Assembly (NCBI GenBank): GCA_029288895.1
Contig: JARIGK010000001.1
Coordinates: 65,446 to 129,445 of the forward strand
DNA length: 64,000 bases
Direction: 5' to 3'
From: Candidatus Adlerbacteria bacterium
Lineage (GTDB): Bacteria; Patescibacteriota; Minisyncoccia; Phycocordibacterales; SBAW01
This document shows positions 1-64,000 of the stretch, piece by piece. Both the position numbers and the translations under genes were made by a program. The notes below the pieces were generated by a model. The model saw only the letters and a list, made by a program, of their open reading frames with translations. It was not told the DNA's origin and searched no databases. How positions within the stretch are numbered: the first letter of the stretch is position 1; each line of letters opens with the position of its first letter.

Positions 1-1
1 A

Positions 2-2761
2 ACTGCAACAACTTCAATCAACGGTGTATTGACCCAAGGTACAGGCTCAACACAAACAATCTTCCGTAACGGTAACCAGTACATTGGCGCTTCAAGCTTC
101 TTTAACCTCTCATATATTGGTAACCCGCTAACAGAAGGAAGTGGCTACCATGCAAGCGTGTTTAACAACTCGGTTGGTAACCGCGGCGAAGTATTGCAGC
201 TTGGCGGTGCGATGGGATCAAACACTGGCGTCGGTAACTTTATCGGTGCACTCTCGTTCGTAAACTCAAATTCAAGCGGCGGTAACCCTGGCCAGACCGC
301 AACAATCTACGGCTTTAACGACACAGCAGCAAACAACGGTGCGATGGCCTTCTTTACGCAAAATACAAGCGGCACTGCAACAGAAGCAATGCGCATCAAC
401 AGCAGCCAGCAGGTTGGCATTGGCACCACAACGCCTGCGGCGGCACTTGATGTGCGTGGTTCAGGCGGTAACGTTGGCATATTCGAAGCTGACGGCACTG
501 CAACCAACCCGACCCAATTACAGATCCGCGGCGTATCAAATTACAACAAAGTTTTCCAGATCGGCTACAACACAACAAATAGTTACGGTTCGCTCCAGGC
601 GCAAACGGTTGGCTCCACCTTTGACCCAATCGCCCTCAACCCATTGGGCGGCAACGTTGGTATTGGTACAACGACGCCAGGCTCTCCGTTAACTGTGTCT
701 GGTGCTGGCCTTGTCAGTACGTTTTACAATACAAACACGAGTAGTGATCAGCCGGTGCGTATGCTCCAACCAAGCCTTTCTACAGGTAATTCCACATCGC
801 TCGATATTGGTACTGCATGGAATTCAAATTACAACTCCGGTCAATTGCAGTTCACTAACGCGGGAGGTACGGGTAGTCAGTCCAATTATATTGGATTGGG
901 AGTATGGGGACAGACAAATGGTCTTATTGTGAACGGCTTCGGCAATGTTGGTATCGGTACTACATCGCCTGTTGCGACACTTGGCATGACGGGCAGCATC
1001 GGCGTTAACTCGACGCAGCTCTCTATTAATGCAAACGGTAGCGTTGGCGTAGGTACAAATACAACAAATGCGAAATTTACTATCAACGGAACCGGCGGCA
1101 ATGCATCGCACGGCGAGTTGGAAATTTCGAACACAGCCGTTACTTCGAACCTCGGCATCATAGGTATCGAAACAGGAAATAACTCATTGGCAAACGGCGG
1201 CACCTTGGGCGATCTCTCTATCATATCGGCCGGAAGCCTCATTTTGCAGGCGGGCGGCGGGGGAACGGTAAAGTTTAATAACACATCGACGGGGCAGGCT
1301 CAATTCTTCGGCTGGTCACAGCTCGACACCGACCCTAGAAGCGGCGCGATATTCGTAGGCAGCAACTCAGGATTCCGCGGAGTAATCCAATACGGTGCCA
1401 ACCCTTCAAGTTCGCTTTCTATCGACAATACCTACGACTCATCTACGGGTATTGGTATCCAATTTAGAACTCGCACCTCCGGCACCTCAACGACAACTGC
1501 AATGGCTATTCTCAACAATGGCAACATCGGTGTCGGTACAACAAACCCTGGACAGAAATTAACGGTGGCGGGCGCTGACAACTCGGCAACAGTTTCTATT
1601 GGTTTGTTCCGCAGTTCGCTTGATTATGGCCTGCTGCTGTCGACTGTCGGTAGTACAGGCAATTCAAGCATTGTTGCCTCGGGCAGCGGTTCAAGTTTGA
1701 CTCTTGGTGCAAGCGGGACCTCACCTTTTGTAATAGCTTCAAACGGCAACGTCGGTATTGGTAGTACGTCGCCTTCGCGAATAATGTCTATCCAGTCTGC
1801 AGTGTCGACTGCGCAGATGACGGTTGCATACGACACATCGCGCTACACCGACTTCCTCACAAACTCTGTGGGCGACCTTACGATCACGCCGCAGGGCCAA
1901 GACATCTTCAGCAACGACAGCAACCTCTGGATCTGTTCTGGCGGCTCGTGCCCAAGCGGTACGCCAACTGGCACCGGTAACATCATTGTCGAAAACAACA
2001 TCGGTATTGGTACTACGACGCCGAAGTATCGTCTCACTATTGAATCGCAAAACAACACTGACAACCTCTTCCAGATTGCGTCGTCGACAAACCAGAGTAT
2101 CGTCGTTGTAAACGCAAACGGCCGTGTCGGTATCGGCACCTCGACTCCAAGCCAGCAGTTCTCGGTTGCAGACCGCCTCTTCGTTGGCGCAGGCGGTGCG
2201 TCGGGTATGGGTACTGCAACGTCGACCTTCCAAGGCGACATCAAGATCACCGGTAAGCTCGACGTCGGCACCATCGACCCTGTGTACACCATCGACGGCG
2301 TGAAGTACGCAACCTACGGCCACTCGACTGTGGGCCTCAAAGAAGAAGCTGTCGCCGTACTTGAGGTGACAGATAAAAATCCAAAGACCGGCAAGTACGA
2401 AAAGAAAATCTCATTCAAAGATTTGGACAAAGGAAGCGACCTCTGGCTCTTCTACCAAGTCACTGACTTTGGTGATAATTGGAAGAACCTTGTCATCAAC
2501 CTGACGGCGTCGTTCGACGGCTCGGTCTTCTATACCAAGGTGCCGAACGAGGCAGCGGTTGTCGTTTCGGCAGACCAGCCTGGCGAAGTCTCGGCGCGCT
2601 TTATCGCAAACCGCTTCGACTCCGACAAGTGGCCGAATATTCGCCCAGACCAAAACGGGCCGTATAAGGGCCATGAGCTCCAAACTACGCCGACAGGGCA
2701 GGCAACTGCCGTGGGCAGCATAATGCCAATTCGTGCCGATGCCTTTGATCCGGCACAGTAG
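2..2761 (+). CDS. 5'-partial giant extracellular repeat protein with about 40-aa periodic G-N-V-G-I-G-T-T-x-P repeats (tail-fibre-like or beta-helical surface protein). The reading frame is open to the window edge.
   Basis: More than 15 copies of GNVGIGTTTP / GSVGVGTNTT / NIGVGTTNP / RVGIGTSTP motifs at regular spacing. Gly/Asn/Ser/Thr-rich with no Cys until the C-terminus. No stop between position 2 and the annotated TTG at 29. Confidence 0.6.
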   Translation, partial: TATTSINGVLTQGTGSTQTIFRNGNQYIGASSFFNLSYIGNPLTEGSGYHASVFNNSVGNRGEVLQLGGAMGSNTGVGNFIGALSFVNSNSSGGNPGQTATIYGFNDTAANNGAMAFFTQNTSGTATEAMRINSSQQVGIGTTTPAAALDVRGSGGNVGIFEADGTATNPTQLQIRGVSNYNKVFQIGYNTTNSYGSLQAQTVGSTFDPIALNPLGGNVGIGTTTPGSPLTVSGAGLVSTFYNTNTSSDQPVRMLQPSLSTGNSTSLDIGTAWNSNYNSGQLQFTNAGGTGSQSNYIGLGVWGQTNGLIVNGFGNVGIGTTSPVATLGMTGSIGVNSTQLSINANGSVGVGTNTTNAKFTINGTGGNASHGELEISNTAVTSNLGIIGIETGNNSLANGGTLGDLSIISAGSLILQAGGGGTVKFNNTSTGQAQFFGWSQLDTDPRSGAIFVGSNSGFRGVIQYGANPSSSLSIDNTYDSSTGIGIQFRTRTSGTSTTTAMAILNNGNIGVGTTNPGQKLTVAGADNSATVSIGLFRSSLDYGLLLSTVGSTGNSSIVASGSGSSLTLGASGTSPFVIASNGNVGIGSTSPSRIMSIQSAVSTAQMTVAYDTSRYTDFLTNSVGDLTITPQGQDIFSNDSNLWICSGGSCPSGTPTGTGNIIVENNIGIGTTTPKYRLTIESQNNTDNLFQIASSTNQSIVVVNANGRVGIGTSTPSQQFSVADRLFVGAGGASGMGTATSTFQGDIKITGKLDVGTIDPVYTIDGVKYATYGHSTVGLKEEAVAVLEVTDKNPKTGKYEKKISFKDLDKGSDLWLFYQVTDFGDNWKNLVINLTASFDGSVFYTKVPNEAAVVVSADQPGEVSARFIANRFDSDKWPNIRPDQNGPYKGHELQTTPTGQATAVGSIMPIRADAFDPAQ

Positions 2762-2781
2762 GGAGGAGTATACTAACCACT

Positions 2782-2973
2782 ATGAGACGCGTGCTCGCAT
2801 TACTCACCCCATTGTCGCTTGTAGGCATACTGAGTTTCTACGGAATCTCGTGGCTCCATGCGGCGCCAGAGCCAACGATGTGCGCAGTTACAGACCATAC
2901 TGCTTCTGCAACGGTCCCACAGGCACACACAGACGAGAGAGTTTATTTTGTTGGGTGCGGCGGGCTTTTCTAA
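2782..2973 (+). CDS. 63-aa exported or membrane-anchored small peptide (cassette 1 peptide). Hydrophobic N-terminus, conserved C-terminus ...ERVYFVGCGGLF.
   Basis: The palindromic -10 box AGTATACT lies 7 nt upstream of the ATG. The stop overlaps the next ATG (TAATG). A paralogous peptide at 14802 has the same C-terminal motif. Confidence 0.6.
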   Translation: MRRVLALLTPLSLVGILSFYGISWLHAAPEPTMCAVTDHTASATVPQAHTDERVYFVGCGGLF

Positions 2974-3422
2974 TGAGCACCAAAGACCCACGGGATTGGC
3001 GGATTGTGCCCACTGTATATAAGGAGGGGGAGTACGCAGCGCCTATTGCACGTTTTGAACGGAGCGATTTTGTATGGGAAAAACTCGGCGCAACACTCGA
3101 TGCGCACCGCCCACACGGGCTCGGTATTATGCTTTCGTTTGCATGGCAGCTCCATACGTATGCATATAACGAAGCAAACAAACGAGGTGTGGTGACTGCG
3201 GTTGCCATGCCCACCAACGTAAGCGCCTTGTCGGGGCTTATGAAATCAGTGCCTATTGATGCAGTGCTGACAACAGACGAAGGTGCGCGCGCGTTTATGG
3301 ACGATCTGCGCGAGGTAGGTATGCTCGAGCGCATCAAGGTATGGATTATCGTTTCACCCAAAGATGCGCCTAGCTCATTCACCGCACCCGTCGGTGTCAC
3401 CGTGCATGACATACTCCCATGA
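2973..3422 (+). CDS. About 150-aa protein of unknown function (cassette 1 middle gene). It is translationally coupled to the peptide upstream and the ligase downstream.
   Basis: ATG overlaps the peptide stop (TAATG). Its stop overlaps the ligase start (ATGA). About 40% identical to the 15012..15335 product (GLGI[ML]L, VxAVA[ML]P[TS]x[VI]SAL[ST]GL and IKxW[IF]IV motifs). Confidence 0.6.
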   Translation: MSTKDPRDWRIVPTVYKEGEYAAPIARFERSDFVWEKLGATLDAHRPHGLGIMLSFAWQLHTYAYNEANKRGVVTAVAMPTNVSALSGLMKSVPIDAVLTTDEGARAFMDDLREVGMLERIKVWIIVSPKDAPSSFTAPVGVTVHDILP

Positions 3423-4702
3423 ATAATCAACACGCACTTCTTCAAACAGCGCTCGACTTCGCGCTCCGAAATCCGCACTCTGATTTTTATCGTCGGAAGT
3501 TTGGCGCATCGTGGGAACAGTATTTTGGCAAGCCAATAGAAGACATTCCATTTCTGGTGCGAAAAGAAATTGATGATGCGCCGATATTTGAACGGACGTT
3601 TGTACCGCGCGAGATGGTGCGTTTTATCCGCTCGACGTCAGGCTCGAGCGGGAAACATGTGATCGGGTTCCCGATGCTTGAAGAAGGGTTGTATCAAGAA
3701 TTTTTGCGTTCTATCGGGTATACGCATACACCGGGGCAGCTCTCGCGTTACTTCGAACCATACTTTACGCAGATGAATATACGCTCGATGCTGCTCTTTT
3801 CCGCTGGCGCGTTTGTGCATGAGGCTCGCGTGCGAGACATGGAAGGAAGGCAGTGTATCGCTGGAGAATTTTCGCAACCCAAACTTACGGCACAGCTCGG
3901 TACCGAAGCCGCTGTGGATGCAATTGTCGGCAACCCAAGCGGGCTGGTCGATTTTGCTCCGCATATGCGTGCTGCCGGGGGCCATACAGGCGTCCGCCTT
4001 ATTATCTCGGTTGGTGAGCGCCCCACGGCACTCCAGTTTGAAACACTCGAGACTTCGTTCCCGAATGCAAAAATTGCATTGCAGTATGGCCTTACAGAAT
4101 CGCAAGGATATGTTGGCTATACCTGTCCAGAAAAACTAAGCGTCGACCCCAAAGCGCTGCACTTGGCAGAGGGGACCCTCTTTATGGAACTTATCGACCC
4201 GGATACCGAAGCGGTATTGCCGCTCCAGCCTGGCACCGAAGGCGAGGTGGTTATAACTACGCACGAACCGCAAGGATTCCCACTTATACGCTATCGGACC
4301 GGAGATTTTGCACGCATTCGCGAAGAGTCCTGTAGCTGTACGGGGAGCCCCTTGTTGTTTGAATGTATGGGGAGGCTCGAGCTTGATCGCGTGCGCGTCC
4401 CCAAAGGCATGCTCACGATTGCAGCAATTGAGCATGCAATTTTTGGGTTTGGCGGCGTTCGCGAATTTGAAGCGAAGTGGAATACAGACGGTGGCCTGCC
4501 TCGATTGGAGATTTCTTTATATATGGAACACCGATACGCTGCAGAACATGTTATGGCCGATGAGCTTGCGTCGCGCATCCGTATTGCGCCCACAGTAACC
4601 TACAAAACAATAGTGGACGAAGGTCGCGCACTGCCACTGTCCGTAACGATACTGCCTCCCGAACAGTGGGTCGGCTGGAAAAAGAAAAAGCGATTGCGTT
4701 AG
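3419..4702 (+). CDS. PaaK / coenzyme F390 synthetase / CapK-like adenylate-forming enzyme (ANL superfamily). Cassette 1 ligase.
   Basis: P-loop-like RSTSGSSGKHV near residue 70, a YRTGD hinge motif and a C-terminal subdomain of about 100 aa. Total length 427 aa, typical of phenylacetate-CoA ligase-like enzymes. Confidence 0.75.
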   Translation: MNNQHALLQTALDFALRNPHSDFYRRKFGASWEQYFGKPIEDIPFLVRKEIDDAPIFERTFVPREMVRFIRSTSGSSGKHVIGFPMLEEGLYQEFLRSIGYTHTPGQLSRYFEPYFTQMNIRSMLLFSAGAFVHEARVRDMEGRQCIAGEFSQPKLTAQLGTEAAVDAIVGNPSGLVDFAPHMRAAGGHTGVRLIISVGERPTALQFETLETSFPNAKIALQYGLTESQGYVGYTCPEKLSVDPKALHLAEGTLFMELIDPDTEAVLPLQPGTEGEVVITTHEPQGFPLIRYRTGDFARIREESCSCTGSPLLFECMGRLELDRVRVPKGMLTIAAIEHAIFGFGGVREFEAKWNTDGGLPRLEISLYMEHRYAAEHVMADELASRIRIAPTVTYKTIVDEGRALPLSVTILPPEQWVGWKKKKRLR

Positions 4703-5151
4703 TTCGTAAGGGGGAGTAGGTCGCCTGCAACAACGGTGTTTGCCTCAAGGCGGCTGCGCTCGAGCGAATTGGTAAATTGAATATAGATCTGTTCGCCTAT
4801 TTGAAACCCTGTTTGTTCAAGCGGCTCTACTGATACGTTAGCAATGACGCCGTCTGCTCCTGGAGTTCCATGGATGCGTGACATGGTTGCGTTCGGGGCG
4901 AGCCATATTTTTGCTGTTGCTGTTCGCCCCATGCCAGCATCATACGAAATGATCATCCACCCCGCATCGGTATTATTTTGAAGCAGCGTTGCAGATCGTC
5001 TCGTGTCTTTTATGACGCCCACTACGTTTGCTTTCGCTCTTTGAAGGTTTGGGTCTTTTGTTGCGTTGGCCTGCATAACATTGAGCGTGATGCTGCCAGC
5101 AAGCAATGCGCTCAATGCAAACAAGAAGGGCGCTGTACTTTTCTGGGTCAT
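4699..5151 (-). CDS. Secreted hypothetical protein (150 aa) with a signal peptide.
   Basis: Hydrophobic N-terminus (MTQKSTAPFLFALSALLAGSITLNVMQA). Convergent with the ligase, with a 4-nt overlap. Confidence 0.45.
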   Translation of the reverse strand: MTQKSTAPFLFALSALLAGSITLNVMQANATKDPNLQRAKANVVGVIKDTRRSATLLQNNTDAGWMIISYDAGMGRTATAKIWLAPNATMSRIHGTPGADGVIANVSVEPLEQTGFQIGEQIYIQFTNSLERSRLEANTVVAGDLLPLTN

Positions 5152-5157
5152 AGGTAG

Positions 5158-5586
5158 TTACTGAGTTGGCGATATAAATATAATCATAGCGTATGGAGTA
5201 GTATTGTTCGGGCTAAGCCACACGGTAGTGCGTATTCGCAGCCCGCTTTTTATTGTTTTTGCTGTGTCCGTTTGGAGCAGCCGCGAATCGACAATTAGTC
5301 CTTGCTCGTCTTGTGTAATAGTACGTACAAGCATGGCCGTGTCATTGTCGTAGTGGATGAGAATCGTGCGCGACACCCGGCCGGGGTACGGGTCTTCTTT
5401 CAGGAGAAATGAATCAGAGGATACCCGAGTAACAGTGCCACTGAGCGATAGCGACATACTGTGTTGCAATGTAAGTGCCGCTGCGGCGCTGCTGTTGTCG
5501 GGCAAGACTAATATCCCCATTGTTGAAGCAACAATAGCTCCAACACAGACGCCAAAGACGATCGCCAATGCTGAAGAAACATTCAT
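5158..5586 (-). CDS. Exported or membrane-anchored hypothetical protein (142 aa).
   Basis: N-terminal TM/signal segment. A TATACT -10 box lies 6 nt upstream of its ATG, on the minus strand at 5593-5598. Confidence 0.45.
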   Translation of the reverse strand: MNVSSALAIVFGVCVGAIVASTMGILVLPDNSSAAAALTLQHSMSLSLSGTVTRVSSDSFLLKEDPYPGRVSRTILIHYDNDTAMLVRTITQDEQGLIVDSRLLQTDTAKTIKSGLRIRTTVWLSPNNTTPYAMIIFISPTQ

Positions 5587-5634
5587 CCGTCCAGTATAGC
5601 GCGCATAGAGAAACCTTTCGCGTATACTATATAT

Positions 5635-7089
5635 ATGCGTATAGTTCGCACGTTTCTGCCAGCACTGGCGCTCGTCCTTGTGTGCGTGGTTTACATGCTA
5701 TTGCCGTTAGCAACACAAGACGCAGGAGGCGCCCTCCTTTCATGTGCTGCTATAGGTGTCGTGTTGTTGGCCATACTGGCGTGGGGGTATGTGCCTAGCC
5801 CTCGCCACTGGCATGTATCCCAATGGCTGCTTGTGGCATGTATAGGTTCGGTTTTTGTATCTGTGCTTCTGTCAAAAAATTACGCCCATGCGTTATGGGG
5901 ATTTTCGTTCGACATGACATCCGCGTTCTTCCTTTTGTTTGTATTCGTACTCCCACTTATTGTGGGTGGGCTTCCGGTCCATGTGCGGAGAATTATTTTT
6001 TTGGCGTCTTGTGTATCGCTTGCATTGCTCTTGATATATCCGCTCGTGCGCTCGGAAGTGTATGTCCGCCCGTCGAACGATGCCACAATGGGAATTGAAG
6101 CTGCCTCGTATGCAGATGGCGGGACGCGTGCACTCCTTGTTGGTGTAGGGCCCAACTCATTTTTGTATGCCTGGCAAAAATACAGGCCAACTGCGGTACT
6201 CACAACGCCATTTTGGAATGAAGATTTTCCTGTAGGTGGTAGTGTGCTCGCAACACTCATGATCGAATGTGGCGTACTGAGTGTCTTGCTCTTGTGTCTC
6301 GCATACTTGTCTGCGTGTGCAGAGGAAGTATGGAGAAGTCTCACAGAGGAATATTCGATCATTAGAAAAAGTTTGTATACGTTGCCTGCGTGGATCGTTC
6401 TTGGCTCTTTGTTTGCTCTTATGTTTGCGGAGCCGTCGGCGCCGCTGGTGTTGGTGTGTGGAATGCTTCTTGGGTCATTTCGCTTTCATACAGAGCCACG
6501 GATTGTACTCGGCCCATGGACTCGCGGCGCAGGTGTTGTAGTGGGTGTTGCATACCTGTGCGTTGTGGCCTATATAGCAACCGCTGTTATATTTTATTTT
6601 TCTGCGTTCTCAAAAGTGCAAGCGCAAGATCTGACTTCGGCGCAACACACAGGAGAATATTCCTATCAGCTCTATAAAAATCCACAGACTGCACGATTTC
6701 TTTCGCAGACCTTCCGTTCGCTTGGTCATGAACTTGGGCGGACGCACGTAGGGCAGGACACAATCCAAGCTTCCTTCCATGCTGCGAGCGCATATGCCCG
6801 TGCAGCAACGGTGCAAGAACCACAGAATGGCCAAAATTGGAAATTGCTTGGTATCAGTCTCGCAGAAGAATTAGCGCTGCAAAAAAATGCCGCCTTTTTT
6901 AGTGAAGGTAAAAAAGCTTTTGATACAGCAGCGGTGCGTATTCCTGCTGACCCATCAATTTTCTTTTTCGAAGCCCAGCTATATATCTTGGCAGGGGACA
7001 GAGAGGGTGCAAAGTCCTTGCTTGATAAAGCGCTTGCTTTGAAGCCTGACTATACCGAAGCAAACGATCTGCGTACGGCCATACAGTAG
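5635..7089 (+). CDS. Polytopic membrane protein, O-antigen ligase/Wzy-like, with a C-terminal TPR-like region.
   Basis: At least 10 predicted TM helices followed by a soluble C-terminal helical-repeat region (KALALKPDYTEAND). A TATACT box lies 6 nt upstream of the ATG. Confidence 0.45.
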   Translation: MRIVRTFLPALALVLVCVVYMLLPLATQDAGGALLSCAAIGVVLLAILAWGYVPSPRHWHVSQWLLVACIGSVFVSVLLSKNYAHALWGFSFDMTSAFFLLFVFVLPLIVGGLPVHVRRIIFLASCVSLALLLIYPLVRSEVYVRPSNDATMGIEAASYADGGTRALLVGVGPNSFLYAWQKYRPTAVLTTPFWNEDFPVGGSVLATLMIECGVLSVLLLCLAYLSACAEEVWRSLTEEYSIIRKSLYTLPAWIVLGSLFALMFAEPSAPLVLVCGMLLGSFRFHTEPRIVLGPWTRGAGVVVGVAYLCVVAYIATAVIFYFSAFSKVQAQDLTSAQHTGEYSYQLYKNPQTARFLSQTFRSLGHELGRTHVGQDTIQASFHAASAYARAATVQEPQNGQNWKLLGISLAEELALQKNAAFFSEGKKAFDTAAVRIPADPSIFFFEAQLYILAGDREGAKSLLDKALALKPDYTEANDLRTAIQ

Positions 7090-7098
7090 GGCACTACT

Positions 7099-8643
7099 AT
7101 GAGAACAGCAGAACATCGAACGCTCTACGTCCGTATTTTTTTGAGCGCCATCTGTCTTGGTGTGTGTCTGTTGAGCGCACGAAATTATACTTCCACGCTG
7201 CCGCTTGGATATAACGTCGTACTTATAAGCATTGATAGTCTGCGCACCGATCATATGAGTTTGTACGGATATGAACGTCCGACAACCCCCACTATCGATG
7301 CGTATGCAAAGGGCGCGGCTGTATTCGACAACTATTTTTCGACGAGCATGATAACCCCGATAAGCGAGATGAGCGTACAAACAGGCACGTACCCATTTAC
7401 GAGCGGCCTCATCAATTTTGAATCCATTCTTTCTCCTAAAGTCGAAACTCTAGCCGAAGTGCTCCATGCACATGGATGGAAGACAGCGTCGTTTGGCTCT
7501 TCGGTCGAGTTCGACCTTCCGGTTTCGAAAATCGATTTCTCCAGAGGGTTTGATGCGTATGTTGGTAATGTCAATCTAAAAGAAAAACCATTGCCGTGGT
7601 TTGGGCGCAACGATTCGCATATAGATGAAGCGCTTGCGTGGGCGAGAAACGCATCATATGGCACGCAGCCGTTCTTTCTGTGGCTACGTATCGGCTCGGC
7701 TCATTGGCCGTATGGGTATGATGAACCTGCGCACGTTACGGACCCGGCCTACGATGGGCCGATGAAAGCAGACATGTCATCCCCTACAGAGCAGGAGATG
7801 ATATCTATGTTTAGCCAACGGTACGGCACTATTTGGAACGGCCGCGAGTATGGAGTGAATGCCGGCCGCAGTAGTGCAGGTGTGCAAGAAGATATTTCAT
7901 ATATTACTGATAGATATGACGATGGCATTATCAAAACAGATCGTGAGCTAGCGCCGCTTCTGGCGTTTCTTTCGCAAACGTATATCGCCGACAGAACGAT
8001 TGTCATTATTGAGTCCGAACACGGAGAAGGGTTAGGGGAAAGGGGATACGTAGCGCATTACGACATATCAGATGATGAAACTCATGTTCCACTTATTATC
8101 AAAGCACCCTTGCTGCGCCCACAAAACGTACAAGATTTGATTTCTGGCGTTGATGTATTCCCCACACTTATGGCCGCACTTCATCTTCCGCAGAAAAAAG
8201 TGGACGGGATAAATTTCCTCCCGCGGCTGTCGGGTGCATCAAGCACTACTCCACGCGGTGAGATATTTTTGACGCGCACGCCGCTGTGGGAGCGAATCTT
8301 GAGTACGGAGGTGCCGTGGCTTTTGCCGCTCGTACCCAAAGACAACGCTGCCAACTATCACGATACGGCACTACGAACAGATGAATGGAAGCTTGTGCAT
8401 CGCACTGCGCGCCAGGCAGAAGAGCAATACTCGTGGTACGGGCACATGAGCGGTGTGCCTGTCGTGCGCCCAGAGTACGAGCTGTACCACATGCCCACTG
8501 ACCCGCACGAGACTATGAATGTGTATGCAGAGTACCCACAGATCGCAGAGGCTCTCAAAGAAAAACTGCTTTCGTGGGAACGTATAACAGAGGGGCGTAG
8601 TACTATACAAATGAAACCAGGAAGCCTTCAGCCGTATTTTTAA
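7099..8643 (+). CDS. Alkaline-phosphatase-superfamily ('sulfatase-like') membrane-anchored enzyme with a Thr nucleophile motif. Likely a phosphodiesterase or phosphotransferase acting on an envelope polymer.
   Basis: N-terminal metal-binding motif ISIDSLRTDHMSLYGY. Nucleophile region ITPISEMSVQTGTYP resembles the NPP/EptA-type T-x-P...TG-x-YP motif, not the sulfatase C/S-x-P-x-R motif. Confidence 0.6.
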   Translation: MRTAEHRTLYVRIFLSAICLGVCLLSARNYTSTLPLGYNVVLISIDSLRTDHMSLYGYERPTTPTIDAYAKGAAVFDNYFSTSMITPISEMSVQTGTYPFTSGLINFESILSPKVETLAEVLHAHGWKTASFGSSVEFDLPVSKIDFSRGFDAYVGNVNLKEKPLPWFGRNDSHIDEALAWARNASYGTQPFFLWLRIGSAHWPYGYDEPAHVTDPAYDGPMKADMSSPTEQEMISMFSQRYGTIWNGREYGVNAGRSSAGVQEDISYITDRYDDGIIKTDRELAPLLAFLSQTYIADRTIVIIESEHGEGLGERGYVAHYDISDDETHVPLIIKAPLLRPQNVQDLISGVDVFPTLMAALHLPQKKVDGINFLPRLSGASSTTPRGEIFLTRTPLWERILSTEVPWLLPLVPKDNAANYHDTALRTDEWKLVHRTARQAEEQYSWYGHMSGVPVVRPEYELYHMPTDPHETMNVYAEYPQIAEALKEKLLSWERITEGRSTIQMKPGSLQPYF

Positions 8644-8648
8644 GTACT

Positions 8649-10091
8649 ATGAATCTCACGAAATTTTTCTCGACGCGGTCCGGTATACAAGTGTTAGTTG
8701 CGGTTGGTCTGTGTGTACTTGTAGGTTTTTTTATTTTTCTGGGAGAGCATAGATCTGCGTCGTCTGGCCCATCGTTTGGAGTTTGTCGCGGGTGCAACGT
8801 CCTTATCATAGGCGTTGATACACTCCGTGCTGACCGTTTGCATGTCTTTGGCTATAGCCGAAATACGACACCAACCATTGATGCCCTTGCCGCAAAAGGG
8901 TACGCCTTTTCAAATGCAATAGCGCCAGCAAGTTGGACTGTCCCTTCGTTTATGTCTATTTTTACGGGCACGTACCCTTCGGTGCATGGTGTTACAAATA
9001 AGTTTATTTCGTTTTCACAAGACCAAAAGCAACTTTCAAATTTGAAAATAACGGCTCCGCAAATCCAAACGCTTGCAGAAGTGCTCAAAGCAGAAGGCTA
9101 TGCAACGGGTGGCTTTACTGGAGACGCGGGCGTGTCGGGAAAGTTTGGATATAACCTTGGGTTTGATGCGTATACCGATGAGAAAGCGTTTGGAGGCTTA
9201 GAAAACAGCAAGAGCCACGCGTTAGCGTGGGCAGATCAGCTCGGCGACAAACATTTCTTTATGTTTTTCCACGGCTACGATTTGCATGGGCAATCGGCTC
9301 CGTCTGCTACAAACCCGTTTCTAGACTCTACGTATCACGGGCCCTACACCGGTAGTCCTCAAGAAGAATCAGTGTTGCGCGAGGGCGTGTTGACGCCCAA
9401 AGGCATCACGCTGACTCCGCAAGATGCGAAGTTTTGGAGCGATACGTATGACGGCAAAGTTGTACAGGCAGACAAAGAATTACAAACATTTTTGACAGAC
9501 ATGTCCGTGCGCGGATTGCTTAAGAACACACTCATCGTGTTGGTGTCAGACCATGGAGAGGAGTTTTATGAACACAAAGGGTTTGACCACGGACATACGC
9601 TCTATGACGAACTCGTACACGTCCCGCTTATCTTCGTTGTCCCAGGGATGCAGGGAGGCCAGATAATCAAGAGCCAAGTCAGTACCATGGATGTTATGCC
9701 GACCATCCTCTATCTCCTTGGGATTACCCCGCGCGGAGAGCTGTCCAATCAGTTGTCAGGCAGAGCGAATCTGGCATCGTACTTTACTGCCACATCAACG
9801 AAAGGGTATGACGTTTTTTCGGAAACTAACTACCGCGGGTACACCTATAAAAGGAGCGTGCGCACAGCGGATGGATGGAAGTATATTTTGACCCTCGAAA
9901 CCGGGAAAGAAGAACTATATAACCTCACTGTCGACAAAGGAGAGCATACGAATCTTGTTTTGACAGACGCAGATAAGGCAGAACAATTACGTGTTGAATT
10001 AAGGAATCATCTCGAGCAGGATCTACACTACGATATGTCGAAAACGCCAGCCGTTACATGCCTCCCTGTATATGACGGGGAATGTAAGTAA
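8649..10091 (+). CDS. Paralogous alkaline-phosphatase-superfamily enzyme with a Thr nucleophile motif, membrane-anchored.
   Basis: IIGVDTLRADRLHVFGY and SWTVPSFMSIFTGTYP motifs. It lies 6 nt after the previous paralog. Confidence 0.6.
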   Translation: MNLTKFFSTRSGIQVLVAVGLCVLVGFFIFLGEHRSASSGPSFGVCRGCNVLIIGVDTLRADRLHVFGYSRNTTPTIDALAAKGYAFSNAIAPASWTVPSFMSIFTGTYPSVHGVTNKFISFSQDQKQLSNLKITAPQIQTLAEVLKAEGYATGGFTGDAGVSGKFGYNLGFDAYTDEKAFGGLENSKSHALAWADQLGDKHFFMFFHGYDLHGQSAPSATNPFLDSTYHGPYTGSPQEESVLREGVLTPKGITLTPQDAKFWSDTYDGKVVQADKELQTFLTDMSVRGLLKNTLIVLVSDHGEEFYEHKGFDHGHTLYDELVHVPLIFVVPGMQGGQIIKSQVSTMDVMPTILYLLGITPRGELSNQLSGRANLASYFTATSTKGYDVFSETNYRGYTYKRSVRTADGWKYILTLETGKEELYNLTVDKGEHTNLVLTDADKAEQLRVELRNHLEQDLHYDMSKTPAVTCLPVYDGECK

Positions 10092-10148
10092 TCAAGAGCG
10101 TTTACAGGGCTCTTTGTGGCAGCTCCGGGTATACGGTATTCTTCTAGT

Positions 10149-10745
10149 ATGAGTACTCGTCCCATTCCTCGTCTTGTAGTCGGAGGAATACTGATGTGCC
10201 TTATATTTGCTCTCGCTCTTCAGGGTGGCGAGGCGTCTGCTGCAACACTTACGTCTCCGGTGACAGTGACAGGTAGTATTAGCGTGCTCGGCACGCTCTC
10301 CAAAGGTTCTGGTACATTCGTCATTGACCATCCGCTCGACCCTGCGAACGAATTGCTGTACCACTCCTTCGTCGAATCACCAGATGTAAAAAACCTCTAC
10401 GACGGCATCGCCACACTCGACAGCAAGGGGGAAGCGACAATTGTGTTGCCAGATTATTTTCTTGCACTCAATAAAGATTTTCGATATTTAGCAACACCCA
10501 TTGGCGCTCCTATGCCTACCTTGCATTTGGGCAAAGAGGTGGGCAAGCGCTGGTTTAATCTCTTTGGGGCAATACAATTTAAAATAACGGGTGGTGTGCC
10601 GGGCGGCCGCGTCTCATGGCAAGTCACGGGCATCCGCCACGACAAATTTATCGAGGACAATCCTATCCAGGTTGAAGTAGAAAAGACTGACGACACACTG
10701 GTAAAGAAGGGTGAATATCTTTTCCCTGAATTCTATGGACACTAA
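10149..10745 (+). CDS. Secreted protein with a conserved 'GSGTFVIDxPxDPANxLLYHSFVESPDVKN' domain (paralog 1 of 3).
   Basis: Signal/TM segment followed by the core KGSGTFVIDHPLDPANELLYHSFVESPDVKNLYDGIATLDSKGEATIVLPDYF, which is nearly identical in the next two genes. Confidence 0.55.
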   Translation: MSTRPIPRLVVGGILMCLIFALALQGGEASAATLTSPVTVTGSISVLGTLSKGSGTFVIDHPLDPANELLYHSFVESPDVKNLYDGIATLDSKGEATIVLPDYFLALNKDFRYLATPIGAPMPTLHLGKEVGKRWFNLFGAIQFKITGGVPGGRVSWQVTGIRHDKFIEDNPIQVEVEKTDDTLVKKGEYLFPEFYGH

Positions 10746-11292
10746 ACGAAACACTCTAAGAATTGGTGTAAGTATGTTAATACTGGCGATTCCCGTGCTC
10801 GCGTCTGCTGTCACCCTCACTGGAAACATACAATTTAAAGGAAATTTGGCGATAACAGGGGCGCTCTCGAAAGGCTCCGGCACCTTCGTCATCGATGATC
10901 CCATTGACCCTGCTAACAAACTGCTCTATCACTCGTTCGTCGAGTCGCCAGATGTAAAAAACATCTACGACGGCATCGCAACACTCGACAGCAAAGGGGA
11001 GGCAACTATTGTGCTGCCAGATTATTTCGATGCGTTGAACAAGGATTTTCGGTATGAATTTTTCCCGCTCGATAAGGCCGATCCAGGGCTCTATATAAAA
11101 ACTGGCGCCGACGTTGTGAAGAATCAATTTACGATTGCGGGCGGGACGCCAGGCGACCGCGTTTCGTGGCAAATCACTGGCATCCGCCACGACCCGTACA
11201 TTCTTGCGAACCCGGTTGTGGTAGAGGTTCCGAAAACCAACGATACTATTGTAAAAAAAGGCCAGTATCTATTTGAGGGGTATGAAAAATAA
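10735..11292 (+). CDS. Secreted conserved-domain protein (paralog 2 of 3).
   Basis: Same core domain with more than 85% identity over about 70 aa. The start is uncertain; either ATG 10735 or ATG 10774. Confidence 0.5.
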   Translation: MDTKRNTLRIGVSMLILAIPVLASAVTLTGNIQFKGNLAITGALSKGSGTFVIDDPIDPANKLLYHSFVESPDVKNIYDGIATLDSKGEATIVLPDYFDALNKDFRYEFFPLDKADPGLYIKTGADVVKNQFTIAGGTPGDRVSWQITGIRHDPYILANPVVVEVPKTNDTIVKKGQYLFEGYEK

Positions 11293-11986
11293 GACGATAT
11301 ATTTTTTTGCGCTTGCTTCACTTATATGTATGCCCATGGTGTGCGTGCACGCCTACGCTGAAGGCGGATATTACGGCCAAGGATATTATGAAGGGTATTA
11401 CCAAAGCTATTATCAGCCGTACTATCAGCCGTACTATCAGCCAACGTATCAAACGGTATTTACAAAAAATGCTGCTGCAAGCAAGACGGTGGCGGTTACG
11501 GGTAGCGTATCAAAAAGCTCCGGTACCTTCGTCATTGATGACCCAATCGACCCCGCTAACAAATTGCTTTACCACTCGTTCGTCGAGTCGCCTGACGTCA
11601 AAAACATCTACGATGGCATCGCAACACTCGACAGCAAGGGGGAAGCGACAATTGTGTTGCCCGATTATTTCGATGCGTTGAACAAGGATTTTAGATATCT
11701 GACGCGCCCAATTGGCGCCCCTATGCCAAACCTCTACATCAAAGATGAAGTGCACGACAACACATTTAGTATCGGTGGCGGGAGCCCTGGTGGACGTGTC
11801 TCATGGCAAGTCACTGGGATTCGCCACGATGCGTATATCGTTGCACACCCTATTGTCCCGGTGGTGGATAAAAGCAAAGACACAATCGTCGACCGTGGGA
11901 GCTATATCTATCCTGCAGGATTCACTTCATTTGGGAGTACATTCTTTGGATCTCTCTCGACGTTTTTTAATGCTATTTTCCACTAG
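11282..11986 (+). CDS. Secreted conserved-domain protein (paralog 3 of 3) with an N-terminal Tyr/Gln-rich low-complexity stretch.
   Basis: GGYYGQGYYEGYYQSYYQPYYQPYYQPTYQ followed by the same core domain. Confidence 0.5.
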   Translation: MKNKTIYFFALASLICMPMVCVHAYAEGGYYGQGYYEGYYQSYYQPYYQPYYQPTYQTVFTKNAAASKTVAVTGSVSKSSGTFVIDDPIDPANKLLYHSFVESPDVKNIYDGIATLDSKGEATIVLPDYFDALNKDFRYLTRPIGAPMPNLYIKDEVHDNTFSIGGGSPGGRVSWQVTGIRHDAYIVAHPIVPVVDKSKDTIVDRGSYIYPAGFTSFGSTFFGSLSTFFNAIFH

Positions 11987-11989
11987 CGC

Positions 11990-13177
11990 ATGAAGAAGTA
12001 TGTGCTTGTTGCGTGTGCCGGTGCGCTCCTTGTAGGAAGCGCAGCGCTGGTGTATGTAAAACACATACATACAACGCCCGAAGCATATGCCAAGAGTATT
12101 GTGGCTCGCTGCGCCAGTGCAGCCGACCGCACGCAGTGTTATGTGGACGAAGTGCCAAAACTTCTCGACCAAGGGGTAACGTTTGAACATTCGTTTGAAG
12201 TTGCGTACGACATCCAAGAACTCGACCAGACAGGCGAGTACTGCCATCGCATTGGGCACGCGCTTGGTGGGGCGGAAGTAGCAAAAGATCCTACTAAATG
12301 GAAAGAAGTTGCGCGCCGCACGCCGCTTGGCGAATGTCTTGCAGGAGGCTTGCATGGTGCGTTTGAAGAACATTTCAGTAAAGAGTCCCTTGCGCCTTCA
12401 GATATCCCAGCATTTAAACAAGAGATGCGCGGATTTTGCGATGTTCAGGCAGATATTCCATCATCGCCGGTGGATTTGACCATGTGTTCGCACGGTTTAG
12501 GCCATCTCTTTGTGTATGCAACAGCTGGAGATGTACAGGAATCGATCGACTTATGTTCTTCGATGAACTTTAAAACGGAAGGCGGCGTCACTGCAGAAGG
12601 CCAAGAGCTTTCCTGTTATGACGGTATGTTTATGCAGTTGCTTGAACCGCACGACAGTGAAGACGCAGCTCTTATTAAAGGGCATGAGCAAACAAAAGAT
12701 ACCGTGGGCGCCTACTGCAATGCATTCGCGCCGCTCGTACAAGCTGCATGTATCGCCCGAAGTGCCCCATTGTTTTATAAAGACTTAAATGCTGGTGCGC
12801 CCAAGCCGCTCGATTGCAATATGCTTGATAGCCAGCGTCGGCGTGACTCGTGCCTTTCGACACAGCTTCGTCTCTTTGCCCGTGATACGTTTTTTAACCT
12901 TGATGCCACGGACGACTACTGCGCTACCTACCCACAAAATAAACGGGGGTGGTGTTATGCGTCTGCTGGTTCGTTTGCGTTTATGTCCGGGTACGATTAC
13001 GAGCAGCCCTATCGTTTTTGTGCGCGGGCAGCAGCGCTTGGGGTTGGCGACCAATGCTATCAGACGCTTGCGAACATCATCCCTAACACATTCCGCGAAG
13101 ATGATCCGTCTCGTAAAGAGTTGTGCGAAAAGCTGCCCAGCGCTTATGTGCAGGCATGCATTGCGCAGCAGCAGTAA
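11990..13177 (+). CDS. Membrane-anchored, extracytoplasmic Cys/His-repeat protein (family member A). About 7 repeats of C-x-x-G... including C-x-HG-[LI]-GH.
   Basis: N-terminal TM segment. Motifs CHRIGHALG, CLAGGLHGAF, CSHGLGHLFVY, CYDGMFMQ and others. 16 Cys in total. Confidence 0.55.
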   Translation: MKKYVLVACAGALLVGSAALVYVKHIHTTPEAYAKSIVARCASAADRTQCYVDEVPKLLDQGVTFEHSFEVAYDIQELDQTGEYCHRIGHALGGAEVAKDPTKWKEVARRTPLGECLAGGLHGAFEEHFSKESLAPSDIPAFKQEMRGFCDVQADIPSSPVDLTMCSHGLGHLFVYATAGDVQESIDLCSSMNFKTEGGVTAEGQELSCYDGMFMQLLEPHDSEDAALIKGHEQTKDTVGAYCNAFAPLVQAACIARSAPLFYKDLNAGAPKPLDCNMLDSQRRRDSCLSTQLRLFARDTFFNLDATDDYCATYPQNKRGWCYASAGSFAFMSGYDYEQPYRFCARAAALGVGDQCYQTLANIIPNTFREDDPSRKELCEKLPSAYVQACIAQQQ

Positions 13178-13183
13178 AGCCCG

Positions 13184-14779
13184 TTATTTTCTAAGCTCGA
13201 GTAGTCGTGCTGTAAGTGGTGCGAATACTTCTGTGTGAGCGCGCGCATCCAGTGCTAGAAGGGTAGATAGTGCGTATGCAGATTGTAGGTCGCGTTTGTA
13301 CGAAAGTAGTGTATAGCCTGTAGGTGCAAGCTCCACTGTCGAGCGACTTTCAAATAATGATGTGCCAGGGGGGAATGGGCCCGTCTCATTTCCGATCATA
13401 AAGAGAGATGAAATGCCGCCGCGCAACATAAAAAACACGCTCGTCCGGTATGGGTCGTACGTGCCGGTAACATAGGTGCCAAGCGAAAGGTCATCGAAGT
13501 AACCTACGACACGCTCAAAATGTGCGCTTCCTGTGCGCGAAGCTAATACAAGGTTCCGAAGCGTTTCGAGTTGTTCGGCCCCAAGCATCGCAGGGAGTGT
13601 GCGTTGGTCTGTTGTAGTGAGGAGCCGTTCCGCACTTTGTATAAATGCTCGATACGATTGCTCGCGAGGCACATCTTCACTAATGAGTTCGTTTTGTGCA
13701 GCGAGCATATCATGTACGGTGGATGAGTTAGAAGGCATGAGCGGGACGATAGGATGTTGTTGCAATGTTTCGCGTGCGTCTTGTATCGACAGCAGAAGCC
13801 CAACGTCCTGGCCAAAATCTTGGCAAATATAGGCATTAAATGATTGGTTGGAATAGGTCGCCCCAGTGTTGTAGTACGCCTTGCTGTAGCGCACGGGTAT
13901 TTTCTTGAGGTCGTAAAAGAAAGAGTCGTTCAAGATTGTAAAATATTCCGCTGTCACGCCAGAAAGTATGGACGCGTGTGTTCCCACATCAACATATGCA
14001 GGAGTAAATGACGGATAGCATCGTGAATGAGAAAGTGCAACGGTGGTCGTGTCGGTAAGCGTTACGCCGAGGCGTGCAGTAAACGCACGCGCTGCAGTTT
14101 TGATATACGCCACATCGCTCGGGAGGTCGGTCGATGCAGGTAATGTGTTCTGTGCTGATGGAGAAGAGGCTCCTGATGGAGGCCAATACCTCCAGTGTGC
14201 GCACTCGAGCACGTTACCTTCTGCACACGAGTAGCGCCTATTTTCTTCTTTTCTCATTGCGATGAGCCCTTGTCTGCCTCGTTCGAGCACTGACATGATA
14301 TACCCTGAGCTTGTAGTGCCGCCAAAGGATTGAATGGTAGTTTTTTTGCCGACATCGAGCGCCGCAATATCGTGTGCGAGCGCTGCATCATATGAATCAA
14401 AAAGTGCGAGAAGGGCAGCGTGGTACGCGTCTGCATGTGCTGATGTCGGCTCTGTAAGGAGTGCTCTTCGTTTTTCTTCTGCCGAGGCGCTAGCTTCAAG
14501 AAATGCGATTGGGTAGACACCGTGGCTCCATGAGCCATCCGAATCGTCGCTGAAGGGGAGTACTGCAACGCGCGCACTTTTTTCGAGCTCTTGTGTCGCC
14601 GTGATCATATCAGGCAGCGATGTTCGAGGAAGCGCCATCATGGGATATTCCTCATGTTGCCGTGCATATCCGGCCCATCCATCTGCGTGTGCGGAGTAGA
14701 AGAAATACCCTAGAACTATAAGGATACAAAGGAGAAGTGCGAGACCAAGGCGGAGTGCACGTATTCTTGCAGCCTTCAT
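13184..14779 (-). CDS. 531-aa N-terminally membrane-anchored protein of unknown function (paralog of 16615..18246).
   Basis: Single N-terminal TM segment. Shares AEPT(S/Q)xHAxxYHAAL(L/H)AL and other blocks with the 546-aa paralog. Divergent from the cassette 2 peptide, sharing the AGTATACT palindrome. Confidence 0.55.
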   Translation of the reverse strand: MKAARIRALRLGLALLLCILIVLGYFFYSAHADGWAGYARQHEEYPMMALPRTSLPDMITATQELEKSARVAVLPFSDDSDGSWSHGVYPIAFLEASASAEEKRRALLTEPTSAHADAYHAALLALFDSYDAALAHDIAALDVGKKTTIQSFGGTTSSGYIMSVLERGRQGLIAMRKEENRRYSCAEGNVLECAHWRYWPPSGASSPSAQNTLPASTDLPSDVAYIKTAARAFTARLGVTLTDTTTVALSHSRCYPSFTPAYVDVGTHASILSGVTAEYFTILNDSFFYDLKKIPVRYSKAYYNTGATYSNQSFNAYICQDFGQDVGLLLSIQDARETLQQHPIVPLMPSNSSTVHDMLAAQNELISEDVPREQSYRAFIQSAERLLTTTDQRTLPAMLGAEQLETLRNLVLASRTGSAHFERVVGYFDDLSLGTYVTGTYDPYRTSVFFMLRGGISSLFMIGNETGPFPPGTSLFESRSTVELAPTGYTLLSYKRDLQSAYALSTLLALDARAHTEVFAPLTARLLELRK

Positions 14780-14801
14780 CAGAGACAGTATACTTTACTG
14801 C

Positions 14802-15002
14802 ATGAAGAGGAGATTCGCCCTCATACCACTATTTCTCCTTTCAGCCCTTGCTGTGGGAATGCTTTCTTCAAAAAGAGATGCAGCACTGAGCTGTGTCGAG
14901 CCTGGGGTGGGCGCATCTGCTCCGAACATGTCGAATTCTTCGTCGGTACAAGCAGAAGAGTCAGATCGAGTCTACAATATTTGGTGCGGAGGCGTTTTCT
15001 AA
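14802..15002 (+). CDS. 66-aa exported or membrane-anchored small peptide (cassette 2 peptide). C-terminus ...DRVYNIWCGGVF.
   Basis: Paralog of the 2782..2973 peptide. AGTATACT lies 7 nt upstream of the ATG. Confidence 0.6.
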   Translation: MKRRFALIPLFLLSALAVGMLSSKRDAALSCVEPGVGASAPNMSNSSSVQAEESDRVYNIWCGGVF

Positions 15003-15011
15003 AACGACGGT

Positions 15012-15335
15012 ATGGATGATGCACATAGGACGTCCGCGTGGCCCGCACTCGGGCGCATGCTTGATGATATCCAACCCAAAGGCCTTGGCATTTTGTTGCC
15101 CCCGATACTTCAACTCCATCGACCTGCATATCTTGAAGCGCGTGCGCGCACTATTGTAGTCGCTGTTGCGCTTCCGTCGCAGATTTCCGCACTTACTGGT
15201 CTGGTTGAAGAAGCTTCGATCGAAGCTGTTATAGCAACACAAGGAGCGGCGAATGAATTTGCTGCCGATTTGGAGCGAGTAGGGCTTACAACAAATATAA
15301 AAGCCTGGTTTATTGTCGACGAAAAACCACTATGA
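15012..15335 (+). CDS. 107-aa protein of unknown function (cassette 2 middle gene), paralog of 2973..3422.
   Basis: About 40% identity to the cassette 1 middle gene. Its stop overlaps the ligase start. Confidence 0.55.
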   Translation: MDDAHRTSAWPALGRMLDDIQPKGLGILLPPILQLHRPAYLEARARTIVVAVALPSQISALTGLVEEASIEAVIATQGAANEFAADLERVGLTTNIKAWFIVDEKPL

Positions 15336-16618
15336 CACCGCTCTCCCGCGCGCTTTCATTTGCGATTGAAAATCCGCATTCTGATTTTTACCGCCGCAAG
15401 TACGGCAAAGACTTTCGTGCGTATATACAAAAAGAACTTTCGGAGATTCCATTTCTGACAAGACAAGAAATAGATACAACGCCCGTGTTTGACCGCATCT
15501 TTGTTCCAAAAGAAATGGTCCGGTTTGTGCGTGCGACCTCAGGTTCGTCCGGGCGCGGCGCAGTTCTATTTCCAGCAGTCGAAGAGCCGGAGATGATGGA
15601 CTTCCGACGTTCGCTCGGGTTTAGCGGCGACGAAGGTGAGGCCGGGCGCTACTTCGGGCCCTATTTTAAAAAAGAAGATGCATATTCACTGTTGATGTTT
15701 TCTACGTCCGATGCTTTGCATCAAGCCTATTTTTCCGACTACGCTGGCCGGAGGGTTATCGCGGGCGACTATCAACACGCAGAAAAGACAGTTGCACTGT
15801 CGGCAGCTGCAGGCGTTGATTCGATATTTTCATTTCCGTCGCCGCTTATCAGCATTGCAGACACTTTCAAAAAAGATGGTTTTGCCTCGCGCATCAAGAT
15901 GATTGTGCTCATGGGTGAGCGTATGACAGAACTCCAGCGCAGAACGCTTGTTGCGCAGTTTCCTCATGCAAAGATCGTCACGCTCTATGCGTCCACTGAT
16001 GCACATGGAACGATGGGGAATACGTGCCCTGCTCGCGTGACAGAATTTCCTAACCATATTCATCCGTTTCCAACATATGCGCTTGAAGTTATTGACCCTG
16101 AGTCGGGCATGGCGCTCCCTATGCAGGCAGGCACGGAAGGAGAAGTGGTAATCACGGCACTCACGCCGATGGCGTTTCCGCTCATTCGATATCGCACCGG
16201 AGATTATGCGGTCGTGCACGCCAGCGGCCCATGTGCGTGCGGCAGTACTGAGCCGCTTCTTGAGATTTTGGGCAGAGTAGAACTCGATCGCATTAAACTG
16301 CTCCCGTATGGCGGCGTGAGCGTTGCGGCTATCGAAGAAGCAATTGCTGCCCTTCCATTTCCTGTTCTTGATTTTACTGCTGCATGGTCACAGAAGGGTC
16401 CGCTGCCGGGACTCTCGCTCGTGCTCTATACCGACGGGTCTGTACCTCATGATTCTGTCGCGCTCGTGGCAGAGAAAATCCAAGTCAGCGCGACCCATAC
16501 GTATCACGATGTAGTGGTGCGTGGTGCTGTCTTGCCACTTACAGTTTCTTTTGAACCTGCAGCGGGTGCGCGTGGTCCGCATCATGCAAAGCCTAAACGT
16601 CTGCAGATTATCCGTTAG
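15332..16618 (+). CDS. PaaK / F390-synthetase-like adenylate-forming enzyme (cassette 2 ligase).
   Basis: RATSGSSGRGAV P-loop, YRTGD hinge, 428 aa. About 50% identity to the 3419..4702 product. Confidence 0.75.
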   Translation: MTPLSRALSFAIENPHSDFYRRKYGKDFRAYIQKELSEIPFLTRQEIDTTPVFDRIFVPKEMVRFVRATSGSSGRGAVLFPAVEEPEMMDFRRSLGFSGDEGEAGRYFGPYFKKEDAYSLLMFSTSDALHQAYFSDYAGRRVIAGDYQHAEKTVALSAAAGVDSIFSFPSPLISIADTFKKDGFASRIKMIVLMGERMTELQRRTLVAQFPHAKIVTLYASTDAHGTMGNTCPARVTEFPNHIHPFPTYALEVIDPESGMALPMQAGTEGEVVITALTPMAFPLIRYRTGDYAVVHASGPCACGSTEPLLEILGRVELDRIKLLPYGGVSVAAIEEAIAALPFPVLDFTAAWSQKGPLPGLSLVLYTDGSVPHDSVALVAEKIQVSATHTYHDVVVRGAVLPLTVSFEPAAGARGPHHAKPKRLQIIR

Positions 16619-18246
16619 TGGCTAGTGTCTGTATGAGTGTGCGCGTAGCGAGCGCGAGCATCGAGAAGGGACGAAATAAAGCCTCCAAATACCTGTTGGC
16701 GGATCTGTATATCTTGGAGAAGTGTCTTTTGCAATTCGTTTCTTGAAAGTTCTTTGCTCACGTCGTGTGTATATGAACGGATAGTGCCATTAAGCAATGC
16801 ATTATTCGAATCGGATGCGGTTGCGCGCACCTCGACGAGTGAGCGGAAGATGGGCTCCACCGTTCTATTATTGAGTGCAAATAATTGCGAAAGCCCGCTG
16901 CGTGCAATAAGAAATGCTTGCGGCGAGCTTTTTCTGTATTGATATGGAATATAGCTGCCGACTTGGAGGTCGTCGAAATATCCAAGCACTTCGGCGAGAT
17001 CGGCGCTACGCGCTCTGCTTTGGGCTACTAGTTCGGTGAGACGCGCGGCTTCTTCGCTGCTGCCGAGATAGTGCGCTAACGCATCTATCCCGTAGATGCG
17101 CACCAGCATGGACGATGCTGATATAAACGCATTGTAGGTGCGTTGCGTGTATACATTTTCTTGCAGCACGTGTTTTTGTGCCTGTATAAATTGCTGCGCC
17201 GTTGGTGTCAGAGAGCCGGAAAATAGAAACGGCTTGGTTCGAAGAGACGCCGAGAGATTTGAAATAGCAAGAACGTCGCCGATGTCTTCGCCTGCATCAG
17301 GGCACAAATACACGTTGAAGGGCTGATACGTAAATGTGTCGCCTGCGCTGGCGAGCGCGTGGTAAAACGGATGGTCGGTACGGGTCGTGTCGTCGAGATA
17401 TATGTCGCTCAGTAGTACAACATTGGCTGCTGCGATTCCTGAAAGTCTGGATGAGGTCGTCGCGACTGCAAAATATATCGGCGCATAGGCGTAACATGCA
17501 GAGGACGAAAGTTCTATAAGAGGAGAGGAATCAAGAGAAGGATAGACTACTGTGAGTGTCTTCCTATTCTCTACCGCTTCTTCCGTGGATGAAGATTCCG
17601 ATTGAGATTCAAGCTCTTGTGCGCTATGGAGTGTGCCAAACGTTGCGCGTGCATATATGAGTGACTCGCACTGAGATGCGGTTCCTTGTTCGCACTGCCA
17701 GCGTCTGTCTTCTTGTGCGAGTAATGATTGAGCATCTGTCTGTGCGTGCGCAAGACGCTCTTCTATATGTGCGCTTGTGGTTTTGCCACTTAAAAAATCA
17801 AACTCTGCAGGATCGTTTTGTTGGAGAAGCACATTCCGCGCATTTCTCAGGTCGTCTATATACGAAGAGATAAGCGCGTGCAGTGCAGCGTGGTACATGG
17901 AGGCGTGTTCTTGTGTCGGCTCGGCAAGAAGAGCGCGTCGAGCTGTTTCGGTGCGTGGGAGTTGGTCCAAAAAACGAAATGGGTACAGCGCGTCGCGTGT
18001 GGCCTCGCCTTCGAGGTATGGAGGTACTGCAACCGCTGCGGAGAGTTTAAATTCGGACACCGCATGTGTAAGCGATTCGGGCGTACTTCCTGGGAATGCA
18101 AATAGTGGATCAAGCTGCTGCATCTGTGCGTATGCGGCCGCACTGCCTTGCATGGTGTACATTTCATGCAACCGCTCCCATGCGCCTATGCCAAAGAGGG
18201 CAGCCACCAACAGAAGGCAGAGGAGGCCGGTTTTGAGTCTATACAT
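16615..18246 (-). CDS. About 543-aa N-terminally membrane-anchored protein of unknown function (paralog of 13184..14779).
   Basis: Convergent with ligase 2, with a 4-nt overlap. Probable ATG at 18246. The track extends it to a TTG at 18255. Confidence 0.55.
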   Translation of the reverse strand: MYRLKTGLLCLLLVAALFGIGAWERLHEMYTMQGSAAAYAQMQQLDPLFAFPGSTPESLTHAVSEFKLSAAVAVPPYLEGEATRDALYPFRFLDQLPRTETARRALLAEPTQEHASMYHAALHALISSYIDDLRNARNVLLQQNDPAEFDFLSGKTTSAHIEERLAHAQTDAQSLLAQEDRRWQCEQGTASQCESLIYARATFGTLHSAQELESQSESSSTEEAVENRKTLTVVYPSLDSSPLIELSSSACYAYAPIYFAVATTSSRLSGIAAANVVLLSDIYLDDTTRTDHPFYHALASAGDTFTYQPFNVYLCPDAGEDIGDVLAISNLSASLRTKPFLFSGSLTPTAQQFIQAQKHVLQENVYTQRTYNAFISASSMLVRIYGIDALAHYLGSSEEAARLTELVAQSRARSADLAEVLGYFDDLQVGSYIPYQYRKSSPQAFLIARSGLSQLFALNNRTVEPIFRSLVEVRATASDSNNALLNGTIRSYTHDVSKELSRNELQKTLLQDIQIRQQVFGGFISSLLDARARYAHTHTDTSH

Positions 18247-18269
18247 GCGCTTCAAGTATACTAAATACC

Positions 18270-19517
18270 GTGACTATTCCGTTGTCTATGCGCCGAGTGA
18301 CGCCGCTCATTATCTCGGTCTTTATTCTTGGCGCTACTGCGTGCTACGGCTACTACACGCACCAGAGGACGCCGTACCCGGAACTCCAAGATTTGGCGCT
18401 CCATCCGCGAAGTTTCCCCGAACTCCAAACGTATTTTAAAAATCTTGCGCAACAAAAAGGTGCGCTCTATGCATACCAAATTTTGCGCGAGGCAGAGCTG
18501 CCGCCGCAGACAGACGTGCATCTCCTTGGGCACACCGTGGGAGATGAGTTGTATAAGCAGTATGGCAAAGATGCAATTTCATATTGTACGAATGAGTTCA
18601 GGAACGCGTGCTCTCATTCTGTCGTTATCGGACTTCTTCTCGAGTACGGAACGTCGGTGCTTGATGATATTAACGAGTCATGCAAAAAAGCGCCCGGCGG
18701 TATCGGCGCCTACACAATGTGTTTCCATGGGTTAGGACATGGCGTTCTTGCGTATGAACAGTACGATTTGCCGAAGACCATCGCGCTCTGCAAAAAAATG
18801 GGAACCGCGGCATATCATAACGAAGAGTATGGGCAGTGTGTTGGTGGCGCGATTATGGAAGGGATTGCCGGGGGCGGCCACGACAGGGCCTCGTGGGAAA
18901 AAGCACGTCCGCAGTATTACACTACTCAAGATCCGCTTTCGCCATGCGACCAGAGCTATATGCCACAAGAAGTCCGTACCTTCTGTTACATCTACATCAC
19001 GCCGCATTTGGTTGAGGCCGCTGGCGGCGATATGAATCATCCAGACCCGAGCGTTTTTCCAAAAGCATTCTCGTTCTGCCGGGCACTCCCCGAATCTGAC
19101 CATAACAGGGAAGTGTGCATGAACGGGTTTGGAAAAGAATTTGTTGGATGGGCTCGCCAGAGCGACCCGCGCAGCATCACAACGCTTACTGACCAAGAAA
19201 TGGAGTTGAGTTCTTCGTGGTGTGCACTTTCGGGTACTGCCAAAGATACCCGCTACTGCTTGCAGGGTATTCAGTCATATGTGTACTGGGGTGGAGAAAA
19301 TGACCCGCGCCCATCGGTCCGTTTTTGTTCTTTGTTATATGCGCAGGATCCAGACTCTGGGTCGACCTGTTACGAAGATTTGTCGCGTCTTATCGCAAAA
19401 TATGTTGTTGATCCGGATACGCGCAAAGCAACATGCGCATTGTTGCCTGAGTCTGTGCAACACGAATGCATGACATTTAAACAAACGTGGAACGGCGAGC
19501 CCGATGTGCTGCACTGA
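18270..19517 (+). CDS. Cys/His-repeat exported protein (family member B).
   Basis: GTG start 7 nt after AGTATACT. N-terminal TM segment. Motifs CSHSVVIG, CFHGLGHGVLAY, CVGGAIMEG, CMNGFGKEF, CLQGIQSY. Confidence 0.55.
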   Translation: MTIPLSMRRVTPLIISVFILGATACYGYYTHQRTPYPELQDLALHPRSFPELQTYFKNLAQQKGALYAYQILREAELPPQTDVHLLGHTVGDELYKQYGKDAISYCTNEFRNACSHSVVIGLLLEYGTSVLDDINESCKKAPGGIGAYTMCFHGLGHGVLAYEQYDLPKTIALCKKMGTAAYHNEEYGQCVGGAIMEGIAGGGHDRASWEKARPQYYTTQDPLSPCDQSYMPQEVRTFCYIYITPHLVEAAGGDMNHPDPSVFPKAFSFCRALPESDHNREVCMNGFGKEFVGWARQSDPRSITTLTDQEMELSSSWCALSGTAKDTRYCLQGIQSYVYWGGENDPRPSVRFCSLLYAQDPDSGSTCYEDLSRLIAKYVVDPDTRKATCALLPESVQHECMTFKQTWNGEPDVLH

Positions 19518-19527
19518 TATAGCCCAC

Positions 19528-20604
19528 ATGAGCGGAGCAATTACTAGGACAAAACAGTATACGGTAGGTCTCTTGTGTATAGCGCTTGTCGTATGCGCAG
19601 GGCTACTGCTGTATTCGAGATCTGCCGCCGCATCTCTACCAACGTTTGATTTACATACGCACGATGGTCTCGTGCAAGCAGAATCATTCTGGAACAAAGA
19701 GATTGCGCGTGTTGGCGGAGAAAAAGCGTACACTGAATTTCTCGAATTCTACGCAACTTCGACGCCTCAAGATCAGCATACTGCTGCGCATATCTTTGGC
19801 GGCAGTTTATTTACAGACGAAGGAGTGCCCGGGCTCGCGGTGTGTGACACATCTTTTTCGTACGGCTGTTTCCACGAATTCCTCGCGCGCGCGATACAGC
19901 AAAACGGACTCGGCAGCGTCGACATGCTTAACGAAGCGTGTTTCCAAGCGCTGGGGCCGGGGAAGTCACTTTCCTGCGCGCATGGGTTAGGCCACGGGAT
20001 TCAGTCGTACCTTGGATACAATAACGACGCGCTCAAAAAAAGCTTAGGTATTTGTAAAACTTTGCCGTACGGCGACCCAATAGGAGGCTGTCCAGGCGGC
20101 GTATTTATGGAATTCAATATGCGTACGATGGGATCTACGTCGGGCATTCCGACGCGGCCACTTGAGCCGGGTGGTTGGTACTATCCATGCAACACCTTAT
20201 CCGTTGACGACAAAGCAGTCTGCTACTACTGGCAAACACAGTGGTGGGCACAGGTTTTGAAAGGGCAAGGAAAGAATACGGATGAGTCGTTTGTAACGAT
20301 GGGGAGATTATGCGAAAGTATTTCTTCTTCGTATCGAGAAAAGTGTTTTTCCGGTATTGGCACCCTTATAGGCATTGATTCAGATTTTGATGTTGAGAAA
20401 GCAGGTACGTTATGCAGAGAAACCTCTCCTCTAGAAAGTCAGCAGAATGTGTGTCTTATAACCGGCGCAAGCTCTTTTTTTGCTGAGCCTACAGCCCGAG
20501 CTCGAGCGTCAGGTGTGTGCTTGAATATTGCAGAACCCTGGTACACGCGTTGTGTGCGATCTTCTTTAGGAAAATCAGAAGTACCGCCCCCTATGGGAGA
20601 TTAA
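19528..20604 (+). CDS. Cys/His-repeat exported protein (family member C).
   Basis: CAHGLGHGIQSY, CPGGVFMEF, CFSGIGTLIG. TGATAT -10-like box 7 nt upstream of ATG 19528. Confidence 0.55.
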   Translation: MSGAITRTKQYTVGLLCIALVVCAGLLLYSRSAAASLPTFDLHTHDGLVQAESFWNKEIARVGGEKAYTEFLEFYATSTPQDQHTAAHIFGGSLFTDEGVPGLAVCDTSFSYGCFHEFLARAIQQNGLGSVDMLNEACFQALGPGKSLSCAHGLGHGIQSYLGYNNDALKKSLGICKTLPYGDPIGGCPGGVFMEFNMRTMGSTSGIPTRPLEPGGWYYPCNTLSVDDKAVCYYWQTQWWAQVLKGQGKNTDESFVTMGRLCESISSSYREKCFSGIGTLIGIDSDFDVEKAGTLCRETSPLESQQNVCLITGASSFFAEPTARARASGVCLNIAEPWYTRCVRSSLGKSEVPPPMGD

Positions 20605-20610
20605 TACACT

Positions 20611-21846
20611 ATGACTGCGTTGCATCCAGAAAAAAAAATCTCATTGCGCGTACGCATCCTTGGGTTTGCTATGGTGTTTGTGCTCGCTGCGTTTTTTATT
20701 GTTGGGGCAAACCCGACGCTTTCCCAAAGCGCGGCACACCTTACGGCAAAAGCGTTCGTAATGTATTGCACGAAGCAGACTGACAATGCTGCGTGTTACG
20801 AACGTACCGTACCGCGGCTGTTATATATAAGCCCCATCAGCAGTGTCTTTTCAGTGGTGCGCGAAATCCAAGCGCAAGATTCGTCGTATCGTTTTTGCCA
20901 TGTACTTGGACATCAGCTTGGTGTGTTTGAAGTGCAGCGCGACCCTAACCATTGGATGGATCTTTTGCATAACAACCCGCCAGACGGCCTGTGCTCCAAC
21001 GGGTATATCCATGGCGTTATGGTGCAGAAGTTTAGTGAGACAGTATTTACTCCTGCACAAATTGATGCGATCGTCCCAGACCTCTCCCGGGCGTGCGAAC
21101 CGTCGCCGGGGTGGAACCCGAGCGATCTTGATAAAGCAATGTGCTACCACGGTATAGGGCATGTCCTCACGCACATGACAGACGCGAATATGCCGCTGGC
21201 AGTTTCGTACTGTAAACAAATTGCGATCAAGGGCAATGAAGACTACAGCCGGGTGTGTATTTCTGGAGTATTTATGCAGATATTTCAGCCCCTTGAGCCG
21301 GAAGATTACGCGCTTATCGCACGCTTGCCTGTGAAGCCGACAAAAGAAAATCTCGCATCGTTTTGTAGTGCGTACGCGACAGAGGAAGAGAGGAGTGCGT
21401 GTCTTGGTGAAGGGTGGCCGCTCTATCGCGAACAATTACAAACAGCAGAGGGGATAGAAAAGTTTTGCACGACCAGCACCGTACCCTCAACACAAAAAAA
21501 TTGCTTTATGACGGTGTTCTCCATTGGCGCACGCGGGTCTCTGGCTGATCCAGGGCCGCACGAGGCGCTCTGTACTTCATTGCCGGCGCCATATGCAGAA
21601 GAGTGCCGCGGCATTTTGGCTGAAGCGTTTATCGAAGAAGACAGAACTAAGGTCGCGAGTGCCGCTGCAGTATGCAGTCGTGCAGAAAGTAGCAGCGCGC
21701 AGGACGCCTGTTATGAATATCTGCTTGCCCGTGCAGCGTTTACCTTTGGTAATGACAAGAGTGCGCTGGAGCCTCTCTGTAAGGTATTTCCTGCATCGTG
21801 GGCTGCCCGATGCGAGGCGGGCGAACGGCCTGAAATTCAGCAATAG
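20611..21846 (+). CDS. Cys/His-repeat exported protein (family member D).
   Basis: CHVLGHQLG, CSNGYIHGV, CYHGIGHVLTH, CISGVFMQI, CFMTVFSIG. Confidence 0.55.
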   Translation: MTALHPEKKISLRVRILGFAMVFVLAAFFIVGANPTLSQSAAHLTAKAFVMYCTKQTDNAACYERTVPRLLYISPISSVFSVVREIQAQDSSYRFCHVLGHQLGVFEVQRDPNHWMDLLHNNPPDGLCSNGYIHGVMVQKFSETVFTPAQIDAIVPDLSRACEPSPGWNPSDLDKAMCYHGIGHVLTHMTDANMPLAVSYCKQIAIKGNEDYSRVCISGVFMQIFQPLEPEDYALIARLPVKPTKENLASFCSAYATEEERSACLGEGWPLYREQLQTAEGIEKFCTTSTVPSTQKNCFMTVFSIGARGSLADPGPHEALCTSLPAPYAEECRGILAEAFIEEDRTKVASAAAVCSRAESSSAQDACYEYLLARAAFTFGNDKSALEPLCKVFPASWAARCEAGERPEIQQ

Positions 21847-21874
21847 TAGGGTGGCGGCGTGATACCATATTTGT

Positions 21875-22393
21875 ATGAAAAAATTCTGGACTCTGTTGCT
21901 GTGGAGCGCGGTCTGCTTGCCGCTTGCTGTCTCTGCGCATAACACCGGCCGGTCATTCGAGAAGCAGATCGGCAACTACCTTGTTGATATTGGCTATAAC
22001 GTCGAGACTGAAATAGTCGCTGGCGAACCAGTCTATTTTGATTATGAGCTGTATCAGCGCGAACCAGCCCCGGGCGATGCTGCATATAGCGATGTGTGGG
22101 TGCGTATCTCACAAGCCAGCACGACGCTTTTTGCAACTGGCATTGCGCACATGACGTCTGGGCAGACAGGAATGATGTACACCTTTGATAGGCCCGGAAC
22201 ATACACTATGAGTGTCCGATATGAGCGGGGAGATACAACGCTTGCCGAAACGTCATTTCCGCTGGAAGTTGCGCCGGGAGGCCCTGCATCACCATCAGTC
22301 CCATATCCGACCCTCCTCATAGGGGCAGTAATTCTTTTGTGTGGAACGGTATTTCTCCTCTATAAGCAGAGGCGAGCGCGTGCTATCGTGTAG
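21875..22393 (+). CDS. Small exported protein with a signal peptide, a beta-sandwich-sized domain and a C-terminal TM anchor. The mature N-terminus is predicted to begin with His (CopC/YcnI-like architecture).
   Basis: Predicted cleavage LAVSA|HNTG. A domain of about 110 aa follows, then LLIGAVILLCGTVFLLYKQRRAR. Confidence 0.4.
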   Translation: MKKFWTLLLWSAVCLPLAVSAHNTGRSFEKQIGNYLVDIGYNVETEIVAGEPVYFDYELYQREPAPGDAAYSDVWVRISQASTTLFATGIAHMTSGQTGMMYTFDRPGTYTMSVRYERGDTTLAETSFPLEVAPGGPASPSVPYPTLLIGAVILLCGTVFLLYKQRRARAIV

Positions 22394-22395
22394 GT

Positions 22396-23340
22396 ATGCG
22401 CTGGTCGAATTTCTTCAAATACAACAACATCGTCCCTATTACGCTCTCGTTGTTGCTGCTGTCGTTCGGGACAACGCTTGCTGCAAGTCCAGACATCCGC
22501 TCGGATGTGGCAGCAAGTGTGCTTTCGACACAAACCAAAGTTGTTTCGATTGATAATACCTACCTCGTCAATAAAGATCTTTCCACGTACACGCCGCGCG
22601 CCGTCATTTCGAATGTGACTGAAGACTCTGATTTTTATTACGTGAACTATGCATTTAATACGATTGATATCAAAGACTCTATTTGGCAGGACGTAACAAA
22701 AAACGAAACGATAAAAGTCCAAAAGGAGGCGTTGAAGGGCGGCGACTTGGGGCTCTACGTCACGCACGAATTGCGCCAGCGCATCGACCGCGAACTTGAG
22801 TTGCTGCGCGAGACCCAAGATATCGAAAAAAATCATGTCTCGCAGGCGGTCGTTGCGACTGTGTACGGCGGGTTGATAGGGAAGTTCCTCGATGATAGTA
22901 CGCATACGCTTCCGGGCTATGTGCCTGTTGTGACGCCGCCACCCCCTCCGCCCTCAGACGACGTGGCGCCAGCGGATCCGCAATCGTCGGCACAACCACA
23001 GACGGCGCCACAGCCATCGCACGGCACAGGTATACCTCCAACGATACAAGTCCTTGGCGACAACCCATCACATTTGGATGTCGGGGTCACGTATTCAGAC
23101 CTTGGCATTGTTGTGACTGATTATCTTGGGCACGACCTTGGGTACACCATTTATTTTGATGGCGTTAAAACAACCGAGATCCAACTCGATACACGAACGG
23201 CAGGTACGCACACGATTCGCTATGTTGCAGTCGATACCGACGGCAATACAGCCGAGGCAACGCGCACCGTTATTGTTGGGAACCCGGCAGCTGACGCTTC
23301 CTCAACCCCAGCGACATCGTCGGCACCGACCACGCCGTAA
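22396..23340 (+). CDS. Membrane-anchored protein with a Pro-rich linker and a C-terminal bacterial Ig-like (DUF5011/HYR-like) domain.
   Basis: PPPPPPSDDVAPADPQ linker. C-terminal segment IQVLGDNPSHLDVGVTYSDLGIVVTD...HTIRYVAVDTDGNTAEATRTVIVGN. Confidence 0.5.
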   Translation: MRWSNFFKYNNIVPITLSLLLLSFGTTLAASPDIRSDVAASVLSTQTKVVSIDNTYLVNKDLSTYTPRAVISNVTEDSDFYYVNYAFNTIDIKDSIWQDVTKNETIKVQKEALKGGDLGLYVTHELRQRIDRELELLRETQDIEKNHVSQAVVATVYGGLIGKFLDDSTHTLPGYVPVVTPPPPPPSDDVAPADPQSSAQPQTAPQPSHGTGIPPTIQVLGDNPSHLDVGVTYSDLGIVVTDYLGHDLGYTIYFDGVKTTEIQLDTRTAGTHTIRYVAVDTDGNTAEATRTVIVGNPAADASSTPATSSAPTTP

Positions 23341-23367
23341 TTACAAAGCGTTTATACTAGAGAGAAT

Positions 23368-24405
23368 ATGGCGACAAAAGTTGCAATTAATGGGTTTGGC
23401 AGAATTGGGCGCGCGTTTATGCGCGTGGCGCACGAGCATCCAGAATTGGAAGTCGTTGCAATCAATGATTTAGGAAATGCAGAGAACTTGGCATACTTGC
23501 TCAAGTACGACAGCGTCTACGGAAAGGCAGCGTTCGATGTGTCGTCGAGCGAGCATTCGCTGATTGTCGACGGCCGCGATATCCCGGTATATGCAGAAGC
23601 GGACCCTGCGAAATTGCCGTGGGCAAAGTTGGGTATTGATATCGTTATTGAAAGCACAGGTTTTTTTACTAGCTTTGAGAAATCAAAAGTGCATTTGGAT
23701 GCTGGCGCTAAACGTGTGGTAATCACAGCGCCTGTTAAGGATGAGGCGCCAGAAGGGTTGGCGGGCGCAACAATTTTGGTTGGCATCAATGACGACAAAT
23801 TCTCTACTGTGCAGGTAAGCTCGAACGCATCGTGCACCACAAACGCATCAAGCCCGCTTATCCAAATTTTGGACGAGGCGCTTGGGATTGAGAAGGCAGT
23901 ACTTTCGACAACGCACGGCTACACTGCATCGCAGAACTTGGTCGATGGTCCCGTTAAAAAAGCAAAATACAAAGACGACTTCCGTGATGGACGCGCAGGT
24001 GCACACAACATTGTGCCGTCATCAACGGGCGCTGCTATTGCTGTCACCAAAGCCATTCCATCTTTGATGGGTAAGTTTGATGGCATCTCGTTGCGCGTGC
24101 CGATTATTGCAGGTTCAATCGTGGATGTAACGTTTATCTCAAAAAAGAACACAACTGCGGAAGAGGTAAATACCATGTTGAAGAAGGCGGCAGGGGACGA
24201 ACGATGGAAGCCGGTCTTTTCTGTAACAGACGAACCGCTGGTGTCGTCTGACATTGTAGGGAGCAAATATGCATCGATTGCCGACCTGTCGATGACCCGC
24301 GTGATCGATGGCAACTTGGTAAAAGTGCTTGCGTGGTACGACAACGAAATGGGGTATACGCATGCGCTTGTTGAGCATGTGCTGCGTTTGTCAAAACATA
24401 TATAA
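23368..24405 (+). CDS. gap: Glyceraldehyde-3-phosphate dehydrogenase, type I.
   Basis: NGFGRIGR NAD-binding motif and catalytic SNASCTTN. Confidence 0.93.
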   Translation: MATKVAINGFGRIGRAFMRVAHEHPELEVVAINDLGNAENLAYLLKYDSVYGKAAFDVSSSEHSLIVDGRDIPVYAEADPAKLPWAKLGIDIVIESTGFFTSFEKSKVHLDAGAKRVVITAPVKDEAPEGLAGATILVGINDDKFSTVQVSSNASCTTNASSPLIQILDEALGIEKAVLSTTHGYTASQNLVDGPVKKAKYKDDFRDGRAGAHNIVPSSTGAAIAVTKAIPSLMGKFDGISLRVPIIAGSIVDVTFISKKNTTAEEVNTMLKKAAGDERWKPVFSVTDEPLVSSDIVGSKYASIADLSMTRVIDGNLVKVLAWYDNEMGYTHALVEHVLRLSKHI

Positions 24406-24408
24406 GGT

Positions 24409-24846
24409 ATGAAGATTTTTATCGCATCCGACCACGCTGGGTTTGCGCTCAAACAGCACCTACTTATATTTTTGAGCCAGCAAGGGTACGAGGCAGAAGA
24501 TGCGGGGCCAGCCGCGCTTGTTGAAGGTGACGATTACCCAGACACCATCGCGCCCTTAGTTGCGTATGTGCAAGGGAACCCAGGGAGTTTCGGTATTGCT
24601 ATTGGCGGCTCAGGCCAAGGGGAGGCGATGGTGTGCAACCGCGAAAAAGGAATCCGTGCAATTGTATTTTATGGAGGTCCACTCGATATAGTGAAGCTCG
24701 GACGCGAACATAATGACGCAAATGTTCTTTCGTTCGGGGCACGATTTATTACGGAAAAAGATGCAGAGCGTGCAGTGCTTACGTTTGTGACAACACCATT
24801 TTCAAACGACGAACGTCACATCCGCCGTATTCAAAAATTAGGATAA
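24409..24846 (+). CDS. rpiB: Ribose-5-phosphate isomerase B (RpiB/LacAB family).
   Basis: MKIFIASDHAGFALK..., 145 aa. Confidence 0.88.
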   Translation: MKIFIASDHAGFALKQHLLIFLSQQGYEAEDAGPAALVEGDDYPDTIAPLVAYVQGNPGSFGIAIGGSGQGEAMVCNREKGIRAIVFYGGPLDIVKLGREHNDANVLSFGARFITEKDAERAVLTFVTTPFSNDERHIRRIQKLG

Positions 24847-24856
24847 AGAAAAGACC

Positions 24857-25132
24857 TCACTTACTGCGAGGTCTTGAGCAGATGCGGACGAGCCAGGCGA
24901 TAAACCACCCGACGAGGTAGACGATCGTTACGTAGCAGGCGAGTCCTGCAACGAGAACCACTATCTGGTCGGACTGTGGAACGTGGTCGGCCTTTAAACC
25001 ATTGCTCACGGCAATGAGGTAGAGTACGCCGACACCGAGTGCGATGCTGAGGCCAATCACCCAGAGGACTACTTTCACGGTACAACTCCCTTGCTTCTCT
25101 ACAGTAATACAACTTTTGTAACTCCAAGTCAA
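24857..25132 (-). CDS. Small two-TM membrane protein, hypothetical.
   Basis: Two hydrophobic helices. A minus-strand rho-independent hairpin at 24851-24875 overlaps its stop. Confidence 0.35.
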   Translation of the reverse strand: MTWSYKSCITVEKQGSCTVKVVLWVIGLSIALGVGVLYLIAVSNGLKADHVPQSDQIVVLVAGLACYVTIVYLVGWFIAWLVRICSRPRSK

Positions 25133-25151
25133 ATGGAGCTAGAATAGAGAC

Positions 25152-25820
25152 ATGATAGAAATCATTCCGGCAGTCTTGCCAAAGAATTTTACAGAACTTC
25201 AAGATGGGCTCGAGAAAGTGGTCGGCGTTGCGCCATTGGTGCAAATCGATTTGGTCGGGAATAAAAATATTTTAGAGGGCCACGATGAAATGCCGCTGTG
25301 GCAAGAGTTTAATTTTGAGTTTGACATTATGCTGCCCGACCCAGCTCGTGAAGTCGCTCGCTGCATCGATATGGGCGCCTCGCGCATTGTGGTACATGCG
25401 TCTGCAAAAACTTCCCGCGAAGCGCTCGAGAGTATGCAACACCTGCGTGGCGGCGAGTACCCCGTAGTGCTTGGGTTGGCATTGGCGGCTCATGATACAC
25501 CCGAGGCGCTCGTACCTTTCCAGGGTTTGTATGACTACGTGCAGGTGATGGGTATCGACACTATTGGTGTGCAAGGCCAGCCGCCAGACCCGCATCATAA
25601 AGAGTTAGAGCTGCTGCGTGCATTGCGCGAGTTGCATCCAAATTTGCCGTTGTCTGTTGATGGTGGCGTGGCAGCGCACCCACGCGAGCTTGTCGATGCT
25701 GGCGCCACAACGCTCATTGTTGGTTCGGCCATTGTGTTGGCAGACGACCCGCGTACTGCATACAAAGCGATATATACTAAAGTGAATGGCTCTCACGCAG
25801 AAGACAATACAAACGCTTGA
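25152..25820 (+). CDS. rpe: Ribulose-phosphate 3-epimerase (divergent).
   Basis: C-terminal LSVDGGV...LIVGSAI motif and (beta/alpha)8-barrel-like pattern. Sits between rpiB and tkt. Confidence 0.7.
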   Translation: MIEIIPAVLPKNFTELQDGLEKVVGVAPLVQIDLVGNKNILEGHDEMPLWQEFNFEFDIMLPDPAREVARCIDMGASRIVVHASAKTSREALESMQHLRGGEYPVVLGLALAAHDTPEALVPFQGLYDYVQVMGIDTIGVQGQPPDPHHKELELLRALRELHPNLPLSVDGGVAAHPRELVDAGATTLIVGSAIVLADDPRTAYKAIYTKVNGSHAEDNTNA

Positions 25821-26643
25821 GCAAAAAGCCGAAGCGATACGCGAGACAATCATTGAGATGCTTGTGGCCGCTGGCTCGGGCCACACCGCGGGGCCGCTTG
25901 GCATGGCCGACATCTTCGCTGCGTTTTATTTTTATATTTTGAAGCATGACCCAGCGCACCCAGACTGGGATGAGCGCGACAGATTAATCCTTTCAAACGG
26001 GCACATTGTGCCTGTGCGTTACGCTGCGATGGCACACGCGGGCTACTTCCCGGTATCCGAGTGTTTAACGCTGCGTAAATTTGGGTCGAGGCTCCAAGGC
26101 CACCCGGAGAGGCTGCGCCTGCCAGGCCTTGAAACAACGTCGGGGCCTTTGGGTTCGGGACTCTCTCAAGCTGCGGGCATAGCCTATGGGTTGCGGATGG
26201 ATGGAAAGAAAAATCGCGTGTACTGCGCCATGTCAGATGGCGAGCAAGATGCCGGGCAGGTATGGGAAGCGGCGATGTTTGCAGGTGCGAACAAGCTTTC
26301 GAACCTCACGGCGGTAATGGACCGCAATAACATCCAAATAAATGGCATGACAGAACATGTGATGCCGCTGGAAAATCTGCGTGCAAAATACGAAGCGTTT
26401 GGGTGGCACGTTATTGAAGTCGATGGCCACAACATCGCGGAGTTTATACATGCCATTGACCAGGCAAAAGCTATTTACGAGCGCCCGACGCTTATCCTGG
26501 CGCATACAATCCCCGGGAAAGGTATCAAAGAGATCGAATTTGATTACACCTGGCATGGCAAGCCGCCTACAAAAGAAGAAGCGAGAAAATTCTTGCACGA
26601 ACTACGCACGCTTCGCGGCAAAGTACTAGGCGAACACGAATAG
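25786..26643 (+). CDS. tkt: Transketolase, N-terminal subunit (split tkt).
   Basis: GSGHTAGPLGMADI thiamine-diphosphate-binding motif. Confidence 0.9.
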   Translation: MALTQKTIQTLEQKAEAIRETIIEMLVAAGSGHTAGPLGMADIFAAFYFYILKHDPAHPDWDERDRLILSNGHIVPVRYAAMAHAGYFPVSECLTLRKFGSRLQGHPERLRLPGLETTSGPLGSGLSQAAGIAYGLRMDGKKNRVYCAMSDGEQDAGQVWEAAMFAGANKLSNLTAVMDRNNIQINGMTEHVMPLENLRAKYEAFGWHVIEVDGHNIAEFIHAIDQAKAIYERPTLILAHTIPGKGIKEIEFDYTWHGKPPTKEEARKFLHELRTLRGKVLGEHE

Positions 26644-26644
26644 T

Positions 26645-27100
26645 ATGGCGAACCCGGACCTTATTTCGTATATCAAACAAAACAGCACGCAATTTTCGCG
26701 CCCGATTTTGACGCAGCATTTGGTTGCCGCGGGCTGGCAGCGCGCTGACATTGATGCAGCGTTTGCCGAAATTGACGGTGTACCTGGGGGCCCGATACAA
26801 ACTCCTACGCAAACAACGCCTGAGGCGAATGTGGATTTTATTGCACAGATGCAACAACGCCGCGAAGAAGCTGCGCGTGCGGGTACCGGCTCGATCATGG
26901 AGGGGAATACCGAAATCCGCCCCAATGCAGCGCCTGCGAATATGTATGCCGGGCAGCGTGCCGCGAATGCGGGCGAGCAAAAAGGCATCATCGGTATGCT
27001 TATCAAGACGGGTCTTGTAAAAACTGAAGCGCAGGCAAATATCGTGATGATAGTATTTATTATTGCGATGCTTGGGGCTACAGCGTGGCTCCTTCTGTAA
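26645..27100 (+). CDS. Tail-anchored hypothetical protein (151 aa) inserted between the two transketolase subunit genes.
   Basis: Soluble N-terminal domain, Pro/Thr linker, C-terminal TM helix (IVMIVFIIAMLGATAWLLL). 1-nt and 6-nt gaps to its neighbours. Confidence 0.5.
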   Translation: MANPDLISYIKQNSTQFSRPILTQHLVAAGWQRADIDAAFAEIDGVPGGPIQTPTQTTPEANVDFIAQMQQRREEAARAGTGSIMEGNTEIRPNAAPANMYAGQRAANAGEQKGIIGMLIKTGLVKTEAQANIVMIVFIIAMLGATAWLLL

Positions 27101-27106
27101 ATTTCT

Positions 27107-28093
27107 ATGCTTTCTCTCCAACAAAAACTTATCTCTAACATTCGTGATGTGCCTGAGCAGGCTATGACACGCGATGGGTTTGGTGATGCGCTGCTTGAAC
27201 TCGGGGAAACAAACAAAGATGTTGTTGCGCTCTGTGCTGATTTGGCCGAGTCGACACGTATGTTGGCATTTAAAGAAAAATTTCCTGACAGGTATATAGA
27301 GTTGGGTGTGGCAGAGCAAAACTTGGCGGGCGTCGCATCAGGGTTGGCTAACTACGGCAAGATCCCGTTTATTGCCTCGTACGCATCGTTTAGCCCGGGC
27401 CGCAATAACGAACAAATCCGCACCACCATTTCGCTAAATAATGTGCCCGTCAAAATTGTAGGCTCTCATGCTGGGCTTTCTGTCGGCCCCGACGGCGCGA
27501 CGCACCAAGCGCTCGAAGATATTGCGCTCATGCGCGTACAGCCAAATATGTGTGTGCTGTCGCCAGCCGATCGTGAGCAAGCCAAGAAGGCAACGCGTGC
27601 GGCGGCGGAACATCCAGGGCCTGTCTATATCCGCCTTGCGCGCGAAAAGACACCTACAGTCACAACAAAAGACACGCCATTTGAGATAGGGAAGGCACAG
27701 CTCCTGTGGCAAGGAGAAAACCCGCAAGTTGCCGTGTTTGTAACGGGAACCTTACTATGGAATGCACTACGTGCAGCAGAAGAATTGCAAAGCGAGATTG
27801 CGGTGACGGTGGTGAACGTGCATACGATCAAACCACTCGATGAAAAAACAATTACCCAGGCTGCCCGTGCTGCAGGCGCTGCTGTGACAGTCGAAGAACA
27901 TCAAGTTGCGGGCGGGTTTGGCAGCGCGGTCGCAGAAGTGCTTGCGCGCACGGCACCCGTGCCTCTCGAATTTGTTGGCGTGCACGACCGCTTTGGCCAG
28001 TCAGGCGAGATGCAGCAGCTGTGGAATGAGTACGGCTTGGGTGTGCCGCATATCAAAGAGGCAATCAAAAACGCCTTTGCGCGAAAATTTTAA
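27107..28093 (+). CDS. tkt: Transketolase, C-terminal subunit.
   Basis: Pyrimidine-binding and C-terminal domains (GVAEQNLAGVASGLA, GPDGATHQALEDIALMR). Confidence 0.9.
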   Translation: MLSLQQKLISNIRDVPEQAMTRDGFGDALLELGETNKDVVALCADLAESTRMLAFKEKFPDRYIELGVAEQNLAGVASGLANYGKIPFIASYASFSPGRNNEQIRTTISLNNVPVKIVGSHAGLSVGPDGATHQALEDIALMRVQPNMCVLSPADREQAKKATRAAAEHPGPVYIRLAREKTPTVTTKDTPFEIGKAQLLWQGENPQVAVFVTGTLLWNALRAAEELQSEIAVTVVNVHTIKPLDEKTITQAARAAGAAVTVEEHQVAGGFGSAVAEVLARTAPVPLEFVGVHDRFGQSGEMQQLWNEYGLGVPHIKEAIKNAFARKF

Positions 28094-28110
28094 TCTATAC
28101 TGAAACGACC

Positions 28111-28302
28111 ATGGATCTTACGCAGCGCAACGTCTCAATCTTTCAATCATGGATCAACCCGGTCATCAGCCTTTTGTTTGTGGGCTCTTTTGCGCTCGGT
28201 GCATTTTTGATCGTATACAAAGTCGCGTTTGGCGAAAACCCAATAGCAAACGCAATGGCTGCTGCAATGCAGCGCGAAACTGTACTTCCAAGCGATCAGT
28301 AA
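28111..28302 (+). CDS. 63-aa single-TM small membrane protein, hypothetical.
   Basis: One hydrophobic helix. Tight spacing after tkt. Confidence 0.3.
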   Translation: MDLTQRNVSIFQSWINPVISLLFVGSFALGAFLIVYKVAFGENPIANAMAAAMQRETVLPSDQ

Positions 28303-28305
28303 ATC

Positions 28306-29307
28306 TTAGAGCGGCGAGAGTTTGTACTCGTGCGGTGCTTTGGCGAGATAGTCTTCGAGCTGTGCCCGAGTAAGCAGGCCTTTTTGTGCGCCAACTTCTT
28401 GCACGACAGACATCGCGTTTATAGGGCCCCAGAGAAGTGCTTGTTCAAGTGGTAAGCCAGTTGCCAATGCTGCGGTGACACTTGAGGCAAACGCGTCGCC
28501 TGCGCCGGTACGCTCGAACGGGGCGCGTGCATCGGGATACATGGGCACGTACCAGTATGCACCGTCTGCTGAGCGCGCATACGCACCCTTTCTGTCGTCG
28601 GTAATGATTACAATCTTGGGGCCGAGTGCATGCAACGCGTCGAGCAATACTTTTTTATCATCGGTCGGCTCTTTGCCTAAAATACGTTCTGCTTCTTCTT
28701 TATTGCACACAAACAGTTCGGTGCGTTCGTAGATTCCTTTAAGTGCATCAATACCCAACTTCATCTGGAAGGTGCCAGGTTGGAACGCGAGTTTTACATT
28801 CGGGTTTTGTGCGAGCCACTCTGCGATTTGTTGGTGATAGGGAAGAGAGTTGTCAGCAAGTGATGAAAGGTAGAGCCACTTTGTGTCAGCGGGGATGTGG
28901 GGTAGGCGGTAATCGTAGTTTTCGTGGCGGACCAAAATAGTCCGCTCTGTTTCGTACCACAACACGTAGTGGTAGTTGGAGGGTCGCGATGGGTCTTTGA
29001 CCATAAACGTCGTGTCGACGCCTTCTGCTTTAAGGACAGCAAGGCAGTCTTCGCCGTACCTGTCTTCTCCTATATATGCACGCAAGACAGACTTGAGACC
29101 AAGGCGTGCTGCGGCCACGGCAGCGTTGGATGCGTTGCCTACGGCAGGCACCAGCACAAAGTGATCGTAGGGGATTTTGTCACCCCAGCGCATGCAGATT
29201 TCGCAGCGTTCGTTGTCGATAGTGCAATGCACGCTCGCTTCTTTGAGGCGGATAAACGGTTCGGTGACGATATCGCCAATAGCAAAGAAGTCGATAGAAG
29301 AATCCAT
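28306..29307 (-). CDS. PfkB-family carbohydrate kinase (ribokinase-like).
   Basis: GAGDAF motif and di-Gly motif. Probable ATG at 29307 (MDSSIDFFAIGD), with a TATACT box 6 nt upstream. Confidence 0.8.
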   Translation of the reverse strand: MDSSIDFFAIGDIVTEPFIRLKEASVHCTIDNERCEICMRWGDKIPYDHFVLVPAVGNASNAAVAAARLGLKSVLRAYIGEDRYGEDCLAVLKAEGVDTTFMVKDPSRPSNYHYVLWYETERTILVRHENYDYRLPHIPADTKWLYLSSLADNSLPYHQQIAEWLAQNPNVKLAFQPGTFQMKLGIDALKGIYERTELFVCNKEEAERILGKEPTDDKKVLLDALHALGPKIVIITDDRKGAYARSADGAYWYVPMYPDARAPFERTGAGDAFASSVTAALATGLPLEQALLWGPINAMSVVQEVGAQKGLLTRAQLEDYLAKAPHEYKLSPL

Positions 29308-29320
29308 GCACAAAGTATAT

Positions 29321-29355
29321 CGCAAAAGAAAAGCCCCACTCGGTAGTGGGGCTTT
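29321..29355 (-). terminator. Rho-independent terminator on the minus strand (10-bp stem AAGCCCCACT/AGTGGGGCTT followed by a T-run).
   Basis: Perfect inverted repeat followed by TTCTTTTG on the minus strand, directly after small ORF 29360..29554. Confidence 0.6.
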
Positions 29356-29359
29356 GATG

Positions 29360-29554
29360 TTAGCGTTCGTTGATTAAATTGCTGGCCGCTTGTTTGCATG
29401 CTGCGCAGACAGTGTCGCCGCCAACCAGTCGCAAACTATGTTGGATGGGGACGCTCTTGTGCGCACGATGTGATGTGGGTGGCGGGCCAGCCGGAATGCA
29501 GAGCAACTGGCCGCTCTGTGTCCGAATATGCGGTAAATCCGCAGATTGAGTCAT
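29360..29554 (-). CDS. Small ORF (64 aa) with a canonical sigma70-like promoter, Shine-Dalgarno sequence and terminator. It could instead be a small RNA.
   Basis: Minus strand reads TTGACA-16 nt-TATAAA...AGGAGG-8 nt-ATG. A terminator hairpin follows directly. The product has a C-terminal CAAC motif. Confidence 0.4.
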   Translation of the reverse strand: MTQSADLPHIRTQSGQLLCIPAGPPPTSHRAHKSVPIQHSLRLVGGDTVCAACKQAASNLINER

Positions 29555-29628
29555 GTACGTGTCCTCCTGTAATTTTTATATCATTAAATTAGTTTCTGTC
29601 AACTGGAACAGTGTGTCGTATAATAGAA

Positions 29629-30489
29629 TGCATGCAAACACTTCGGGAAGTCATTAACGAATATAAGGCGGCAGGGAAGGCGCTCGGGCATTTTAATTTT
29701 TCGGATTCAAATCAGCTCAAGGCAATCGCAGAAGCGGCAAAAGAAGTCGGTGTGCCAGTTGTTGTGGGGCTCTCCGAAGGCGAACGCGAATACTTTCCAT
29801 TGGCAGAGGCGCGTGCACTTATTGATTATTACAATGCCAGTGGTGCACAAATCTATGTAAATGCCGACCACACCTACAGTATTGAAAAGGTGCAGGAAGC
29901 GCTTGCTGCGGGCGTCGACTCTGTTGTGGTCGACGGTGCAAAACTCTCGTTTGAAGAAAATGTGATGCTCTTGGCGTCGGCAGTAAAGTACGCAAAGGCG
30001 GCAGGCGGTGACATTCTTGTCGAAGGCGAGCTTGGCTACATCGGTTCGGGCTCGGATGTAAAAGATACGCTCCCCGAAGGTGCAGCTGTAACAGAAGAGA
30101 TGATGACGAAGCCGGAAGAATTGCAGAAGTTTATACAAGAAACCGGTGTCGATTTGATGGCGCCTGCTGTCGGCAATATTCATGGCATTGTGCGCTCGGG
30201 CCAGCCAAAACTTTCCATCGATAGAATCAAACAATTGGCCGGGGTAAGTACGGCGCCGCTCGTACTCCACGGCGGCTCGGGCTCGTCCGACGAGGAATTC
30301 CGCGAAGCGGTCAAAGCCGGCATCGTCATGGTCCACATCAACACCGACCTCCGCGTTCTATATAAAGACAGTCTCAAAAACGCCTTGGCTGTTGGAGAAG
30401 ATGTCGCCCCATACAAGTTCCTAGGCCCGGCTGTGGCGGCTATGCAGGCATATGTGGCGGCCAAGCTCCGCCTGTTTGCAAATGCATAG
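29629..30489 (+). CDS. fba: Class II fructose/tagatose-bisphosphate aldolase.
   Basis: HGGSG and NTD motifs. ATG 29629 (MQTLREV) lies 7 nt after TATAAT. Confidence 0.88.
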   Translation, partial: CMQTLREVINEYKAAGKALGHFNFSDSNQLKAIAEAAKEVGVPVVVGLSEGEREYFPLAEARALIDYYNASGAQIYVNADHTYSIEKVQEALAAGVDSVVVDGAKLSFEENVMLLASAVKYAKAAGGDILVEGELGYIGSGSDVKDTLPEGAAVTEEMMTKPEELQKFIQETGVDLMAPAVGNIHGIVRSGQPKLSIDRIKQLAGVSTAPLVLHGGSGSSDEEFREAVKAGIVMVHINTDLRVLYKDSLKNALAVGEDVAPYKFLGPAVAAMQAYVAAKLRLFANA

Positions 30490-30513
30490 GTTTTCTTGTA
30501 TATTTCTCGAATC

Positions 30514-31161
30514 ATGCAATTGACGGTAGAAAAGCGCGATACAGCTAAAAATACGAACGGTATGCGCCGCGAGGGTGTTATGCCTGCAGTGGTCTATGGC
30601 CGCAGCGAAGAGTCGACCCCGATTTCCTTGTCTCGCAAGGAGTTCGAGAAGGTCTTTAAGCAGGGTGGTTCTTCGACCGTCATTACCTTGAAGGGCTTGG
30701 GTGAAGATAAAGACGCCCTTATCCACGATGTGGAATTCCACGCTGTTTCGGGCGAACCGCTCCACGCTGACTTCTACGCTATTGAAAAGGGCCAGACCGT
30801 TACTGTGTCTGTTCCGCTTGAGTTCGACGGTGTTTCGCCAGCAGTCAAAGATTTGGGCGGCATCTTGGTGAAAGTTATGCACGAAATCGAAATGGAAGTG
30901 CAGCCAAAAGATTTGCCTGCCGCAATCCATGTCGACATCTCGGCACTCACTGGCCTCGACAGCAAAATTTTTGTATCTGATTTGAAGTTCCCAAGCTCAG
31001 CAGTCTTGAGCGTACCAACCGACGAAGTTGTGGCCATGGTGGACACTGCCAAGGAAGAGACCGAAGAGGCAGCACCGATGGACCTCTCGTCTATCGAAAC
31101 CTCAGTCGAACGCGGCAAGAAGGAGGAAGAAGCTTCTGCTGGCGACGAATCGGCAGAGTAA
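30514..31161 (+). CDS. rplY: 50S ribosomal protein L25 / general stress protein Ctc.
   Basis: MQLTVEKRDTAKNTNGMRREGVMPAVVYG... with an acidic C-terminal extension. Confidence 0.85.
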   Translation: MQLTVEKRDTAKNTNGMRREGVMPAVVYGRSEESTPISLSRKEFEKVFKQGGSSTVITLKGLGEDKDALIHDVEFHAVSGEPLHADFYAIEKGQTVTVSVPLEFDGVSPAVKDLGGILVKVMHEIEMEVQPKDLPAAIHVDISALTGLDSKIFVSDLKFPSSAVLSVPTDEVVAMVDTAKEETEEAAPMDLSSIETSVERGKKEEEASAGDESAE

Positions 31162-31225
31162 CCCACACAATGAATTACACAGAGAGCCGGCCAACAAGGC
31201 CGGTTTTCTAGTTTACAATAGTAGG

Positions 31226-32599
31226 ATGTCTCTTACGGCAGGGCGGCTGTGCGCCGCGGTTCTCTTTCTTTGTGTACTTATGTTCGGGTCGCTCTCGGGG
31301 AGGCCGCCACTAGCGCAGGCGGATACGAACGTGGATGCGTATCGCGCGCAGCTGCAGGCGCAGTTAAGCGACCTCGAAGCGCAAATCGCCCAGCAGCAAA
31401 AGATTTTGGATGCCGCAACCACGCAAGAGGTGTCGCTCAAGCGCGACATCAGTATTTTGGATGCGCAGATCAAGCAGGCACAGCTAGCCATCCAAGCCCG
31501 CACGCTCGTGATTCAGCAATTAACCTCGAGCATTCAGGACAAGCAAAACCAGATCTTTGGGCTGAACTCGCAGTACAACGCCGAGCTTGAGTCGCTGGCG
31601 GCTATTATGCGCGAGAAAAATACGCTCGATACAACGTCGCTTGTAGTGGTGGCATTGTCGTCGCAAAGCCTCTCTGATTTCTTTGCTGATTTAGAGACGT
31701 TCGACCAGGTGAACGCCAAGATGCAATCATCATTTGTGCAGATAACCGATACGCGCACCGCCACGGAACAGGAAAAGGCCGATTTAGAAAACCAGCTCGA
31801 AGAGGAGACACAGCTCCGCCAGGTGCAGCAATTGCAGCAGCAGCAAATCCAGTCACAGCAAGACCAAAAGCAAAAAATTTTGGCAGACACCAAAGGCCAG
31901 GAAGCGGCGTACCAAAAGATCATTTCAGCAAACCAAAAGTCTGCGGCGCAGATCCGCACTGCACTCTTCCAGCTCACTGGCTCAGCTGCCATTCCGTTTA
32001 GTAAAGCGCTCGACTATGCAAACGAGGCAAGCAAAGCAACCGGCATCCGTGCTGCGTTCTTGCTCGGCATTATCGCGGAAGAAAGTAACTTGGGCGAAAA
32101 TGTCGGCACCGGTACCTGGACCGTCGACATGAAAGCGCCGCGCGACACCGTGCCGTTCCAAGCAATTACCTCAAGTTTGGGGTTGAACCCAGACACCATG
32201 CCCGTGTCGAAAAAGCCGTGGTATGGCTATGGCGGTGCGATGGGTCCGGCACAATTTATCCCGTCGACGTGGGCCTTGATGGCGGGCTATGTGGGCAGCG
32301 ACTTCCACTACGACGCGTCCAAAGACCGCGTGGGCAAGCGCACAGGTAACCAGCCGCCGAACCCATGGAATCCAGAAGATGCCTTTATGGCCGCGGCGCT
32401 CTACCTCACAGACAGCGTTAAGGCGCCGCAGGGGACGTCGGGCGAATTCAAGGCAGCCATGTGCTACCTGGCAGGCTGCGGCAACGTGAACAACGCGAGC
32501 CTCCAGTTTTATGGCAATACCGTGGCCTCATTGGCCAAGAAATACCAGTGCCAAATCGACATAATTAACGGAAATACCAACTCAAATTCCTGCAATTAA
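31226..32599 (+). CDS. Secreted coiled-coil protein with a C-terminal lytic-transglycosylase (SLT)-like domain. Peptidoglycan hydrolase candidate.
   Basis: Signal peptide, about 250 aa of Q/L-rich coiled coil, then GIIAEESNLG (catalytic E-S) ... AMGPAQFIPSTW. Confidence 0.6.
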   Translation: MSLTAGRLCAAVLFLCVLMFGSLSGRPPLAQADTNVDAYRAQLQAQLSDLEAQIAQQQKILDAATTQEVSLKRDISILDAQIKQAQLAIQARTLVIQQLTSSIQDKQNQIFGLNSQYNAELESLAAIMREKNTLDTTSLVVVALSSQSLSDFFADLETFDQVNAKMQSSFVQITDTRTATEQEKADLENQLEEETQLRQVQQLQQQQIQSQQDQKQKILADTKGQEAAYQKIISANQKSAAQIRTALFQLTGSAAIPFSKALDYANEASKATGIRAAFLLGIIAEESNLGENVGTGTWTVDMKAPRDTVPFQAITSSLGLNPDTMPVSKKPWYGYGGAMGPAQFIPSTWALMAGYVGSDFHYDASKDRVGKRTGNQPPNPWNPEDAFMAAALYLTDSVKAPQGTSGEFKAAMCYLAGCGNVNNASLQFYGNTVASLAKKYQCQIDIINGNTNSNSCN

Positions 32600-32632
32600 A
32601 GAGGCTTGCAAAAGGCATTTTTGAGTGCTACT

Positions 32633-32851
32633 ATGGGCAGCGTGAAAACCGAAACTCATCCTAAATACTTTGCTGACGCGAAAGTCACCTGCGTATGTGG
32701 CCGCACCTTTACTGTTGGCTCGACGAAAGAAAAACTTGAAGTCGAAATCTGCAGCGCATGCCATCCGTTCTACACTGGTAACGAAAAAATCCTCGACACC
32801 GCAGGCCGCGTCGAGAAATTCAAGGCACGCCGCGCAGCTGCAAAGAAGTAG
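32633..32851 (+). CDS. rpmE: 50S ribosomal protein L31.
   Basis: HPKY...CVCG...[10 protein letters not shown] zinc-ribbon pattern. Confidence 0.85.
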
Positions 32852-32890
32852 GTACCCGACGCTCGACGCCCCACGTCGAGCGTTTTTGCT

Positions 32891-33853
32891 ATGGACATAT
32901 CTAAATACAAAGACAATCCGAAGACCGCTTATTTTGCTCAAGAGCTTGAGCGTTTGCTTGCAGAGGAGGTAGAAGTAAAAGAACTCGCAGCGGGGGATTT
33001 GGGCGACTTGGCAAAAGATGATTTGGCCCGCATCGAAGAGCAGAAGAAGGCTCTTATTGATGAGATGGAGAAGATCCTCGAGAAAGAAAAGCAGGAAGAG
33101 GAATTCCCCAACGAGGCAATTATGGAAATTCGCGCAGGCGTCGGCGGGGAAGAGGCCGCGCTTTTTGCCGAAGAATTAGCGCATATGTACCGCGCCTACG
33201 CTGAACAGGAAGGCTGGCAGGTGCGCGTGCTGTCGGAAGCTAAAACTGACTTGGGTGGCTACAAAGAAGTGATGCTCGAATTAAAGGGCCTCGAAGTATA
33301 TAAACGCCTGCGTTACGAAACAGGCGTGCACCGCATCCAGCGCATCCCTGCGACAGAAAAAAGCGGCCGCGTGCATACCTCGACGGCGTCGGTGGCAATG
33401 CTTCCTATTCGCAAAAAGCACACAGTTGAAATAAATCCGGGTGATATTGAAATGGAATTCTCACGCGCAGGGGGCGCCGGCGGGCAAAACGTCAACAAAG
33501 TGGAGACGGCCGTACGCATCGTTCACAAACCAACAGGTTTGGAAGCGCGTTCGCAGTCGGAGCGCAACCAGCTTGGCAACCGCGAAAAAGCCATGGCGGT
33601 GCTGTTGGCAAAGCTCGAACAGTACGAAGAAGAAAAGGCGAGCGCCAAGCTTTCAGCCGACCGCAAGTCGCAAATCGGCACGGGCGACCGCTCGGAGAAG
33701 ATCCGCACCTACAACGTCCTTCAAGACCGCGTGACAGACCACCGGCTTAAAGAATCGTGGCACAATTTACCCCTTATATTTGAGGGTAATATTGGCCCTA
33801 TTATCGAAGCCCTAGGCGTAGCCGACGGAGGCAGCCTTGAAGTTGCAGAATAA
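32891..33853 (+). CDS. prfA: Peptide chain release factor 1.
   Basis: GGQ motif ([11 protein letters not shown]) and PAT tripeptide ([14 protein letters not shown]). Confidence 0.9.
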
Positions 33854-33883
33854 GGCCGTCCGTGGTACGTTAGGCAGGTCTCT

Positions 33884-34609
33884 ATGGAACAAAAAAACCC
33901 CGTAATTGATACACTTTTTAAATTGGGAGCACACTTCGGCTATTCGCCGTCGCGCCGCCACCCGTCCGTTTCGAAATACATCTTCGGCGCTAAAGGCGGC
34001 ACGGAGCTTTTTGACTTGGAACAGACCGCCGCTTCGATGGCGTCGGCACTCGAAGTTATTAAGACCTTGGCAGGCCAGCGCAAGAGCATTCTCTTTGTTG
34101 GCGGTAAAGCAGAAGCGCGCGAGCCATTGGCACGCGCAGCACAGCGTTTGAACTTGCCGTTTGTCGCATCTCGCTGGATCGGCGGTACGCTTACAAACTT
34201 TAGCGAAATCAAGAAGCGCTTGAACCTTTTGGCAGAGCAGACCGAGCAGCGCGAAAAAGGCGAGCTCGCAAAATTTACCAAGCACGAGCGCCTTCTCATT
34301 GACCGCAACATTGCAGATTTGGAGCGCATGTTTGGTGGTCTCAAAGGTATGAACAAAATCCCTGATGCACTTTTCATTGTCGACCCAAAGCAGGAGGCAG
34401 GTGCAGTTGCAGAAGCAAAGCAGCTTAACATCCCGATCATCGCACTCTTGAACACCGACTGCGACACCACGAATATTCAGCACCCAATCCCAGCAAACGA
34501 CTCGTCGGTACAGGTTGTCTCGTACGTACTCGACGAAGTTGCTAAGGCATACGAAAGCAACTTGGGCACCGCCCCGAACCCTGAATCGCTCGCAGCGGCC
34601 CAGGCGTAA
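33884..34609 (+). CDS. rpsB: 30S ribosomal protein S2.
   Basis: FKLGAHFGY...RWIGGTLTNF. Confidence 0.92.
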   Translation: MEQKNPVIDTLFKLGAHFGYSPSRRHPSVSKYIFGAKGGTELFDLEQTAASMASALEVIKTLAGQRKSILFVGGKAEAREPLARAAQRLNLPFVASRWIGGTLTNFSEIKKRLNLLAEQTEQREKGELAKFTKHERLLIDRNIADLERMFGGLKGMNKIPDALFIVDPKQEAGAVAEAKQLNIPIIALLNTDCDTTNIQHPIPANDSSVQVVSYVLDEVAKAYESNLGTAPNPESLAAAQA

Positions 34610-34657
34610 GCGTTCTCTCTTCGTTACCAAACAATTATTTTTAGACGTACTTTTTGT

Positions 34658-35113
34658 ATGGCAATCACTGCAGAAGCTGTTAAAGAACTTCGCGATAAGA
34701 CGGGCATTTCGATGATGGAGTGCAAGAAAGCACTCGAAGAAGCACAAGGCGACACAGCAAAAGCTATGGAGCTCTTGCAGGCACGTGCAGCGCATGTCGC
34801 CGCAAAGAAGGCCGACCGCGAGCTTGGAGCTGGCGTCGTTGCGTCGTACATCCACAATACCGGCCAGATCGGTGCCATGGTGTTGCTTGTCTGCGAGACA
34901 GACTTTGTGTCGAAGAACGATGAGTTTATGGCACTCGCAAAAGACATTGCAATGCATGTCTCTGCGATGCGCAACGAAGATGTTGAAGCGCTCATGTCTG
35001 AGCAGTTCATCAAAGATCCGTCGAAGACCATCAAAGATCTCCTTTCTGGCGCAACCCAGAAGTTTGGCGAGCGCGTCGAAGTCGCACGCGTCAGTTGTTT
35101 TTCGGTCCGCTAA
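34658..35113 (+). CDS. tsf: Elongation factor Ts, short form (151 aa).
   Basis: AVKELRDKTGISMMECKKAL UBA-like N-terminus. Truncated dimerisation region. Confidence 0.88.
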   Translation: MAITAEAVKELRDKTGISMMECKKALEEAQGDTAKAMELLQARAAHVAAKKADRELGAGVVASYIHNTGQIGAMVLLVCETDFVSKNDEFMALAKDIAMHVSAMRNEDVEALMSEQFIKDPSKTIKDLLSGATQKFGERVEVARVSCFSVR

Positions 35114-35132
35114 ACGATAGACTGAACAGTAT

Positions 35133-35552
35133 ATGGTGCTGTTTTTTGTCTGCCTGATGCTTGTCTCGATCGCGGGGATGGTATCGTTGCTCGTCATTAA
35201 GCGCTGGGAGCTTGAGACGGGCAATATGTTGTTTGGCGGTATCCGCCCACATGTTGGCAAAAAGGCACACTCGTTCCTTACATGGGTCGAACGTGCGCTG
35301 CCGGGGATTATTTCCGACTACAGCCTTCGCACCGGCCGCCGTGTCCAAGAAACTTTGCACCGCAAAATTGCGCAGGCGTTGCTTGCGACAGAGCATGGGC
35401 TTGAGCATTTGCTTAAGCAGCTTCGCGGGGTGACAGAACACCCCAAGAGCAACAAGCCAGCCTCGGACTTTTTGCGCGAGGTTGCAGAACATAAGCGCCA
35501 GCTTGTATCATCCAAGCAGGCCGAAATGCTCGCAGAAGTTTCGGAAGAATAG
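35133..35552 (+). CDS. Membrane-anchored hypothetical protein (139 aa).
   Basis: N-terminal TM helix followed by a charged helical region. Confidence 0.4.
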   Translation: MVLFFVCLMLVSIAGMVSLLVIKRWELETGNMLFGGIRPHVGKKAHSFLTWVERALPGIISDYSLRTGRRVQETLHRKIAQALLATEHGLEHLLKQLRGVTEHPKSNKPASDFLREVAEHKRQLVSSKQAEMLAEVSEE

Positions 35553-35649
35553 TTCGCCTTTTAAAACCACACGCCGCCTTAGGGCCGACGCTTCGGTCGG
35601 CCTCCCGACCCGCAAAGCGGCGTCGGGACTCAGTTGGTAGAATATATGT

Positions 35650-35910
35650 ATGGCCTGGGTATACATACTCCAGACAAAATCAGGGAAATACTACATCGGT
35701 AGTACGACTGATATAACGGAGCGTCTCAAACATCACTTCGGAGGCTTTACGCCGTCGACCAAAAGTCTGGGTGCAGAAGCTCTGTTGTTGAAGCAGAAAT
35801 ATCAAACTCTCAAAGAAGCGCGTTCTATAGAAGCGAAAATTAAAAAGCTTAAACGGAGCGACTATATTGAGAAAATGGTAAAAGATGGCTATATTAAGCT
35901 AGTTCCGTAA
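35650..35910 (+). CDS. GIY-YIG nuclease-family protein (UPF0213-like).
   Basis: WVYILQTKSGKYYIGSTTDITERLKHH. Confidence 0.8.
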   Translation: MAWVYILQTKSGKYYIGSTTDITERLKHHFGGFTPSTKSLGAEALLLKQKYQTLKEARSIEAKIKKLKRSDYIEKMVKDGYIKLVP

Positions 35911-35915
35911 TTAGT

Positions 35916-35991
35916 GCCGCCTTAGCTCAGTTGGTAGAGCAACTCTTTTGTAAAGAGAAGGTCCCCAGTTCAAGCCTGGGAGGCGGCTCCA
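35916..35991 (+). tRNA. tRNA-Thr (anticodon TGT), 76 nt with encoded CCA.
   Basis: Hand-folded cloverleaf: 7-bp acceptor stem GCCGCCT/AGGCGGC, D-arm GCTC-AGTTGGTA-GAGC, anticodon loop TT-TGT-AA, T-arm CCCAG-TTCAAGC-CTGGG, discriminator T, then CCA. Confidence 0.85.
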
Positions 35992-35999
35992 AAGAAAAT

Positions 36000-36605
36000 T
36001 TAGTGCGTGAGTTTGCCGAAAAAGCGCTCTTTGTCCTTGTCGACCATGGCAATGAGTTGCTCTAGTAATTCTGTAACTTCGGGGGAGTTCGCTGTTTTTG
36101 TACGTTTTTGTTCGACTACTTGGGTGTAGTGTAGGCCCTCAGATTTAATAGTGCGGCCGTCTTGAATGTATTGATTAAGGAGTGGCATTAGCTTATCGAG
36201 CGCGTGAACGAATACACTTTCCGCATCAGCACGTTCTTCGTAGTGCTTGATTGTGTCGTGGACACTGCCAATTTCTGGGAATTCGACAGCAAGCTTTTTC
36301 ATCGCCTCCTGCTCACGCTCGTGCTTTTTCTCTAAAAGTTCTGGGTTTTTGGTAAACGCGTCAACGTCTCCTGCGTACACCTCAACCAAGTCGTGTATCA
36401 GAGAATATTGAATCACTTTATGGAGGTTGAGCGTAAGTCCGAATGTTTCAATGACGTACCACGCTGCCATAGCGAGCAGGTAACTATGTTCGACATCGTT
36501 CTCGTGCCTGTCTTCGCCTGGCACATGGCCTACGCGCACAACACGCTGGAACTCATTGAGTAATGTGTAGAAGTTAAGGAGTTTTGTGACATCAAGCTCC
36601 TTCAT
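36000..36605 (-). CDS. HD-domain phosphohydrolase (YfbR-like 5'-nucleotidase family).
   Basis: H...HD...D metal motif (DVEHSYLLAMAAW...IHDLVEVYAGD). Confidence 0.7.
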   Translation of the reverse strand: MKELDVTKLLNFYTLLNEFQRVVRVGHVPGEDRHENDVEHSYLLAMAAWYVIETFGLTLNLHKVIQYSLIHDLVEVYAGDVDAFTKNPELLEKKHEREQEAMKKLAVEFPEIGSVHDTIKHYEERADAESVFVHALDKLMPLLNQYIQDGRTIKSEGLHYTQVVEQKRTKTANSPEVTELLEQLIAMVDKDKERFFGKLTH

Positions 36606-36620
36606 GGAAATGTGCGCGGT

Positions 36621-37304
36621 TTAGAACCCGCTCGTGGAGGTTGCTGCGGTAGATGAGGCGAGGGTTTTGAGTTCGGGGATAAGAGCCTGGAGCTCTTCGA
36701 TGGTTTTAAAGCCATAGACCGGCGGGCGGTTGTTGATGACAAACGCGGGGAGCGGGCCATTTAATTTTTGGAGCGCGACAAGCGTCCGGAGTGCCGAGAG
36801 GTCGAGGTTGTAGTCGAACGAATAGACGCGGAGCCCCGGATATTCGCCGCGGAGGTACGAGAGCTCTTCGCCAGTGCGCGAGCAGTCAGGGCAGTCGCCG
36901 GCATTGGAGTAGAAGTAGAGCACGAAGACTGGCTTAACCTTTTTGCACTTCTGCGACACCTGCTGGAGCAAAAGATAGTCTTTTATTTCGAGCAATGAAT
37001 ACTGCTGTTTCAACTGGATCACTTCTTTGTTAGTGCTGCCCAAGTTTTGCTCTGCCACAGAGAGGCGGCTCGCCAAGTCGTTGAGCTGGTCGGAAAGCAC
37101 GGGGTTTTCTGCAATGGTCGAGCAGTCGAGGCTGCCAAGAAGGTCAAACTGTGTCTCACTCGAGAGAATATCGATCGAGATATTTTCTTCCGTCGCACGG
37201 ATGTCAGCGATGCGCTGTGCGTCGATCCGCTGTGCGATATAAAACGCGGTGCCAAAGATTGCGGCCGTGATAATAAATGCGAGCGAATATTTTTGCCAAG
37301 CCAT
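36621..37304 (-). CDS. Membrane-anchored thioredoxin/DsbA-like thiol-disulfide oxidoreductase.
   Basis: N-terminal TM segment, coiled segment, then CPDC active-site motif. ATG at 37304. Confidence 0.6.
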   Translation of the reverse strand: MAWQKYSLAFIITAAIFGTAFYIAQRIDAQRIADIRATEENISIDILSSETQFDLLGSLDCSTIAENPVLSDQLNDLASRLSVAEQNLGSTNKEVIQLKQQYSLLEIKDYLLLQQVSQKCKKVKPVFVLYFYSNAGDCPDCSRTGEELSYLRGEYPGLRVYSFDYNLDLSALRTLVALQKLNGPLPAFVINNRPPVYGFKTIEELQALIPELKTLASSTAATSTSGF

Positions 37305-37321
37305 AGAGTTGTAGTAAAAAA

Positions 37322-38554
37322 TTATACGAGCCACCCGCGTTCGCGCGAAAGTACGGTGTCCCAGGCTGCGCGTGCGAGCCACAGCGGTGCGACAAACCCA
37401 AACAGCGCAAAGTACGAAATAAACGAAAGTGTCGAAAGGCGGGTCTTTGCGATACGCTGGCCAAGCACCACTGCTGTGAGCGTCATGCAGAGCGTTGCGA
37501 TAATAAGGAACGTAAGCATGTTGGTGTTGATGTAGAACCACTGCCATGACGGCGTGGGGAGGTGCGGCGGGATGTGGGTAAGCCACATATCGGTAAAGCG
37601 GGTCACGATATACGAAACAATGTGCCACAGCGCATAGCCTGCCGAGTAGAGGCCACCGAGGAAGGCGATAAGGCCAAACGGCAACACGAGCATGCCAAAG
37701 TTGCCGTAGGCAGGGTTAAAGTACATGTACGAGTAGTCGCGGGAATTTTCGAGGTAGCCACGCGACCAACGGGTGCGCTGTCGTACGAGTGCCGGCACAG
37801 TCTTTGGTACATTGGTGTAGACAATCGCGGTGTGGACGTTTACTAACTTCAACCCATTGGCGTGCATGCGGAAGGCCATCTCCATATCTTCGGTGTGGTG
37901 CGCTTTGCGGAAGCCGCCGATTTTCTCGAAGAGCGAACGGCGATAAATAGAAAACGGCCCAGGGAGGACCGAGATGGCAGCGAGATTATCAAACATTTTT
38001 TTGTAGAAAATACCGAAGGTGTATTCGACAGACTGCATCAGTTCAAGCACGTTCTTTGGATGATTGACCTTCATCGACGGCGCTGCAGCCATGACTGTTT
38101 CGTCTTCAAATGCTTTGACCATCTCAAGCAGTGCGTCTTTTGCAACAAACGAGTCTGCGTCGAGGCAGCCAACAAGGTCGCTGTGTGAGTGTGCCAAACC
38201 GAAGTTAAGTGCCGAATATTTGCTGCCCTCGTTCTGCTTTTGGAAGATATCGACCTGTGGGTGGCCCGCAAAGGTCTGGGCTGCTTCAAACGTGTTGTCT
38301 GTTGAGCCATCGTCGATGATGACAACCTTCAATTTGTCCTTGGGGTAGTCCATCGAAAGGAGCGACTCCACAGTTGGGATAAGGGTTGCACCCTTGTTCC
38401 AGCAGGGGACGAGGATAGCCACAGAGGGGTAGTGTGAGGGGAGGTTGGCACTCTTCTTTTCGGGGCGCTTCTCAAAAAAGGATATAAGAAGGAAGACCTC
38501 AAAATAGAGGCCTATAAACAGGCATACATAGATCCCAAGGGCCCCGATGTCCAT
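37322..38554 (-). CDS. Family-2 glycosyltransferase, processive type (cellulose/chitin-synthase-like), with C-terminal TM helices.
   Basis: DDGSTD, DAD and QRTRWSRG (QxxRW) motifs. ATG at 38554. Confidence 0.8.
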   Translation of the reverse strand: MDIGALGIYVCLFIGLYFEVFLLISFFEKRPEKKSANLPSHYPSVAILVPCWNKGATLIPTVESLLSMDYPKDKLKVVIIDDGSTDNTFEAAQTFAGHPQVDIFQKQNEGSKYSALNFGLAHSHSDLVGCLDADSFVAKDALLEMVKAFEDETVMAAAPSMKVNHPKNVLELMQSVEYTFGIFYKKMFDNLAAISVLPGPFSIYRRSLFEKIGGFRKAHHTEDMEMAFRMHANGLKLVNVHTAIVYTNVPKTVPALVRQRTRWSRGYLENSRDYSYMYFNPAYGNFGMLVLPFGLIAFLGGLYSAGYALWHIVSYIVTRFTDMWLTHIPPHLPTPSWQWFYINTNMLTFLIIATLCMTLTAVVLGQRIAKTRLSTLSFISYFALFGFVAPLWLARAAWDTVLSRERGWLV

Positions 38555-38583
38555 ATAGACGAGTATACGGTATACTGCCCTGT

Positions 38584-39348
38584 ATGAAAAGCGAGTTAAA
38601 TGAAGCAGCACAAGGCAAAAATCGCGGCTCGATGCACCCAATTTCTTCGCTCGTGCGCGAGGCAAACCGCATCTTTTTTGATATGGGCTTTGCGTTTGCG
38701 TCGGGGCCCCTTGTCGAAAGCGAGTGGTACAACTTTGATGCGTTGAATGTGCCCAAAGACCACCCTGCGCGCGACATGCAGGACACTTTTTTCTTGAAAG
38801 ACGAAAAAGAGACGGTCTTGCGCACGCACACAAGCCCGGTGCAGGTGCGTTATATGGAAGAGCAGTTGAAGAAAGGCGTCCAACCACCGTACCGCGTCAT
38901 TGTGCCAGGCAAAGTCTTCCGCAACGAGGCCACAGACATGACGCACGAAGCAGAATTCTTCCAAATCGAAGGGTTGGCAGTTGGAGAGGATGTTACCTTG
39001 GCGAACTTGAAGGGTACGCTCGAGCGATTCTTTAAAGAATTGTTCAAAGGTGTGAATGTCGAAGTGCGCTTCCGCCCAAGCTTCTTCCCATTCGTCGAGC
39101 CTGGTGTCGAGGTCGACATGCGTCTGGTGGGCGAGAATGTGCCAGAAAAGCTCAAGGGCCGCTGGATCGAGATGATGGGTGCGGGTATGGTGCACCCGAA
39201 CGTTATTAAAAACGCGGGGCTCGATCCAAAGAAATACCAAGGGTTTGCCTTTGGTATGGGCCTCGACCGTTTGGCCCTTTTGCGCTGGAGCATCGACGAT
39301 GTGCGCTTGATGCACTCGGCCGACCTCCGCTTCATCAACCAATTTTAA
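38584..39348 (+). CDS. pheS: Phenylalanine-tRNA ligase alpha subunit (short, 254 aa).
   Basis: Class II aaRS motifs (HPARDMQDTFF, FRNE, GAGMVHPNV). Confidence 0.92.
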   Translation: MKSELNEAAQGKNRGSMHPISSLVREANRIFFDMGFAFASGPLVESEWYNFDALNVPKDHPARDMQDTFFLKDEKETVLRTHTSPVQVRYMEEQLKKGVQPPYRVIVPGKVFRNEATDMTHEAEFFQIEGLAVGEDVTLANLKGTLERFFKELFKGVNVEVRFRPSFFPFVEPGVEVDMRLVGENVPEKLKGRWIEMMGAGMVHPNVIKNAGLDPKKYQGFAFGMGLDRLALLRWSIDDVRLMHSADLRFINQF

Positions 39349-39350
39349 GT

Positions 39351-41162
39351 ATGAAAATTTCTAAACCCTGGCTTGATAAATTCTTCGACGCGCCGCTGCC
39401 AGATGCAGATGCGCTTTCGGATGCGCTGACATTTCATGCGTTTGAAATTGACGGCGTCGACCGCGTTGGTGACGATGATGTGCTTGATGTAAAAGTTACG
39501 CCTAACCGCGGCCACGATTGTTTGTCGCACCGCGGCATTGCAAAAGAGTTATCGACAATCTTGAAACTCCCGCTTGCGCACGACCCGTTTGGTACCAAGC
39601 CTGCGCAAAACTTTTCCATCGGTTCTGCCGAACCGGGACAAAGTTCTGCTTCGGCATCCGCACTGTCTGTGGGTATCCAAACACCTCTATGCAAGCGCTA
39701 CATGGCAGCGTATATCAAGGGTGTAAAGGTGGGGCCGTCGCCTAAGTGGCTGCAAGAGCGGCTCGAAGCAATAGGCCAGCGCTCGATAAACAACGTTGTT
39801 GATGCAACAAACTTTGTGATGTTTAACACAGGCCAGCCGCTGCATGCATTTGATGCAAACCGCCTTGGCAGCCTTAACATTGGTGTGCGCATGGCGCAGG
39901 AAGGCGAGAAGCTCGAAGCGCTCGATAAAAAAGTCTACGACCTTACTCCCGCGATGCTTGTGATTACGGCAAACGACAGACCAGTCGGTATCGCCGGCAT
40001 TAAAGGTGGCGAGGCAGACAGAATCGACGAGACAACAGTAGATGTTGTTATTGAGTCGGCAAACTTCGACGGCGTTACGATCCGCAAAGGTTCACAGGCA
40101 TTGAAGTTGCGCACCGATGCCTCATCGCGTTTTGAGCAGGTACTTTCGCCAGAACTCTGCGTGTACGGTATGAACGGCATGCTCGAATTTATCGCCCATG
40201 TTTGTGGTGGCGACGTTGTCTCGCTTGTTGATGTATACCCAGAACCACAAAAACAAACTTATGTATCTGTCACGCTCGAGCATATAAACAAACTCTTGGG
40301 TACGAAGATCACCGCAGCGGATGTTGCCGATGTATTTACGCGCCTCGGGTTTGCATACAAAGAAGAGCAAGGCGTATTCGAAGTGCAGCCGCCAGCCGAG
40401 CGTTTGGATTTGGTGATTGCAGAAGATTTGATTGAAGAAGTTGGCCGCATCATCGGCTACGACAATGTGCCCGCGGTCGAGATGCCGGCGCTTTCAAAAG
40501 CCCCGGACGTAAACGCTGGGTTCTACGCAGCAGAAAAAACGCGCGAGGAATTGATTGCGCAGGGCTACTCAGAAGTATTTACGTCAGTCTTTGCTGAAAA
40601 AGGCGAGCGCACAGTGCTCAACAAAGTTGATGGTGTAAAACCTAACCTCCGCACGAACTTGAAAGACGGCTTGCTTGATGCGTGGAATAAAAATACCCCA
40701 AACAGAGAGTTGTTGGGGCTCAAAGAATTGAAGTTGTTCGAAATCGGCACTGTCTGGGCAAATGGCGGAGAAGAGATGCATATCGCAACAGTAAATGCGA
40801 AGGGTGCAGTAGAAGAAAAGAAGCTCGAGCCCATCGCGGCAGATGCATACGATGTATTGCCGCTTTCAGACGCTGAGCGTTACGAAACATTCTCGCGCTA
40901 CCCGTACATTGTGCGCGACGTCGCATTTTGGACACCTGCTGGTACTGACGAGGCAGAAGTAGAAAAGCTGATTACAGAAAAAGCAGGGGAGTTGTGCGTG
41001 CGCATCTCGCAATTCGACCGCTTCCAAAAAGGCGACAAAACCTCGCTCGCATACCGCCTTATCTTCCAGTCGTTTGAACGTACGCTTGAAGATGCAGAAG
41101 CAAACACTGCGATGGAGCAGGTCTACGCGAGCCTAAAAGAAAAAGGGTTCGAGATCAGATAA
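39351..41162 (+). CDS. pheT: Phenylalanine-tRNA ligase beta subunit (short form, 603 aa).
   Basis: Follows pheS with a 2-nt gap. B3/4 and B5 regions and C-terminal anticodon-binding domain. Confidence 0.88.
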   Translation: MKISKPWLDKFFDAPLPDADALSDALTFHAFEIDGVDRVGDDDVLDVKVTPNRGHDCLSHRGIAKELSTILKLPLAHDPFGTKPAQNFSIGSAEPGQSSASASALSVGIQTPLCKRYMAAYIKGVKVGPSPKWLQERLEAIGQRSINNVVDATNFVMFNTGQPLHAFDANRLGSLNIGVRMAQEGEKLEALDKKVYDLTPAMLVITANDRPVGIAGIKGGEADRIDETTVDVVIESANFDGVTIRKGSQALKLRTDASSRFEQVLSPELCVYGMNGMLEFIAHVCGGDVVSLVDVYPEPQKQTYVSVTLEHINKLLGTKITAADVADVFTRLGFAYKEEQGVFEVQPPAERLDLVIAEDLIEEVGRIIGYDNVPAVEMPALSKAPDVNAGFYAAEKTREELIAQGYSEVFTSVFAEKGERTVLNKVDGVKPNLRTNLKDGLLDAWNKNTPNRELLGLKELKLFEIGTVWANGGEEMHIATVNAKGAVEEKKLEPIAADAYDVLPLSDAERYETFSRYPYIVRDVAFWTPAGTDEAEVEKLITEKAGELCVRISQFDRFQKGDKTSLAYRLIFQSFERTLEDAEANTAMEQVYASLKEKGFEIR

Positions 41163-41176
41163 ATAAAAACAGAAAA

Positions 41177-41203
41177 CCGCCCACCAGATGAGCCAATGGG
41201 CGG
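41177..41203 (-). terminator. Hairpin terminator between convergent pheT and 41224..41541 (T-run on the minus strand).
   Basis: CCGCCCA...TGGGCGG 7-bp stem flanked by an A-run on the plus strand. Confidence 0.5.
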
Positions 41204-41223
41204 CTCTGTGCTCTGGTGAGCGG

Positions 41224-41541
41224 TTAAGCTTTGATGATTTGGGTCGAGGATGAAAGATCCCATCCGTCGAAGTGACGGGGGAATGCGGCTTTGAGTTTAC
41301 CGATGCACATCTCCTGGAATGCTCGAAAATCTTCCTTCGAGCCGCCGTGACTGTACACGAAATCGATGCCGAACCTACGTTCGCCGTCAGACCCGCGTAG
41401 AGCAAGTCTCAGGAACCTCTCGTCTGTGCCCCAGGCGTTATTGACGAAGTTCGCGACGGTTTGACGGTCAGCACCAGCGCCGAACTTGAAGACTCCTGAA
41501 GCGAGAGTGCCATCTTCAAATGGCATCATTTTGCTAGTCAT
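41224..41541 (-). CDS. Hypothetical protein (105 aa).
   Basis: ORF with a terminator downstream. No recognisable motif. Confidence 0.4.
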   Translation of the reverse strand: MTSKMMPFEDGTLASGVFKFGAGADRQTVANFVNNAWGTDERFLRLALRGSDGERRFGIDFVYSHGGSKEDFRAFQEMCIGKLKAAFPRHFDGWDLSSSTQIIKA

Positions 41542-41707
41542 CTTTACCTTCCCATGAAGAGGAACAACAGTACGGGAATTCCGTACGTATTAATTTAAAC
41601 ACTATTTTTATATCTGGTCAAGTAGCGAATTTACCTTATTTTGTAAGCTTCTTTTTACACATTTTTGCTTTTGTTAAGGGCATTTTTCTGATATAATTTA
41701 GGTACAA

Positions 41708-43801
41708 ATGGCAGCTGAAAAAACGAAAAAATCGAATTACGACGCATCGTCGATTACGGTGCTCGAGGGCTTGGAGGCTGTGCGTCGCCGCCCGGGCATG
41801 TACATCGGCACCACAGGGCCCGATGGCTTGCACCACCTTATCTGGGAAATCTTCGACAACTCACGCGACGAGGCGATGGGTGGTTTTGCAAATGACATCG
41901 AAGTCGTTTTGCTCCCACCAGAAAAGGAAGGCGAGGCTGCAATCGTCCGCGTTGCCGACAACGGCCGCGGTATCCCTGTCGACGTGCACAAAGCAACAAA
42001 AGTGTCGGCACTCGAAACAATTATGTCGACGCTCCACGCCGGCGGTAAGTTCGGAGGCGAGGGCTACAAAGTCTCAGGCGGTCTCCACGGCGTGGGCTCG
42101 TCTGTCGTTAACGCACTCTCGACCTTTTTGCGTGCAGAAGTACACCGCGACGGCGGCGTACACTACCAAGACTACTCAATAGGCAAGAAGAAAGCCGCTG
42201 TTAAAAAGGTTGGCTCGTCTAAATTGCACGGCACAGTTATTTCGTTTGCTGCCGACGGCTCGATCTTTTCAACACTCGACTTTAACTTCGACAAAATCGT
42301 CTCGCACCTCCGCGAGCAGGCCTACTTGGTAAAGGGTCTGCGCATCACTATCATCGATGCCCGGAAGAGCAATGCAAAATTGCCAAAGCCAGGCGAGGTC
42401 TTCTTTATGCGCGACGAGCTTTCGGACTGCCCGTCGCAGACCTTCTACTTTGAAGGCGGTTTGCGCTCGCTCGTCTCGTTCTACAACCGCTACCAAAAGC
42501 CGGTCCACAAAAATATCTTCTATATCGAAAAAGATTTCGTCCCGGCAGAAGGGCCAGACCATAGCGTCGCGGTGGAAATTGCGCTCCAGTACGTGGACGA
42601 TATTTCGTCGCGCGTTTTCCCATTCGCAAACAACATCTACAACGCCGAAGGTGGTACGCACGTCACTGGTTTTAAGACGGCGCTTACGCGTACGCTCAAT
42701 GCCTACGGCCGCAAGAACAATGTCTTGAAAGAAAGCGAAGAAAACCTCACGGGCGATGACGTGCTCGAAGGTCTCACTGTCGTTGTTTCAGTAAAGCTCC
42801 GCGAAATCCAGTTCGAAGGCCAGACAAAGGGCAAGCTCGGCTCTGTCGAGGCACAGCCTGCAGTGTCCAACGTTTTTGCTGATGCGTTTAATGAGTTCTT
42901 GGAAGAGAACCCAGACGATGCGCGTGCTATTTTGCAAAAGTCTATTTTGGCGCTCAAAGCCCGCAAGGCTGCAAAAGCCGCAAAGGACTCGGTGCTCCGC
43001 AAAGGTGCGCTTGAAGGCATGACGCTCCCGGGCAAATTGGCAGACTGCCAGAGCAAAGATGCATCAGAGTCGGAACTCTTTGTGGTAGAAGGCGACTCGG
43101 CAGGCGGCTCGGCAAAGATGGGCCGCGACCGCCGTACCCAGGCTATCCTCCCATTGCGCGGCAAAATCTTGAACGTTGAACGCGCGCGTTTGGACAAGAT
43201 GTTGGCATCAGAGCAGATCCGCAACTTGGTTGTGGCGCTTGGTACCGCTATTGGCGAGACGTTTAATATCGAAAAACTCCGCTACCACAAGATCATTATC
43301 GCGACCGATGCCGACGTCGACGGTGCGCACATCCGCACACTCTTGTTGACGCTTTTGTACCGCCACTTCCGCCCGATTGTTGATGGTGGGTTCGTCTATA
43401 TCGCACAGCCGCCGCTCTACAAAGTGCAGAAGGGTAAACAGGTAAACTACGTCTTCTCTGACGAAGAGAAAAATAAATTGATTGGCGACGAGCCGATTGA
43501 GGTAGAGGAAGAGGGTGCCGAAGAAGAGGCTCCTGAAGAAGCAGGGGAAGAAGAAACTGCAAAAGTTGCCGTTAAAAAAGCATCAAAAGTGCGCGTGCAG
43601 CGCTACAAAGGTTTGGGCGAAATGAACCCAGAGGAATTGTGGGAGACTACGATGAACCCAGAGAACCGCGTCTTGAAGCAAGTAAACATCGATGACGCTG
43701 CAGATGCAGACCGCATCTTCGACATCTTGATGGGCGAAGATGTGCCGTCGCGCAAATCGTTCATCCAGTCGAATGCAAAGCTCGCGAACTTGGATATCTA
43801 A
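41708..43801 (+). CDS. gyrB: DNA gyrase subunit B (GHKL ATPase plus TOPRIM). Contains an acidic insertion (EEEGAEEEAPEEAGEEE).
   Basis: HHLIWEIFDNSRDEA, GLHGVGSSVVNALS, EGDSAGGSAKMGRDR, PLRGKILNVERA. Confidence 0.88.
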   Translation: MAAEKTKKSNYDASSITVLEGLEAVRRRPGMYIGTTGPDGLHHLIWEIFDNSRDEAMGGFANDIEVVLLPPEKEGEAAIVRVADNGRGIPVDVHKATKVSALETIMSTLHAGGKFGGEGYKVSGGLHGVGSSVVNALSTFLRAEVHRDGGVHYQDYSIGKKKAAVKKVGSSKLHGTVISFAADGSIFSTLDFNFDKIVSHLREQAYLVKGLRITIIDARKSNAKLPKPGEVFFMRDELSDCPSQTFYFEGGLRSLVSFYNRYQKPVHKNIFYIEKDFVPAEGPDHSVAVEIALQYVDDISSRVFPFANNIYNAEGGTHVTGFKTALTRTLNAYGRKNNVLKESEENLTGDDVLEGLTVVVSVKLREIQFEGQTKGKLGSVEAQPAVSNVFADAFNEFLEENPDDARAILQKSILALKARKAAKAAKDSVLRKGALEGMTLPGKLADCQSKDASESELFVVEGDSAGGSAKMGRDRRTQAILPLRGKILNVERARLDKMLASEQIRNLVVALGTAIGETFNIEKLRYHKIIIATDADVDGAHIRTLLLTLLYRHFRPIVDGGFVYIAQPPLYKVQKGKQVNYVFSDEEKNKLIGDEPIEVEEEGAEEEAPEEAGEEETAKVAVKKASKVRVQRYKGLGEMNPEELWETTMNPENRVLKQVNIDDAADADRIFDILMGEDVPSRKSFIQSNAKLANLDI

Positions 43802-43815
43802 TCTAGAAGGCAATA

Positions 43816-43846
43816 AAAAATCCCCGGGGAACTCCCGGGGATTTTT
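43816..43846. terminator. Bidirectional rho-independent terminator between gyrB and the CARDB protein gene.
   Basis: AAAAATCCCCGGGG-AAC-TCCCGGGGATTTTT, a near-perfect 14-bp stem flanked by an A-run and a T-run. Confidence 0.8.
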
Positions 43847-43849
43847 CTT

Positions 43850-45043
43850 TTAGTAGCCTGCGTTTGCCGAGGCGGTGTTATTACTCTCGTTGCTTTCGTA
43901 GAGGTAGTTGTTTGGGTCAACCGTGATGCTTACCGAGCCGCCGTAGGTGTTGTAGTACGGCGTTGGCTGATACTGGTTGTAGTAATTGCCAGTGGTCTGG
44001 TAGCCCACGTACGTTGGGTAGTTGTAGACACTGCTGTTTGAAGGGCAGGTGTATGAGACGCCAGGGTAGTTGTACGCACCGTTGTAGGTGTAGTTATTGG
44101 TGTAGCTGCAGTTGCTGTAGGTGTACTGGTACGACGACGGGTACGAATTGTAGTACACGTTGTTGTAATTATTGTAGTCGTAGGTGTTGTAGCCGTAATA
44201 GTTGTTCATCGTAAAGCCCAAAGTGTAGACGACTTTGTCGCCGGGGTAGAGCTTCTGCTGCGCCTGTGATGTGTAGTTGTATGTTGGGCTCGTCGGCAAT
44301 GATGCGTTGAAGGTCCAGCCAGCTGGTGCCATATTGGTGCCAACGTTCTGCACAGTAAAGTTGACGCTGTAGCGGCCCGGTGCAGTCTGTGTGACGCTGT
44401 TGATGGACACTGCCAAGTCAGGCTGGCCAAACAAATTGGTGGTGCGATGCGACGCAACGTAGGTGCTGGTGCTCGACGTCGGCTTTGTGGTCGTTGTAGT
44501 TGTCGTCTTTGCTGGTGCCGATGCAGCCTTGCCCGCGGCAATTGTTACGATGCCGCTGCCTGAGGCACCCACTGTGTTGTTTGCCAAGTTGCGTGCCGCG
44601 ACAGTGACAGTAACTGCTGCTGCAGTAGCCGTAGAGTTGGTTGCTGTGAGCTGGATGTTTTGTGTTGCGTTCGTGTAGTTAAACGGCGTATTGCATGCAA
44701 CGGTTTGCATTTTGCCTGTTGGGAGCGGTGCCTGCATCGAGACGCCATCGGCGCACGAGTACGAAATGTCGTATGCAATGTTGGCGTTGTCGGCACCTGT
44801 GCGATTGAACGAGACGGTAAACGGCGAGCCCGAGTTTACGGTTGCAGGTACGGTGACTGCGACCTGTTCGGTCTGTGTCTGCTGCGTCGTAGTAGGGGAG
44901 TGCGTGCCCGTGTTACCGAGGAAGCCCCACAATACGAAGGCGAGCTGGATAATACCCCATGCGCCCAAGAGCAAAATGGCAATAAGGCCGATAACGGCTA
45001 CTACCTGAAGCGCCCTGTCTTTAAATGTTGAGTTTTGTGCCAT
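43850..45043 (-). CDS. Membrane-anchored surface protein with a CARDB-like domain and Thr-rich and Tyr/Asn-rich low-complexity regions.
   Basis: N-terminal TM segment, TTTTTTTKPTSS linker, NYYGYNTYDYNNYNN region, C-terminal ...SVSITVDPNNYLYESNESNN typical of CARDB. Confidence 0.55.
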   Translation of the reverse strand: MAQNSTFKDRALQVVAVIGLIAILLLGAWGIIQLAFVLWGFLGNTGTHSPTTTQQTQTEQVAVTVPATVNSGSPFTVSFNRTGADNANIAYDISYSCADGVSMQAPLPTGKMQTVACNTPFNYTNATQNIQLTATNSTATAAAVTVTVAARNLANNTVGASGSGIVTIAAGKAASAPAKTTTTTTTKPTSSTSTYVASHRTTNLFGQPDLAVSINSVTQTAPGRYSVNFTVQNVGTNMAPAGWTFNASLPTSPTYNYTSQAQQKLYPGDKVVYTLGFTMNNYYGYNTYDYNNYNNVYYNSYPSSYQYTYSNCSYTNNYTYNGAYNYPGVSYTCPSNSSVYNYPTYVGYQTTGNYYNQYQPTPYYNTYGGSVSITVDPNNYLYESNESNNTASANAGY

Positions 45044-45068
45044 GCGCGAAACGTATCACAGTGAATAT

Positions 45069-45119
45069 AGCTTGTCAAGCAAGGGTTTTTATGGTCTTAT
45101 GGGCCCTACTTGACAAGCT
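45069..45119. promoter_or_regulatory. Inverted repeat (AGCTTGTCAAGCAAGGG ... CCCTACTTGACAAGCT) that places a TTGACA -35 box on each strand. Divergent promoters: TTGACA-17-TAATAT on the plus strand for 45257.
   Basis: 16-17-bp arms with a 17-nt spacer. On the plus strand, -35 at 45110-45115 and -10 TAATAT at 45133-45138. Confidence 0.5.
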
Positions 45120-45256
45120 CTACAATTAGGTGTAATATAGTTATCGTACCAAGGGAACTCTGAATTATTGATGAGTTTCCTGGAAGACAATTTTTCGCTC
45201 TGTCACATAGCCCAATCTCGGGCTTTCTAACCCAGGTTTCTTGAAAGGAGACCACT

Positions 45257-45910
45257 ATGCCTGCAACGACTCCTACCGCTACTGTAACGCTGCCGATCGT
45301 GGGTCTTCCCAAGCTGGCGCCGAAGAATACTGCCACCTGGTGGACCCCGAAGGTTGCGTACAGCCTTCTCGGGGTTCTGGTTTTCCTGGTGTTGGTGGGG
45401 TTCGCGATCTTCATGATCGCACGCTTCACTAACCCGGCAGCGCCGCTGCAGATCACCTGCGCCGACCACACGGTCGCTTCCTCGCAAGGGGAATGCGATG
45501 CGCGTGCGGAGGCCAACCGCCAGAAGGCCGAAGCCGAGCGTCTCCTCCGGGAGAATCGTGAGGCCGAGGCTCGTCGCCAGCAGGAGCGTCGCGATGCGGA
45601 AGCGCAACGCGAAGCGGAACGCCGTGAGGCCGACGCCAAGCGCGAACGAGATCGTCTCCAAGACGAACTCAATCGCGAACGCAATCGGCAGCAGCCCGTG
45701 GTTCAACCCACGGTCTATACTCCGGCGCCGCCGCTCGTGATCCAGCAATCGACACCTGCCCCTTCGTCTCGCCGTTATGCCTACGGGTGCACGGCAGATG
45801 GAACCAGGGTTGTCGGCAGGGGAACCAACCCCTGTGCTTGCACGATCGATGTGGCGGTTGGGCAAAAGTGCCCTGTCATCCGCAACGATCCGAACTATCA
45901 CGGCGGCTAA
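45257..45910 (+). CDS. Membrane protein with an Arg/Glu-rich coiled-coil segment and a Cys-containing C-terminal domain. GC-rich with a canonical Shine-Dalgarno sequence.
   Basis: AAAGGAGA lies 6 nt upstream of the ATG, with a 5' UTR over 100 nt. AEAERLLRENREAEARRQQERRDAEAQREAERREADAKRERDR. Confidence 0.5.
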   Translation: MPATTPTATVTLPIVGLPKLAPKNTATWWTPKVAYSLLGVLVFLVLVGFAIFMIARFTNPAAPLQITCADHTVASSQGECDARAEANRQKAEAERLLRENREAEARRQQERRDAEAQREAERREADAKRERDRLQDELNRERNRQQPVVQPTVYTPAPPLVIQQSTPAPSSRRYAYGCTADGTRVVGRGTNPCACTIDVAVGQKCPVIRNDPNYHGG

Positions 45911-46060
45911 ATGATCTTTGTGGAGCGAGTGCAGTTTGGCACTCGCTCCCAGAGGGGTAAGAGTACTTTATAGAGTTTGTGCGTGACTTGTGTCTTGCGA
46001 ACTTCGGTTCGCGGACATTATGACCTGCACAAGGTCCAATTAATAAATAAAAGAATAAGT

Positions 46061-47089
46061 ATGACGAATACAAACAACATTTCAACTGCACGCCGCGCAC
46101 TTTTCGGCTCTTTCGCTATGCTTGTAGTCGCATCAATGTTCTCATTGGGGTTTGTGCACACTGCCCATGCCCAGGAAGACGGCGTCATCGGCTCATACGA
46201 TACTGATGGAAGTATCGGATCCTACGATACTGGGAGTATTGGATCGTACGCCCCTAATGGCACTATCGGTACTTATACAGACGGTGTAGTGGGGACATAC
46301 AACAATAACGTTGATGGTGTCGTTGGTACTTATTCTTCCAATGTTGATGGAGCTATCGGTACTTATGTCGATGGTGTAGTGGGGACATACAACAATAACG
46401 TTGATGGCGTTATTGGGACATATACTTCAGCCCCAACAACGTATGTTTCCGGTGGCTACGCTGGTTCCTACTATCCCGCATACTACGGTTACGGTGGTTA
46501 CTACGGCGGTGGTTCGTACTACGGCTCGACATATTACGGAACTTCGTACTACCCAACCTACACGCCTAACTACGGCACAAACACGTACAACAGCAGCACG
46601 ACCTATGTCTCGAACGGTTACGCTTCTAGCGGCTCGTCTGGCAGCAGCGTTATCTACAGCGGCTCGACGTATTCATACCCTGTCATCACCGGTGTGTACC
46701 CGGTCGCAATGGCAGGCGGCCCGTCAGTGAGCCTCTCGGCAATTCCGTACACTGGCCTCGACCTTGGCGTAGGCGGCACGATCGCATATTGGTCATTCCT
46801 TATCCTCTGGTGCCTCTTTGCGGCATACCTCATCACCGTCAAGCGCGTGCATAACAAACTTATAACGATGCTCTTCGGCGAAAAGGATGCGCACGTGGCT
46901 GTCGCAGCGCACCAGGTGCACGAAGCAGTTGCTCACAAAGAGCAGGCACACGCGGGCCATGGGCACGATACACACGGCGCGTCGCACGCAAAACCTCACG
47001 CTCACGCACCAGTTGCAGCAGCTACCCAGGTAATCGACCCAATCGACCCCTTCATCCAATCGCAGATTGCGAACCGTACCGAAAAGTAA
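46061..47089 (+). CDS. Secreted low-complexity surface protein, probable sortase substrate 1. DG[VA][IV]GTY repeats, Gly/Tyr-rich, C-terminal IPYTGLDLG-TM-KRVH...LFGE module plus a His-rich tail.
   Basis: Signal peptide, about 11 DGxxGTY repeats, then SAIPYTGLDLGVGGTIAYWSFLILWCLFAAYLITVKRVHNKLITMLFGE and HVAVAAHQVHEAVAHKEQAHAGHGHDTHGASHAKPHAHA. Confidence 0.6.
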   Translation: MTNTNNISTARRALFGSFAMLVVASMFSLGFVHTAHAQEDGVIGSYDTDGSIGSYDTGSIGSYAPNGTIGTYTDGVVGTYNNNVDGVVGTYSSNVDGAIGTYVDGVVGTYNNNVDGVIGTYTSAPTTYVSGGYAGSYYPAYYGYGGYYGGGSYYGSTYYGTSYYPTYTPNYGTNTYNSSTTYVSNGYASSGSSGSSVIYSGSTYSYPVITGVYPVAMAGGPSVSLSAIPYTGLDLGVGGTIAYWSFLILWCLFAAYLITVKRVHNKLITMLFGEKDAHVAVAAHQVHEAVAHKEQAHAGHGHDTHGASHAKPHAHAPVAAATQVIDPIDPFIQSQIANRTEK

Positions 47090-47109
47090 ATACGGTACTA
47101 TAGAACAGA

Positions 47110-47790
47110 TTGACACGGCGCCCTCAACGGCGTAGGTTGTCCGCAGACGATATGGCTGCACAAAAAGGTATAGTCAATGAAATAGGAGAACGACGCGGCG
47201 CTTTTGCGGCCGCGTTTGTCGTGATTTTTGTCGCGATGGTTGTCTTTCTTGGGAGTGTTGATGCGCTGCCAAATCCTATCCACCCGTCGGTCTCTGAGGA
47301 GCCGGGCGTGAGTGGGGAAGTGCGCCAGACAGCATCCAGCACGCCGCAAGCGCCTGTGCGCATTGTTGCGCGCGACATTAGCCTCGATGCGACGGTTTCA
47401 AACCCGACATCAGTCGACGTTGATGTACTCGACCAAGCACTGCTTACAGGCGCGGTGCGCTACCCAACATCGGCACTCTTGGGTGTCGACGGTACGCTGC
47501 TTATGTTTGGCCACAGCAGTTACTTGCCCGTGGTGCACAACCAGGCGTACAAGACCTTCGACGATATACAAAAATTGAAGACGGGTTCTATCGTAAGTGT
47601 CTATTCATCCGACACGCGCTACGATTACAGTGTTGTGGATGTCCGTGTTGCAAACGCAAACGAAGACTCTATTACGCTCGACCCAGTGGGCAAGCATCTG
47701 ACGCTTGTCACCTGCGACTCGTTCGCCTCCAAGAGCAATCGTTTCATTGTCGTCGCCGATTTTGTTGGGGCCTACAGCCTCGTTCATTAA
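47110..47790 (+). CDS. Sortase-family transpeptidase, membrane-anchored.
   Basis: N-terminal TM segment. Catalytic His (LLMFGHSSY), TLxTC Cys motif (HLTLVTCDSF) and a downstream Arg (SNRFIVVADF) at sortase-typical spacing. Confidence 0.75.
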   Translation: MTRRPQRRRLSADDMAAQKGIVNEIGERRGAFAAAFVVIFVAMVVFLGSVDALPNPIHPSVSEEPGVSGEVRQTASSTPQAPVRIVARDISLDATVSNPTSVDVDVLDQALLTGAVRYPTSALLGVDGTLLMFGHSSYLPVVHNQAYKTFDDIQKLKTGSIVSVYSSDTRYDYSVVDVRVANANEDSITLDPVGKHLTLVTCDSFASKSNRFIVVADFVGAYSLVH

Positions 47791-47911
47791 AGCTTCATCT
47801 GCTCCACGGTACGTTTCTGTGAGTCCATCATTGAGAATCTCCCTCAGAGGTTTTTAGTGATGCTCTCGCAATCGCGGGAGTGTTCGCAACCACATACAGG
47901 GGAGACCCTCG

Positions 47912-48430
47912 ATGTATAAGTTCTTTTCGGTCTTTGCTCTCCTGCTTGGTATTTCGGTACCTTGTGTGGCGAGCGCTCAGGCGGTCGACTGCAGTTTGCC
48001 TGCGTTCATGTACTCCGAGTCATGTCGGATGCATGGTCGTACGGCTCATGGGCCTATACCCTACAAGCTGCCGATGATCTGCACCATTATTCGCATCGCT
48101 CAGCCGGTGCGAAAGGTGACGTTCGTCGTTCGGGATGCTGCCGGCAACGTCCTCAACCCGCCCGAGGTGGAAACTCAGCACACGTCCGATAAAAAGGACC
48201 ATGAAGTGTTCTGTGTTGGCCGCCACTGGTGGGAGAAAGCTCGGGACACCGGAGGCACCGTTGAGTTCTGTATCGAACCTGAGCCCGAGCGTGGCCTCGT
48301 TGAGAATTTCCACCGCAAGCGTTGGACATTCCGCACCTTCGAGGTCACCGAGCGTCTCAAGTATGGTGAGCGAGATTATGGAGCAATGGCAAAATATTAC
48401 GCCGCTCTTAAGACACCGTTCCCCAAGTAG
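47912..48430 (+). CDS. Secreted hypothetical protein (172 aa) with a signal peptide and 8 Cys.
   Basis: MYKFFSVFALLLGISVPCVASAQA signal peptide. Lies between the sortase and substrate 2. Confidence 0.45.
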   Translation: MYKFFSVFALLLGISVPCVASAQAVDCSLPAFMYSESCRMHGRTAHGPIPYKLPMICTIIRIAQPVRKVTFVVRDAAGNVLNPPEVETQHTSDKKDHEVFCVGRHWWEKARDTGGTVEFCIEPEPERGLVENFHRKRWTFRTFEVTERLKYGERDYGAMAKYYAALKTPFPK

Positions 48431-48498
48431 TCTGTGGAACCTGCGAGCGCATTTGAGCGCTCGCAGGACCACATTTTTTCTGAACATATAAACACCTT

Positions 48499-49380
48499 AT
48501 GACAAAAGCACACACAACCGCATCCATTTTTAAGACACTGATCGTGCCGCTTTTTGTCGCGCTGTATTTTATTGGTGGTGTTTCGTTTGCGATGCATCGC
48601 GCAGCATTCAACTCATTTTTTGATATTCATATTGCACACGCAGAAGGTGACGGCGGCGGCGACGGCGGAGGCGGTGATGGTGGTGGCGACGGTGGAGGTG
48701 GTGGTGACGGAGGTGGTAGCTCAGGTGACGCAGGAGGCAGCTCTGGCGGCGGCTCTGCTGGTGATGGCACTGGTGATGGTGAAGGTGATGCCGGAGTTGG
48801 CGATAGCGATGGGTGCTGCGGCCCGTCAGGCCCAGATGCGCCATCTGCTCCAGATTCACCAGCATCACCTTCTTCACCAGGGCCCGGTCCTGGTTCGGGC
48901 GATGGCGGCGGCGATTATATATTCCCGCCGACTCCTCCAGCGCCTGGTTGCACCACAAATTGCAATCCGGTCCCTCCTGTTTGCCCAGCAGGCACTACAG
49001 GCACATATCCAAACTGCACAACGCCGCCTGGTGGCTGCACTACAAACTGCAACCCACCTCCGCCGCCGGGTTGTACAACAAACTGCAATCCAACGCCTCC
49101 GCCCCCGCCTCCCGGCGGTGGAGGGTGCAGCTTTGGCTGCGGTGGTGGCGGTGGTTCATTTGCCTACAATTACTATCCGCCAACACTGAGTTACTACGCG
49201 ATCCCGCAAGTTACTCTTACGCAAGTGCCATACACCGGCCTTGATATGGGGCCACTTGCAACAGCGCTCTACTGGCTCTTCCTTGGCGTGTGGACGCTGC
49301 TTGGCGCTTACATGATCATCATCAAGCGCATGCATACAACTATTGCACAGAGAATGAACACCTTACTGTTCGGCGAATAA
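48499..49380 (+). CDS. Secreted low-complexity protein, probable sortase substrate 2. Gly/Asp-rich, Pro-rich, with GCTTNCNP repeats and a C-terminal VPYTGLDMG-TM-KRMH...LLFGE module.
   Basis: GDGGGDGGGG... region. Three GCTTNCNP(P) repeats. C-terminus QVPYTGLDMGPLATALYWLFLGVWTLLGAYMIIIKRMHTTIAQRMNTLLFGE. Confidence 0.6.
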   Translation: MTKAHTTASIFKTLIVPLFVALYFIGGVSFAMHRAAFNSFFDIHIAHAEGDGGGDGGGGDGGGDGGGGGDGGGSSGDAGGSSGGGSAGDGTGDGEGDAGVGDSDGCCGPSGPDAPSAPDSPASPSSPGPGPGSGDGGGDYIFPPTPPAPGCTTNCNPVPPVCPAGTTGTYPNCTTPPGGCTTNCNPPPPPGCTTNCNPTPPPPPPGGGGCSFGCGGGGGSFAYNYYPPTLSYYAIPQVTLTQVPYTGLDMGPLATALYWLFLGVWTLLGAYMIIIKRMHTTIAQRMNTLLFGE

Positions 49381-49390
49381 AAACACATAC

Positions 49391-49428
49391 GAAAAACCCC
49401 TCGAGAATCTCGAGGGGTTTTTTGTTTT
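49391..49428. terminator. Bidirectional rho-independent terminator between substrate 2 and thrS.
   Basis: GAAAAA-CCCCTCGAG-AAT-CTCGAGGGG-TTTTTTGTTTT. Confidence 0.8.
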
Positions 49429-50641
49429 ATATATTCGCGCGTTCACGGATGCGTTCGAGCATTGGCTCTACAAATTCATTCAGTGAGACAGTTTGTTTAT
49501 CGCCATTGCGATTATTTTCAACAGTCACTGTTTGGTCGGCAACTTCTTTGTCGCCCACAACAATGGTGCAGGGGATCTTGCCTGTCTTTGCTTCGCGGAT
49601 GCGTTTGCCAAGCGAGTCGTCGGCCAACATCTGCACGCGGACGCCGCGGCCCTTCAATGTACTAACGATGCTTTGTGCGTATGCGTTATGTGCTTCACCC
49701 ACGGGGAGCACGGCAACCTGCACAGGCGAGAGCCAGAGGGGGAGTGCGCCGTCGAAGTGCTCGAGCAAGATAGCAGCGCAGCGCTCAAGCGAGCCTGCGA
49801 TAGCCGCATGGATCATCACGATACGTTCCTTCTGGCCTTGTTCGTTGATGCAGGTCAAATCAAAACGTTCAGGGATGTTCATGTCGAGCTGAATCGTTGC
49901 AACTTGCCACTCGCGGCCTGCCGAGTTCTTTGCCATAAAGTCGAGCTTCGGGCCGTACAGCGCCGCTTCACCCGGACCTTCAAAGGTGTCTGCACCGCGC
50001 TCTTCTGCCAAGCTGCGCAACTCGCCTTCTGCAGTATCCCAAATGGCCGGTGTGCCGATGTATTTCTCTGGCGTTGCCGGGTCGCGGAACGAAAGGCGCA
50101 CGCGCAAGGTAAAGCCAAACTTTTTGTAGAAGGTGTCGATGATATCCCAGATCTTCAAGAACTCTTCGCGTACTTGGGTGGTGCGGCAAAAGACGTGCGC
50201 GTCATCTTGGGTAATTGAAAGCACGCGTGTGAGGCCGCCCAATTCACCCGACTGCTCGTCGCGATACACCATCGTTGTTTCTGCGTAGCGTTGCGGCATC
50301 TCGCGATAGCTGTGCGGTTTGCGGTCGAAGATCTGCGTGTGGTGCGGGCAGTTCATCGGCTTCATCGCATACTCGCGGCCTTCGCGCGAGGTAATTTTGA
50401 AGAGATCTTCAGCAAATTTTTCCCAGTGGCCAGAGGTGACATAGAGTTCTTTTTTTGTGATATGGGGGATGGTTACCTTTTCGTAGCCGCGCGCTTCGCG
50501 CATCTCCCAAATAAATTTATCGAGCTCGTTGCGGAAAATAGTCCCTTTAGGGGTCCACAGTGGGAGCCCAGGGCCTACCAATTCTGAAAATGTAAACAGG
50601 TCCTGCTCTTTGCCAATGACGCGATGATCTCGTTCTTCCAT
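49427..50641 (-). CDS. thrS: Threonine-tRNA ligase, catalytic core plus anticodon-binding domain only (404 aa; no N-terminal TGS or editing domains).
   Basis: Class II motifs (FRNELDKF motif 1, YAMKPMNCPHH, GTIQLD-like motif 3) and a C-terminal anticodon-binding domain. Preceded by a T-box leader. Confidence 0.85.
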   Translation of the reverse strand: MEERDHRVIGKEQDLFTFSELVGPGLPLWTPKGTIFRNELDKFIWEMREARGYEKVTIPHITKKELYVTSGHWEKFAEDLFKITSREGREYAMKPMNCPHHTQIFDRKPHSYREMPQRYAETTMVYRDEQSGELGGLTRVLSITQDDAHVFCRTTQVREEFLKIWDIIDTFYKKFGFTLRVRLSFRDPATPEKYIGTPAIWDTAEGELRSLAEERGADTFEGPGEAALYGPKLDFMAKNSAGREWQVATIQLDMNIPERFDLTCINEQGQKERIVMIHAAIAGSLERCAAILLEHFDGALPLWLSPVQVAVLPVGEAHNAYAQSIVSTLKGRGVRVQMLADDSLGKRIREAKTGKIPCTIVVGDKEVADQTVTVENNRNGDKQTVSLNEFVEPMLERIRERANI

Positions 50642-50830
50642 ATAATTTTTATGTAGTAGTAAATAAAATCACCCTAGTGAAAACACGAGTGCTCGTGTAC
50701 TCACTAGGGCGATCTCACTGCTGACCGCGGTTCCACCTAGTTTCCCCGTATGGGGCACTTTAGTATCGGATTAGGCTCTCGCTCCCATCTGGGACTTCGG
50801 GTGGTAGCCGAAGCAATTTCCGTTTGTCTA
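50642..50830 (-). ncRNA. T-box riboswitch leader upstream of thrS (candidate).
   Basis: Minus strand contains AAACTAGGTGGAACCGCGG, matching the T-box consensus AAnUAGGGUGGnACCGCG. The UGGA bulge is complementary to the UCCA 3' end of the tRNA-Thr found in this window. A 10-bp terminator stem GCCCTAGTGA...TCACTAGGGT is followed by GATTTTATTT. An AGAGA-like GAGAG element and ACC/ACU codons lie in the 5' stem region. An upstream TTGACA-16-TACGAT promoter is present. Confidence 0.6.
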
Positions 50831-50860
50831 TCGTATCGTGCATAGAAAGGATGTCAATAA

Positions 50861-50884
50861 AGAAAAAGCGGCCTTAATGGCCGC
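50861..50884 (-). terminator. Rho-independent terminator (minus strand) for 50891..51409.
   Basis: GCGGCC-TTAAT-GGCCGC followed by a T-run on the minus strand. Confidence 0.6.
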
Positions 50885-50890
50885 GTTCGC

Positions 50891-51409
50891 TTAAGATTTC
50901 TTTTTGCGAGAGGTTTTCCTCTTGGGCAAAGCATTTTCTTGCATGCGCTTGAGGCCTTTGGTAAACGCCTCGTACATGTTCTTCTCTGAAGCTTCAAGCC
51001 CTGCTCGACGCATCAAATAGGCGATGGCCGGCTGCTGCATGTTGCCGATAGGCTTTTTGCCACCAGCAAAAGCATCCAATGCTCCTGGGATGTTATACAG
51101 ATGCTTGTTGATCATGTTCGCAACAGGGTCGCGATGCACGACAGTCGACACGCCGAGAGAGGTCACAAAGTGCTGTTCACGCGCACCTGAGCCGCTGTTT
51201 GCAGACTCGCGCAACTGCCCTATCACGTCTTTGACCGCTTTGCGATCCTTGGCGGTCACGGACTTCGGGGCTTTTTCCAGAGCCTCGATTGCCCGTGCAT
51301 ACAAAGGGAACTCCGTACGGTTTTCCCACGTAGCGAGCGAGAGATGAGGAGGTTTGGGAATTGGTTTCCTGAGATCTTTTACGTGTTGTTCAAGTCCTGC
51401 AACGTCCAT
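50891..51409 (-). CDS. Hypothetical protein (172 aa) with a basic C-terminal tail.
   Basis: ORF bounded by a terminator. No recognisable motif. Confidence 0.4.
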   Translation of the reverse strand: MDVAGLEQHVKDLRKPIPKPPHLSLATWENRTEFPLYARAIEALEKAPKSVTAKDRKAVKDVIGQLRESANSGSGAREQHFVTSLGVSTVVHRDPVANMINKHLYNIPGALDAFAGGKKPIGNMQQPAIAYLMRRAGLEASEKNMYEAFTKGLKRMQENALPKRKTSRKKKS

Positions 51410-51457
51410 GATTAGCCTCCACAGCTAGAATTCAAGAACTTTTGTACTATAAATATC

Positions 51458-54400
51458 CTACAAAGCTTTCAGTGCTTCGGCAACCAGCGAAAGTTCGCCG
51501 TTGCGGTTGGAGAGTCGGCCTTTGAGCGCGATGCAGGTTTCGGGTTTGATGATGTCTTTGTGCTCGACAAAGTTTTTGGGGAAGACGACGGCCTCAATAG
51601 AGCCGTCGAAGTCGGAGAGTTTGATAAACGCCATCTGGTCGCCGCCGCGAGTGAGGATAGTACGTACGTCTTCTATCATGCCGGCGGCAACCGCGGTTTG
51701 GCCTGGCATAATGCGCTGCTTCATCTGGCCGATGGTCATCGGGCGCTTCGACAATTTTTCGCGGAAGCGGTCGAGCGGGTGGCCCGACACGTAGAGGCCA
51801 AGCAACTCTTTTTCCCACGCCAATTTTTCTTGCTGTGATGCTTCGGGCGCTGGAGATAATGTGATGCCGCCCGTGCTTTCTGCCATGCCGGCAAAGAGCG
51901 AGTCTTGTGCTTGCTCGGCGCCTGCGTCGCGTTGGAATTGCAGCATCAACTCCAAGTTCGCCATCATCTGCCCGCGCTCACCAAACGAGTCGAGCGCACC
52001 GCACTGGATCAGCGACTCGAGACCCTTTTTGTTCATTGTGCTGCCGGCAGTGCGTTTCAAAAAGTCAGAAAGGGAAGTAAACGGCCCGTTTGCTTTGCGC
52101 TCGGCAATCAATGCGTCCGCAACGCCTTGGCCAAAGTTTTTGATTGAGTAGAGACCGAAGCGAATTGCATCGCCTTTCAAATCGCCCGCAAGCGACGCTG
52201 CTTTTGCGCTACGCTCCTCATTGTTTGAGCCAAGCAAGGCGGTAAATGTACCGAAGCTTTCGTTCACGTCGGGCGGCAACACCTCGATACCCATGCGCTT
52301 ACATTCAGCAACAAGTATCGATACTTTGTCGACGTCGCCGGCGTCTGCTGTGAGCGCAGCCGAGAGATATTCCACTCCGTAGTTGGCTTTCAGATACGCG
52401 GTTTGGTACGAGACGCGGCCGTAGCTCGCCGAGTGCGCTTTATTAAAGCCGTATGCGGCGAATGGTTCGATCCAGGCCCAGACACGTTCTGCCTTCGCGC
52501 GCGGCCACCCCGACGTGGTGACGCAGCCTTCAATAAATTTCTCTTTCTGCTTCTGCATTTCTTCCGGGATTTTTTTACCGACGGCTTTGCGGAATTTGTC
52601 CACCTCGCCCCAGCTGTAACCCGCGAGTTGGTTTGCCATCATGAGCAAGTCGTCTTGGTACACCAAAATGCCGTAGGTCTGTTTTAAGATCGGCTCCATC
52701 GCTGGGTCTAAGTACGAAATCAAGTTCGGGTTGTGTTTGCGTTCGATATAGTTCGGGATAAATTGCATCGGCCCCGGGCGGTAGAGCGCCACCATTGCGT
52801 TGATGTCGTGGATAGTCGAGGGGCGGAGTTCTTTCAGCGCACGCGTCATGCCGCCACCGTTTAACTGGAAGGTTGCTTCAGTCTCACCGCGTGCGAGCAT
52901 TTCGAATGTTTTGGTGTCGTCGAGCGGTATCGTTTCAATATCGAGCTCTTTGCCGCGTGTCGTTTTAATAAGTTCGACGGCGTCGGCCAGCATCGTGAGG
53001 TTTTTGATACCAAGGAAGTCGAACTTGGTGAGGCCCACGCCGTCTTCGCCCACGCTGTACATGTCGTACTGCGTAATCAGCTTGCCGCCCTTGGGGTCTT
53101 TTTGGAGCGGCGCATATTCGACGAGTGGTTTGGGTGCGATAACGACGCCCGCGGCATGCACACCGACGTGGCGCGCGCAGCCTTCAATTATCTTTCCCAA
53201 GTCGATGATTTCTTTGGTCTCTGGTTCTTTCTTGTACATCTCGCCGAGCGCGGGGTTTTCCACGAGTGCGCGCTCAAGTGTCATGGGGAAGCCTTGTGAG
53301 CCCATCGGGATTTCTTTTGCGATGCGGTCGCCCAAGCCGTAGGGCTGGCCAAGCGCGCGGGCGACGTCGCGCACTACGCCGCGGGCAAGCATCGTACCGA
53401 AGGTGCCGATTTGGGCCACATGGTCGTCGCCATATTTTTTGCGCGCGTACTCAATCACCTCGTCGCGTCTATTGTCGGCGAAGTCCATGTCGATATCTGG
53501 CGCTGAGGGGCGCTCGGGGTTCAAGAAGCGCTCGAATGGGATCTTGTATTCAAGAGGGTCAATCTTGGTGATCTGCAACAAGTAGGTCGTCATTGAACCG
53601 GCGACCGAACCGCGGATGTTGGTGTAGATATTGTTCTCGCGCGCAAAGCGGATCAAATCTTCCACCACCAAAAAGTACGCGGCATAGCCCTTAAATTTAA
53701 TGATGCCAAGTTCGTAGTCGAGACGCTCGAGCACATCCTCACGGCCCTCGAGCCCGCGGGCTTTTAAACCTCTCATGCACAACTCGCGCAACAGGTCGTC
53801 TCCGGTTTTGCCCGGGGGAAGCGGGAATTCGGGGAAGATAAATTTACCGATGGTGAGTTCGACATTGCAGCGCTCGGCAATCGCCACTGTTTGTGCGAGC
53901 GCCTCTTTGCCAAACGTCGATTCCATCTCGCCGCCCGAAGGGAAGTAGTGTTCGACATCGTCGTCAGCCAAGCCGCCGTCATCGCCACCGCGGTTTTCGA
54001 TAGCGCGCATTACGTCCCACGCGCGCGCATCAGATGGCTCGAGATAAAAAATCTCCCACAGTGCTGCGTCAGTGTAGACATTCCCTTTACCAAATATCTT
54101 TTCTACTTCTGCTGAACGCTCGCCGCGGATGGTGGGCACGACAGCAATCAGCCCGTCTCTATGTTTCTTAATCAGTTCAAGCGAATAGACACCTTCGTGC
54201 TCGACTTGTACTTCAGTAACCAGTTTGAGCAAGCTCTGGTAGCCGGTGTTGTTCTCGCAGAGTAGGAGCAAACGCGACGCTTCAAGCGGCACTTCGATGC
54301 CGATGATCGGTTTGATGTCGTTATCGACGCATTCTTTATAAAAATCGATGGCGCCATAGAGGTTGCCGATGTCTGTCAGTGCCAGCGCCTCCAAACCCTC

Positions 54401-54496
54401 CTTTTTTGCCCGGGCCACAAGTTGTGGGATTTTGGGGAGCGCCTTCAGCAGTGAGTAGTGCGAATGGACATGGAGATGTGCGTACTTCGCAGACAT
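51458..54496 (-). CDS. dnaE: DNA polymerase III alpha subunit (1012 aa, compact).
   Basis: N-terminal PHP domain (HLHVHSHYSLL), polymerase core, OB-fold C-terminus. Confidence 0.9.
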   Translation of the reverse strand: MSAKYAHLHVHSHYSLLKALPKIPQLVARAKKEGLEALALTDIGNLYGAIDFYKECVDNDIKPIIGIEVPLEASRLLLLCENNTGYQSLLKLVTEVQVEHEGVYSLELIKKHRDGLIAVVPTIRGERSAEVEKIFGKGNVYTDAALWEIFYLEPSDARAWDVMRAIENRGGDDGGLADDDVEHYFPSGGEMESTFGKEALAQTVAIAERCNVELTIGKFIFPEFPLPPGKTGDDLLRELCMRGLKARGLEGREDVLERLDYELGIIKFKGYAAYFLVVEDLIRFARENNIYTNIRGSVAGSMTTYLLQITKIDPLEYKIPFERFLNPERPSAPDIDMDFADNRRDEVIEYARKKYGDDHVAQIGTFGTMLARGVVRDVARALGQPYGLGDRIAKEIPMGSQGFPMTLERALVENPALGEMYKKEPETKEIIDLGKIIEGCARHVGVHAAGVVIAPKPLVEYAPLQKDPKGGKLITQYDMYSVGEDGVGLTKFDFLGIKNLTMLADAVELIKTTRGKELDIETIPLDDTKTFEMLARGETEATFQLNGGGMTRALKELRPSTIHDINAMVALYRPGPMQFIPNYIERKHNPNLISYLDPAMEPILKQTYGILVYQDDLLMMANQLAGYSWGEVDKFRKAVGKKIPEEMQKQKEKFIEGCVTTSGWPRAKAERVWAWIEPFAAYGFNKAHSASYGRVSYQTAYLKANYGVEYLSAALTADAGDVDKVSILVAECKRMGIEVLPPDVNESFGTFTALLGSNNEERSAKAASLAGDLKGDAIRFGLYSIKNFGQGVADALIAERKANGPFTSLSDFLKRTAGSTMNKKGLESLIQCGALDSFGERGQMMANLELMLQFQRDAGAEQAQDSLFAGMAESTGGITLSPAPEASQQEKLAWEKELLGLYVSGHPLDRFREKLSKRPMTIGQMKQRIMPGQTAVAAGMIEDVRTILTRGGDQMAFIKLSDFDGSIEAVVFPKNFVEHKDIIKPETCIALKGRLSNRNGELSLVAEALKAL

Positions 54497-54502
54497 ATAG
54501 TG

Positions 54503-54510
54503 AGTATACT
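54503..54510. promoter_or_regulatory. Palindromic AGTATACT -10-like element shared by divergent dnaE and rnhB. Each start codon is 6 nt away, implying leaderless mRNAs.
   Basis: The dnaE ATG ends at 54496. The rnhB GTG is at 54517. The same palindrome recurs at 2767, 14787 and 18255. Confidence 0.55.
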
Positions 54511-54516
54511 AGGAAG

Positions 54517-55101
54517 GTGAAAAAACTCCTCATTGGCGTTGATGAAGCCGGCAGAGGGCCCTTGGCGGGGCCGGTTTCTGTTGGTGTTGTCGCAGTAGAG
54601 AAAGACTTTGATATCAAAGCGGCATTTCCGGGCGTTGGAGATTCGAAAGCCCTCAGCGAGAAAAAGAGGGAAGAGTTGTTCGCTATTGCTGAGGCGCTGC
54701 AACAGAGAGGTGACATTTCCTACGTCGTGGTATTTGCCTCGGCAGAAGAAATTGATAGGGACGGCATCGTGCCGGCAATCCGGGCTTCTGTATATAAAGG
54801 AGTAGAACAGCTGGCGCCTGAAGCCCTCGGCGTGCACGTGTTGCTTGATGGATTGTTAAACGCACCGCCCGCATATTCTCAACAAACGATCATCAAAGGC
54901 GATGCCACCGAACCGGTCATTTCACTGGCATCAATTTTAGCCAAAGTGTCGCGCGACCGTGTGATGGTTTCATTGGCAAAAATGCACCCCGAGTACGGGT
55001 TTGAAAAGCACAAAGGCTATGGGACAAAGGCCCATATTGAAGCCATCCAAAAATTTGGCCTCTCGCCAATGCACAGGCGGAGCTACTGCCGTTCCTTGTA
55101 A
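54517..55101 (+). CDS. rnhB: Ribonuclease HII.
   Basis: VDEAGRGPLAGPV catalytic motif. GTG start 6 nt after AGTATACT. Confidence 0.85.
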   Translation: MKKLLIGVDEAGRGPLAGPVSVGVVAVEKDFDIKAAFPGVGDSKALSEKKREELFAIAEALQQRGDISYVVVFASAEEIDRDGIVPAIRASVYKGVEQLAPEALGVHVLLDGLLNAPPAYSQQTIIKGDATEPVISLASILAKVSRDRVMVSLAKMHPEYGFEKHKGYGTKAHIEAIQKFGLSPMHRRSYCRSL

Positions 55102-55130
55102 TATTTGGACCTTTTTGGTATGGTGGGGCC

Positions 55131-55355
55131 ATGGTAGTCCGCATGAGACACACACGTGCACACACGGCAAACCGCCGTTCGCACCACGCGCTCAAGTCGC
55201 AGACGCTCGCAAAATGCGAGTGTGGCGCACCGCGCGTATCTCACCGCGCATGCGCGGAATGTGGCCGCTACCGTGGGCGCGTTGTCGTTGATATGGCAGC
55301 GAAGGCCAAGAAGAAGGCAGCGAAAGCTGGAAGCAAGAGCGAGGCAGCTAAGTAA
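55131..55355 (+). CDS. rpmF: 50S ribosomal protein L32 with a Lys/Ala-rich C-terminal extension.
   Basis: MVVRMRHTRAHTANRRSHHALK... CxxC...CxxC. Confidence 0.75.
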   Translation: MVVRMRHTRAHTANRRSHHALKSQTLAKCECGAPRVSHRACAECGRYRGRVVVDMAAKAKKKAAKAGSKSEAAK

Positions 55356-55415
55356 TATCTCGGTTCGCTCTTGGGTCTAATCTCGTTCGATTCTCGTTCT
55401 CGTGTTCTATAACAT

Positions 55416-56315
55416 ATGGCGAATAGACATCTTTCACGGTCGGTCGTACTCCAAACCCTGTTTGAATGGGACTTTCGCAATTGTTCAAAAGAGCAACTTT
55501 CTGAGTCGCTTCTTCGTAATGCGGGTGAGTTCGCGCCCGGCGCGGGCGATATGCCGTTTATGGAAGAGCTCCTCCAGGGCGTTGTCGACAGAAAGGCCGA
55601 TCTCGACTTGGTGATAGAAAAAGCTGCACCGGAGTGGCCGCTTGAACGTATCGCATTAGTCGACAGAAATGTCCTCCGCCTTGGCCTCTACGAATTGCTC
55701 TTTTCTGATCGAGAAAAAGTGCCGGCAAAAGTTGCAATCAACGAAGCTATCGAACTTGCTAAAAGCTTTGGCGGCGAAAACAGCGGACGCTTTGTAAACG
55801 GTGTGCTCGGTGCTGTCTACAAAGAGCTTGGCGAGCCAGGCAAAGACGAAGTCTCTAAAAAGAAAAAAGATGTTCCGTACGAGCAACTGCCAGTGCAGAA
55901 GCTTGGCGGCGCTATAGTGTACGCGCGCCACAATGGTGAAGTGTATTTGGCGCTGGTGCACGATATCTTCGGCCACTGGACGCTGTCGAAAGGAAAAATT
56001 GGCGATAAGGAGGAGTTTGCAAACGAGACGGTCGAGGAGGGAACCATCCGCGAGATCAAAGAAGAGATGGGCCTCGACATCAAACTGATAGAAAAGGTGG
56101 GCGAGAACGAGTACGTAGCGTCGGACCCTAAAACGGGCAAGAAGCGCAAGCATGTGGTGTATTTCTTGGCAGAGGCGCCCTATGGCGAAATAAGTTTAAA
56201 GGTGACAGGCGGGCTCGACGATGCACGATGGTTCAAAGTGTCGGATGCGCTTGAGCTTAATTTTTATGACGATATGTTGCCGCTTGTTACAAAAGCATTG
56301 CAGCAGATTAAATAA
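55416..56315 (+). CDS. nusB: NusB antitermination factor fused to a C-terminal NUDIX hydrolase domain.
   Basis: N-terminal 140 aa NusB-like (RSVVLQTLFEWDF...RFVNGVLGAVYKEL). The C-terminal part has the Nudix box GKIGDKEEFANETVEEGTIREIKEEMGL. Confidence 0.75.
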   Translation: MANRHLSRSVVLQTLFEWDFRNCSKEQLSESLLRNAGEFAPGAGDMPFMEELLQGVVDRKADLDLVIEKAAPEWPLERIALVDRNVLRLGLYELLFSDREKVPAKVAINEAIELAKSFGGENSGRFVNGVLGAVYKELGEPGKDEVSKKKKDVPYEQLPVQKLGGAIVYARHNGEVYLALVHDIFGHWTLSKGKIGDKEEFANETVEEGTIREIKEEMGLDIKLIEKVGENEYVASDPKTGKKRKHVVYFLAEAPYGEISLKVTGGLDDARWFKVSDALELNFYDDMLPLVTKALQQIK

Positions 56316-56320
56316 CACAC

Positions 56321-57016
56321 ATGGCAGACAAAGATTTTGGTTCGTTCGAGCGCACGCTTGGGCTCCAGTTTAATGACGTACAGATTTTGCGCCAGGCATT
56401 TACGCATCGCTCGTACATCAACGAGCATCGCGGCGAGACGCTTGGGCATAACGAACGCCTCGAGTTTTTGGGCGATGCTGTGCTCGAACTTATTTCGACC
56501 CACTTTTTGTATGAACAGTATCCAGACAAACCAGAGGGCGACCTCACCGCGTACCGCGCAGCACTTGTAAACGCCGTGACGCTCGGCGATTTGGCAGCGC
56601 AGCTTGGAATGAATGACTACCTTTTGCTTTCAAAAGGCGAGTCAAAAGACACGGGCCGCGCACGCCAAGTGCTTTTGGCAAATGCGTTTGAGGCAGTTGT
56701 TGGCGCCATCTACTTGGATTTGGGCTACGATGCCGCAAAGAAATTTATAGAAGAGCATTTGTTCCCGAAGATGGACGACATCATCAAAAAGCGCCTGTGG
56801 CAGGATGCAAAGTCGGCACTCCAAGAAAAAGTGCAAGAACAAGAGGGCACAACGCCGCACTACTCGGTGCTTAAAGAAACGGGCCCCGACCACGACAAAC
56901 ATTTCCTTGTTGGCGTCTACGCGGCTAGCCATATGCTTGCCCAAGGCGAAGGCCGCTCCAAACAAGAAGCCGAACAATCTGCAGCAAGAGCCGCACTTGA
57001 AGCGAAGGGATGGTAG
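56321..57016 (+). CDS. rnc: Ribonuclease III.
   Basis: HRSYINEH...ERLEFLGDAVLEL signature and a C-terminal dsRBD. Confidence 0.9.
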   Translation: MADKDFGSFERTLGLQFNDVQILRQAFTHRSYINEHRGETLGHNERLEFLGDAVLELISTHFLYEQYPDKPEGDLTAYRAALVNAVTLGDLAAQLGMNDYLLLSKGESKDTGRARQVLLANAFEAVVGAIYLDLGYDAAKKFIEEHLFPKMDDIIKKRLWQDAKSALQEKVQEQEGTTPHYSVLKETGPDHDKHFLVGVYAASHMLAQGEGRSKQEAEQSAARAALEAKGW

Positions 57017-57132
57017 ATATTGCTTTTTAAAATATTTGTGTTAAATTATTGGTCAGAACAGAAGTTTGGAAAATCTTTAAATTCTTCCTGAATTATATAA
57101 ATTCCACCCACTCACACCGACTGGAGGCACTC

Positions 57133-57450
57133 ATGCCTAGTGAAAACAAGGAGAAGCAAGACCTACATCAACGTCTTGTCGGCTGGCATGCCCATAAATT
57201 TGGTCTTAGCCATGAAGCCGATGAAGATGAGGTGATGGATCACGATCGGAAGTTGCGCGCGCAGGCGCAAAACCTTCCTGAAGACGCCAATTGGTTCCGT
57301 GTCTTTTGTGCTGAGCTCAAGTCAGGAATCAAAAATCCCACCATCCTTGCGTTCTGGGATTCGGATGGGGGATTGAGTTGGTCCGACGATCCTTCAATGG
57401 CGCTTGATCCTGCTCGGGAAGCGCATACAATTTTCTGCAAGGAAGAATAG
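57133..57450 (+). CDS. Hypothetical protein (about 105 aa). Start uncertain; the track ORF begins at 57049.
   Basis: GGAGG lies 5 nt upstream of ATG 57133. No recognisable motif. Confidence 0.3.
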   Translation: MPSENKEKQDLHQRLVGWHAHKFGLSHEADEDEVMDHDRKLRAQAQNLPEDANWFRVFCAELKSGIKNPTILAFWDSDGGLSWSDDPSMALDPAREAHTIFCKEE

Positions 57451-57506
57451 TGTTTAAGCTCCGCGACATGCGTCGCGGAGCTTTTTCTTTGCTACAATGT
57501 GAGGCA

Positions 57507-59720
57507 ATGCGGCTGAAGTCGATAGAACTCACGGGGTTTAAGTCATTTGCGCGCAAGACGGAATTGCAATTTGCGTCGGCTATTACTGCTATCGTGGGAC
57601 CAAATGGTTCTGGTAAATCGAACATCGCTGAGTCGTTCCGCTTTGTGCTTGGCGAGCAGTCGATGAAGTCTATGCGCGGCAAGCGCGGTGAAGATATGAT
57701 CTGGAACGGTTCAGGTGCGGTGCCGCGTGGCGGCCGTGCGTCCGTTAAACTGGTCTTCGACAATAGCGACCGCGCACTCAATTTGGATTTTGATGAAGTA
57801 ACGCTCGAGCGTGTCGTGTACCGCGACGGCGGTAACGACTATTTGCTTAACGGTAGTCAGGTGCGCTTGCGCGATATCTCGGAATTGTTGGCGCAGGCAA
57901 ACATTGGCGCATCGGGCCACCATATTATTTCGCAAGGCGAGGCAGACAGGATACTTTCGTCATCATCAAAAGAGCGCCGCGAGATGCTCGAAGACGCACT
58001 TGGCCTCACCGCCTATTTGTATAAAAAAGAAGAAGCAGAGAAAAAGTTAGAGAAAACTGCCGAGAACATGCGCGAGGTCGAAAGCTTGCGCCGCGAATTG
58101 GCACCGCATCTGCGCTTTTTGCAAACACAGGTAAAGAAAATAGAGCAGTCGCAGAAATTACGCGAAGAAACAACACTCGCCTATATCGAATACTTTAAAC
58201 GCGAAAGCGTCTACTTGAATGTCGCAGGTGCCATGCTCCGCGAAGAAAAGAGCGCACCACAAAGCGAATATACAAATCTGCAGGGCCGCATCGAACATTT
58301 GCGCGCCGAAGTCGCCAAAAAGCAGGGCGACACAGGGGCGTCCGAACTAGTGGCGCTCGAAGCTGAGGGTCGGGCTGCTGCCTCGCGCGAGGCGTCGCTT
58401 GTTCGCGACATTGGCCGCATCGAAGGAGAGATTTCTGCACACGAACGCATTGCACATACGGTGCAAGACTCTGTGCCTGGTGCTGAAGCGCGCGCATTTG
58501 CGCAGCGCGTCGAGCGTGATTTGGAAAGCGCACTCCAAGGTGGCGACATGCACGCAACACTGTCGGCGCTTATTGCATTGGCAAAAGATTTTTTGCATAA
58601 GATTACGCGCGTCCAAGAGCAGACCGGCGACTCTGTTGAGGATTTGAAGCAGAAGAAAGAATCTTTAGAACGTGAACTTGAGACGCTGCGCGCAACCCAA
58701 GAGGGCATCCAAGCAAAAGTCCGCGAATTGCGCACCAAGATCGAAGGCGAAAAGGATGCCAACCGCGAAGCCGAGCGCGAATTGTTCCAAGCAATGGCAA
58801 AGCGAAGCGAGTTGGAAGCAGTGCTTTCAAACCTGCGCAACAGGGAAGATATGCTCGCGCGCGACGAAGCGCAGTTTAAACAAGAATTGGGCGAGGCTGC
58901 TGCACTCTTGGGCCGCGAAGTTGCAGAGTACGAACAGACAAATGTATATGCCGAAAACGGCGGGGCTATTTCCGATGCCGAAATTGCAGACGAGCCGCGG
59001 CAAAACCAAGAAGAGCGCCGCCGTGCACTTGAGCGAAAGAAGATTCGTTTGGAGGAGCTTGGTGCCGGCAACTCGAGCGAGGTATTGAAAGAGCACAAAG
59101 AAACAACCGAACGCGATGAATTTTTGGCGCGCGAATTGAACGACCTCGAGGCATCGGCAGTGTCACTCAAACAGTTGATTGTGGAACTCACGGAGACATT
59201 GTCTGTCCGCTTTACCGAAGGTGTCGACAAAATCAACAGCGAGTTCGATCGCTTCTTTAAGTTGATGTTTGGCGGCGGCTCGGCAGCCTTGAATATCGTC
59301 AAAGAAAAGAAATTTGCTCGTGGTGAAGAAAATAATGAGAGTGATGAAGACAACGAAGATGTTGAAGAGGGTGTGGAAATTGGTATCTCGCTGCCCCACA
59401 AGCGCATCAAGGGGTTGCACATGCTTTCGGGCGGCGAACGCGCGCTTACATCCATTGCGCTTATCTTTGCGATGAGCCAGGTAAACCCGCCGCCATTTTT
59501 GATCTTGGATGAAACAGAAGCTGCCCTCGACGAAGCAAACTCACGCCGCTATGGCGACATGATAGAAAGTTTGGCAGAAAAATCGCAGCTTATTTTGATC
59601 ACGCACAACCGCGAAACAATGTCGCGCGCAGGTATCCTCTACGGCATCACGATGGGCTCCGACGGCGTCTCCAAACTCCTCTCCGTTAAATTCGAAGATG
59701 CACTCGCGGTGGCGAAGTAA
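57507..59720 (+). CDS. smc: SMC-family chromosome segregation ATPase, unusually short (about 738 aa).
   Basis: N-terminal MRLKSIELTGFKSF and Walker A GPNGSGKSN. Coiled-coil middle. C-terminal LSGGERALTSIALIFA signature plus Walker B LILDETEAALD. Synteny rnc-smc. Confidence 0.75.
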   Translation: MRLKSIELTGFKSFARKTELQFASAITAIVGPNGSGKSNIAESFRFVLGEQSMKSMRGKRGEDMIWNGSGAVPRGGRASVKLVFDNSDRALNLDFDEVTLERVVYRDGGNDYLLNGSQVRLRDISELLAQANIGASGHHIISQGEADRILSSSSKERREMLEDALGLTAYLYKKEEAEKKLEKTAENMREVESLRRELAPHLRFLQTQVKKIEQSQKLREETTLAYIEYFKRESVYLNVAGAMLREEKSAPQSEYTNLQGRIEHLRAEVAKKQGDTGASELVALEAEGRAAASREASLVRDIGRIEGEISAHERIAHTVQDSVPGAEARAFAQRVERDLESALQGGDMHATLSALIALAKDFLHKITRVQEQTGDSVEDLKQKKESLERELETLRATQEGIQAKVRELRTKIEGEKDANREAERELFQAMAKRSELEAVLSNLRNREDMLARDEAQFKQELGEAAALLGREVAEYEQTNVYAENGGAISDAEIADEPRQNQEERRRALERKKIRLEELGAGNSSEVLKEHKETTERDEFLARELNDLEASAVSLKQLIVELTETLSVRFTEGVDKINSEFDRFFKLMFGGGSAALNIVKEKKFARGEENNESDEDNEDVEEGVEIGISLPHKRIKGLHMLSGGERALTSIALIFAMSQVNPPPFLILDETEAALDEANSRRYGDMIESLAEKSQLILITHNRETMSRAGILYGITMGSDGVSKLLSVKFEDALAVAK

Positions 59721-59951
59721 GTTGTGTTTCGAACAAAACTGTTTTATATAAAAAGAGACCTCAACAGAGGCCGATGTTTATTTGGGAGAAGGTAGTATGG
59801 TTGGTCAGAATCTGCTCTTCAGCGGCGAATTTCTTTACCGGCGTGTGGGTCTGGGCATCTTCAGGCGCTCCATTGGAGTGGCGCCTGGCCCTTGGCTCCA
59901 GTCGGATGACATCTCTATCCCCGACACGGTTAAGAAGTTTTTCGGAATCGC

Positions 59952-60041
59952 TTAGTCGACAAGTTCGAAATCAGCGGTTCGAGCGGCCAAATCGGTCGCA
60001 GTAAGTTTTACGCGCGCGGTATCACCGAGCGCGTATTTTTT
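59952..60041 (-). pseudogene. Fragment duplicating the last 30 codons of rnr (HKKYALGDTARVKLTATDLAARTADFELVD*). It carries a plus-strand terminator hairpin downstream of smc.
   Basis: About 80% nucleotide identity to 60455..60548, with 36/37 identity over the hairpin and T-tract. Stop codons lie on both sides of the 30-codon remnant. Confidence 0.6.
60009..60041 (+). terminator. Rho-independent terminator for smc (TACGCGC...GCGCGTA plus T6).
   Basis: 7-bp stem, 13-nt loop, TTTTTT. Confidence 0.6.
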
Positions 60042-60057
60042 ATGCTAGGCTAACCGT

Positions 60058-60426
60058 ATGAATACAAGAGGCATTTTTGAAAATATACTCGATGTGCTTA
60101 TTTTTGTTATCGTTACTCTACCTATTAGCCTCATGCTTTTCTTTAGTACGTTCTGTACAGGAGACGAAGGTGATCTCGGTACTTGCGCTATTAGCCTATT
60201 CACCCCTGTGTTCAATGCAGTGTCTGCCTTCTTGCTCTTGGCGGCCTTTACAGGGATCGTTTGGATACCGTTCGTTTTTGCAGGTCTTATAATTTCGCTT
60301 GTAATAAAAGTGCGCCGCTATCGTTCAGGAGGATTCCCAAAACCCGTTGGCAAACGTGTCGTTGAATGTATAACACTTTTGCCTTTTGTGGTCGTTTTGG
60401 TCGTTTTGTACTTCTCCTACCAGTAG
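60058..60426 (+). CDS. Small polytopic membrane protein (122 aa, about 4 TM helices), hypothetical. Flanked by the duplicated rnr 3'-end element.
   Basis: Hydrophobic helices (ILDVLIFVIVTLPISLMLFF, AFLLLAAFTGIVWIPFVFAGLIISLVI, LLPFVVVLVVLYF). Confidence 0.5.
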   Translation: MNTRGIFENILDVLIFVIVTLPISLMLFFSTFCTGDEGDLGTCAISLFTPVFNAVSAFLLLAAFTGIVWIPFVFAGLIISLVIKVRRYRSGGFPKPVGKRVVECITLLPFVVVLVVLYFSYQ

Positions 60427-60454
60427 CCTCGTTTATTGGCAAACTGATGAGCCA

Positions 60455-62413
60455 CTAGGCATTGACCAATTCGAAATCTGCAGTGCGGGCCGCTAGGTCC
60501 GTTGCAACGAGTTTTACGCGCACGGTATCACCGAGCGCGTATTTTTTTTGCGTGCGCTGGCCGACGACAGCGTATTCTTTTGGTTTGTGTTCGAAAAAGT
60601 CTTTACCGATTGCCTTCATACGGACGAGGCCTTCTGATGCAGAAATTTTATCTTCCACATAAATGCCCCAGTCGGTAACGCCAGAAATAACCGCATCAAA
60701 TTCTTGCCCGACGCGTGCGCTCAAATACTCCACCTGTTTGTAGCGGATAGAATCGCGCTCGGCCGAGACGGCCTTCGCTTCCTGTTCGCTTGCCGTGAGG
60801 CACATCTTTTCCAATGTCGAATACTCGCGGCGGGTAATTGGTTTGCCGTCCAAGTGCGACGCTAAGATGCGGTGCACGAGCATGTCCGGATAGCGGCGGA
60901 TAGGCGAGGTAAAGTGCGTGTAGTAGTCGAACGCCAAGCCGAAGTGCCCGATGTTGCGTGTCGAGTAAATAGCTTTCGCCATCGAGCGCAAGGTTGCTGT
61001 GCGGATCAAATGTTCCTCAGGTGTGCCTTTGATGTCGTCCAACAATTTGCCGATATCTTTTGCAGACGGCTTTCTTTTCTTGTTAGAAAATTCGTAGCCT
61101 ATTGCGCGCACAAACGTTGCCAATTCGTCGATGCGGTCGGCCTTTGGGTCGTCGTGGATGCGGTAGAGGAAGACCAGACCGTGTTCTGGATTCTTTTCTG
61201 CCAACTTGGAGACATACTTTGCCACCTCGCGGTTGGCCAAGAGCATGAACTCTTCAATAAGAAGGTTGGTCTCGATACGCACTTTGCGCACGACGCCCAC
61301 AGGCACACCTTTTTCGTCGAGCTGGAATTTTACTTCGTTATCGCCGAAGTCTATTGCGCCCTGCTGTTCGCGCTGCTTGCGCATGATGCGCGCCAAATCT
61401 CGAAGAATAGTAAGCGCTTCGATATGTTCGCCCTCATTTTTATCTAAAATTTCTTGTGCCTGCTCGTACGTAAAGCGTTTGTTAGAACGGATGATTGATT
61501 TGGCAAACGAGCGTTCGAGTACGTCGCCCCCTTTGGTGATTTTGAATACTGCCGAAAAGGCGAGGCGATCTTCGTCGGCCTTCAAGCTGCAGACGTTGCC
61601 CGACAACTCGTGCGGGAGCATCGGGATGGTTGCATCAACAAGGTATACAGACGTGCCGCGTTTTACTGCCTCGTCATCTATAGCGGTGCCAGGTGCGCAG
61701 AAGTAGGTTGCATCGGCGATGTGTACGCCGATTTCATAATTACCATCTGGCAGCGTTTCAATCGAAAGTGCATCGTCGAAGTCCTTTGCATCCACGGGGT
61801 CGATAGTAAAGGTGAGTTTGTCGCGATAATCGGCACGCTTCTTCGCCTCTTCTTCAATAATCTGTGCGTGATTCTTTTCTATCTCTTGTGCCTCGCGCAT
61901 CACTTCGGGCGGGAAGGTGGTAGAGAAGCCGTGCTCGAGCACGATGGCGTTCATCTCCACACGATGTTGGCCCGCTTCGCCGATATTCTGCATCACGCGA
62001 CCTTTTGCCGTAGTGCCATCAAACGATACAAGTTCAACCAAAAGCTTCTCGCCTTCTTTGAATTTTTGGCCCACATCAATTGCGGTCTGGAAGCGCATGT
62101 CGTCGGGCATGACAAGGCCTGCCTTTACCGTGCAGACAAAACGCGTCTTTGCACGCTGTGCGATGTTGATGACGCGGCCGCGCGGGCGAGGGAAGAGCGA
62201 AAGCAGTTCCACCTCGACCTGGTCGCCGTTTAATGCGCCATTGAGCTTCTCTGGGAAAATCTCGATATCTTCTTTCTCTTTCTGTGGCTTGTCTGCCTTT
62301 TCATCAACAGGCCACGCGAGGTACCCCGTGCCTTTGCGGGTTACTTGGACAATGCCTGAAATATGCTTCTTTTCGCCCTTCTGGCGCCCCTGGGGAGTCA
62401 TTAATAACCTCAT
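60455..62413 (-). CDS. rnr: Ribonuclease R / RNase II-family 3'-5' exoribonuclease.
   Basis: N-terminal cold-shock/OB domains, RNB domain (HFGLAFDYYTHFTSPIRRYPDMLVHR), C-terminal S1 domain. Confidence 0.88.
   Translation of the reverse strand: MRLLMTPQGRQKGEKKHISGIVQVTRKGTGYLAWPVDEKADKPQKEKEDIEIFPEKLNGALNGDQVEVELLSLFPRPRGRVINIAQRAKTRFVCTVKAGLVMPDDMRFQTAIDVGQKFKEGEKLLVELVSFDGTTAKGRVMQNIGEAGQHRVEMNAIVLEHGFSTTFPPEVMREAQEIEKNHAQIIEEEAKKRADYRDKLTFTIDPVDAKDFDDALSIETLPDGNYEIGVHIADATYFCAPGTAIDDEAVKRGTSVYLVDATIPMLPHELSGNVCSLKADEDRLAFSAVFKITKGGDVLERSFAKSIIRSNKRFTYEQAQEILDKNEGEHIEALTILRDLARIMRKQREQQGAIDFGDNEVKFQLDEKGVPVGVVRKVRIETNLLIEEFMLLANREVAKYVSKLAEKNPEHGLVFLYRIHDDPKADRIDELATFVRAIGYEFSNKKRKPSAKDIGKLLDDIKGTPEEHLIRTATLRSMAKAIYSTRNIGHFGLAFDYYTHFTSPIRRYPDMLVHRILASHLDGKPITRREYSTLEKMCLTASEQEAKAVSAERDSIRYKQVEYLSARVGQEFDAVISGVTDWGIYVEDKISASEGLVRMKAIGKDFFEHKPKEYAVVGQRTQKKYALGDTVRVKLVATDLAARTADFELVNA
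60515..60549 (+). terminator. Plus-strand rho-independent terminator embedded in the 3' coding end of rnr (minus strand). It terminates the 60058..60426 transcript.
   Basis: TACGCGC-ACGGTATCACCGA-GCGCGTA followed by T8. Confidence 0.55.
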
Positions 62414-62491
62414 ACTAGTCTATTTATTGACGTTTTGCCAGCGGCCTGCTAAAGTGCATGCATCCCCGTTCGGGGCATTTTAATTCAGTAT

Positions 62492-62872
62492 ATGTTGACC
62501 ATCAGACTCAGCCGCGTAGGACGCAAGAACGACCCGTCATTCCGGGTTATTGTTGTTGAAAGCAAGCGCAAGCCTCAGCCAGGTAATTATTTGGAAATGG
62601 TTGGTTCGTACAACCCGAAAGCAGGTACTGTCACTTTGAAGGCAGACCGCATTAAGTACTGGCTCTCGCAGGGCGTCACTGTGTCTGACACCGTGCACAA
62701 CATGCTCGTCTCGAACAAGATCATCGACGCAAAGAAGATAAATATTTTGCCAGCATTTGTAGCGCCGGCAGTTGAAGCGGCTCCAGAAGCCCCGGCGCCT
62801 GCAGCAGAAGCAGCTCCAGCAGAAGAGGCACCTGTGGAAACTCCAGTTGCTGAAGCAACCCCAGAAGCATAA
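62492..62872 (+). CDS. rpsP: 30S ribosomal protein S16 with an Ala/Pro/Glu-rich C-terminal extension.
   Basis: MLTIRLSRVGRKNDPSFRVIVVESKRKPQPGNYLEMVGSYNP. Confidence 0.9.
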   Translation: MLTIRLSRVGRKNDPSFRVIVVESKRKPQPGNYLEMVGSYNPKAGTVTLKADRIKYWLSQGVTVSDTVHNMLVSNKIIDAKKINILPAFVAPAVEAAPEAPAPAAEAAPAEEAPVETPVAEATPEA

Positions 62873-62907
62873 ACTTCTAGTAGTGCGAACTAACAGCTAA
62901 ATATACT

Positions 62908-63282
62908 GTGATGCCAGAGAAAGATCAGGAATTTTTGGAGTTCGTCGTGAAGGGTTTGGTCGACCACCCAGAGGAGGTCAAGATCACCCGCACGGTCGAC
63001 GAGATGGGCGTTTTGCTCATGCTTGATTTGAATCAGGAAGATATGGGTAAGGTGATTGGCCGCTCGGGCAACACCGCAAAAGCTATCCGCACGCTCCTCC
63101 GCGTTGTCGGGATGAAGCACAATGCCCGCGTCAATTTGAAGATCAATGAGCCAGTTGGTGGCCGCTCACCAGAAGCTGGCGGTGGTTCAGGGAACACTGG
63201 CTGGGATGGCTCACACGAAGCTGCCGCAGCTCCGCAAATGAAGTCGATCGATGAGGCAATGGAATCCCTCGGCGATTTCTAA
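62908..63282 (+). CDS. KH-domain RNA-binding protein (YlqC/UPF0109 family).
   Basis: KVIGRSGNTAKAIRTLL (GxxG KH motif). The family is commonly found downstream of rpsP. Confidence 0.8.
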   Translation: MMPEKDQEFLEFVVKGLVDHPEEVKITRTVDEMGVLLMLDLNQEDMGKVIGRSGNTAKAIRTLLRVVGMKHNARVNLKINEPVGGRSPEAGGGSGNTGWDGSHEAAAAPQMKSIDEAMESLGDF

Positions 63283-63336
63283 AACTCTTTTGCAAAAGAA
63301 AATGCCCTCGGAGTTTCCTCCGGGGGCGTTTTTGTT

Positions 63337-63981
63337 TTAGGCGGCCAACAGAGTGGGCTCAGTCGGCGTCTCGACGAAAGGTACGAGAAGCCTGTCGAGC
63401 ATGCCTTCTATGCAATTGCGAGCAATCAAAGGATCGCTCTGCAGGAGATTGACCCAGTGCTCCACCTGCTTGCTCAGCAACTTTCGTTGACGCCGCTTTG
63501 TGCGATTTGTCTTGTACGTTTCGGAAGCCGCAGAAACAGCACGACGAAGTTCGACAAGGCGGTCGAACTCGGAAATGTGTCCTTCGGGTATCGACGGACG
63601 AATAAGTGCCACCGTCCCCAAGCAAAAAGTCGATTTGTTGTTCCTGAAGAAACGAAGGAACGCTTTTTCGACTAAAGACTTGAGTGTCGGCGCCGGAATG
63701 GTCCGAGTGAGGTTATAGAGAACCCCCGGCTTCTCGATGAAGATATCGATAGCCCGATTGAGATTGCGGCTCGGCAGCCGGTATTCGACGATGAATTCGC
63801 CGAACCACGAAGTGAACTCGGGATAGGCAAGCATGAAGGGAGCCATCCTCGCGTTCTGCGGACCGATAAGGTAGCGACGAAATTTCTCCTTGCGGGCCGC
63901 AGTGAAGCCAGCCAGCATTTTTTTCGCAAGTCTATGCGGAAGAAAGAAATCCATTGGCAAATCGTGGCGATTGCCCAACAT
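63337..63981 (-). CDS. Hypothetical protein. The reading frame is open beyond the annotated ATG to the window edge, so it may be 5'-partial.
   Basis: 214-aa ORF with no stop between 63982 and 64000 in frame. Confidence 0.35.
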   Translation of the reverse strand: MLGNRHDLPMDFFLPHRLAKKMLAGFTAARKEKFRRYLIGPQNARMAPFMLAYPEFTSWFGEFIVEYRLPSRNLNRAIDIFIEKPGVLYNLTRTIPAPTLKSLVEKAFLRFFRNNKSTFCLGTVALIRPSIPEGHISEFDRLVELRRAVSAASETYKTNRTKRRQRKLLSKQVEHWVNLLQSDPLIARNCIEGMLDRLLVPFVETPTEPTLLAA

Positions 63982-64000
63982 GAAATCACGCTCTTCCGTC

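Follow-up and report, generated by a model that had tools for sequence, protein, structure and literature searches.

A sortase gene from an uncultured Paceibacteria (CPR) bacterium was found between two genes for secreted low-complexity proteins, A and B, all on the + strand of the 64,000-nucleotide stretch of DNA analysed here (the window), and these genes probably form a dedicated, vertically inherited Paceibacteria sortase-target cassette with an extended sorting signal. ORF A (46061..47089, +; 342 aa from ATG) encodes a signal peptide, repeats, a low-complexity ectodomain and the full C-terminal module, and ORF B (48499..49380, +; 293 aa) a signal peptide and a shortened module that stops at LFGE. 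The sortase was taken as public gene call P0001 (47152..47790, +; 212 aa, ATG start); an alternative TTG start at 47110 (+) would give 226 aa. A secreted 172-aa protein is encoded between the sortase and B (47912..48430, +), and the gene of a CARDB-like membrane protein, termed the partner below, lies on the opposite strand (43850..45043, -). ORF and motif coordinates were rechecked, and all elements of the initial annotation were found where it had placed them. The A-sortase-172-aa-B unit and the convergent ThrRS gene both end at a strong bidirectional intrinsic-terminator-like hairpin (49389..49425; 17-bp stem). No terminator-like hairpin of that strength was found in the A-to-B interval, and two weaker hairpin matches (7- and 10-pair stems) were located within the sortase gene (47204-47239). 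The cassette is flanked by housekeeping genes (PheT-GyrB … ThrRS-DnaE), and this synteny is conserved across loci. The 172-aa protein returned zero Pfam or NCBIfam matches, and its homologues were restricted to 6 fetched loci of close relatives, among them duplicates of one genome region. The 172-aa gene and a 217-aa upstream gene were considered as core components and rejected, both being confined to the closest relatives.

The enzyme is a genuine sortase, in agreement with the initial annotation. It was matched to Pfam PF04203 (peptidase C60; 60.6 bits vs a cutoff of 26.6, E=1.6e-16), and its catalytic residues (H121, C188 and R197; codons 47512-47514, 47713-47715 and 47740-47742, +) were invariant in 55 homologues within the contexts GHSSY-His, TLVTC-Cys and SNRF-Arg. 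In all, 1759 homologues were retrieved, bearing Patescibacteria names. The eight-stranded beta-barrel and N-terminal membrane anchor of a sortase were recovered by AF2 and Foldseek, with a model pLDDT of 85 and a TM helix at residues 15-35. Solved sortases were returned by Foldseek at E~1e-10, and the TM values of the top hits were about 0.55 (query-normalised) and 0.66-0.78 (target-normalised). The catalytic domain would span about residues 60-212, and VTLSAVPYTGLDLG peptides are its candidate substrates. Like the housekeeping sortases (class A; class E, LAXTG), the enzyme is a membrane-anchored Cys transpeptidase with a His-Cys-Arg triad on a beta-barrel, and class E and class A structures were among its best fold matches.

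Assignment of the sortase to a class failed by NCBIfam scores, PDB sequence matches and Foldseek alike. Scores fell below every NCBIfam class cutoff (B, C, D, E, F and GN); the best was for class E (32 bits vs 160), and classes C, D and GN reached 24-30 bits against cutoffs of 140-165 (class C, 29 bits vs 160; TIGR03784, GN, 24 bits vs 158). No class A model was among the NCBIfam hits. The generic sortase model TIGR01076 gave 36.6 bits, just under its cutoff of 39.35, and the best class E-value across 55 family members was 4.7e-11 (NCBIfam). B. anthracis SrtA was the best PDB sequence match, at a weak E=5.7e-9, and Foldseek ranked classes E, A and C equally. Since the sortase lies far below the class-specific cutoffs, its specificity is not transferable from a characterised class.

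A has an N-terminal signal-like segment (…HTAHA/QEDG), after which come DG[VI][IV]G[ST]Y repeats and a stretch rich in Y, G and S. Its module carries the signature PSVSLSAIPYTGLDLG (46721-46768, +), for which cleavage by the sortase is predicted at the T-G bond of PYTG (46745-46756), and continues with the TM segment GVGGTIAYWSFLILWCLFAAYLITVK (46766-46843, +) and the juxtamembrane segment KRVHNKLITMLFGE (TM and juxtamembrane segments together 46766..46882, +), with KRVH at 46841-46852 (+) and LFGE at 46871-46882 (+). These are followed by a His/Ala-rich cytoplasmic linker (46883..47044, +; 54 aa, 11 His) and the C-terminal motif DPFIQSQIANRTEK (47045..47086, +), which includes DPFIQSQI (47045-47068). 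The B ectodomain is composed of a Gly/Asp-rich region and a Pro-rich region with GCTTNCNP repeats. The B module (49204..49377, +) carries the signature PQVTLTQVPYTGLDMG (49204-49251, +), a TM segment (49249-49326, +), KRMH (49324-49335, +) and LFGE (49366-49377, +) with the stop codon directly after, and is without linker and terminal motif; residues after K-R number 14 in B and 81 in A. No Pfam domain was found in A or B, and hence no pilin, Ig, CnaB or SpaA domain. A was its own cluster representative (P0147) in a 1.84-billion-protein library. Relatives of its N-terminal part were found in close Adlerbacteria-like loci only, and B-type N-terminal regions were found again in 25 loci.

BLASTP aligned A with B in the module alone, at 48% identity across 58 aa (E=6e-16). 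This is the sole similarity between the two proteins, which fits a portable signal. The PYTG-plus-TM pattern occurred only twice in a six-frame scan of the 64 kb, and the module profile gave 100-105 bits on A and on B; on these grounds, with the BLASTP E-value, the likeness is not due to chance. The proposal that the two proteins flanking the sortase share a portable C-terminal signal was borne out, the same module also recurring in other proteins. A recent local duplication, leaving A and B with a common C-terminus devoid of signal function, would agree with genes 1.4 kb apart on one strand. It is extremely improbable and already contradicted, since the remaining regions of A and B are unrelated, the module is joined to many unrelated ectodomains across the family (56 species-level genomes), and its invariant residues hold at 35-40% module identity.

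The module matched 913 protein clusters (50% identity) and was invariably C-terminal. This count needed an exhaustive profile search of the protein library; a word-index search with the single A tail sequence found nothing, and an alignment-based module search returned short or fragmentary gene calls only. Many other module proteins therefore exist, contrary to the outcome that the initial annotation had named as damaging to its reading. In GTDB, 56 species genomes carried the module, all of them Patescibacteria, and the 56 loci came from 56 assemblies, so that by the patterns used a second distant locus was never present in a genome. The family consensus was PYV[TS]LS-x-[V>A,T,I,L]-PYTG-[LF][DE]LG, followed by an aromatic-rich TM helix, then K[KR]VQN…LFG and a variable linker, with D-x-F-[IV]-L-S-Q-I at the end. 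N-terminal signal-like segments were present in A, B and 118/128 full-length representatives. PYTG, with an invariant Tyr at the X position, was found in 143/144 top cluster representatives. The first position of the signature was V in 116 (81%), A in 11, T in 9, I in 4 and L in 3 of the top 143 representative clusters, L[DE]LG followed the PYTG Gly in 124/143, and the terminal motif (I/V)D-x-F-(I/V)-L-S-Q-I-N-R, which A has and B lacks, closed 142/143. Among the fetched loci this motif was essentially confined to module proteins. Y29, W30, L33, W36, Y42 and K47 of the TM and juxtamembrane segments were invariant (alignment A1). The initial annotation had listed three departures from LPXTG, namely I or V at the first position, an LDxG extension and a conserved tail; these are general across the top 143 representatives in position 1, L[DE]LG and the conserved tail, but the P-x-T-G core is canonical and LPYTG occurs in two close relatives (loci L001 and L003). 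The invariant Tyr, the upstream PYV[TS]LS, the terminal DxF(I/V)LSQI and the divergently encoded CARDB-like membrane protein, itself conserved, had been overlooked in that annotation.

Linkage of module and sortase was strict. Module proteins from genomes lacking any sortase had been named as a refuting outcome; a same-strand family sortase was found in 33/33 GTDB loci whose upstream flank exceeded 5 kb, mostly at a distance of 0.6-3 kb from its target, so that enzyme and target are co-encoded as in a dedicated sorting system. One locus, L048, carries two module genes, and neither the 3.8 kb of sequence upstream nor the 8 kb downstream contained a sortase. The Haft preprint (10.1101/2023.06.07.544157) supplied the criteria for tripartite signals and dedicated systems. 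The cassette resembles the dedicated systems (the class GN 'marine' sortase TIGR03784 with a single adjacent target; Haft's JDVT-CTERM) in that 1-3 targets lie beside the enzyme and in that gene-neighbourhood conservation is the main evidence (10.1101/2023.06.07.544157). It differs from them in its lineage (Patescibacteria), its motif and targets, and its place in conserved housekeeping synteny rather than a sporadic occurrence. The targets of the cassette are low-complexity rather than of vWFA type.

The partner is an extracellular protein with an N-terminal TM anchor, an Ig-like domain and a CARDB-like domain (a weak Pfam match) that a Y/N-rich insert interrupts. Homologues were found by Jackhmmer in 50 fetched loci besides the window. 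It was the most conserved neighbour of the cassette, being present in 41/45 sortase-containing GTDB loci and immediately upstream and divergent in 31. This conservation would suit a sortase that ligates A and B to one another or to the partner, polymerising them into a fibre or surface layer in the manner of the class C enzymes of pili, instead of anchoring them to peptidoglycan. As in class C pilus islands, the sortase lies between two same-strand targets and a SpaA-type domain occurs in one distant target, and the weak NCBIfam likeness to class C is about equal to that to class E. Polymerisation is nevertheless unlikely: unlike in pilus islands, a single target was present in most loci (34/45 of those containing a sortase), A and B carry no pilin or Ig-type Pfam domains, the class C score is far from its cutoff, and a class C lid-like element was not evident in the AF2 model (secondary-structure summary). 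The Lys of the partner PGDK, the sole conserved Lys seen in that protein, was examined as an acceptor and rejected, being H, R or G in distant members.

In the preferred reading, that of a dedicated sortase-target cassette, A and B would be exported by their N-terminal signal peptides and held in the membrane by the C-terminal TM helix and K/R stop-transfer residues. The membrane-anchored sortase is predicted to cut the invariant PYTG between Thr and Gly, its Cys forming a thioacyl intermediate, and the S/T/Y/G/P/N-rich ectodomain would be passed to an envelope nucleophile, most likely a peptidoglycan precursor. In this reading the signal is an extended form of the classical tripartite signal. 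Its extracellular signature is lengthened to PYV[TS]LS-x-V-PYTG-L[DE]LG, and a TM helix of conserved aromatic sequence and a conserved juxtamembrane helix with K[KR]VQN…LFG come next; the long form (A) adds a disordered linker and a short conserved peptide, DxF[IV]LSQI. As in classical LPXTG proteins, A and B have an N-terminal signal peptide, and P-x-T-G leads directly into a C-terminal TM helix with Lys/Arg behind it. Unlike in LPXTG, position 1 is mostly Val and not Leu, X is Tyr, further conserved residues lengthen the signature at either end (PYV[TS]LS… and L[DE]LG), the TM sequence itself is conserved, and the basic residues precede a conserved 15-20 aa helix and usually a linker of 14-80 aa with the terminal motif. 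Several observations weigh against this explanation, among them the low class scores of the sortase, the flanks of L048 and the amphipathicity result for the window's own copies. In addition, A and B were without a match to the curated LPXTG anchor models PF00746 and TIGR01167 at E<=0.1 (Pfam, NCBIfam), and the TM helix follows the signature directly but the basic cluster is not at or near the C-terminus, with 30-110 residues beyond it (100-300 in distant relatives; family median after the PYTG Gly, 92).

CPR bacteria are known to carry sortases frequently (Méheust 2019, PMC6744442). The signal was not described in the literature found on sortases in CPR, Patescibacteria and Parcubacteria and on PYTG, no description of recognition or display targets of CPR sortases was found in the literature searched, and the enzyme-plus-target cassette was not described in the protein-family libraries or literature found. 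The cell envelopes of CPR bacteria are poorly understood. The cassette offers a concrete predicted enzyme-motif pair (VPYTG-L-D/E-L-G), its module defines ~900 predicted surface-protein clusters in a major CPR class, and a sortase that strictly requires P-Y-T-G could serve as an orthogonal ligation tool.

The residues beyond the basic cluster are atypical for signals that are merely discarded, and the strong selection on the membrane and cytoplasmic parts of the signal calls into question whether everything past the cleavage site is disposable. In distant loci the sortase is kept with [VF]SLSQVPYTGF[ED]AGP-TM, the tail is wholly different, and SpaA or PKD domains, which typify surface proteins, occur in the ectodomains; conserved cytoplasmic domains of 100-300 aa stand C-terminal to the TM helix. 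Neither these domains nor the window A tail had a significant Pfam or PDB sequence match. DxF(I/V)LSQI was considered as a truncated first helix of the distant cytoplasmic domain and rejected (hhalign probability 0.3%). It is possible, though rather unlikely, that cleavage at PYT|G splits a bitopic precursor into a wall-linked ectodomain and a functional membrane-tethered cytoplasmic piece. This piece would comprise the TM helix, juxtamembrane helix, linker and DxF(I/V)LSQI docking peptide in window-type proteins, and the 100-300 aa conserved cytoplasmic domain in distant relatives. If so, splitting would tie the display of surface proteins to a partner in the cytoplasm, for positioning, signalling or quality control. 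We know of no sortase-dependent transmembrane link of this sort in LPXTG systems. The same long cytoplasmic domains, and conservation of TM helix, juxtamembrane helix and terminal peptide well past that of sorting signals usually discarded, would also be expected were A and B never cleaved, the module being a permanent anchor that ties a disordered ectodomain to a cytoplasmic partner via the tail, with PYTG kept for structural reasons and the sortase substrate lying elsewhere. That is very unlikely, given that only the extracellular P-Y-T-G before the TM helix, at the sortase cut position, is kept with the sortase gene at all levels of divergence, that linkage to the sortase is without exception in the loci with sufficient flank, and that the scanned loci (L001-L009 and the window) yielded no alternative candidate for a substrate motif.

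A distinct recognition mode, as suggested in the initial annotation, is at most a hypothesis. The catalytic domain is extracellular, given the N-terminal TM helix, and so has no access to the cytoplasmic KRxH…LFGE tail, which must exert any function it has inside the membrane or the cytoplasm. The TM helix and tail would act there and not as elements that the catalytic domain recognises, and they may serve in docking to the sortase TM helix, in retention or positioning, or as part of a post-cleavage remnant. The ~45-residue His-rich tail of the initial annotation proved to be a linker with an additional conserved motif, (I/V)D-x-F-(I/V)-x-S-Q-I, at its end. Linkers vary across the family in length and in His content (median 2 His; none in 32/140), and His-richness is specific to the lineage of the window and not a family trait, so that the metal binding suggested for it is at most lineage-specific speculation. 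A resemblance to the MinD membrane-targeting sequence and to the FtsZ C-terminal peptide is not claimed. Amphipathicity of the juxtamembrane helix was significant for the family consensus (0.016 of 2000 residue shuffles reached the observed value) and not significant for the window's own copies (A 0.30, B 0.38; residue shuffles). By AF2, module residues 22-61 were modelled as a single continuous helix, the A linker as largely coil at low confidence, and the A terminal motif as a short helix (116-126).

Four open reading frames (ORFs), all on the forward strand, were located within positions 46061-49380. ORF A (46061..47089; 342 aa counted from the ATG) is followed by the sortase gene (47152..47790; 212 aa, 100% identical to public gene call P0001), whose start had been placed at a TTG at 47110 in the initial annotation, by a 172-aa secreted protein of unassigned function (47912..48430) and by ORF B (48499..49380; 293 aa). 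A bidirectional terminator-like hairpin with a 17-bp stem lies 3' of B (49389-49425). Inside the cluster no hairpin was of comparable strength; the sortase gene contains two weaker terminator-like matches (47204-47239). A and B each carry a signal-like segment at the N-terminus and a low-complexity ectodomain, built in A of DG[VI][IV]G[ST]Y repeats and then a Y/G/S-rich region, and in B of a Gly/Asp-rich region and then a Pro-rich region with GCTTNCNP repeats. Similarity between the two was confined to the C-terminal module (28/58 identical, E=6e-16, BLASTP), and across all six reading frames of the 64 kb, PYTG followed by a transmembrane (TM) segment occurred at two places only, A and B. The sortase and two-protein arrangement described earlier is real, with each element placed at exact coordinates, and the shared module is a portable C-terminal signal common to otherwise unrelated secreted proteins.

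The sortase ORF matched Pfam Sortase (E=1.6e-16), and its top PDB sequence match was B. anthracis SrtA (E=5.7e-9). Homologues numbered 1759, with named sources in Paceibacterota, Adlerbacteria or Patescibacteria. His (GHSSY), Cys (TLVTC) and Arg (SNRF) were invariant in an alignment of 55 family sequences. In an AlphaFold2 model (pLDDT 85), a TM helix at the N-terminus (residues 15-35) is joined by a disordered linker to a sortase beta-barrel. A Foldseek search with this model did not separate classes E, A and C, whose solved sortases all scored alike (E~1e-10). NCBIfam class cutoffs were not approached by the window sortase or any of the 55 family members, the highest class score, for class E, reaching about 32-40 bits where the cutoff is 160. 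Because Pfam, triad and fold all match while the class cutoffs are missed, the enzyme is a genuine sortase from a clade that the curated class models do not cover.

Across the family, the extracellular signature of the module reads (T)PYV[TS]LS-x-Φ-PYTG-[LF][DE][LM]G, and the signature peptide VTLSAVPYTGLDLG is a candidate sortase substrate. PYTG was present in 143/144 top representatives and was preceded by V in 116, A in 11, T in 9, I in 4 and L in 3. The motif had been called non-canonical: its P-x-T-G core is canonical, whereas the Val preference, the invariant Tyr and the extensions hold up as family features. The TM helix has invariant aromatic positions (...YW.FL..W.....AY...) and is followed by K[KR], a juxtamembrane helix (VQN...LFG[DES]), a linker of variable length (14-80 residues) with predicted disorder and a terminal peptide, (I/V)D-x-F-[IV]-L-S-Q-I-N-R, found in 142/143 top representatives of a profile biased toward this long form. 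A is of the long form (IDPFIQSQI, nt 47045-47068) and B of the short form, ending at LFGE; pairs of long-tailed and short-tailed targets also occur in other related loci (L001, L003). The tail of A is indeed His-rich, as first read (11 His per 54 linker residues), but its terminal IDPFIQSQI motif had been missed. Since family linkers have a median of 2 His (at least 4 in 38/140, none in 32/140), His-richness recurs but does not define the family, and the earlier idea that this tail binds metal is weak. At one related locus (L019, 4717-5046), immediately 3' of the sortase gene and overlapping it, a small ORF encodes only a degenerate signature (MEPLHTGLALG), the TM helix and a complete tail, terminal DEFLMAQI motif included. 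Lacking an ectodomain, it resembles an isolated 'remnant' and may be a pseudogene or may hint at a function of the tail piece by itself.

The search for further module proteins proposed in the initial annotation was productive. Among 1.84 billion proteins, 913 cluster representatives matched a profile of the module at E<=1e-3, of which 314 reached <=1e-10, and among the matches listed the match extended to the C-terminus in 150/150. GTDB species genomes scanned with a degenerate pattern yielded 56 loci from 56 different assemblies, in Patescibacteria only (Adler-, Nomura-, Kaiser- and Taylorbacteria and Paceibacterota, with some records labelled Saccharibacteria). By local HMMs, a sortase of the family is encoded on the target's strand in 45/56 of these, and in 33/33 loci with >5 kb of flanking sequence upstream of their first target; nearly all loci without a detected sortase were end-of-contig truncations. 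One possible exception, L048, is unique among the fetched loci in encoding two module proteins (3819-5189, 6684-8318) whose flanks (3.8 kb upstream, 8 kb downstream) lack a family sortase; its sortase may be more distant, or missing. On long contigs, sortase homologues lie in a retained order that is also that of the window (PheT, GyrB, a divergent membrane protein of ~300-400 aa, sortase, target or targets, ThrRS(-), DnaE(-)), with one or two module-ending proteins at every such locus. The linkage of enzyme and signal genes is strict and ancient. The reading of the enzyme as a sortase whose cognate substrates are A and B is well supported. The sortase's most conserved neighbour (41/45 loci, usually divergent and adjacent) is a CARDB-like protein. 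In the window (43850..45043, reverse strand) it is a membrane-anchored extracellular protein with an Ig-like domain and with a CARDB-like domain that a Tyr/Asn-rich insert interrupts; an invariant Lys was looked for in the CARDB-like protein and not found. Between this gene and A, a 217-aa protein is encoded (45257..45910, forward strand) that has a single TM helix and a highly charged segment rich in Arg, Glu and Ala; beyond the window it is confined to the closest relatives, L003, L004 and L037.

More distant loci (L059-L065) retain the sortase (164-204 bits, family HMM) and a signature of the form [VF]SL[SA]Q[VL]PYTG[FL][ED]... with a TM helix, on proteins with SpaA or PKD domains in their ectodomains (PYTG-TM proteins at L059 2571-4775, L060 6651-8477, L062 5613-9041, L063 3-1742 and L065 366-2906). 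Their tails are unrelated cytoplasmic regions of 100-300 aa, conserved among these loci; they include a second helical domain and share the motifs ...LLS[SP][DE]A... and P[KR]EDGW.... Searches of Pfam and of PDB sequences with these regions returned nothing significant, and a relation to the window-type terminal motif was considered and rejected, none being found. To our knowledge, cytoplasmic regions of this length behind the TM helix are highly unusual for sortase substrates. Extracellular P-Y-T-G at the membrane surface thus accompanies the enzyme at all levels of divergence, which is the strongest argument for P-Y-T-G as the cleavage site.

By analogy with the established sortase mechanism, A and B would be exported by Sec and held in the membrane by the TM helix and K/R residues, the sortase Cys would attack the Thr-Gly bond of PYTG, and the product would pass to an amine nucleophile in the envelope, with a peptidoglycan precursor as the most likely acceptor. 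The annotated parts of the window showed no mur genes. The distinct recognition mode suggested earlier is hypothetical and, as the catalytic domain is extracellular in the predicted topology, would be topologically impossible for that domain where the cytoplasmic tail is concerned; the conserved TM helix and tail would be excluded from active-site recognition and would have to act in the membrane or cytoplasm. A Phe stripe in the TM helix of the enzyme (F18 and F22 invariant, F26 nearly so in the family alignment) makes TM-TM docking of enzyme and substrate a reasonable hypothesis. Set behind a disordered linker, the terminal peptide is built like a docking motif for a putative cytoplasmic partner, and the large cytoplasmic domains of the distant relatives hint that cleavage may leave a functional membrane or cytoplasmic remnant.

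The cassette resembles LPXTG/sortase systems in its overall way of working and dedicated systems by Haft's criteria (10.1101/2023.06.07.544157) in co-encoding the enzyme with one to three targets. It differs from LPXTG in its Val-Pro-Tyr-Thr-Gly signature with conserved flanks and in a long, conserved tail instead of the expected terminal Arg cluster, and curated LPXTG anchor models match neither A nor B. Further differences are that the enzyme falls outside the curated class models tested and that the cassette sits within housekeeping synteny beside a conserved divergent CARDB-like membrane protein. Sortases are common in CPR genomes (PMC6744442; PMC5220378); a description of this PYTG signal was not found in the literature on CPR sortases.

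Elsewhere in the window, two adjacent sulfatase-family genes (7099..10091, forward strand; 514 and 480 aa) are surrounded by several large ORFs without a Pfam match (e.g., 29..2761, 910 aa). The threonyl-tRNA-synthetase-like gene (49427..50641, reverse strand) encodes 404 aa with a class II core and anticodon-binding domain and without N-terminal TGS or editing domains; a short form (402-409 aa) occurs in all related loci. An SMC_N-family protein (57450..59720, forward strand) has 756 aa; typical bacterial SMC proteins are much longer. A single ORF (55416..56315, forward strand) joins an N-terminal NusB domain to a C-terminal NUDIX hydrolase domain.

Follow-up and report, generated by a model that had tools for sequence, protein, structure and literature searches.

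Reviews of T-box riboswitches tie a long, platform-bearing Stem I to transcriptional control and a short Stem I to translational control, the latter in the ileS genes of Actinobacteria (PMC7583486, PMC10482949). Transcriptional T-boxes have been held to need an elbow-binding platform for fast tRNA capture before the terminator (PMC7583486, section 6.2). The known kind closest to the element treated here is the Class III or ultrashort (US) ileS T-box of Actinobacteria, with examples in Nocardia farcinica, Mycobacterium tuberculosis and M. smegmatis, and it is compared here by way of secondary-source descriptions. A short apical-loop Stem I combined with a terminator was not described in the T-box literature that we searched, and literature searches for T-boxes together with Patescibacteria or CPR found no reports.

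We analysed a 64-kb stretch of Patescibacteria DNA (the window) in which the leader of thrS had drawn attention. The initial annotation had taken it for a tRNA-Thr-sensing T-box that controls a truncated threonyl-tRNA synthetase (ThrRS), a core reading that the comparative and structural evidence below supports. Judged from its sequence and from those of its relatives, the thrS leader (~50823-50661, minus strand) is very probably a transcription-attenuating, tRNA-Thr-specific T-box riboswitch of minimal architecture.

Architecture of the thrS leader

The minus strand from 50857 to 50661 carries a promoter, a 160-nt leader, the T-box sequence and a terminator with a U tract. The features of the locus are as follows.

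50868..50884, minus strand: terminator of the upstream 172-aa ORF
50830..50857, minus strand: sigma-70-like promoter, a consensus match, with TTGACA (50857-50852), a 16-nt spacer and TACGAT (50835-50830)
50794..50814, minus strand: ultrashort Stem I, a 7-bp helix GCUUCGG/CCGAAGU with a 7-nt apical loop CUACCAC (50807-50801)
50784..50793, minus strand: short hairpin in the Stem II position, CCC-AGAU-GGG (helix 2)
50775..50782, minus strand: small hairpin in the Stem IIA position, GC-GAGA-GC (helix 3)
50769..50774, minus strand: F-box-like CUAAUC, directly 3′ of hairpin IIA
50744..50760, minus strand: AAGUG (RRRNG) and Stem III, CCCC-AUAC-GGGG (50755-50744), followed by AA (50743-50742)
50725..50743, minus strand: T-box sequence AAACUAGGUGGAACCGCGG, also written AAACTAGGTGGAACCGCGG
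50704..50740, minus strand: antiterminator, with helix A1 (CUAGG, 50740-50736, with CCUAG, 50708-50704), a 7-nt bulge and helix A2
50661..50713, minus strand: intrinsic terminator, with arms 50713-50699 and 50682-50668 and an inner hairpin 50698-50683
49427..50641, minus strand: thrS, 404 aa, in which Pfam finds class II core and anticodon-binding domains only
49389..49425, strand not assigned: bidirectional terminator hairpin 3′ of thrS
35916..35991, plus strand: tRNA-Thr(UGU), with discriminator U73 and encoded CCA, ending ...GGCGGC-U-CCA

The sequence elements that the initial annotation had named are all present on the minus strand where it had put them, although two were given a different role by the comparisons below. 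The TTGACA/TACGAT promoter that it had placed upstream of thrS lies at 50857-50830; its hexamers match the consensus at 10 of 12 positions, and the closest relative, L164, has TTGACA-17-TACTAT at the equivalent place. Transcription of thrS is predicted to start near 50823, ~9 nt before Stem I. Because the terminator of the 172-aa ORF lies upstream (50868..50884), thrS and its leader form a separate transcription unit.

Stem I totals 21 nt (50814-50794), and the leader lacks the distal Stem I platform that would hold the tRNA elbow. The specifier ACC occupies 50805-50803 of the apical loop and is followed by A50802. In 17 thrS leaders the Stem I loop always contains ACCA, whereas the loop bases on either side differ from leader to leader; the loop is of 7 nt in the window and of 7-9 nt in the relatives. 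The inner four pairs of Stem I are formed in 17/17 leaders, with four to five pair types at pairs 3 and 4, and none of 2000 partner shuffles reaches the pairing value observed across the 17. A long Stem I has no room in L081 and L086, since the dnaE stop codon is ~20 nt upstream there. The initial annotation had asked for a specifier loop presenting an ACN codon, and ACC followed by A, invariant in this loop, is what was found. Two Thr codons had been proposed: ACC is upheld by its place in the loop and by comparison with relatives, and ACU-A falls in the linker and has no comparative support. The GAGAG that had been likened to an AGAGA element (50780-50776) turned out to be the loop of hairpin IIA, not the AG-bulge element of a long Stem I.

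The hairpin in the Stem II position has 3-4 bp. Helix 2 is paired in 77% of alignment cells, with changes on both sides. The hairpin itself differs in length between relatives and reaches 44 nt in L009. By sequence motif, no AGUA/GAA signature of an S-turn was found in the window's Stem II; by the same kind of test, AGUA is absent between Stem I and the T-box in eight of the nine leaders of the window's group, its lone occurrence (L096) being within the linker. The Rfam alignment would place CCCGAA...AGAUGGG as a Stem II S-turn, a placement that we rejected because it is incompatible with the Stem I hairpin, for which 17 leaders show covariation, and because none of the relatives reproduces it. 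The same alignment sets CUAAUC on the F-box region of RF00230, and CUAAUC, CUAAUU or CCAAUC is present in all nine leaders of the group. Inspection for a IIA/B pseudoknot, with the IIA or Stem II loops against the linker, gave no consistent 3-bp pairing.

The discriminator half is close to the textbook form. The motif RRRNG-Stem III-AA that precedes helix A1, as defined in PMC7778990, is present in the window leader, and all four pairs of Stem III (helix 4) show double changes. The T-box sequence with a UGGA bulge, as initially reported, lies at 50743-50725: the bulge UGGAACC is at 50735-50729, and its UGGA (50735-50732) is complementary to the tRNA 3′ end UCCA. GGUGGAACCGCG is invariant in a nine-sequence alignment. 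Of the 13 positions specified in the T-box consensus AGGGUGGNACCGCG, as quoted in PMC11297988, the segment UAGGUGGAACCGCG at 50739-50726 matches 11; both mismatches sit in helix A1, where pairing is kept by compensation.

Helix A2 of the antiterminator pairs GCGGUC (50728-50723) with GAUCGC (50714-50709). The antiterminator has an energy of -12.4 kcal/mol as drawn and of -14.1 kcal/mol as the minimum-energy fold of the segment, and its helices 5 and 6 are paired in 98% and 92% of alignment cells. The intrinsic terminator expected from the initial annotation is there as a G+C-rich hairpin (-31.0 kcal/mol for 50713-50661; -36.6 kcal/mol for 50718-50658), followed by the U tract UUUAUUU at 50667-50661. 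Its 5′ arm reuses antiterminator positions 50713-50704, and the two folds are therefore mutually exclusive, a point that had been marked for checking. When the 3′ arm of the terminator is blocked, the minimum-energy fold is exactly the hand-drawn structure with Stem I, hairpins II and IIA, Stem III and the antiterminator. A 172-nt leader fold was matched in stability by none of 200 shuffled sequences (z = -5.9). From the end of the U tract to the thrS AUG there are 20 nt, and no Shine-Dalgarno sequence was found in or after the window's terminator hairpin. Saccharibacteria relatives have AAGGAGG downstream of the terminator, which does not sequester it.

Covariance models and relatives

The Rfam T-box model RF00230 scores the window leader at 22.9 bits (E 0.0034 on 401 nt), against a gathering cut-off of 93. 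The match covers only the 3′ half of the leader, and 91 Stem I positions of the model are deleted. A score under the cut-off had been named in advance as grounds for dropping the T-box reading, and formally this is the result. We do not take it as a refutation, because canonical Firmicutes thrS leaders are detected in the same scan (95-119 bits) and the window's Stem I is what the alignment deletes; the model fails here because this Stem I is ultrashort and non-canonical. At the gathering cut-off, Rfam likewise finds no T-box in 43 Patescibacteria loci (L001-L041 without L029, and L164, L081 and L086).

Other Patescibacteria have the same architecture. Upstream of thrS in 16 further leaders we found the hairpin with ACCA in its apical loop together with UGGAACC; an overlapping terminator hairpin and U run accompany them in 15 of the 16, that of L024 being weak. 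The downstream gene is thrS in all 17. A regular-expression scan for a hairpin plus TGGNACC proved too noisy and was replaced by covariance models. One of these, R2, was built from five distant leaders (L001, L003, L009, L096 and L114), leaving out the window, L164, L081 and L086; it scores 89.3 bits (E-value 1.3e-17) on positions 50823-50691 of the window. Another, R1, finds no second T-box in the 64-kb window, and over ~660 kb of related loci it finds no T-box except the thrS leaders and the canonical Firmicutes ones.

In alignment A3, 89.2% of the cells are paired. With shuffled partners the figure is 69.8%, none of 500 shuffles attaining the real one, and with partners slid along the sequence it is 36-49%. 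Changes on both sides occur at 22 of the 27 modelled pairs. Relatives whose ThrRS is 77-90% identical keep the helices through compensatory changes, for example C-G to U-A in Stem I of L164 and a remodelled A2 in L081.

The leader is missing in most close relatives with the same 404-aa ThrRS, namely in roughly 75 of 80 metagenome loci, and for that reason we regard it as dispensable. L161 and L165 also lack it; in these, thrS starts 11-12 nt after dnaE.

ThrRS and tRNA-Thr of the window

Truncated E. coli ThrRS mischarges Ser, and crenarchaea supply ThrRS editing in trans. The window ThrRS had been described as a 404-aa protein without TGS, N2 and editing domains, with which both Pfam and alignment agree: it aligns to residues 239-641 of the S. 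aureus enzyme and 241-636 of the E. coli enzyme. Among the listed relatives, the best 120 have an identity of 73% or more and a length of 402-418 aa. Searching the 64-kb window by tblastn with the N2/editing domain of L001 revealed no editing domain; the sole match was discarded, since it came from the KRDHRxxGKExDLF that both sequences have where the catalytic core begins. Other Patescibacteria ThrRS keep the N2 (HxxxH, tRNA_SAD) domain and have no TGS domain.

To go by its sequence, the window ThrRS is a natural counterpart of an E. coli ThrRS from which the N-terminal domains are missing. It aligns end to end with the engineered E. coli enzyme of that form (PDB 1evk/1evl, 401 aa), and like yeast mitochondrial ThrRS (PDB 3ugq) and crenarchaeal catalytic-only ThrRS (PDB 3a31) it consists of the catalytic core and the anticodon-binding domain. 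Unlike the engineered construct, the window truncation is natural, and it is common to a whole clade within Patescibacteria.

The UCCA end of the tRNA-Thr encoded at 35916 had been matched to the UGGA bulge, which holds, the A of UGGA matching U73, but the UGU anticodon of this tRNA does not suit ACC. It is the only tRNA-Thr within the 64-kb window, and its wobble base does not pair with the ACC codon. As the anticodon is UGU and not GGU, this tRNA is probably not the isoacceptor sensed, and since the window has no other tRNA-Thr, we assume that a GGU isoacceptor is encoded elsewhere in the genome.

Proposed mechanism and alternatives

In the mechanism that we propose, the transcript would begin ~9 nt before the 7-bp Stem I hairpin, whose anticodon-loop-like C-U-ACC-A-C loop would present the Thr codon ACC with a purine next to it. 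Uncharged tRNA-Thr would pair with ACC through its anticodon, presumably GGU, and its free 3′ end UCCA would pair with the UGGA of the antiterminator's 7-nt bulge, stacking on Stem III and A1. This contact would hold the weak antiterminator (~-12 to -14 kcal/mol) against the far stronger terminator (~-31 kcal/mol), so that RNA polymerase would read on into thrS. With charged tRNA the 3′-end contact would be impossible, the terminator would form, and transcription would stop at UUUAUUU. Decoding would have to rest on the apical loop and on further contacts, because there is neither an elbow platform nor a Stem II S-turn signature. Binding of tRNA by the leader, the identity of the isoacceptor and termination in vivo are all predicted here.

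The output of the switch might instead be mainly translational, as in the ultrashort ileS T-boxes of Actinobacteria, with the long hairpin hindering 30S binding. Stem I architecture of this kind has so far been tied to translational control (10.1101/2023.02.28.530422; PMC10482949), and the platform requirement of PMC7583486 would likewise count against a transcriptional reading of a leader that has no platform. The window thrS also lacks a recognisable Shine-Dalgarno sequence, and initiation may depend on unstructured A/U-rich leader near the hairpin. Yet a G+C-rich hairpin directly before UUUAUUU has the form of an intrinsic terminator, and hairpin and U run are kept in 15 of the 16 other leaders. 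The hairpin stops 20 nt short of the AUG, no start codon or ribosome-binding site takes part in its pairing, and the AAGGAGG of the Saccharibacteria relatives is outside and downstream of it. We consider mainly translational control improbable.

Transcription attenuation by tRNA-Thr thus remains our reading, and two further explanations bear on whether the leader regulates in this way at all. Its loss from the majority of close relatives, L161 and L165 as well as roughly 75 of 80 metagenome loci, would suit a decaying, non-regulating T-box remnant, thrS then being expressed by constitutive read-through or from another start. This is very improbable, as all helices and conserved motifs are intact in the window, compensatory changes maintain the helices in relatives at 77-90% ThrRS identity, and an unrelieved -31 kcal/mol terminator before an essential gene would harm. 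In the autoregulation of E. coli thrS, ThrRS binds anticodon-arm mimics in its own leader, and the apical hairpin of the window matches an anticodon arm in size and loop length; such a ThrRS-binding operator, or else a chance resemblance to a T-box, might be proposed given that Rfam support alone is weak. But the loop carries the codon ACC and not a Thr anticodon (GGU, UGU or CGU), so that it complements tRNA-Thr and does not imitate it. The element also bears T-box hallmarks in its invariant GGUGGAACCGCG, its 7-nt bulge and its overlap with the terminator, and chance is excluded by an E-value of 1e-17 with an independent covariance model. Operator and chance together hardly enter into consideration.

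Implications

Patescibacteria leaders join a short apical-loop Stem I to an intrinsic terminator, with predicted sensing of Thr, and so offer a natural test case for the kinetic argument on transcriptional T-boxes. PMC4810234 asks whether T-boxes with a short Stem I are the ancestral form, and the Patescibacteria leaders bear on this. Since the standard Rfam model misses T-boxes across the superphylum, the regulatory annotation of CPR is incomplete. The coupling of T-box control to a ThrRS without an editing domain poses questions of Thr/Ser fidelity and of Thr supply in symbionts with tiny genomes. A minimal transcriptional T-box of ~160 nt could also serve engineering.

Comparison with known T-box classes

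Like the US ileS T-boxes, the window leader has a short Stem I that lacks the platform of interdigitated double T-loops and presents the specifier in its apical loop, close to the 5′ end of the transcript. In both, a Stem II hairpin, a IIA hairpin with F-box (F-box-like CUAAUC in the window), a linker, Stem III and a canonical UGGN discriminator follow. The differences are in output, specificity, host and Stem II. The US class is described as translational (with a Shine-Dalgarno sequestrator) and as restricted to ileS and tRNA-Ile, and it belongs to Actinobacteria, whereas the window element has an intrinsic terminator, precedes thrS, presents ACC (Thr) and belongs to Patescibacteria. The apical loop is of 5-6 nt in the description of the US class (PMC10482949) and of 7 nt in the window. 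The US class is also described as requiring a long Stem II whose S-turn (a string of five purines) clamps the codon-anticodon helix and makes up for the missing platform; Stem II of the window is of 3-4 bp with no S-turn signature by motif test, although it may have a non-canonical equivalent.

Class I thrS leaders of Firmicutes (Bacillus, Clostridium and Lysinibacillus loci L051-L073) precede the same gene, have the same output of terminator versus antiterminator and the same UGGAACC bulge. In Bacillus subtilis, the leaders of thrS and thrZ have ACC as specifier, too. Firmicutes thrS leaders are, however, of 220-230 nt with a long Stem I, as opposed to the ultrashort one here, and often come as two or three T-boxes in tandem where the window has one.

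Whether the Patescibacteria thrS leaders amount to a fifth, undescribed architectural class of T-box is a suggestion that we make tentatively and lean somewhat against. If true, the class would have as its sole recognisable decoding element a 7-nt apical loop (C-U-ACC-A-A/C) on a stem of 4-7 bp, and would be a terminating switch without tRNA-elbow platform or Stem II S-turn. Loop-loop 'anticodon-anticodon' pairing, perhaps with other contacts, would then have the speed and stability to outrun RNA polymerase to the terminator, contradicting the kinetic argument that transcriptional T-boxes require a platform. Among natural transcriptional T-boxes this one would be the smallest, and it would belong to a lineage in which standard annotation detects no T-box.

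Leader anatomy and competing folds

The thrS gene and its leader form a separate transcription unit, with about 180 nt between the promoter-like site and the AUG.

Features of the thrS region
51458-54496, dnaE, upstream of the 172-aa ORF
50891-51409, minus, 172-aa ORF between dnaE and the thrS leader, no Pfam family
50884-50868, minus, terminator of the 172-aa ORF
50857-50830, minus, promoter-like site TTGACA-16-TACGAT
50814-50794, minus, Stem I, GCUUCGG / CCGAAGU, 7-nt apical loop CUACCAC
50793-50784, minus, small hairpin CCC-AGAU-GGG
50782-50775, minus, second small hairpin GC-GAGA-GC
50774-50769, minus, CUAAUC, then a linker with AAGUG at its end
50755-50744, minus, Stem III, CCCC-AUAC-GGGG, then AA
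50735-50729 (bulge), minus, antiterminator in the order A1 CUAGG, bulge UGGAACC, A2 GCGGUC, 8-nt loop, GAUCGC, CCUAG
50713-50668, minus, long terminator hairpin, then UUUAUUU
49427-50641, minus, thrS, 404 aa
49389-49425, hairpin terminator 3′ of thrS

The initial annotation proposed a T-box here, and manual folding of Stem I agrees with it: the apical loop presents ACC, a Thr codon. The terminator and antiterminator are mutually exclusive, as the 5′ arm of the terminator hairpin includes 50713-50704, nucleotides that also belong to A2 and A1. Fold energies are -31.0 kcal/mol for the terminator versus -12.4 to -14.1 for the antiterminator; when the terminator 3′ arm is blocked, the minimum-energy fold contains all hand-parsed leader helices. 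The entire leader folds with z = -5.9 relative to shuffled sequences.

Rfam and purpose-built models

The search with the Rfam T-box model RF00230, named beforehand as a check on the candidate, fell short: on 401 nt it gave 22.9 bits (E 0.0034), and the gathering cut-off is 93. At gathering cut-offs the sole Rfam match in the window is a tRNA. In E-value mode RF00230 aligns to 50820-50702 (minus), with the half from F-box to antiterminator aligned well and 91 Stem I model positions deleted. Canonical Firmicutes thrS leaders, run as controls, score 95-119 bits. Because these controls pass and the deletions fall in Stem I, the sub-threshold score comes from a divergent architecture and does not mean that a T-box is absent. 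RF00230 gives no score for three relatives' leaders (L164, L081 and L086) searched together with the controls, and Rfam found no T-box at or above cut-off in the 40 mostly Patescibacteria loci scanned (L001-L041 without L029).

Within the window R1, a covariance model of nine leaders, hits the thrS leader alone, at 131 bits, and it adds no site in 84 other loci searched. For R2, both the window and its three closest relatives were withheld and only L001, L003, L009, L096 and L114 were used; with this model the window leader reaches 89.3 bits (E 1.3e-17). In A3, a 12-sequence alignment whose fitting to the model favours pairing, 89.2% of cells are paired versus 69.8% with partners shuffled (0 of 500 shuffles as high) and 36-49% with partners slid. 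Both sides have changed in 22 of its 27 pairs, across all six helices. Stem I was tabulated independently in 17 leaders, nine of them from the window's own group; its four inner pairs are paired in all 17 and show as many as five pair types. None of 2000 partner shuffles matches the observed pairing.

Distribution among relatives

The ThrRS affiliates with Patescibacteria (source names Paceibacterota, Adlerbacteria and Kaiserbacteria), and lengths range from 402 to 418 aa among the best 120 relatives listed. Species-representative genomes, when scanned, added loci at 40-68% ThrRS identity, and in a dozen Patescibacteria loci GUGGAACC lies just 5′ of a longer, N-terminally extended thrS. The leaders have one plan in common: a short hairpin with an apical loop, one or two variable hairpins, usually Stem III, and UGGAACC as a bulge between two helices, followed by an overlapping terminator hairpin and U run that are clear in 15 of 16 relatives (the L024 hairpin is weak). 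The apical loop is CUACCAA in seven loci (L001, L003, L009, L114, L081, L164 and L022), CCACCAA in L086 and L096, and CUAACCAC or similar in Saccharibacteria. Still more reduced versions occur at L022 803-920 (Doudnabacteria), where about 33 nt between CUACCAA and UGGAACC leave no space for Stem II, IIA or III, and at L012 179-307, where Stem I and one hairpin precede the T-box.

Of the close relatives whose ThrRS is the 404-aa form, the leader is present only in L081, L086, L096 (identical to L097), L114 and L164. The rest have a plain promoter, or thrS 11-12 nt after dnaE (L161 and L165, at 85-88% ThrRS identity). By this distribution the leader is old in Patescibacteria but patchy and frequently lost. 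The dnaE-thrS junction is a rearrangement hotspot, and leader presence tracks with rearrangement. The gap holds a 166-aa gene (PF27765) on the opposite strand in L164.

ThrRS domain loss and neighbouring genes

The enzyme is truncated as first described: Pfam finds the catalytic core and anticodon-binding domain only. Its counterpart is residues 239-641 in S. aureus ThrRS and 241-636 in E. coli ThrRS, and its alignment to an engineered N-terminally truncated E. coli fragment runs the full length of both. In the species-representative scan, most Patescibacteria ThrRS are extended at the N terminus by 180-200 aa containing HxxxH; the L001 extension matches tRNA_SAD. In L001-L050 most are about 580-600 aa, with the N2/editing domain (HxxxH, tRNA_SAD) and no space for TGS. 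The truncation is common to a clade while other Patescibacteria retain N2; enzymes of about 404 aa that have also lost N2 are those of the window's clade, L002, L007, L023 and L029. Leaders of a single family stand before both forms, so N2 was lost downstream of an already existing leader. The rest of the 64-kb window encodes no editing domain.

Other genes in the window
47110-47790 and 48499-49380, plus, sortase gene (Pfam PF04203) and, two ORFs from it, a 293-aa Gly/Asp- and Pro-rich protein
39351-41162, plus, pheT, 603 aa only, with B3_4, B5 and FDX-ACB domains

The 293-aa protein has repeated CTTNCNP units and, at its C-terminus, LTQVPYTG with a hydrophobic helix and then a basic tail, an arrangement similar to a sortase sorting signal. 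In L001, the gene that converges on thrS (2773-4125, minus) ends in the same LTQVPYTG...IKR tail; such proteins look like conserved thrS neighbours and a possible family of non-LPXTG sortase substrates. Neither Rfam nor R1 finds a T-box upstream of pheT, so within the window predicted T-box control is confined to thrS.

Specifier, tRNA and mechanism

ACCA is the sole invariant stretch of the apical loop in the 17 leaders, combining a Thr codon with the purine expected 3′ of a specifier, and the downstream gene is thrS in every case. The initial annotation matched the bulge to the tRNA-Thr at 35916-35991; its U73-CCA end does match the A of UGGA, but its anticodon is UGU, not GGU, and U34 would oppose the C of ACC. 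Since T-boxes strongly tend toward Watson-Crick specifier-anticodon pairing (TBDB, PMC7778990), the sensed tRNA is probably tRNA-Thr(GGU), encoded outside the window.

The mechanism is most likely standard T-box antitermination, in which uncharged tRNA-Thr would bridge ACC and UGGA and thereby stabilise the antiterminator, allowing read-through. Control of transcription rather than translation is favoured because the hairpin is G+C-rich and adjoins a U tract, ends 20 nt upstream of the AUG, sequesters no ribosome-binding site, and in Saccharibacteria relatives has AAGGAGG beyond it. No Shine-Dalgarno sequence was seen 5′ of thrS at 50642-50660 or in the same region of L164, L081, L086 and L096. 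The window's group has an A/U-rich stretch before the AUG, and the Saccharibacteria relatives a clear AAGGAGG.

Comparison with known T-boxes

Judged by its sequence, the leader is a T-box: the discriminator features that define the family are present. Our literature search, of incomplete coverage such that prior description is possible, found no paper joining T-box riboswitches with Patescibacteria or CPR and no described thrS T-box with an apical-loop specifier. TBDB would miss these leaders because its short-Stem-I model was applied only to Actinobacteria and Rfam hits (PMC7778990). Five Firmicutes loci (L060, L063, L064, L053 and L073) have two or three tandem GUGGAACC copies 250-280 nt apart 5′ of thrS, confirmed as T-boxes by Rfam in L053, L063, L064 and L073; unlike these loci, Patescibacteria have a single minimal leader.

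The published scheme has four classes: Class II (glycine) lacks Stem II, Class III (N. farcinica ileS) places the specifier in the apical loop, 5-6 nt in size, of a short Stem I and depends on Stem II, and in Class IV the length of Stem I is intermediate. Control is generally transcriptional in Classes I and II and mostly translational in III and IV (PMC10482949). According to a preprint on the M. smegmatis ileS T-box, every ultrashort T-box regulates ileS and does so at translation (10.1101/2023.02.28.530422), and a 2020 review argued on kinetic grounds that transcriptional T-boxes cannot do without the platform (PMC7583486). The AGUA/GAA S-turn signature was not found in Stem II by sequence-motif search, and inspection for a IIA/B pseudoknot turned up no consistent pairing. 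The window leader has the Stem I idea and domain order in common with Class III, but it differs in its Thr specificity, terminator output and phylum, in its 7-nt loop, patterned C-U-NNN-A-A/C like an anticodon loop, and in a Stem II of only 3-4 bp. It lies outside Class I and RF00230 and, judged by published descriptions, is related to Class III without being a member.

Follow-up and report, generated by a model that had tools for sequence, protein, structure and literature searches.

Integrative elements that target the 3′ end of a gene, together with the integrase-less, cis-mobilizable derivatives of such elements, are flanked by imperfect direct repeats of the target 3′ end and leave the target gene itself intact. 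At rhs, CDI and T6SS loci, as described by Kirchberger et al., 2017 (PMC5361080), with reference to Jackson et al., 2009, an incoming allele recombines by way of a gene's conserved portion and brings a new 3′ end and a downstream gene with it, and the resident end is displaced together with the gene behind it and kept as an orphan; homology-facilitated illegitimate recombination is an established model for displaced 3′ ends at rhs and T6SS loci. Terminator-mapping studies, as summarised in PMC7566282 with reference to Ju et al., 2019, distinguish terminators that lie between convergent genes from others that lie within coding regions, with A-tracts enriched at the convergent ones. The locus described here, in a 64-kb window (the whole stretch of DNA analysed) from a genome of the Paceibacterota (CPR), is a clean case of two known phenomena and does not add a new type of system.

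The locus lies where the gene for RNase R (rnr, minus strand, 60455..62413; RNB, CSD2 and S1 domains), recognised from its ORF, homologues, Pfam domains and synteny, meets a convergent smc-like ATPase gene (SMC_N, plus strand, 57507..59720), assigned from its ORF, from PF02463 in the orthologues of all relatives and from alignment. The smc ORF opens at 57450, and the relatives begin with MRLKSIEL, which corresponds to 57507. The gene order, rpsP-KH-trmD beside rnr with a small ORF and smc facing it, is kept in all relatives. Rfam returned a single tRNA for the whole window and no known RNA family in the smc-rnr interval. The RNase R of the window and the product of the small gene discussed below as X are database entries P0001 and P0002.

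Within this interval the 3′ end of rnr occurs twice. A repeat search found one two-copy family (n=1), an ungapped direct repeat of 88 nt (59958-60045 versus 60464-60551), 81% identical and with a spacing of 506. Copy B (minus strand, 60455..60551) is the genuine terminal 31 codons of rnr and translates on the minus strand as QKKYALGDTVRVKLVATDLAARTADFELVNA plus stop; its hairpin occupies 60515-60541 and its plus-strand T-tract 60542-60549, where the sense strand reads Gln-Lys-Lys. Copy A (minus strand, 59952..60045), established by repeat search, translation and tblastn, consists of 30 codons plus stop that translate as HKKYALGDTARVKLTATDLAARTADFELVD and match rnr at 87% over 30 aa (tblastn, E=6e-13); it is made up of a tail (codons 13-29 plus stop, 59952-60005), a hairpin (60009-60035) and a plus-strand T-tract (60036-60041). 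Because copy A has no start codon and a TAG directly upstream shuts its frame, we regard it as an orphan fragment, an untranslatable 3′ piece of rnr lying downstream of the intact gene in matching orientation, as a displaced end would. The 27-nt hairpin core is found at exactly these 2 sites in the 64-kb window with up to one mismatch allowed (0 expected from 100 shuffles), and the two repeats share a block of 25 consecutive identical nt. The preliminary description of this DNA had already reported a repeat of the rnr end on either side of a small gene, with a stretch identical at 36 of 37 positions. Both points hold: the repeat encloses a 122-aa gene, the first 39 nt of the copies differ at only 2 positions, and self-comparison carries the similarity past the hairpin core and across the full 88 nt. 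A duplicated rnr tail was seen in 0 of 8 relatives, so that the bracket around a small gene is found in the window alone.

Let us consider the hairpin before the duplication. Both copies fold on the pattern TACGCGC.CGG(T)...(A)CCG.GCGCGTA, with a GC-rich stem of 7 bp, a bulge and then a further 3-4 bp (dG -20.9 kcal/mol for copy A and -20.7 for copy B, z about -3.4 for both), and a T-tract comes next on the plus strand, T6 for copy A and T8 for copy B. The palindrome folds just as well on the rnr transcript; there it is followed by AAAACT and no U-tract, and the terminator signal is thus one-directional. A simple terminator scan listed neither hairpin, since the bulged stem breaks its ‘loop 3-8’ rule. 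The antisense hairpin is present in 9 of 9 clade members, with dG from -14 to about -20 and 7-9 T-rich bases after it. The 13-codon window QKKYALGDTVRVK that holds it ranks first of 644 in rnr by its synonymous codon identity of 0.706, where the mean is 0.507 (sd 0.075), and it is still the first of 614 scored windows when amino-acid-specific codon bias is corrected for. At the stem codons TAC, GCG and CGC, 36 of 36 pairs agree exactly; conservation of the loop codons GGN and GAY is below the gene average. In L001 and L167, G-to-A changes produce a U.G wobble in the antisense RNA and a C.A mismatch in the sense RNA, so that the stem changes are wobble-compatible on the antisense strand only. 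True compensatory double changes were absent within the close clade, as its stems are invariant.

Further genomes point the same way. L168, a more distant relative whose rnr is 73% identical, uses other codons for the same peptide and has a different, perfect 10-bp antisense hairpin followed by ATTTCTTTTT (dG -18.1), and L012, L086 and L087 carry unrelated strong hairpins with a T-tract at the same rnr codons. On the contig of P0005, 1 bp separates the end of smc from rnr, so that any smc terminator there must sit within rnr. A co-oriented unit precedes the hairpin in all relatives; in the window smc and a 52-aa ORF precede copy A, and X precedes copy B. With stem-loop, U-tract and signs of selective maintenance all in place, both hairpin copies most likely terminate transcription arriving on the opposite strand, and we take the hairpin with its T-tract on the smc strand to be ancestral to the clade. 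That the rnr C-terminus would carry such a signal on the opposite strand, and would be constrained both as peptide and as nucleotide sequence, had been proposed from the window alone; the signal is seen in both copies, and the codon comparisons agree with the double constraint.

This arrangement resembles convergent intrinsic terminators in having a GC-rich stem-loop with a U-tract on the arriving strand, a convergent meeting point and a 5′ A-tract. It differs from them in that the whole hairpin and its U-tract are set 55-95 nt into the opposing gene, within conserved S1-domain codons, and in being one-directional, with a dual constraint visible as synonymous sites frozen across the clade.

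Copy A would not terminate smc by itself, as the preliminary description had it. A predicted terminator does follow smc, but smc ends at 59720 and a conserved small ORF, here called Y, lies between (plus strand, 59797..59955; 52 aa; Shine-Dalgarno 5-13 nt upstream). Copy A would therefore end a unit made of smc and Y. The stop of Y overlaps the stop of the orphan tail on the opposite strand by 3 nt (59953-59954). Y resembles a 65-aa ORF of L083 through the motifs YRxVG...FRR and IPxxV (tblastx), and it had no Pfam or PHROG match. Between smc and Y there is a ‘type II’ leader (plus strand, 59738..59796), shared at 84% identity with L083 only, with an AT-rich -10-like TATATAAAA and the Shine-Dalgarno GGGAGAAGG at 59784-59792. 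Its hairpin, GACCTC-AACA-GAGGCC (59757-59772), is followed on the minus strand by TCTTTTTATA and has a minus-strand folding energy of -10 kcal/mol (z -3.4, compared with -1.5 for the plus strand); the terminator scan listed it as a terminator-like minus-strand site, and it is a candidate terminator of rnr.

The manner in which the two rnr ends have diverged bears on how they came to stand side by side. Downstream of the hairpin, copies A and B differ at 15 of 48 nt with 1 of 16 amino acids changed; within this comparison of only 48 nt, 13 of the 15 differences are synonymous and 11 fall at third positions (P of at least 11, 1.4e-4), and in a simulation of 15 random substitutions one amino-acid change or fewer was never seen in 200,000 trials (P<5e-6). 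Both tails encode the clade-specific ending ATDLAARTADFELV, and each matches L081, the closest relative, at ~80% identity and is thus nearer to it than the tails are to each other (69%). Such a synonymous bias argues that the copies diverged as working rnr ends in two separate lineages and would have been joined afterwards by recombination; ends derived from different alleles are what displacement leads one to expect. The preliminary description had spoken of a duplication. Copying of a ~0.5-kb segment, or of the rnr tail, within this genome, followed by decay of the non-functional copy, would agree with the direct-repeat topology and with the near identity of the hairpin parts. Decay predicts mostly non-synonymous changes and indels, however, and the tail, with a single codon changed, is at odds with that; a tandem event predicts an order A-X-A-X, but nothing akin to X is seen in the sequence to the left of copy A (59721-59951); and tail A is as distant from tail B as from the tails of other species. 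Neither a whole unit repeated head-to-tail nor neutral decay of a spare copy was found, and we consider within-genome copying barely credible.

The contrast between the two halves of the repeat invites a different reading. The head of copy A is nearest to the head of copy B (2 differences in 39 nt), whereas its tail ranks with the most distant ones (15 in 48), and one might suspect a recombination core at the hairpin, as had been suggested, or a recent gene conversion. The head and tail differ in the same manner in unrelated pairs of clade members, however, L081 and L082 for example differing at 1 of 39 and 12 of 48 positions, and we have mostly rejected the near identity of the hairpin half as a sign of either. 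It nevertheless belongs to the case for site-specific integration, in which an element with an att site mimicking the rnr 3′ end would have been inserted by a tyrosine or serine recombinase at a hairpin att core, the 506-bp unit being its decayed or non-autonomous remnant between attL and attR. As in integrative and cis-mobilizable elements, repeats of the target 3′ end surround inserted DNA, cargo lies between them and rnr is intact; the 88-nt repeats contain the block of 25 consecutive identical bases; and the head and tail differences are consistent with a crossover at the border of the two. Unlike in those elements, the cargo is a single 369-bp gene, and no recombinase, mobility genes, second copy or viral match was found: the 506-bp unit and its immediate surroundings contain no recombinase, a Pfam scan of 10 minus-strand ORFs of the window revealed none, the core recurs nowhere else in the window and in none of 2.9 million viral contigs, and none of the 8 relatives has the duplication. 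The X family is, in addition, without a phage-family match and is represented by an ordinary chromosomal gene beside smc in L168, and the identity of the heads is largely explained by the clade-wide constraint. Integration of this kind appears unlikely to us.

The gene between the copies, X (plus strand, 60058..60426; 369 bp), was recognised from its ORF and its homologue family and encodes a small membrane protein of 122 aa. A word-indexed search matched X alone and made it look like an ORFan, a view overturned by a full HMMER scan, which found 31 homologues of ~120-135 aa, 28-43% identical, with invariant D12, C33, C43, K84 and P109; Pfam and PHROG gave no match. On this basis 60058-60426 is to be taken as a member of a real gene family. 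In L168 and L169 its homologue P0122 is found directly 3′ of smc, within the interval between smc and rnr. X has a GC content of 42.5%, the window as a whole one of 51.7%; we rejected GC content as a test of foreign origin, the X-family gene of L168 being equally AT-rich relative to its own genome. The two rnr ends have different, unrelated genes next to them, Y by copy A and X by copy B, a further feature in common with displaced 3′ ends.

Alignment and promoter scan place the sole novel junction of the locus at 60042..60057 (without strand). The homology to rnr stops at ~60042-60045, directly past the T-tract, after which TAGGCTAACCGT leads to the ATG of X; the sequence shared at the junction amounts to GCA and an A-run. 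The promoter scan showed no evident promoter or Shine-Dalgarno at 60042-60057, and X accordingly starts 12 nt past a predicted strong terminator with no visible signal of its own. The X protein is recorded from one contig only, and this single contig, assembled from a metagenome, is the source of the locus, so one should ask whether two coexisting strains, one with Y and the other with the X interval, have been stitched together by the assembler at a shared hairpin. The metagenomic origin, the 25-nt identical block, close in length to an assembler k-mer, and the tails, which look like alleles of two related populations, would suit this reading. But a k-mer chimera would join the hairpin to the body of rnr and not to the 5′ flank of X, so that the join at 60042-60057 demands an adjacency found in neither postulated strain, and an analogous boundary duplication is present in the independent assembly L166. 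An assembly artefact strikes us as distinctly unlikely.

The relatives place the junction in a wider setting. Their smc-rnr intervals range from 1 bp to 3.2 kb and have contents that are non-homologous from one relative to another, so that the smc|rnr junction is, by this comparison, a variable hotspot. L166 has a 170-aa gene that, together with its terminator, stands between the two copies of a 29-nt direct repeat (24 of 29 identical, E=0.001) of the final 12 nt of smc and the leader, which we read as a second boundary-duplication footprint, similar in kind to that of the window. The two footprints differ in sequence, in size (88 versus 29 nt) and in the side of the interval on which they lie; in both, the novel junction falls directly after the T-tract of an intrinsic terminator on the smc strand. 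This coincidence could mean that the terminator hairpin itself sets the site of gene capture. The smc|rnr junction would then be an integrase-free stacking site with the rnr hairpin as landing pad, where ‘gene + terminator’ units from relatives are appended by terminator-end-directed joining, RNA-templated or by way of hairpin-capped single-stranded DNA taken up in competence, just past the T-tract, at the point expected for the end of a terminated transcript or of a hairpin-protected single strand. We regard this idea as very unlikely. Capture in the manner of integrons, with hairpin-ended cassettes inserted serially by a dedicated hairpin-recognising enzyme, might likewise appeal to these junctions and to the two tandem gene-plus-hairpin units of the window. 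But no integrase gene is adjacent, the repeats of the window and L166 do not match one another in the respects listed above, and the hairpin of copy A carries with it 51 nt of genuine rnr coding sequence whose divergence is of the coding type, which indicates an origin in an rnr gene and not in a cassette recombination site. We find integron-like capture more improbable still.

We propose, with somewhat more confidence than doubt, a two-layer explanation that combines an ancestral terminator embedded in rnr with recombination between lineages at the smc|rnr junction. The rnr hairpin would serve as intrinsic terminator for the convergent smc unit, this dual use freezing the synonymous sites of the stem. 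The genome of the window would then have recombined at the junction with DNA of a related member of Paceibacterota bearing a different small gene in this interval. One side of the exchange was perhaps homologous, in smc or in rnr and possibly in the conserved hairpin, and the other illegitimate, which would have created the junction at 60042-60057, where the T-tract ends; with only one side homologous, the incoming gene would be added and not swapped. The rnr 3′ end of one lineage, 30 codons long, would have stayed behind as the untranslated orphan, so that the event would be a small-scale 3′-end displacement by homology-facilitated illegitimate recombination. As a consequence, both plus-strand small genes would now have their own copy of the terminator downstream, copy B ending whatever transcript covers X. 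Two mirror-image versions fit equally well, one in which tail B and X are foreign and copy A and Y native, and another in which Y and copy A are foreign and X and tail B native. Natural competence has been demonstrated in Saccharibacteria, another CPR phylum, according to PMC10187176.

The sequences themselves show the repeat, its coding-type divergence, the conservation of the hairpin throughout the clade and the lack of the duplication in relatives; what we infer from them is the mechanism and direction of recombination as well as the termination activity. The genome scan gave one close relative only, L001, at 78%, and a metagenome scan with the whole RNase R gave nothing above 50% identity, generic RNB-motif matches dominating it. 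Neither a relative with RNase R identity above 87% nor an empty-site genome nor a donor genome was found in our searches. In sliding windows along rnr and smc the nearest relative stays constant toward either 3′ end, with no donor tract visible in the presumed anchor, and the rnr-proximal interval sequences, compared in an attempt to tell which tail is native, were unalignable between any genomes.

Compared with rhs, CDI and T6SS loci, the displacement we favour would share the orphan 3′ end and the new downstream gene that accompanies each end. It would differ in affecting a housekeeping RNase and not a polymorphic toxin; in that the displaced piece is 30 codons of nearly the same peptide, with no new protein function exchanged; and in that the accompanying genes are small ORFs without known function and not immunity genes.

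The locus offers a sequence-only, internally controlled case of a coding stretch that also carries a structural signal of the opposite strand, found in uncultured CPR bacteria, whose genomes are compact. For annotation, it suggests that orphan gene tails and terminators within coding sequences should not be taken for duplications or pseudogenes, and it is a candidate for tests of termination and recombination once these organisms become tractable. For Paceibacterota, the locus would keep a datable footprint of recombination between lineages, and it suggests that the convergent junction of two housekeeping genes can serve as a small hotspot of gene turnover.

The rnr gene, which encodes RNase R on the minus strand (60455-62413, 652 aa), ends in a stretch present twice at this locus. 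Sequence reading and a repeat search, the self-comparison proposed in the preliminary description, found an ungapped 88-nt direct repeat whose copies, A at 59958-60045 and B at 60464-60551, share 81% identity at a spacing of 506 bp, and the earlier account of a repeated rnr 3' end bracketing a small gene was correct. Copy B comprises the final 31 codons of rnr. Copy A reads HKKYALGDTARVKLTATDLAARTADFELVD followed by a stop on the minus strand, and because a TAG lies directly upstream and there is no start codon, it is an orphan that is not translated. ORF X (60058-60426, 122 aa) is flanked by the two copies. smc ends at 59720, and the space from there to copy A holds a leader and a 52-aa ORF (59797-59955) preceded by a good Shine-Dalgarno sequence. 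The 27-nt hairpin core within the repeat occurs exactly twice in the 64-kb window, compared to zero occurrences expected by chance, and the repeat search returned no other such repeat near the smc-rnr locus.

Farther away, 10116-11986 holds three tandem units of ~550-640 bp across three consecutive ORFs of 193-237 aa, with repeat families at 10279/10847/11490 and 10575/11125/11762 (70-85% identical), which looks like a triplicated gene or domain. Two 82-nt units at 46257-46428, 85% identical and 90 nt apart, form an in-frame 30-aa tandem repeat within ORF 45977-47089. Two minus-strand ORFs without Pfam matches, 13184-14779 (531 aa) and 16615-18255 (546 aa), have in common an 81-nt stretch of 70% identity (14390-14470/17860-17940) and are possibly paralogues. 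Upstream of rnc, 55416-56315 encodes a 299-aa NusB-NUDIX fusion protein; the PF01029+PF00293 fusion was also called in L082, L164 and L167.

Both copies of the repeat fold into a 7-bp GC-rich stem with a one-base bulge and 3-4 bp more (dG ~ -21 kcal/mol, z ~ -3.4), followed on the plus strand by T6 in copy A and T8 in copy B, the complement of Gln-Lys-Lys codons, and on the rnr strand by AAAACT. A consensus terminator scan skipped both solely since the bulged stem fails its loop rule. An antisense hairpin (dG -14 to -20) with a T-rich tract of 7-9 bases is present in 9/9 clade members, and when nine rnr genes are aligned by codon, the 13-codon window QKKYALGDTVRVK ranks first of 644 windows for synonymous codon identity (0.706; mean 0.507, sd 0.075) and keeps this place among 614 scored windows after normalisation per amino acid for codon conservation. 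The stem codons TAC, GCG and CGC are identical in all 36 pairs, CTC in 28/36 and GTG in 21/28, while the loop codons fall below the gene average (GGN, 10/36 vs 0.47 expected; GAY, 16/36 vs 0.65 expected). G-to-A changes in L001 and L167 still allow U.G wobble pairing in the antisense RNA, whereas rnr mRNA would have a C.A mismatch there. In the more distant L168 (73% RNase R identity), different codons specify the identical peptide and form another antisense hairpin, a perfect 10-bp one with ATTTCTTTTT after it (dG -18.1). Most Bacteroidota rnr genes have no such antisense hairpin and T-tract. These comparisons indicate that the antisense-strand hairpin is ancestral and structurally constrained. 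In one relative's contig (P0005) the interval between smc and rnr is 1 bp, so any smc terminator there must be inside rnr. The dual coding/terminator role of the rnr 3' end, predicted from comparative sequence, is well supported, and with frozen stems and free loops the earlier proposal of a plus-strand terminator inside rnr under double peptide and hairpin constraint gains support. Convergent genes are well known to share terminators or to contain them (PMC7566282); the present case stands out in that the putative terminator lies entirely within conserved S1-domain codons of a housekeeping gene, and the dual constraint is cleanly seen at synonymous sites. Three distant CPR genomes (L012, L086, L087) have strong antisense hairpins (dG -15 to -21) and a T-tract in the last ~100 nt of rnr, placed over these S1-domain codons (..LGDKVRV..), their sequences bearing no relation to the hairpin of the window, which suggests that rnr-embedded antisense terminators may have evolved repeatedly.

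For the comparison of the two copies we divided the repeat into a 39-nt head (A-run and hairpin) and a 48-nt tail, which differ at 2 and 15 positions, respectively. Among the tail differences, 11 are third-position and two are synonymous first-position Leu changes, and the amino acid is changed in one codon (Val to Thr); in 200,000 simulated runs of 15 random substitutions, none gave one or fewer amino-acid changes, and the probability of at least 11 third-position hits is 1.4e-4. Both tails therefore diverged almost entirely under selection for RNase R coding, and one of them must have come from another lineage. Duplication in place, one element of the preliminary description, is rejected on the same pattern of substitutions. 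Both tails encode the clade-specific ATDLAARTADFELV ending, and each is ~80% identical to L081 and 69% to the other, so the donor was another species within the clade. The orphan copy A, whose hairpin stem is intact, has changed at three nucleotides in Val codons that are invariant elsewhere (Val to Ala, Val to Thr), which fits a brief relaxation of constraint after the event. The 36/37 identity of the hairpin half, previously emphasised, stands as near-identity and loses most of its special meaning: L081 and L082 differ at 1/39 head and 12/48 tail positions, and since unrelated clade members have the same contrast, most of the head identity reflects clade-wide constraint. The copy A head is nonetheless nearest the copy B head, with GGT GAT ACC unique to both, whereas its tail is among those most distant from the copy B tail; over a 48-nt tail comparison, with numbers too small to decide, the pattern slightly favours crossing-over at the head/tail border, or gene conversion at a later time.

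By genome scan and protein searches the window was assigned to Candidatus Paceibacterota (CPR), its nearest RNase R proteins being 87%, 84% and 81-83% identical and that of the GTDB representative 78%. The eight close relatives whose DNA was compared (L001, L081-L083, L164-L167) all have the layout rpsP-KH-trmD, then rnr, facing a small ORF and smc on the opposite strand, and in this comparison, suggested earlier, none has a second rnr tail; the duplication is thus peculiar to the window genome. The one metagenome scan yielded no close relatives. Most relatives have an interval of 192-327 bp, while L166 has two genes in 867 bp and L168 five in 3.2 kb, and the rnr-proximal sequence of the interval was alignable between no two genomes. 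A type I leader, GTTGTATAGT...GTACAAAGGGAG...ATG, occupies the first ~60 nt past the smc stop in L081, L082, L164, L165, L166, L167 and L001, and the small ORFs after it are mostly unalignable with one another. The type II leader, with a hairpin at 59757-59772, occurs only in the window and L083, whose 65-aa ORF is homologous to the 52-aa ORF. The leader types are out of step with the smc and rnr gene trees, where L081 is nearest to the window, and their distribution suggests that interval cassettes may be exchanged between lineages.

X itself was the sole match in a word-indexed protein search, and full HMMER scanning of 1.8 billion representatives returned 31 homologues with 28-43% identity and about the same length, sharing an invariant Asp, two Cys, Lys and Pro; X is thus a real gene of an unannotated small membrane-protein family. 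The best homologue lies directly 3' of smc, on the same strand, within the smc-rnr interval of L168 and L169, so the family belongs to this locus in related genomes, and because X is AT-rich here and its homologue likewise in L168, composition is no mark of foreign origin. Family members of ~125 aa (L168:4001-4378, L169:2120-2497, L170:33-413) carry the motifs FCSGWNEGS..GTC, with two invariant cysteines, and KI.RY; the GWNEGS motif is largely lost from X of the window.

The promoter scan showed neither a promoter nor a Shine-Dalgarno sequence for X, which would be expressed via read-through of copy A or from an unrecognised promoter. The earlier view that copy A terminates smc agrees with its hairpin and T-tract, but the leader and 52-aa ORF intervene; on the plus strand the smc/52-aa unit would end at copy A and any X-spanning transcript at copy B. 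Minus-strand rnr transcripts meet their first U-tract only at hairpin 59757-59772 and probably run antisense across X, copy A and the 52-aa gene. That hairpin (GACCTC-AACA-GAGGCC), just 3' of smc, is followed by its better T-tract when read on the minus strand (TCTTTTTATA). The convergent terminators seem 'crossed', that of smc being inside rnr and the candidate rnr terminator beside smc, which implies overlapping antisense 3' regions over the whole interval.

The sole adjacency natural to no genome of the clade is 60042-60057, at the foot of the copy A T-tract and 12 nt before the X ATG. The simplest history would be one homologous exchange and one illegitimate join with DNA of a relative carrying another interval gene, that is, homology-facilitated illegitimate recombination leading to 3'-end displacement. 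The anchor might have been in rnr, with tail B and X incoming and copy A and the 52-aa gene native, possibly through a Campbell-type single crossover in the hairpin; or it might have been in smc, bringing in the type II leader, the 52-aa gene and 30 donor rnr codons next to native X and tail B. These mirror versions both fit the data; no empty-site genome was found, and the nearest relative is unchanged near the 3' ends of rnr and smc. The topology would also fit site-specific integration, as a cis-mobilizable-type remnant, but no recombinase was found in the 506-bp unit or among the 10 window ORFs scanned, and there is no recurrence or mobile-element association. Integron-like capture is rejected, copy A being demonstrably a piece of rnr and no integrase lying adjacent. 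The locus comes from a single contig of a metagenome-assembled genome, and a chimera of two strains is conceivable; however, k-mer joining at the hairpin would fail to yield the observed adjacency to the X 5' flank.

In L166 (5747-6660), the two-gene interval includes a 170-aa gene with a terminator of its own (GCGGTCCTCGGGCCGC TTTTTCTTTT), and on either side of this unit stands a copy of a 29-nt direct repeat (24/29 identical) made up of GTGGCAAAATAA, the last four smc codons (12 nt), and ~17 nt of type I leader ending TGTATAGT. This is another boundary-duplication footprint of the locus, located at the opposite side of the interval and in an independent assembly, and it supports the general recombination model. 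In both footprints the junction directly follows a T-tract; that terminator ends themselves direct the joining nevertheless strikes us as very improbable. Natural competence is documented in another CPR phylum (PMC10187176). Recombination is well known to leave orphan 3' ends, and for the fragments at rhs and T6SS loci the accepted explanation is 3'-end displacement by homology-facilitated illegitimate recombination (PMC5361080). Particular to the present locus is that its orphan tail would record an exchange between lineages of an uncultured CPR clade, in which the smc-rnr junction behaves as a small gene-turnover hotspot.
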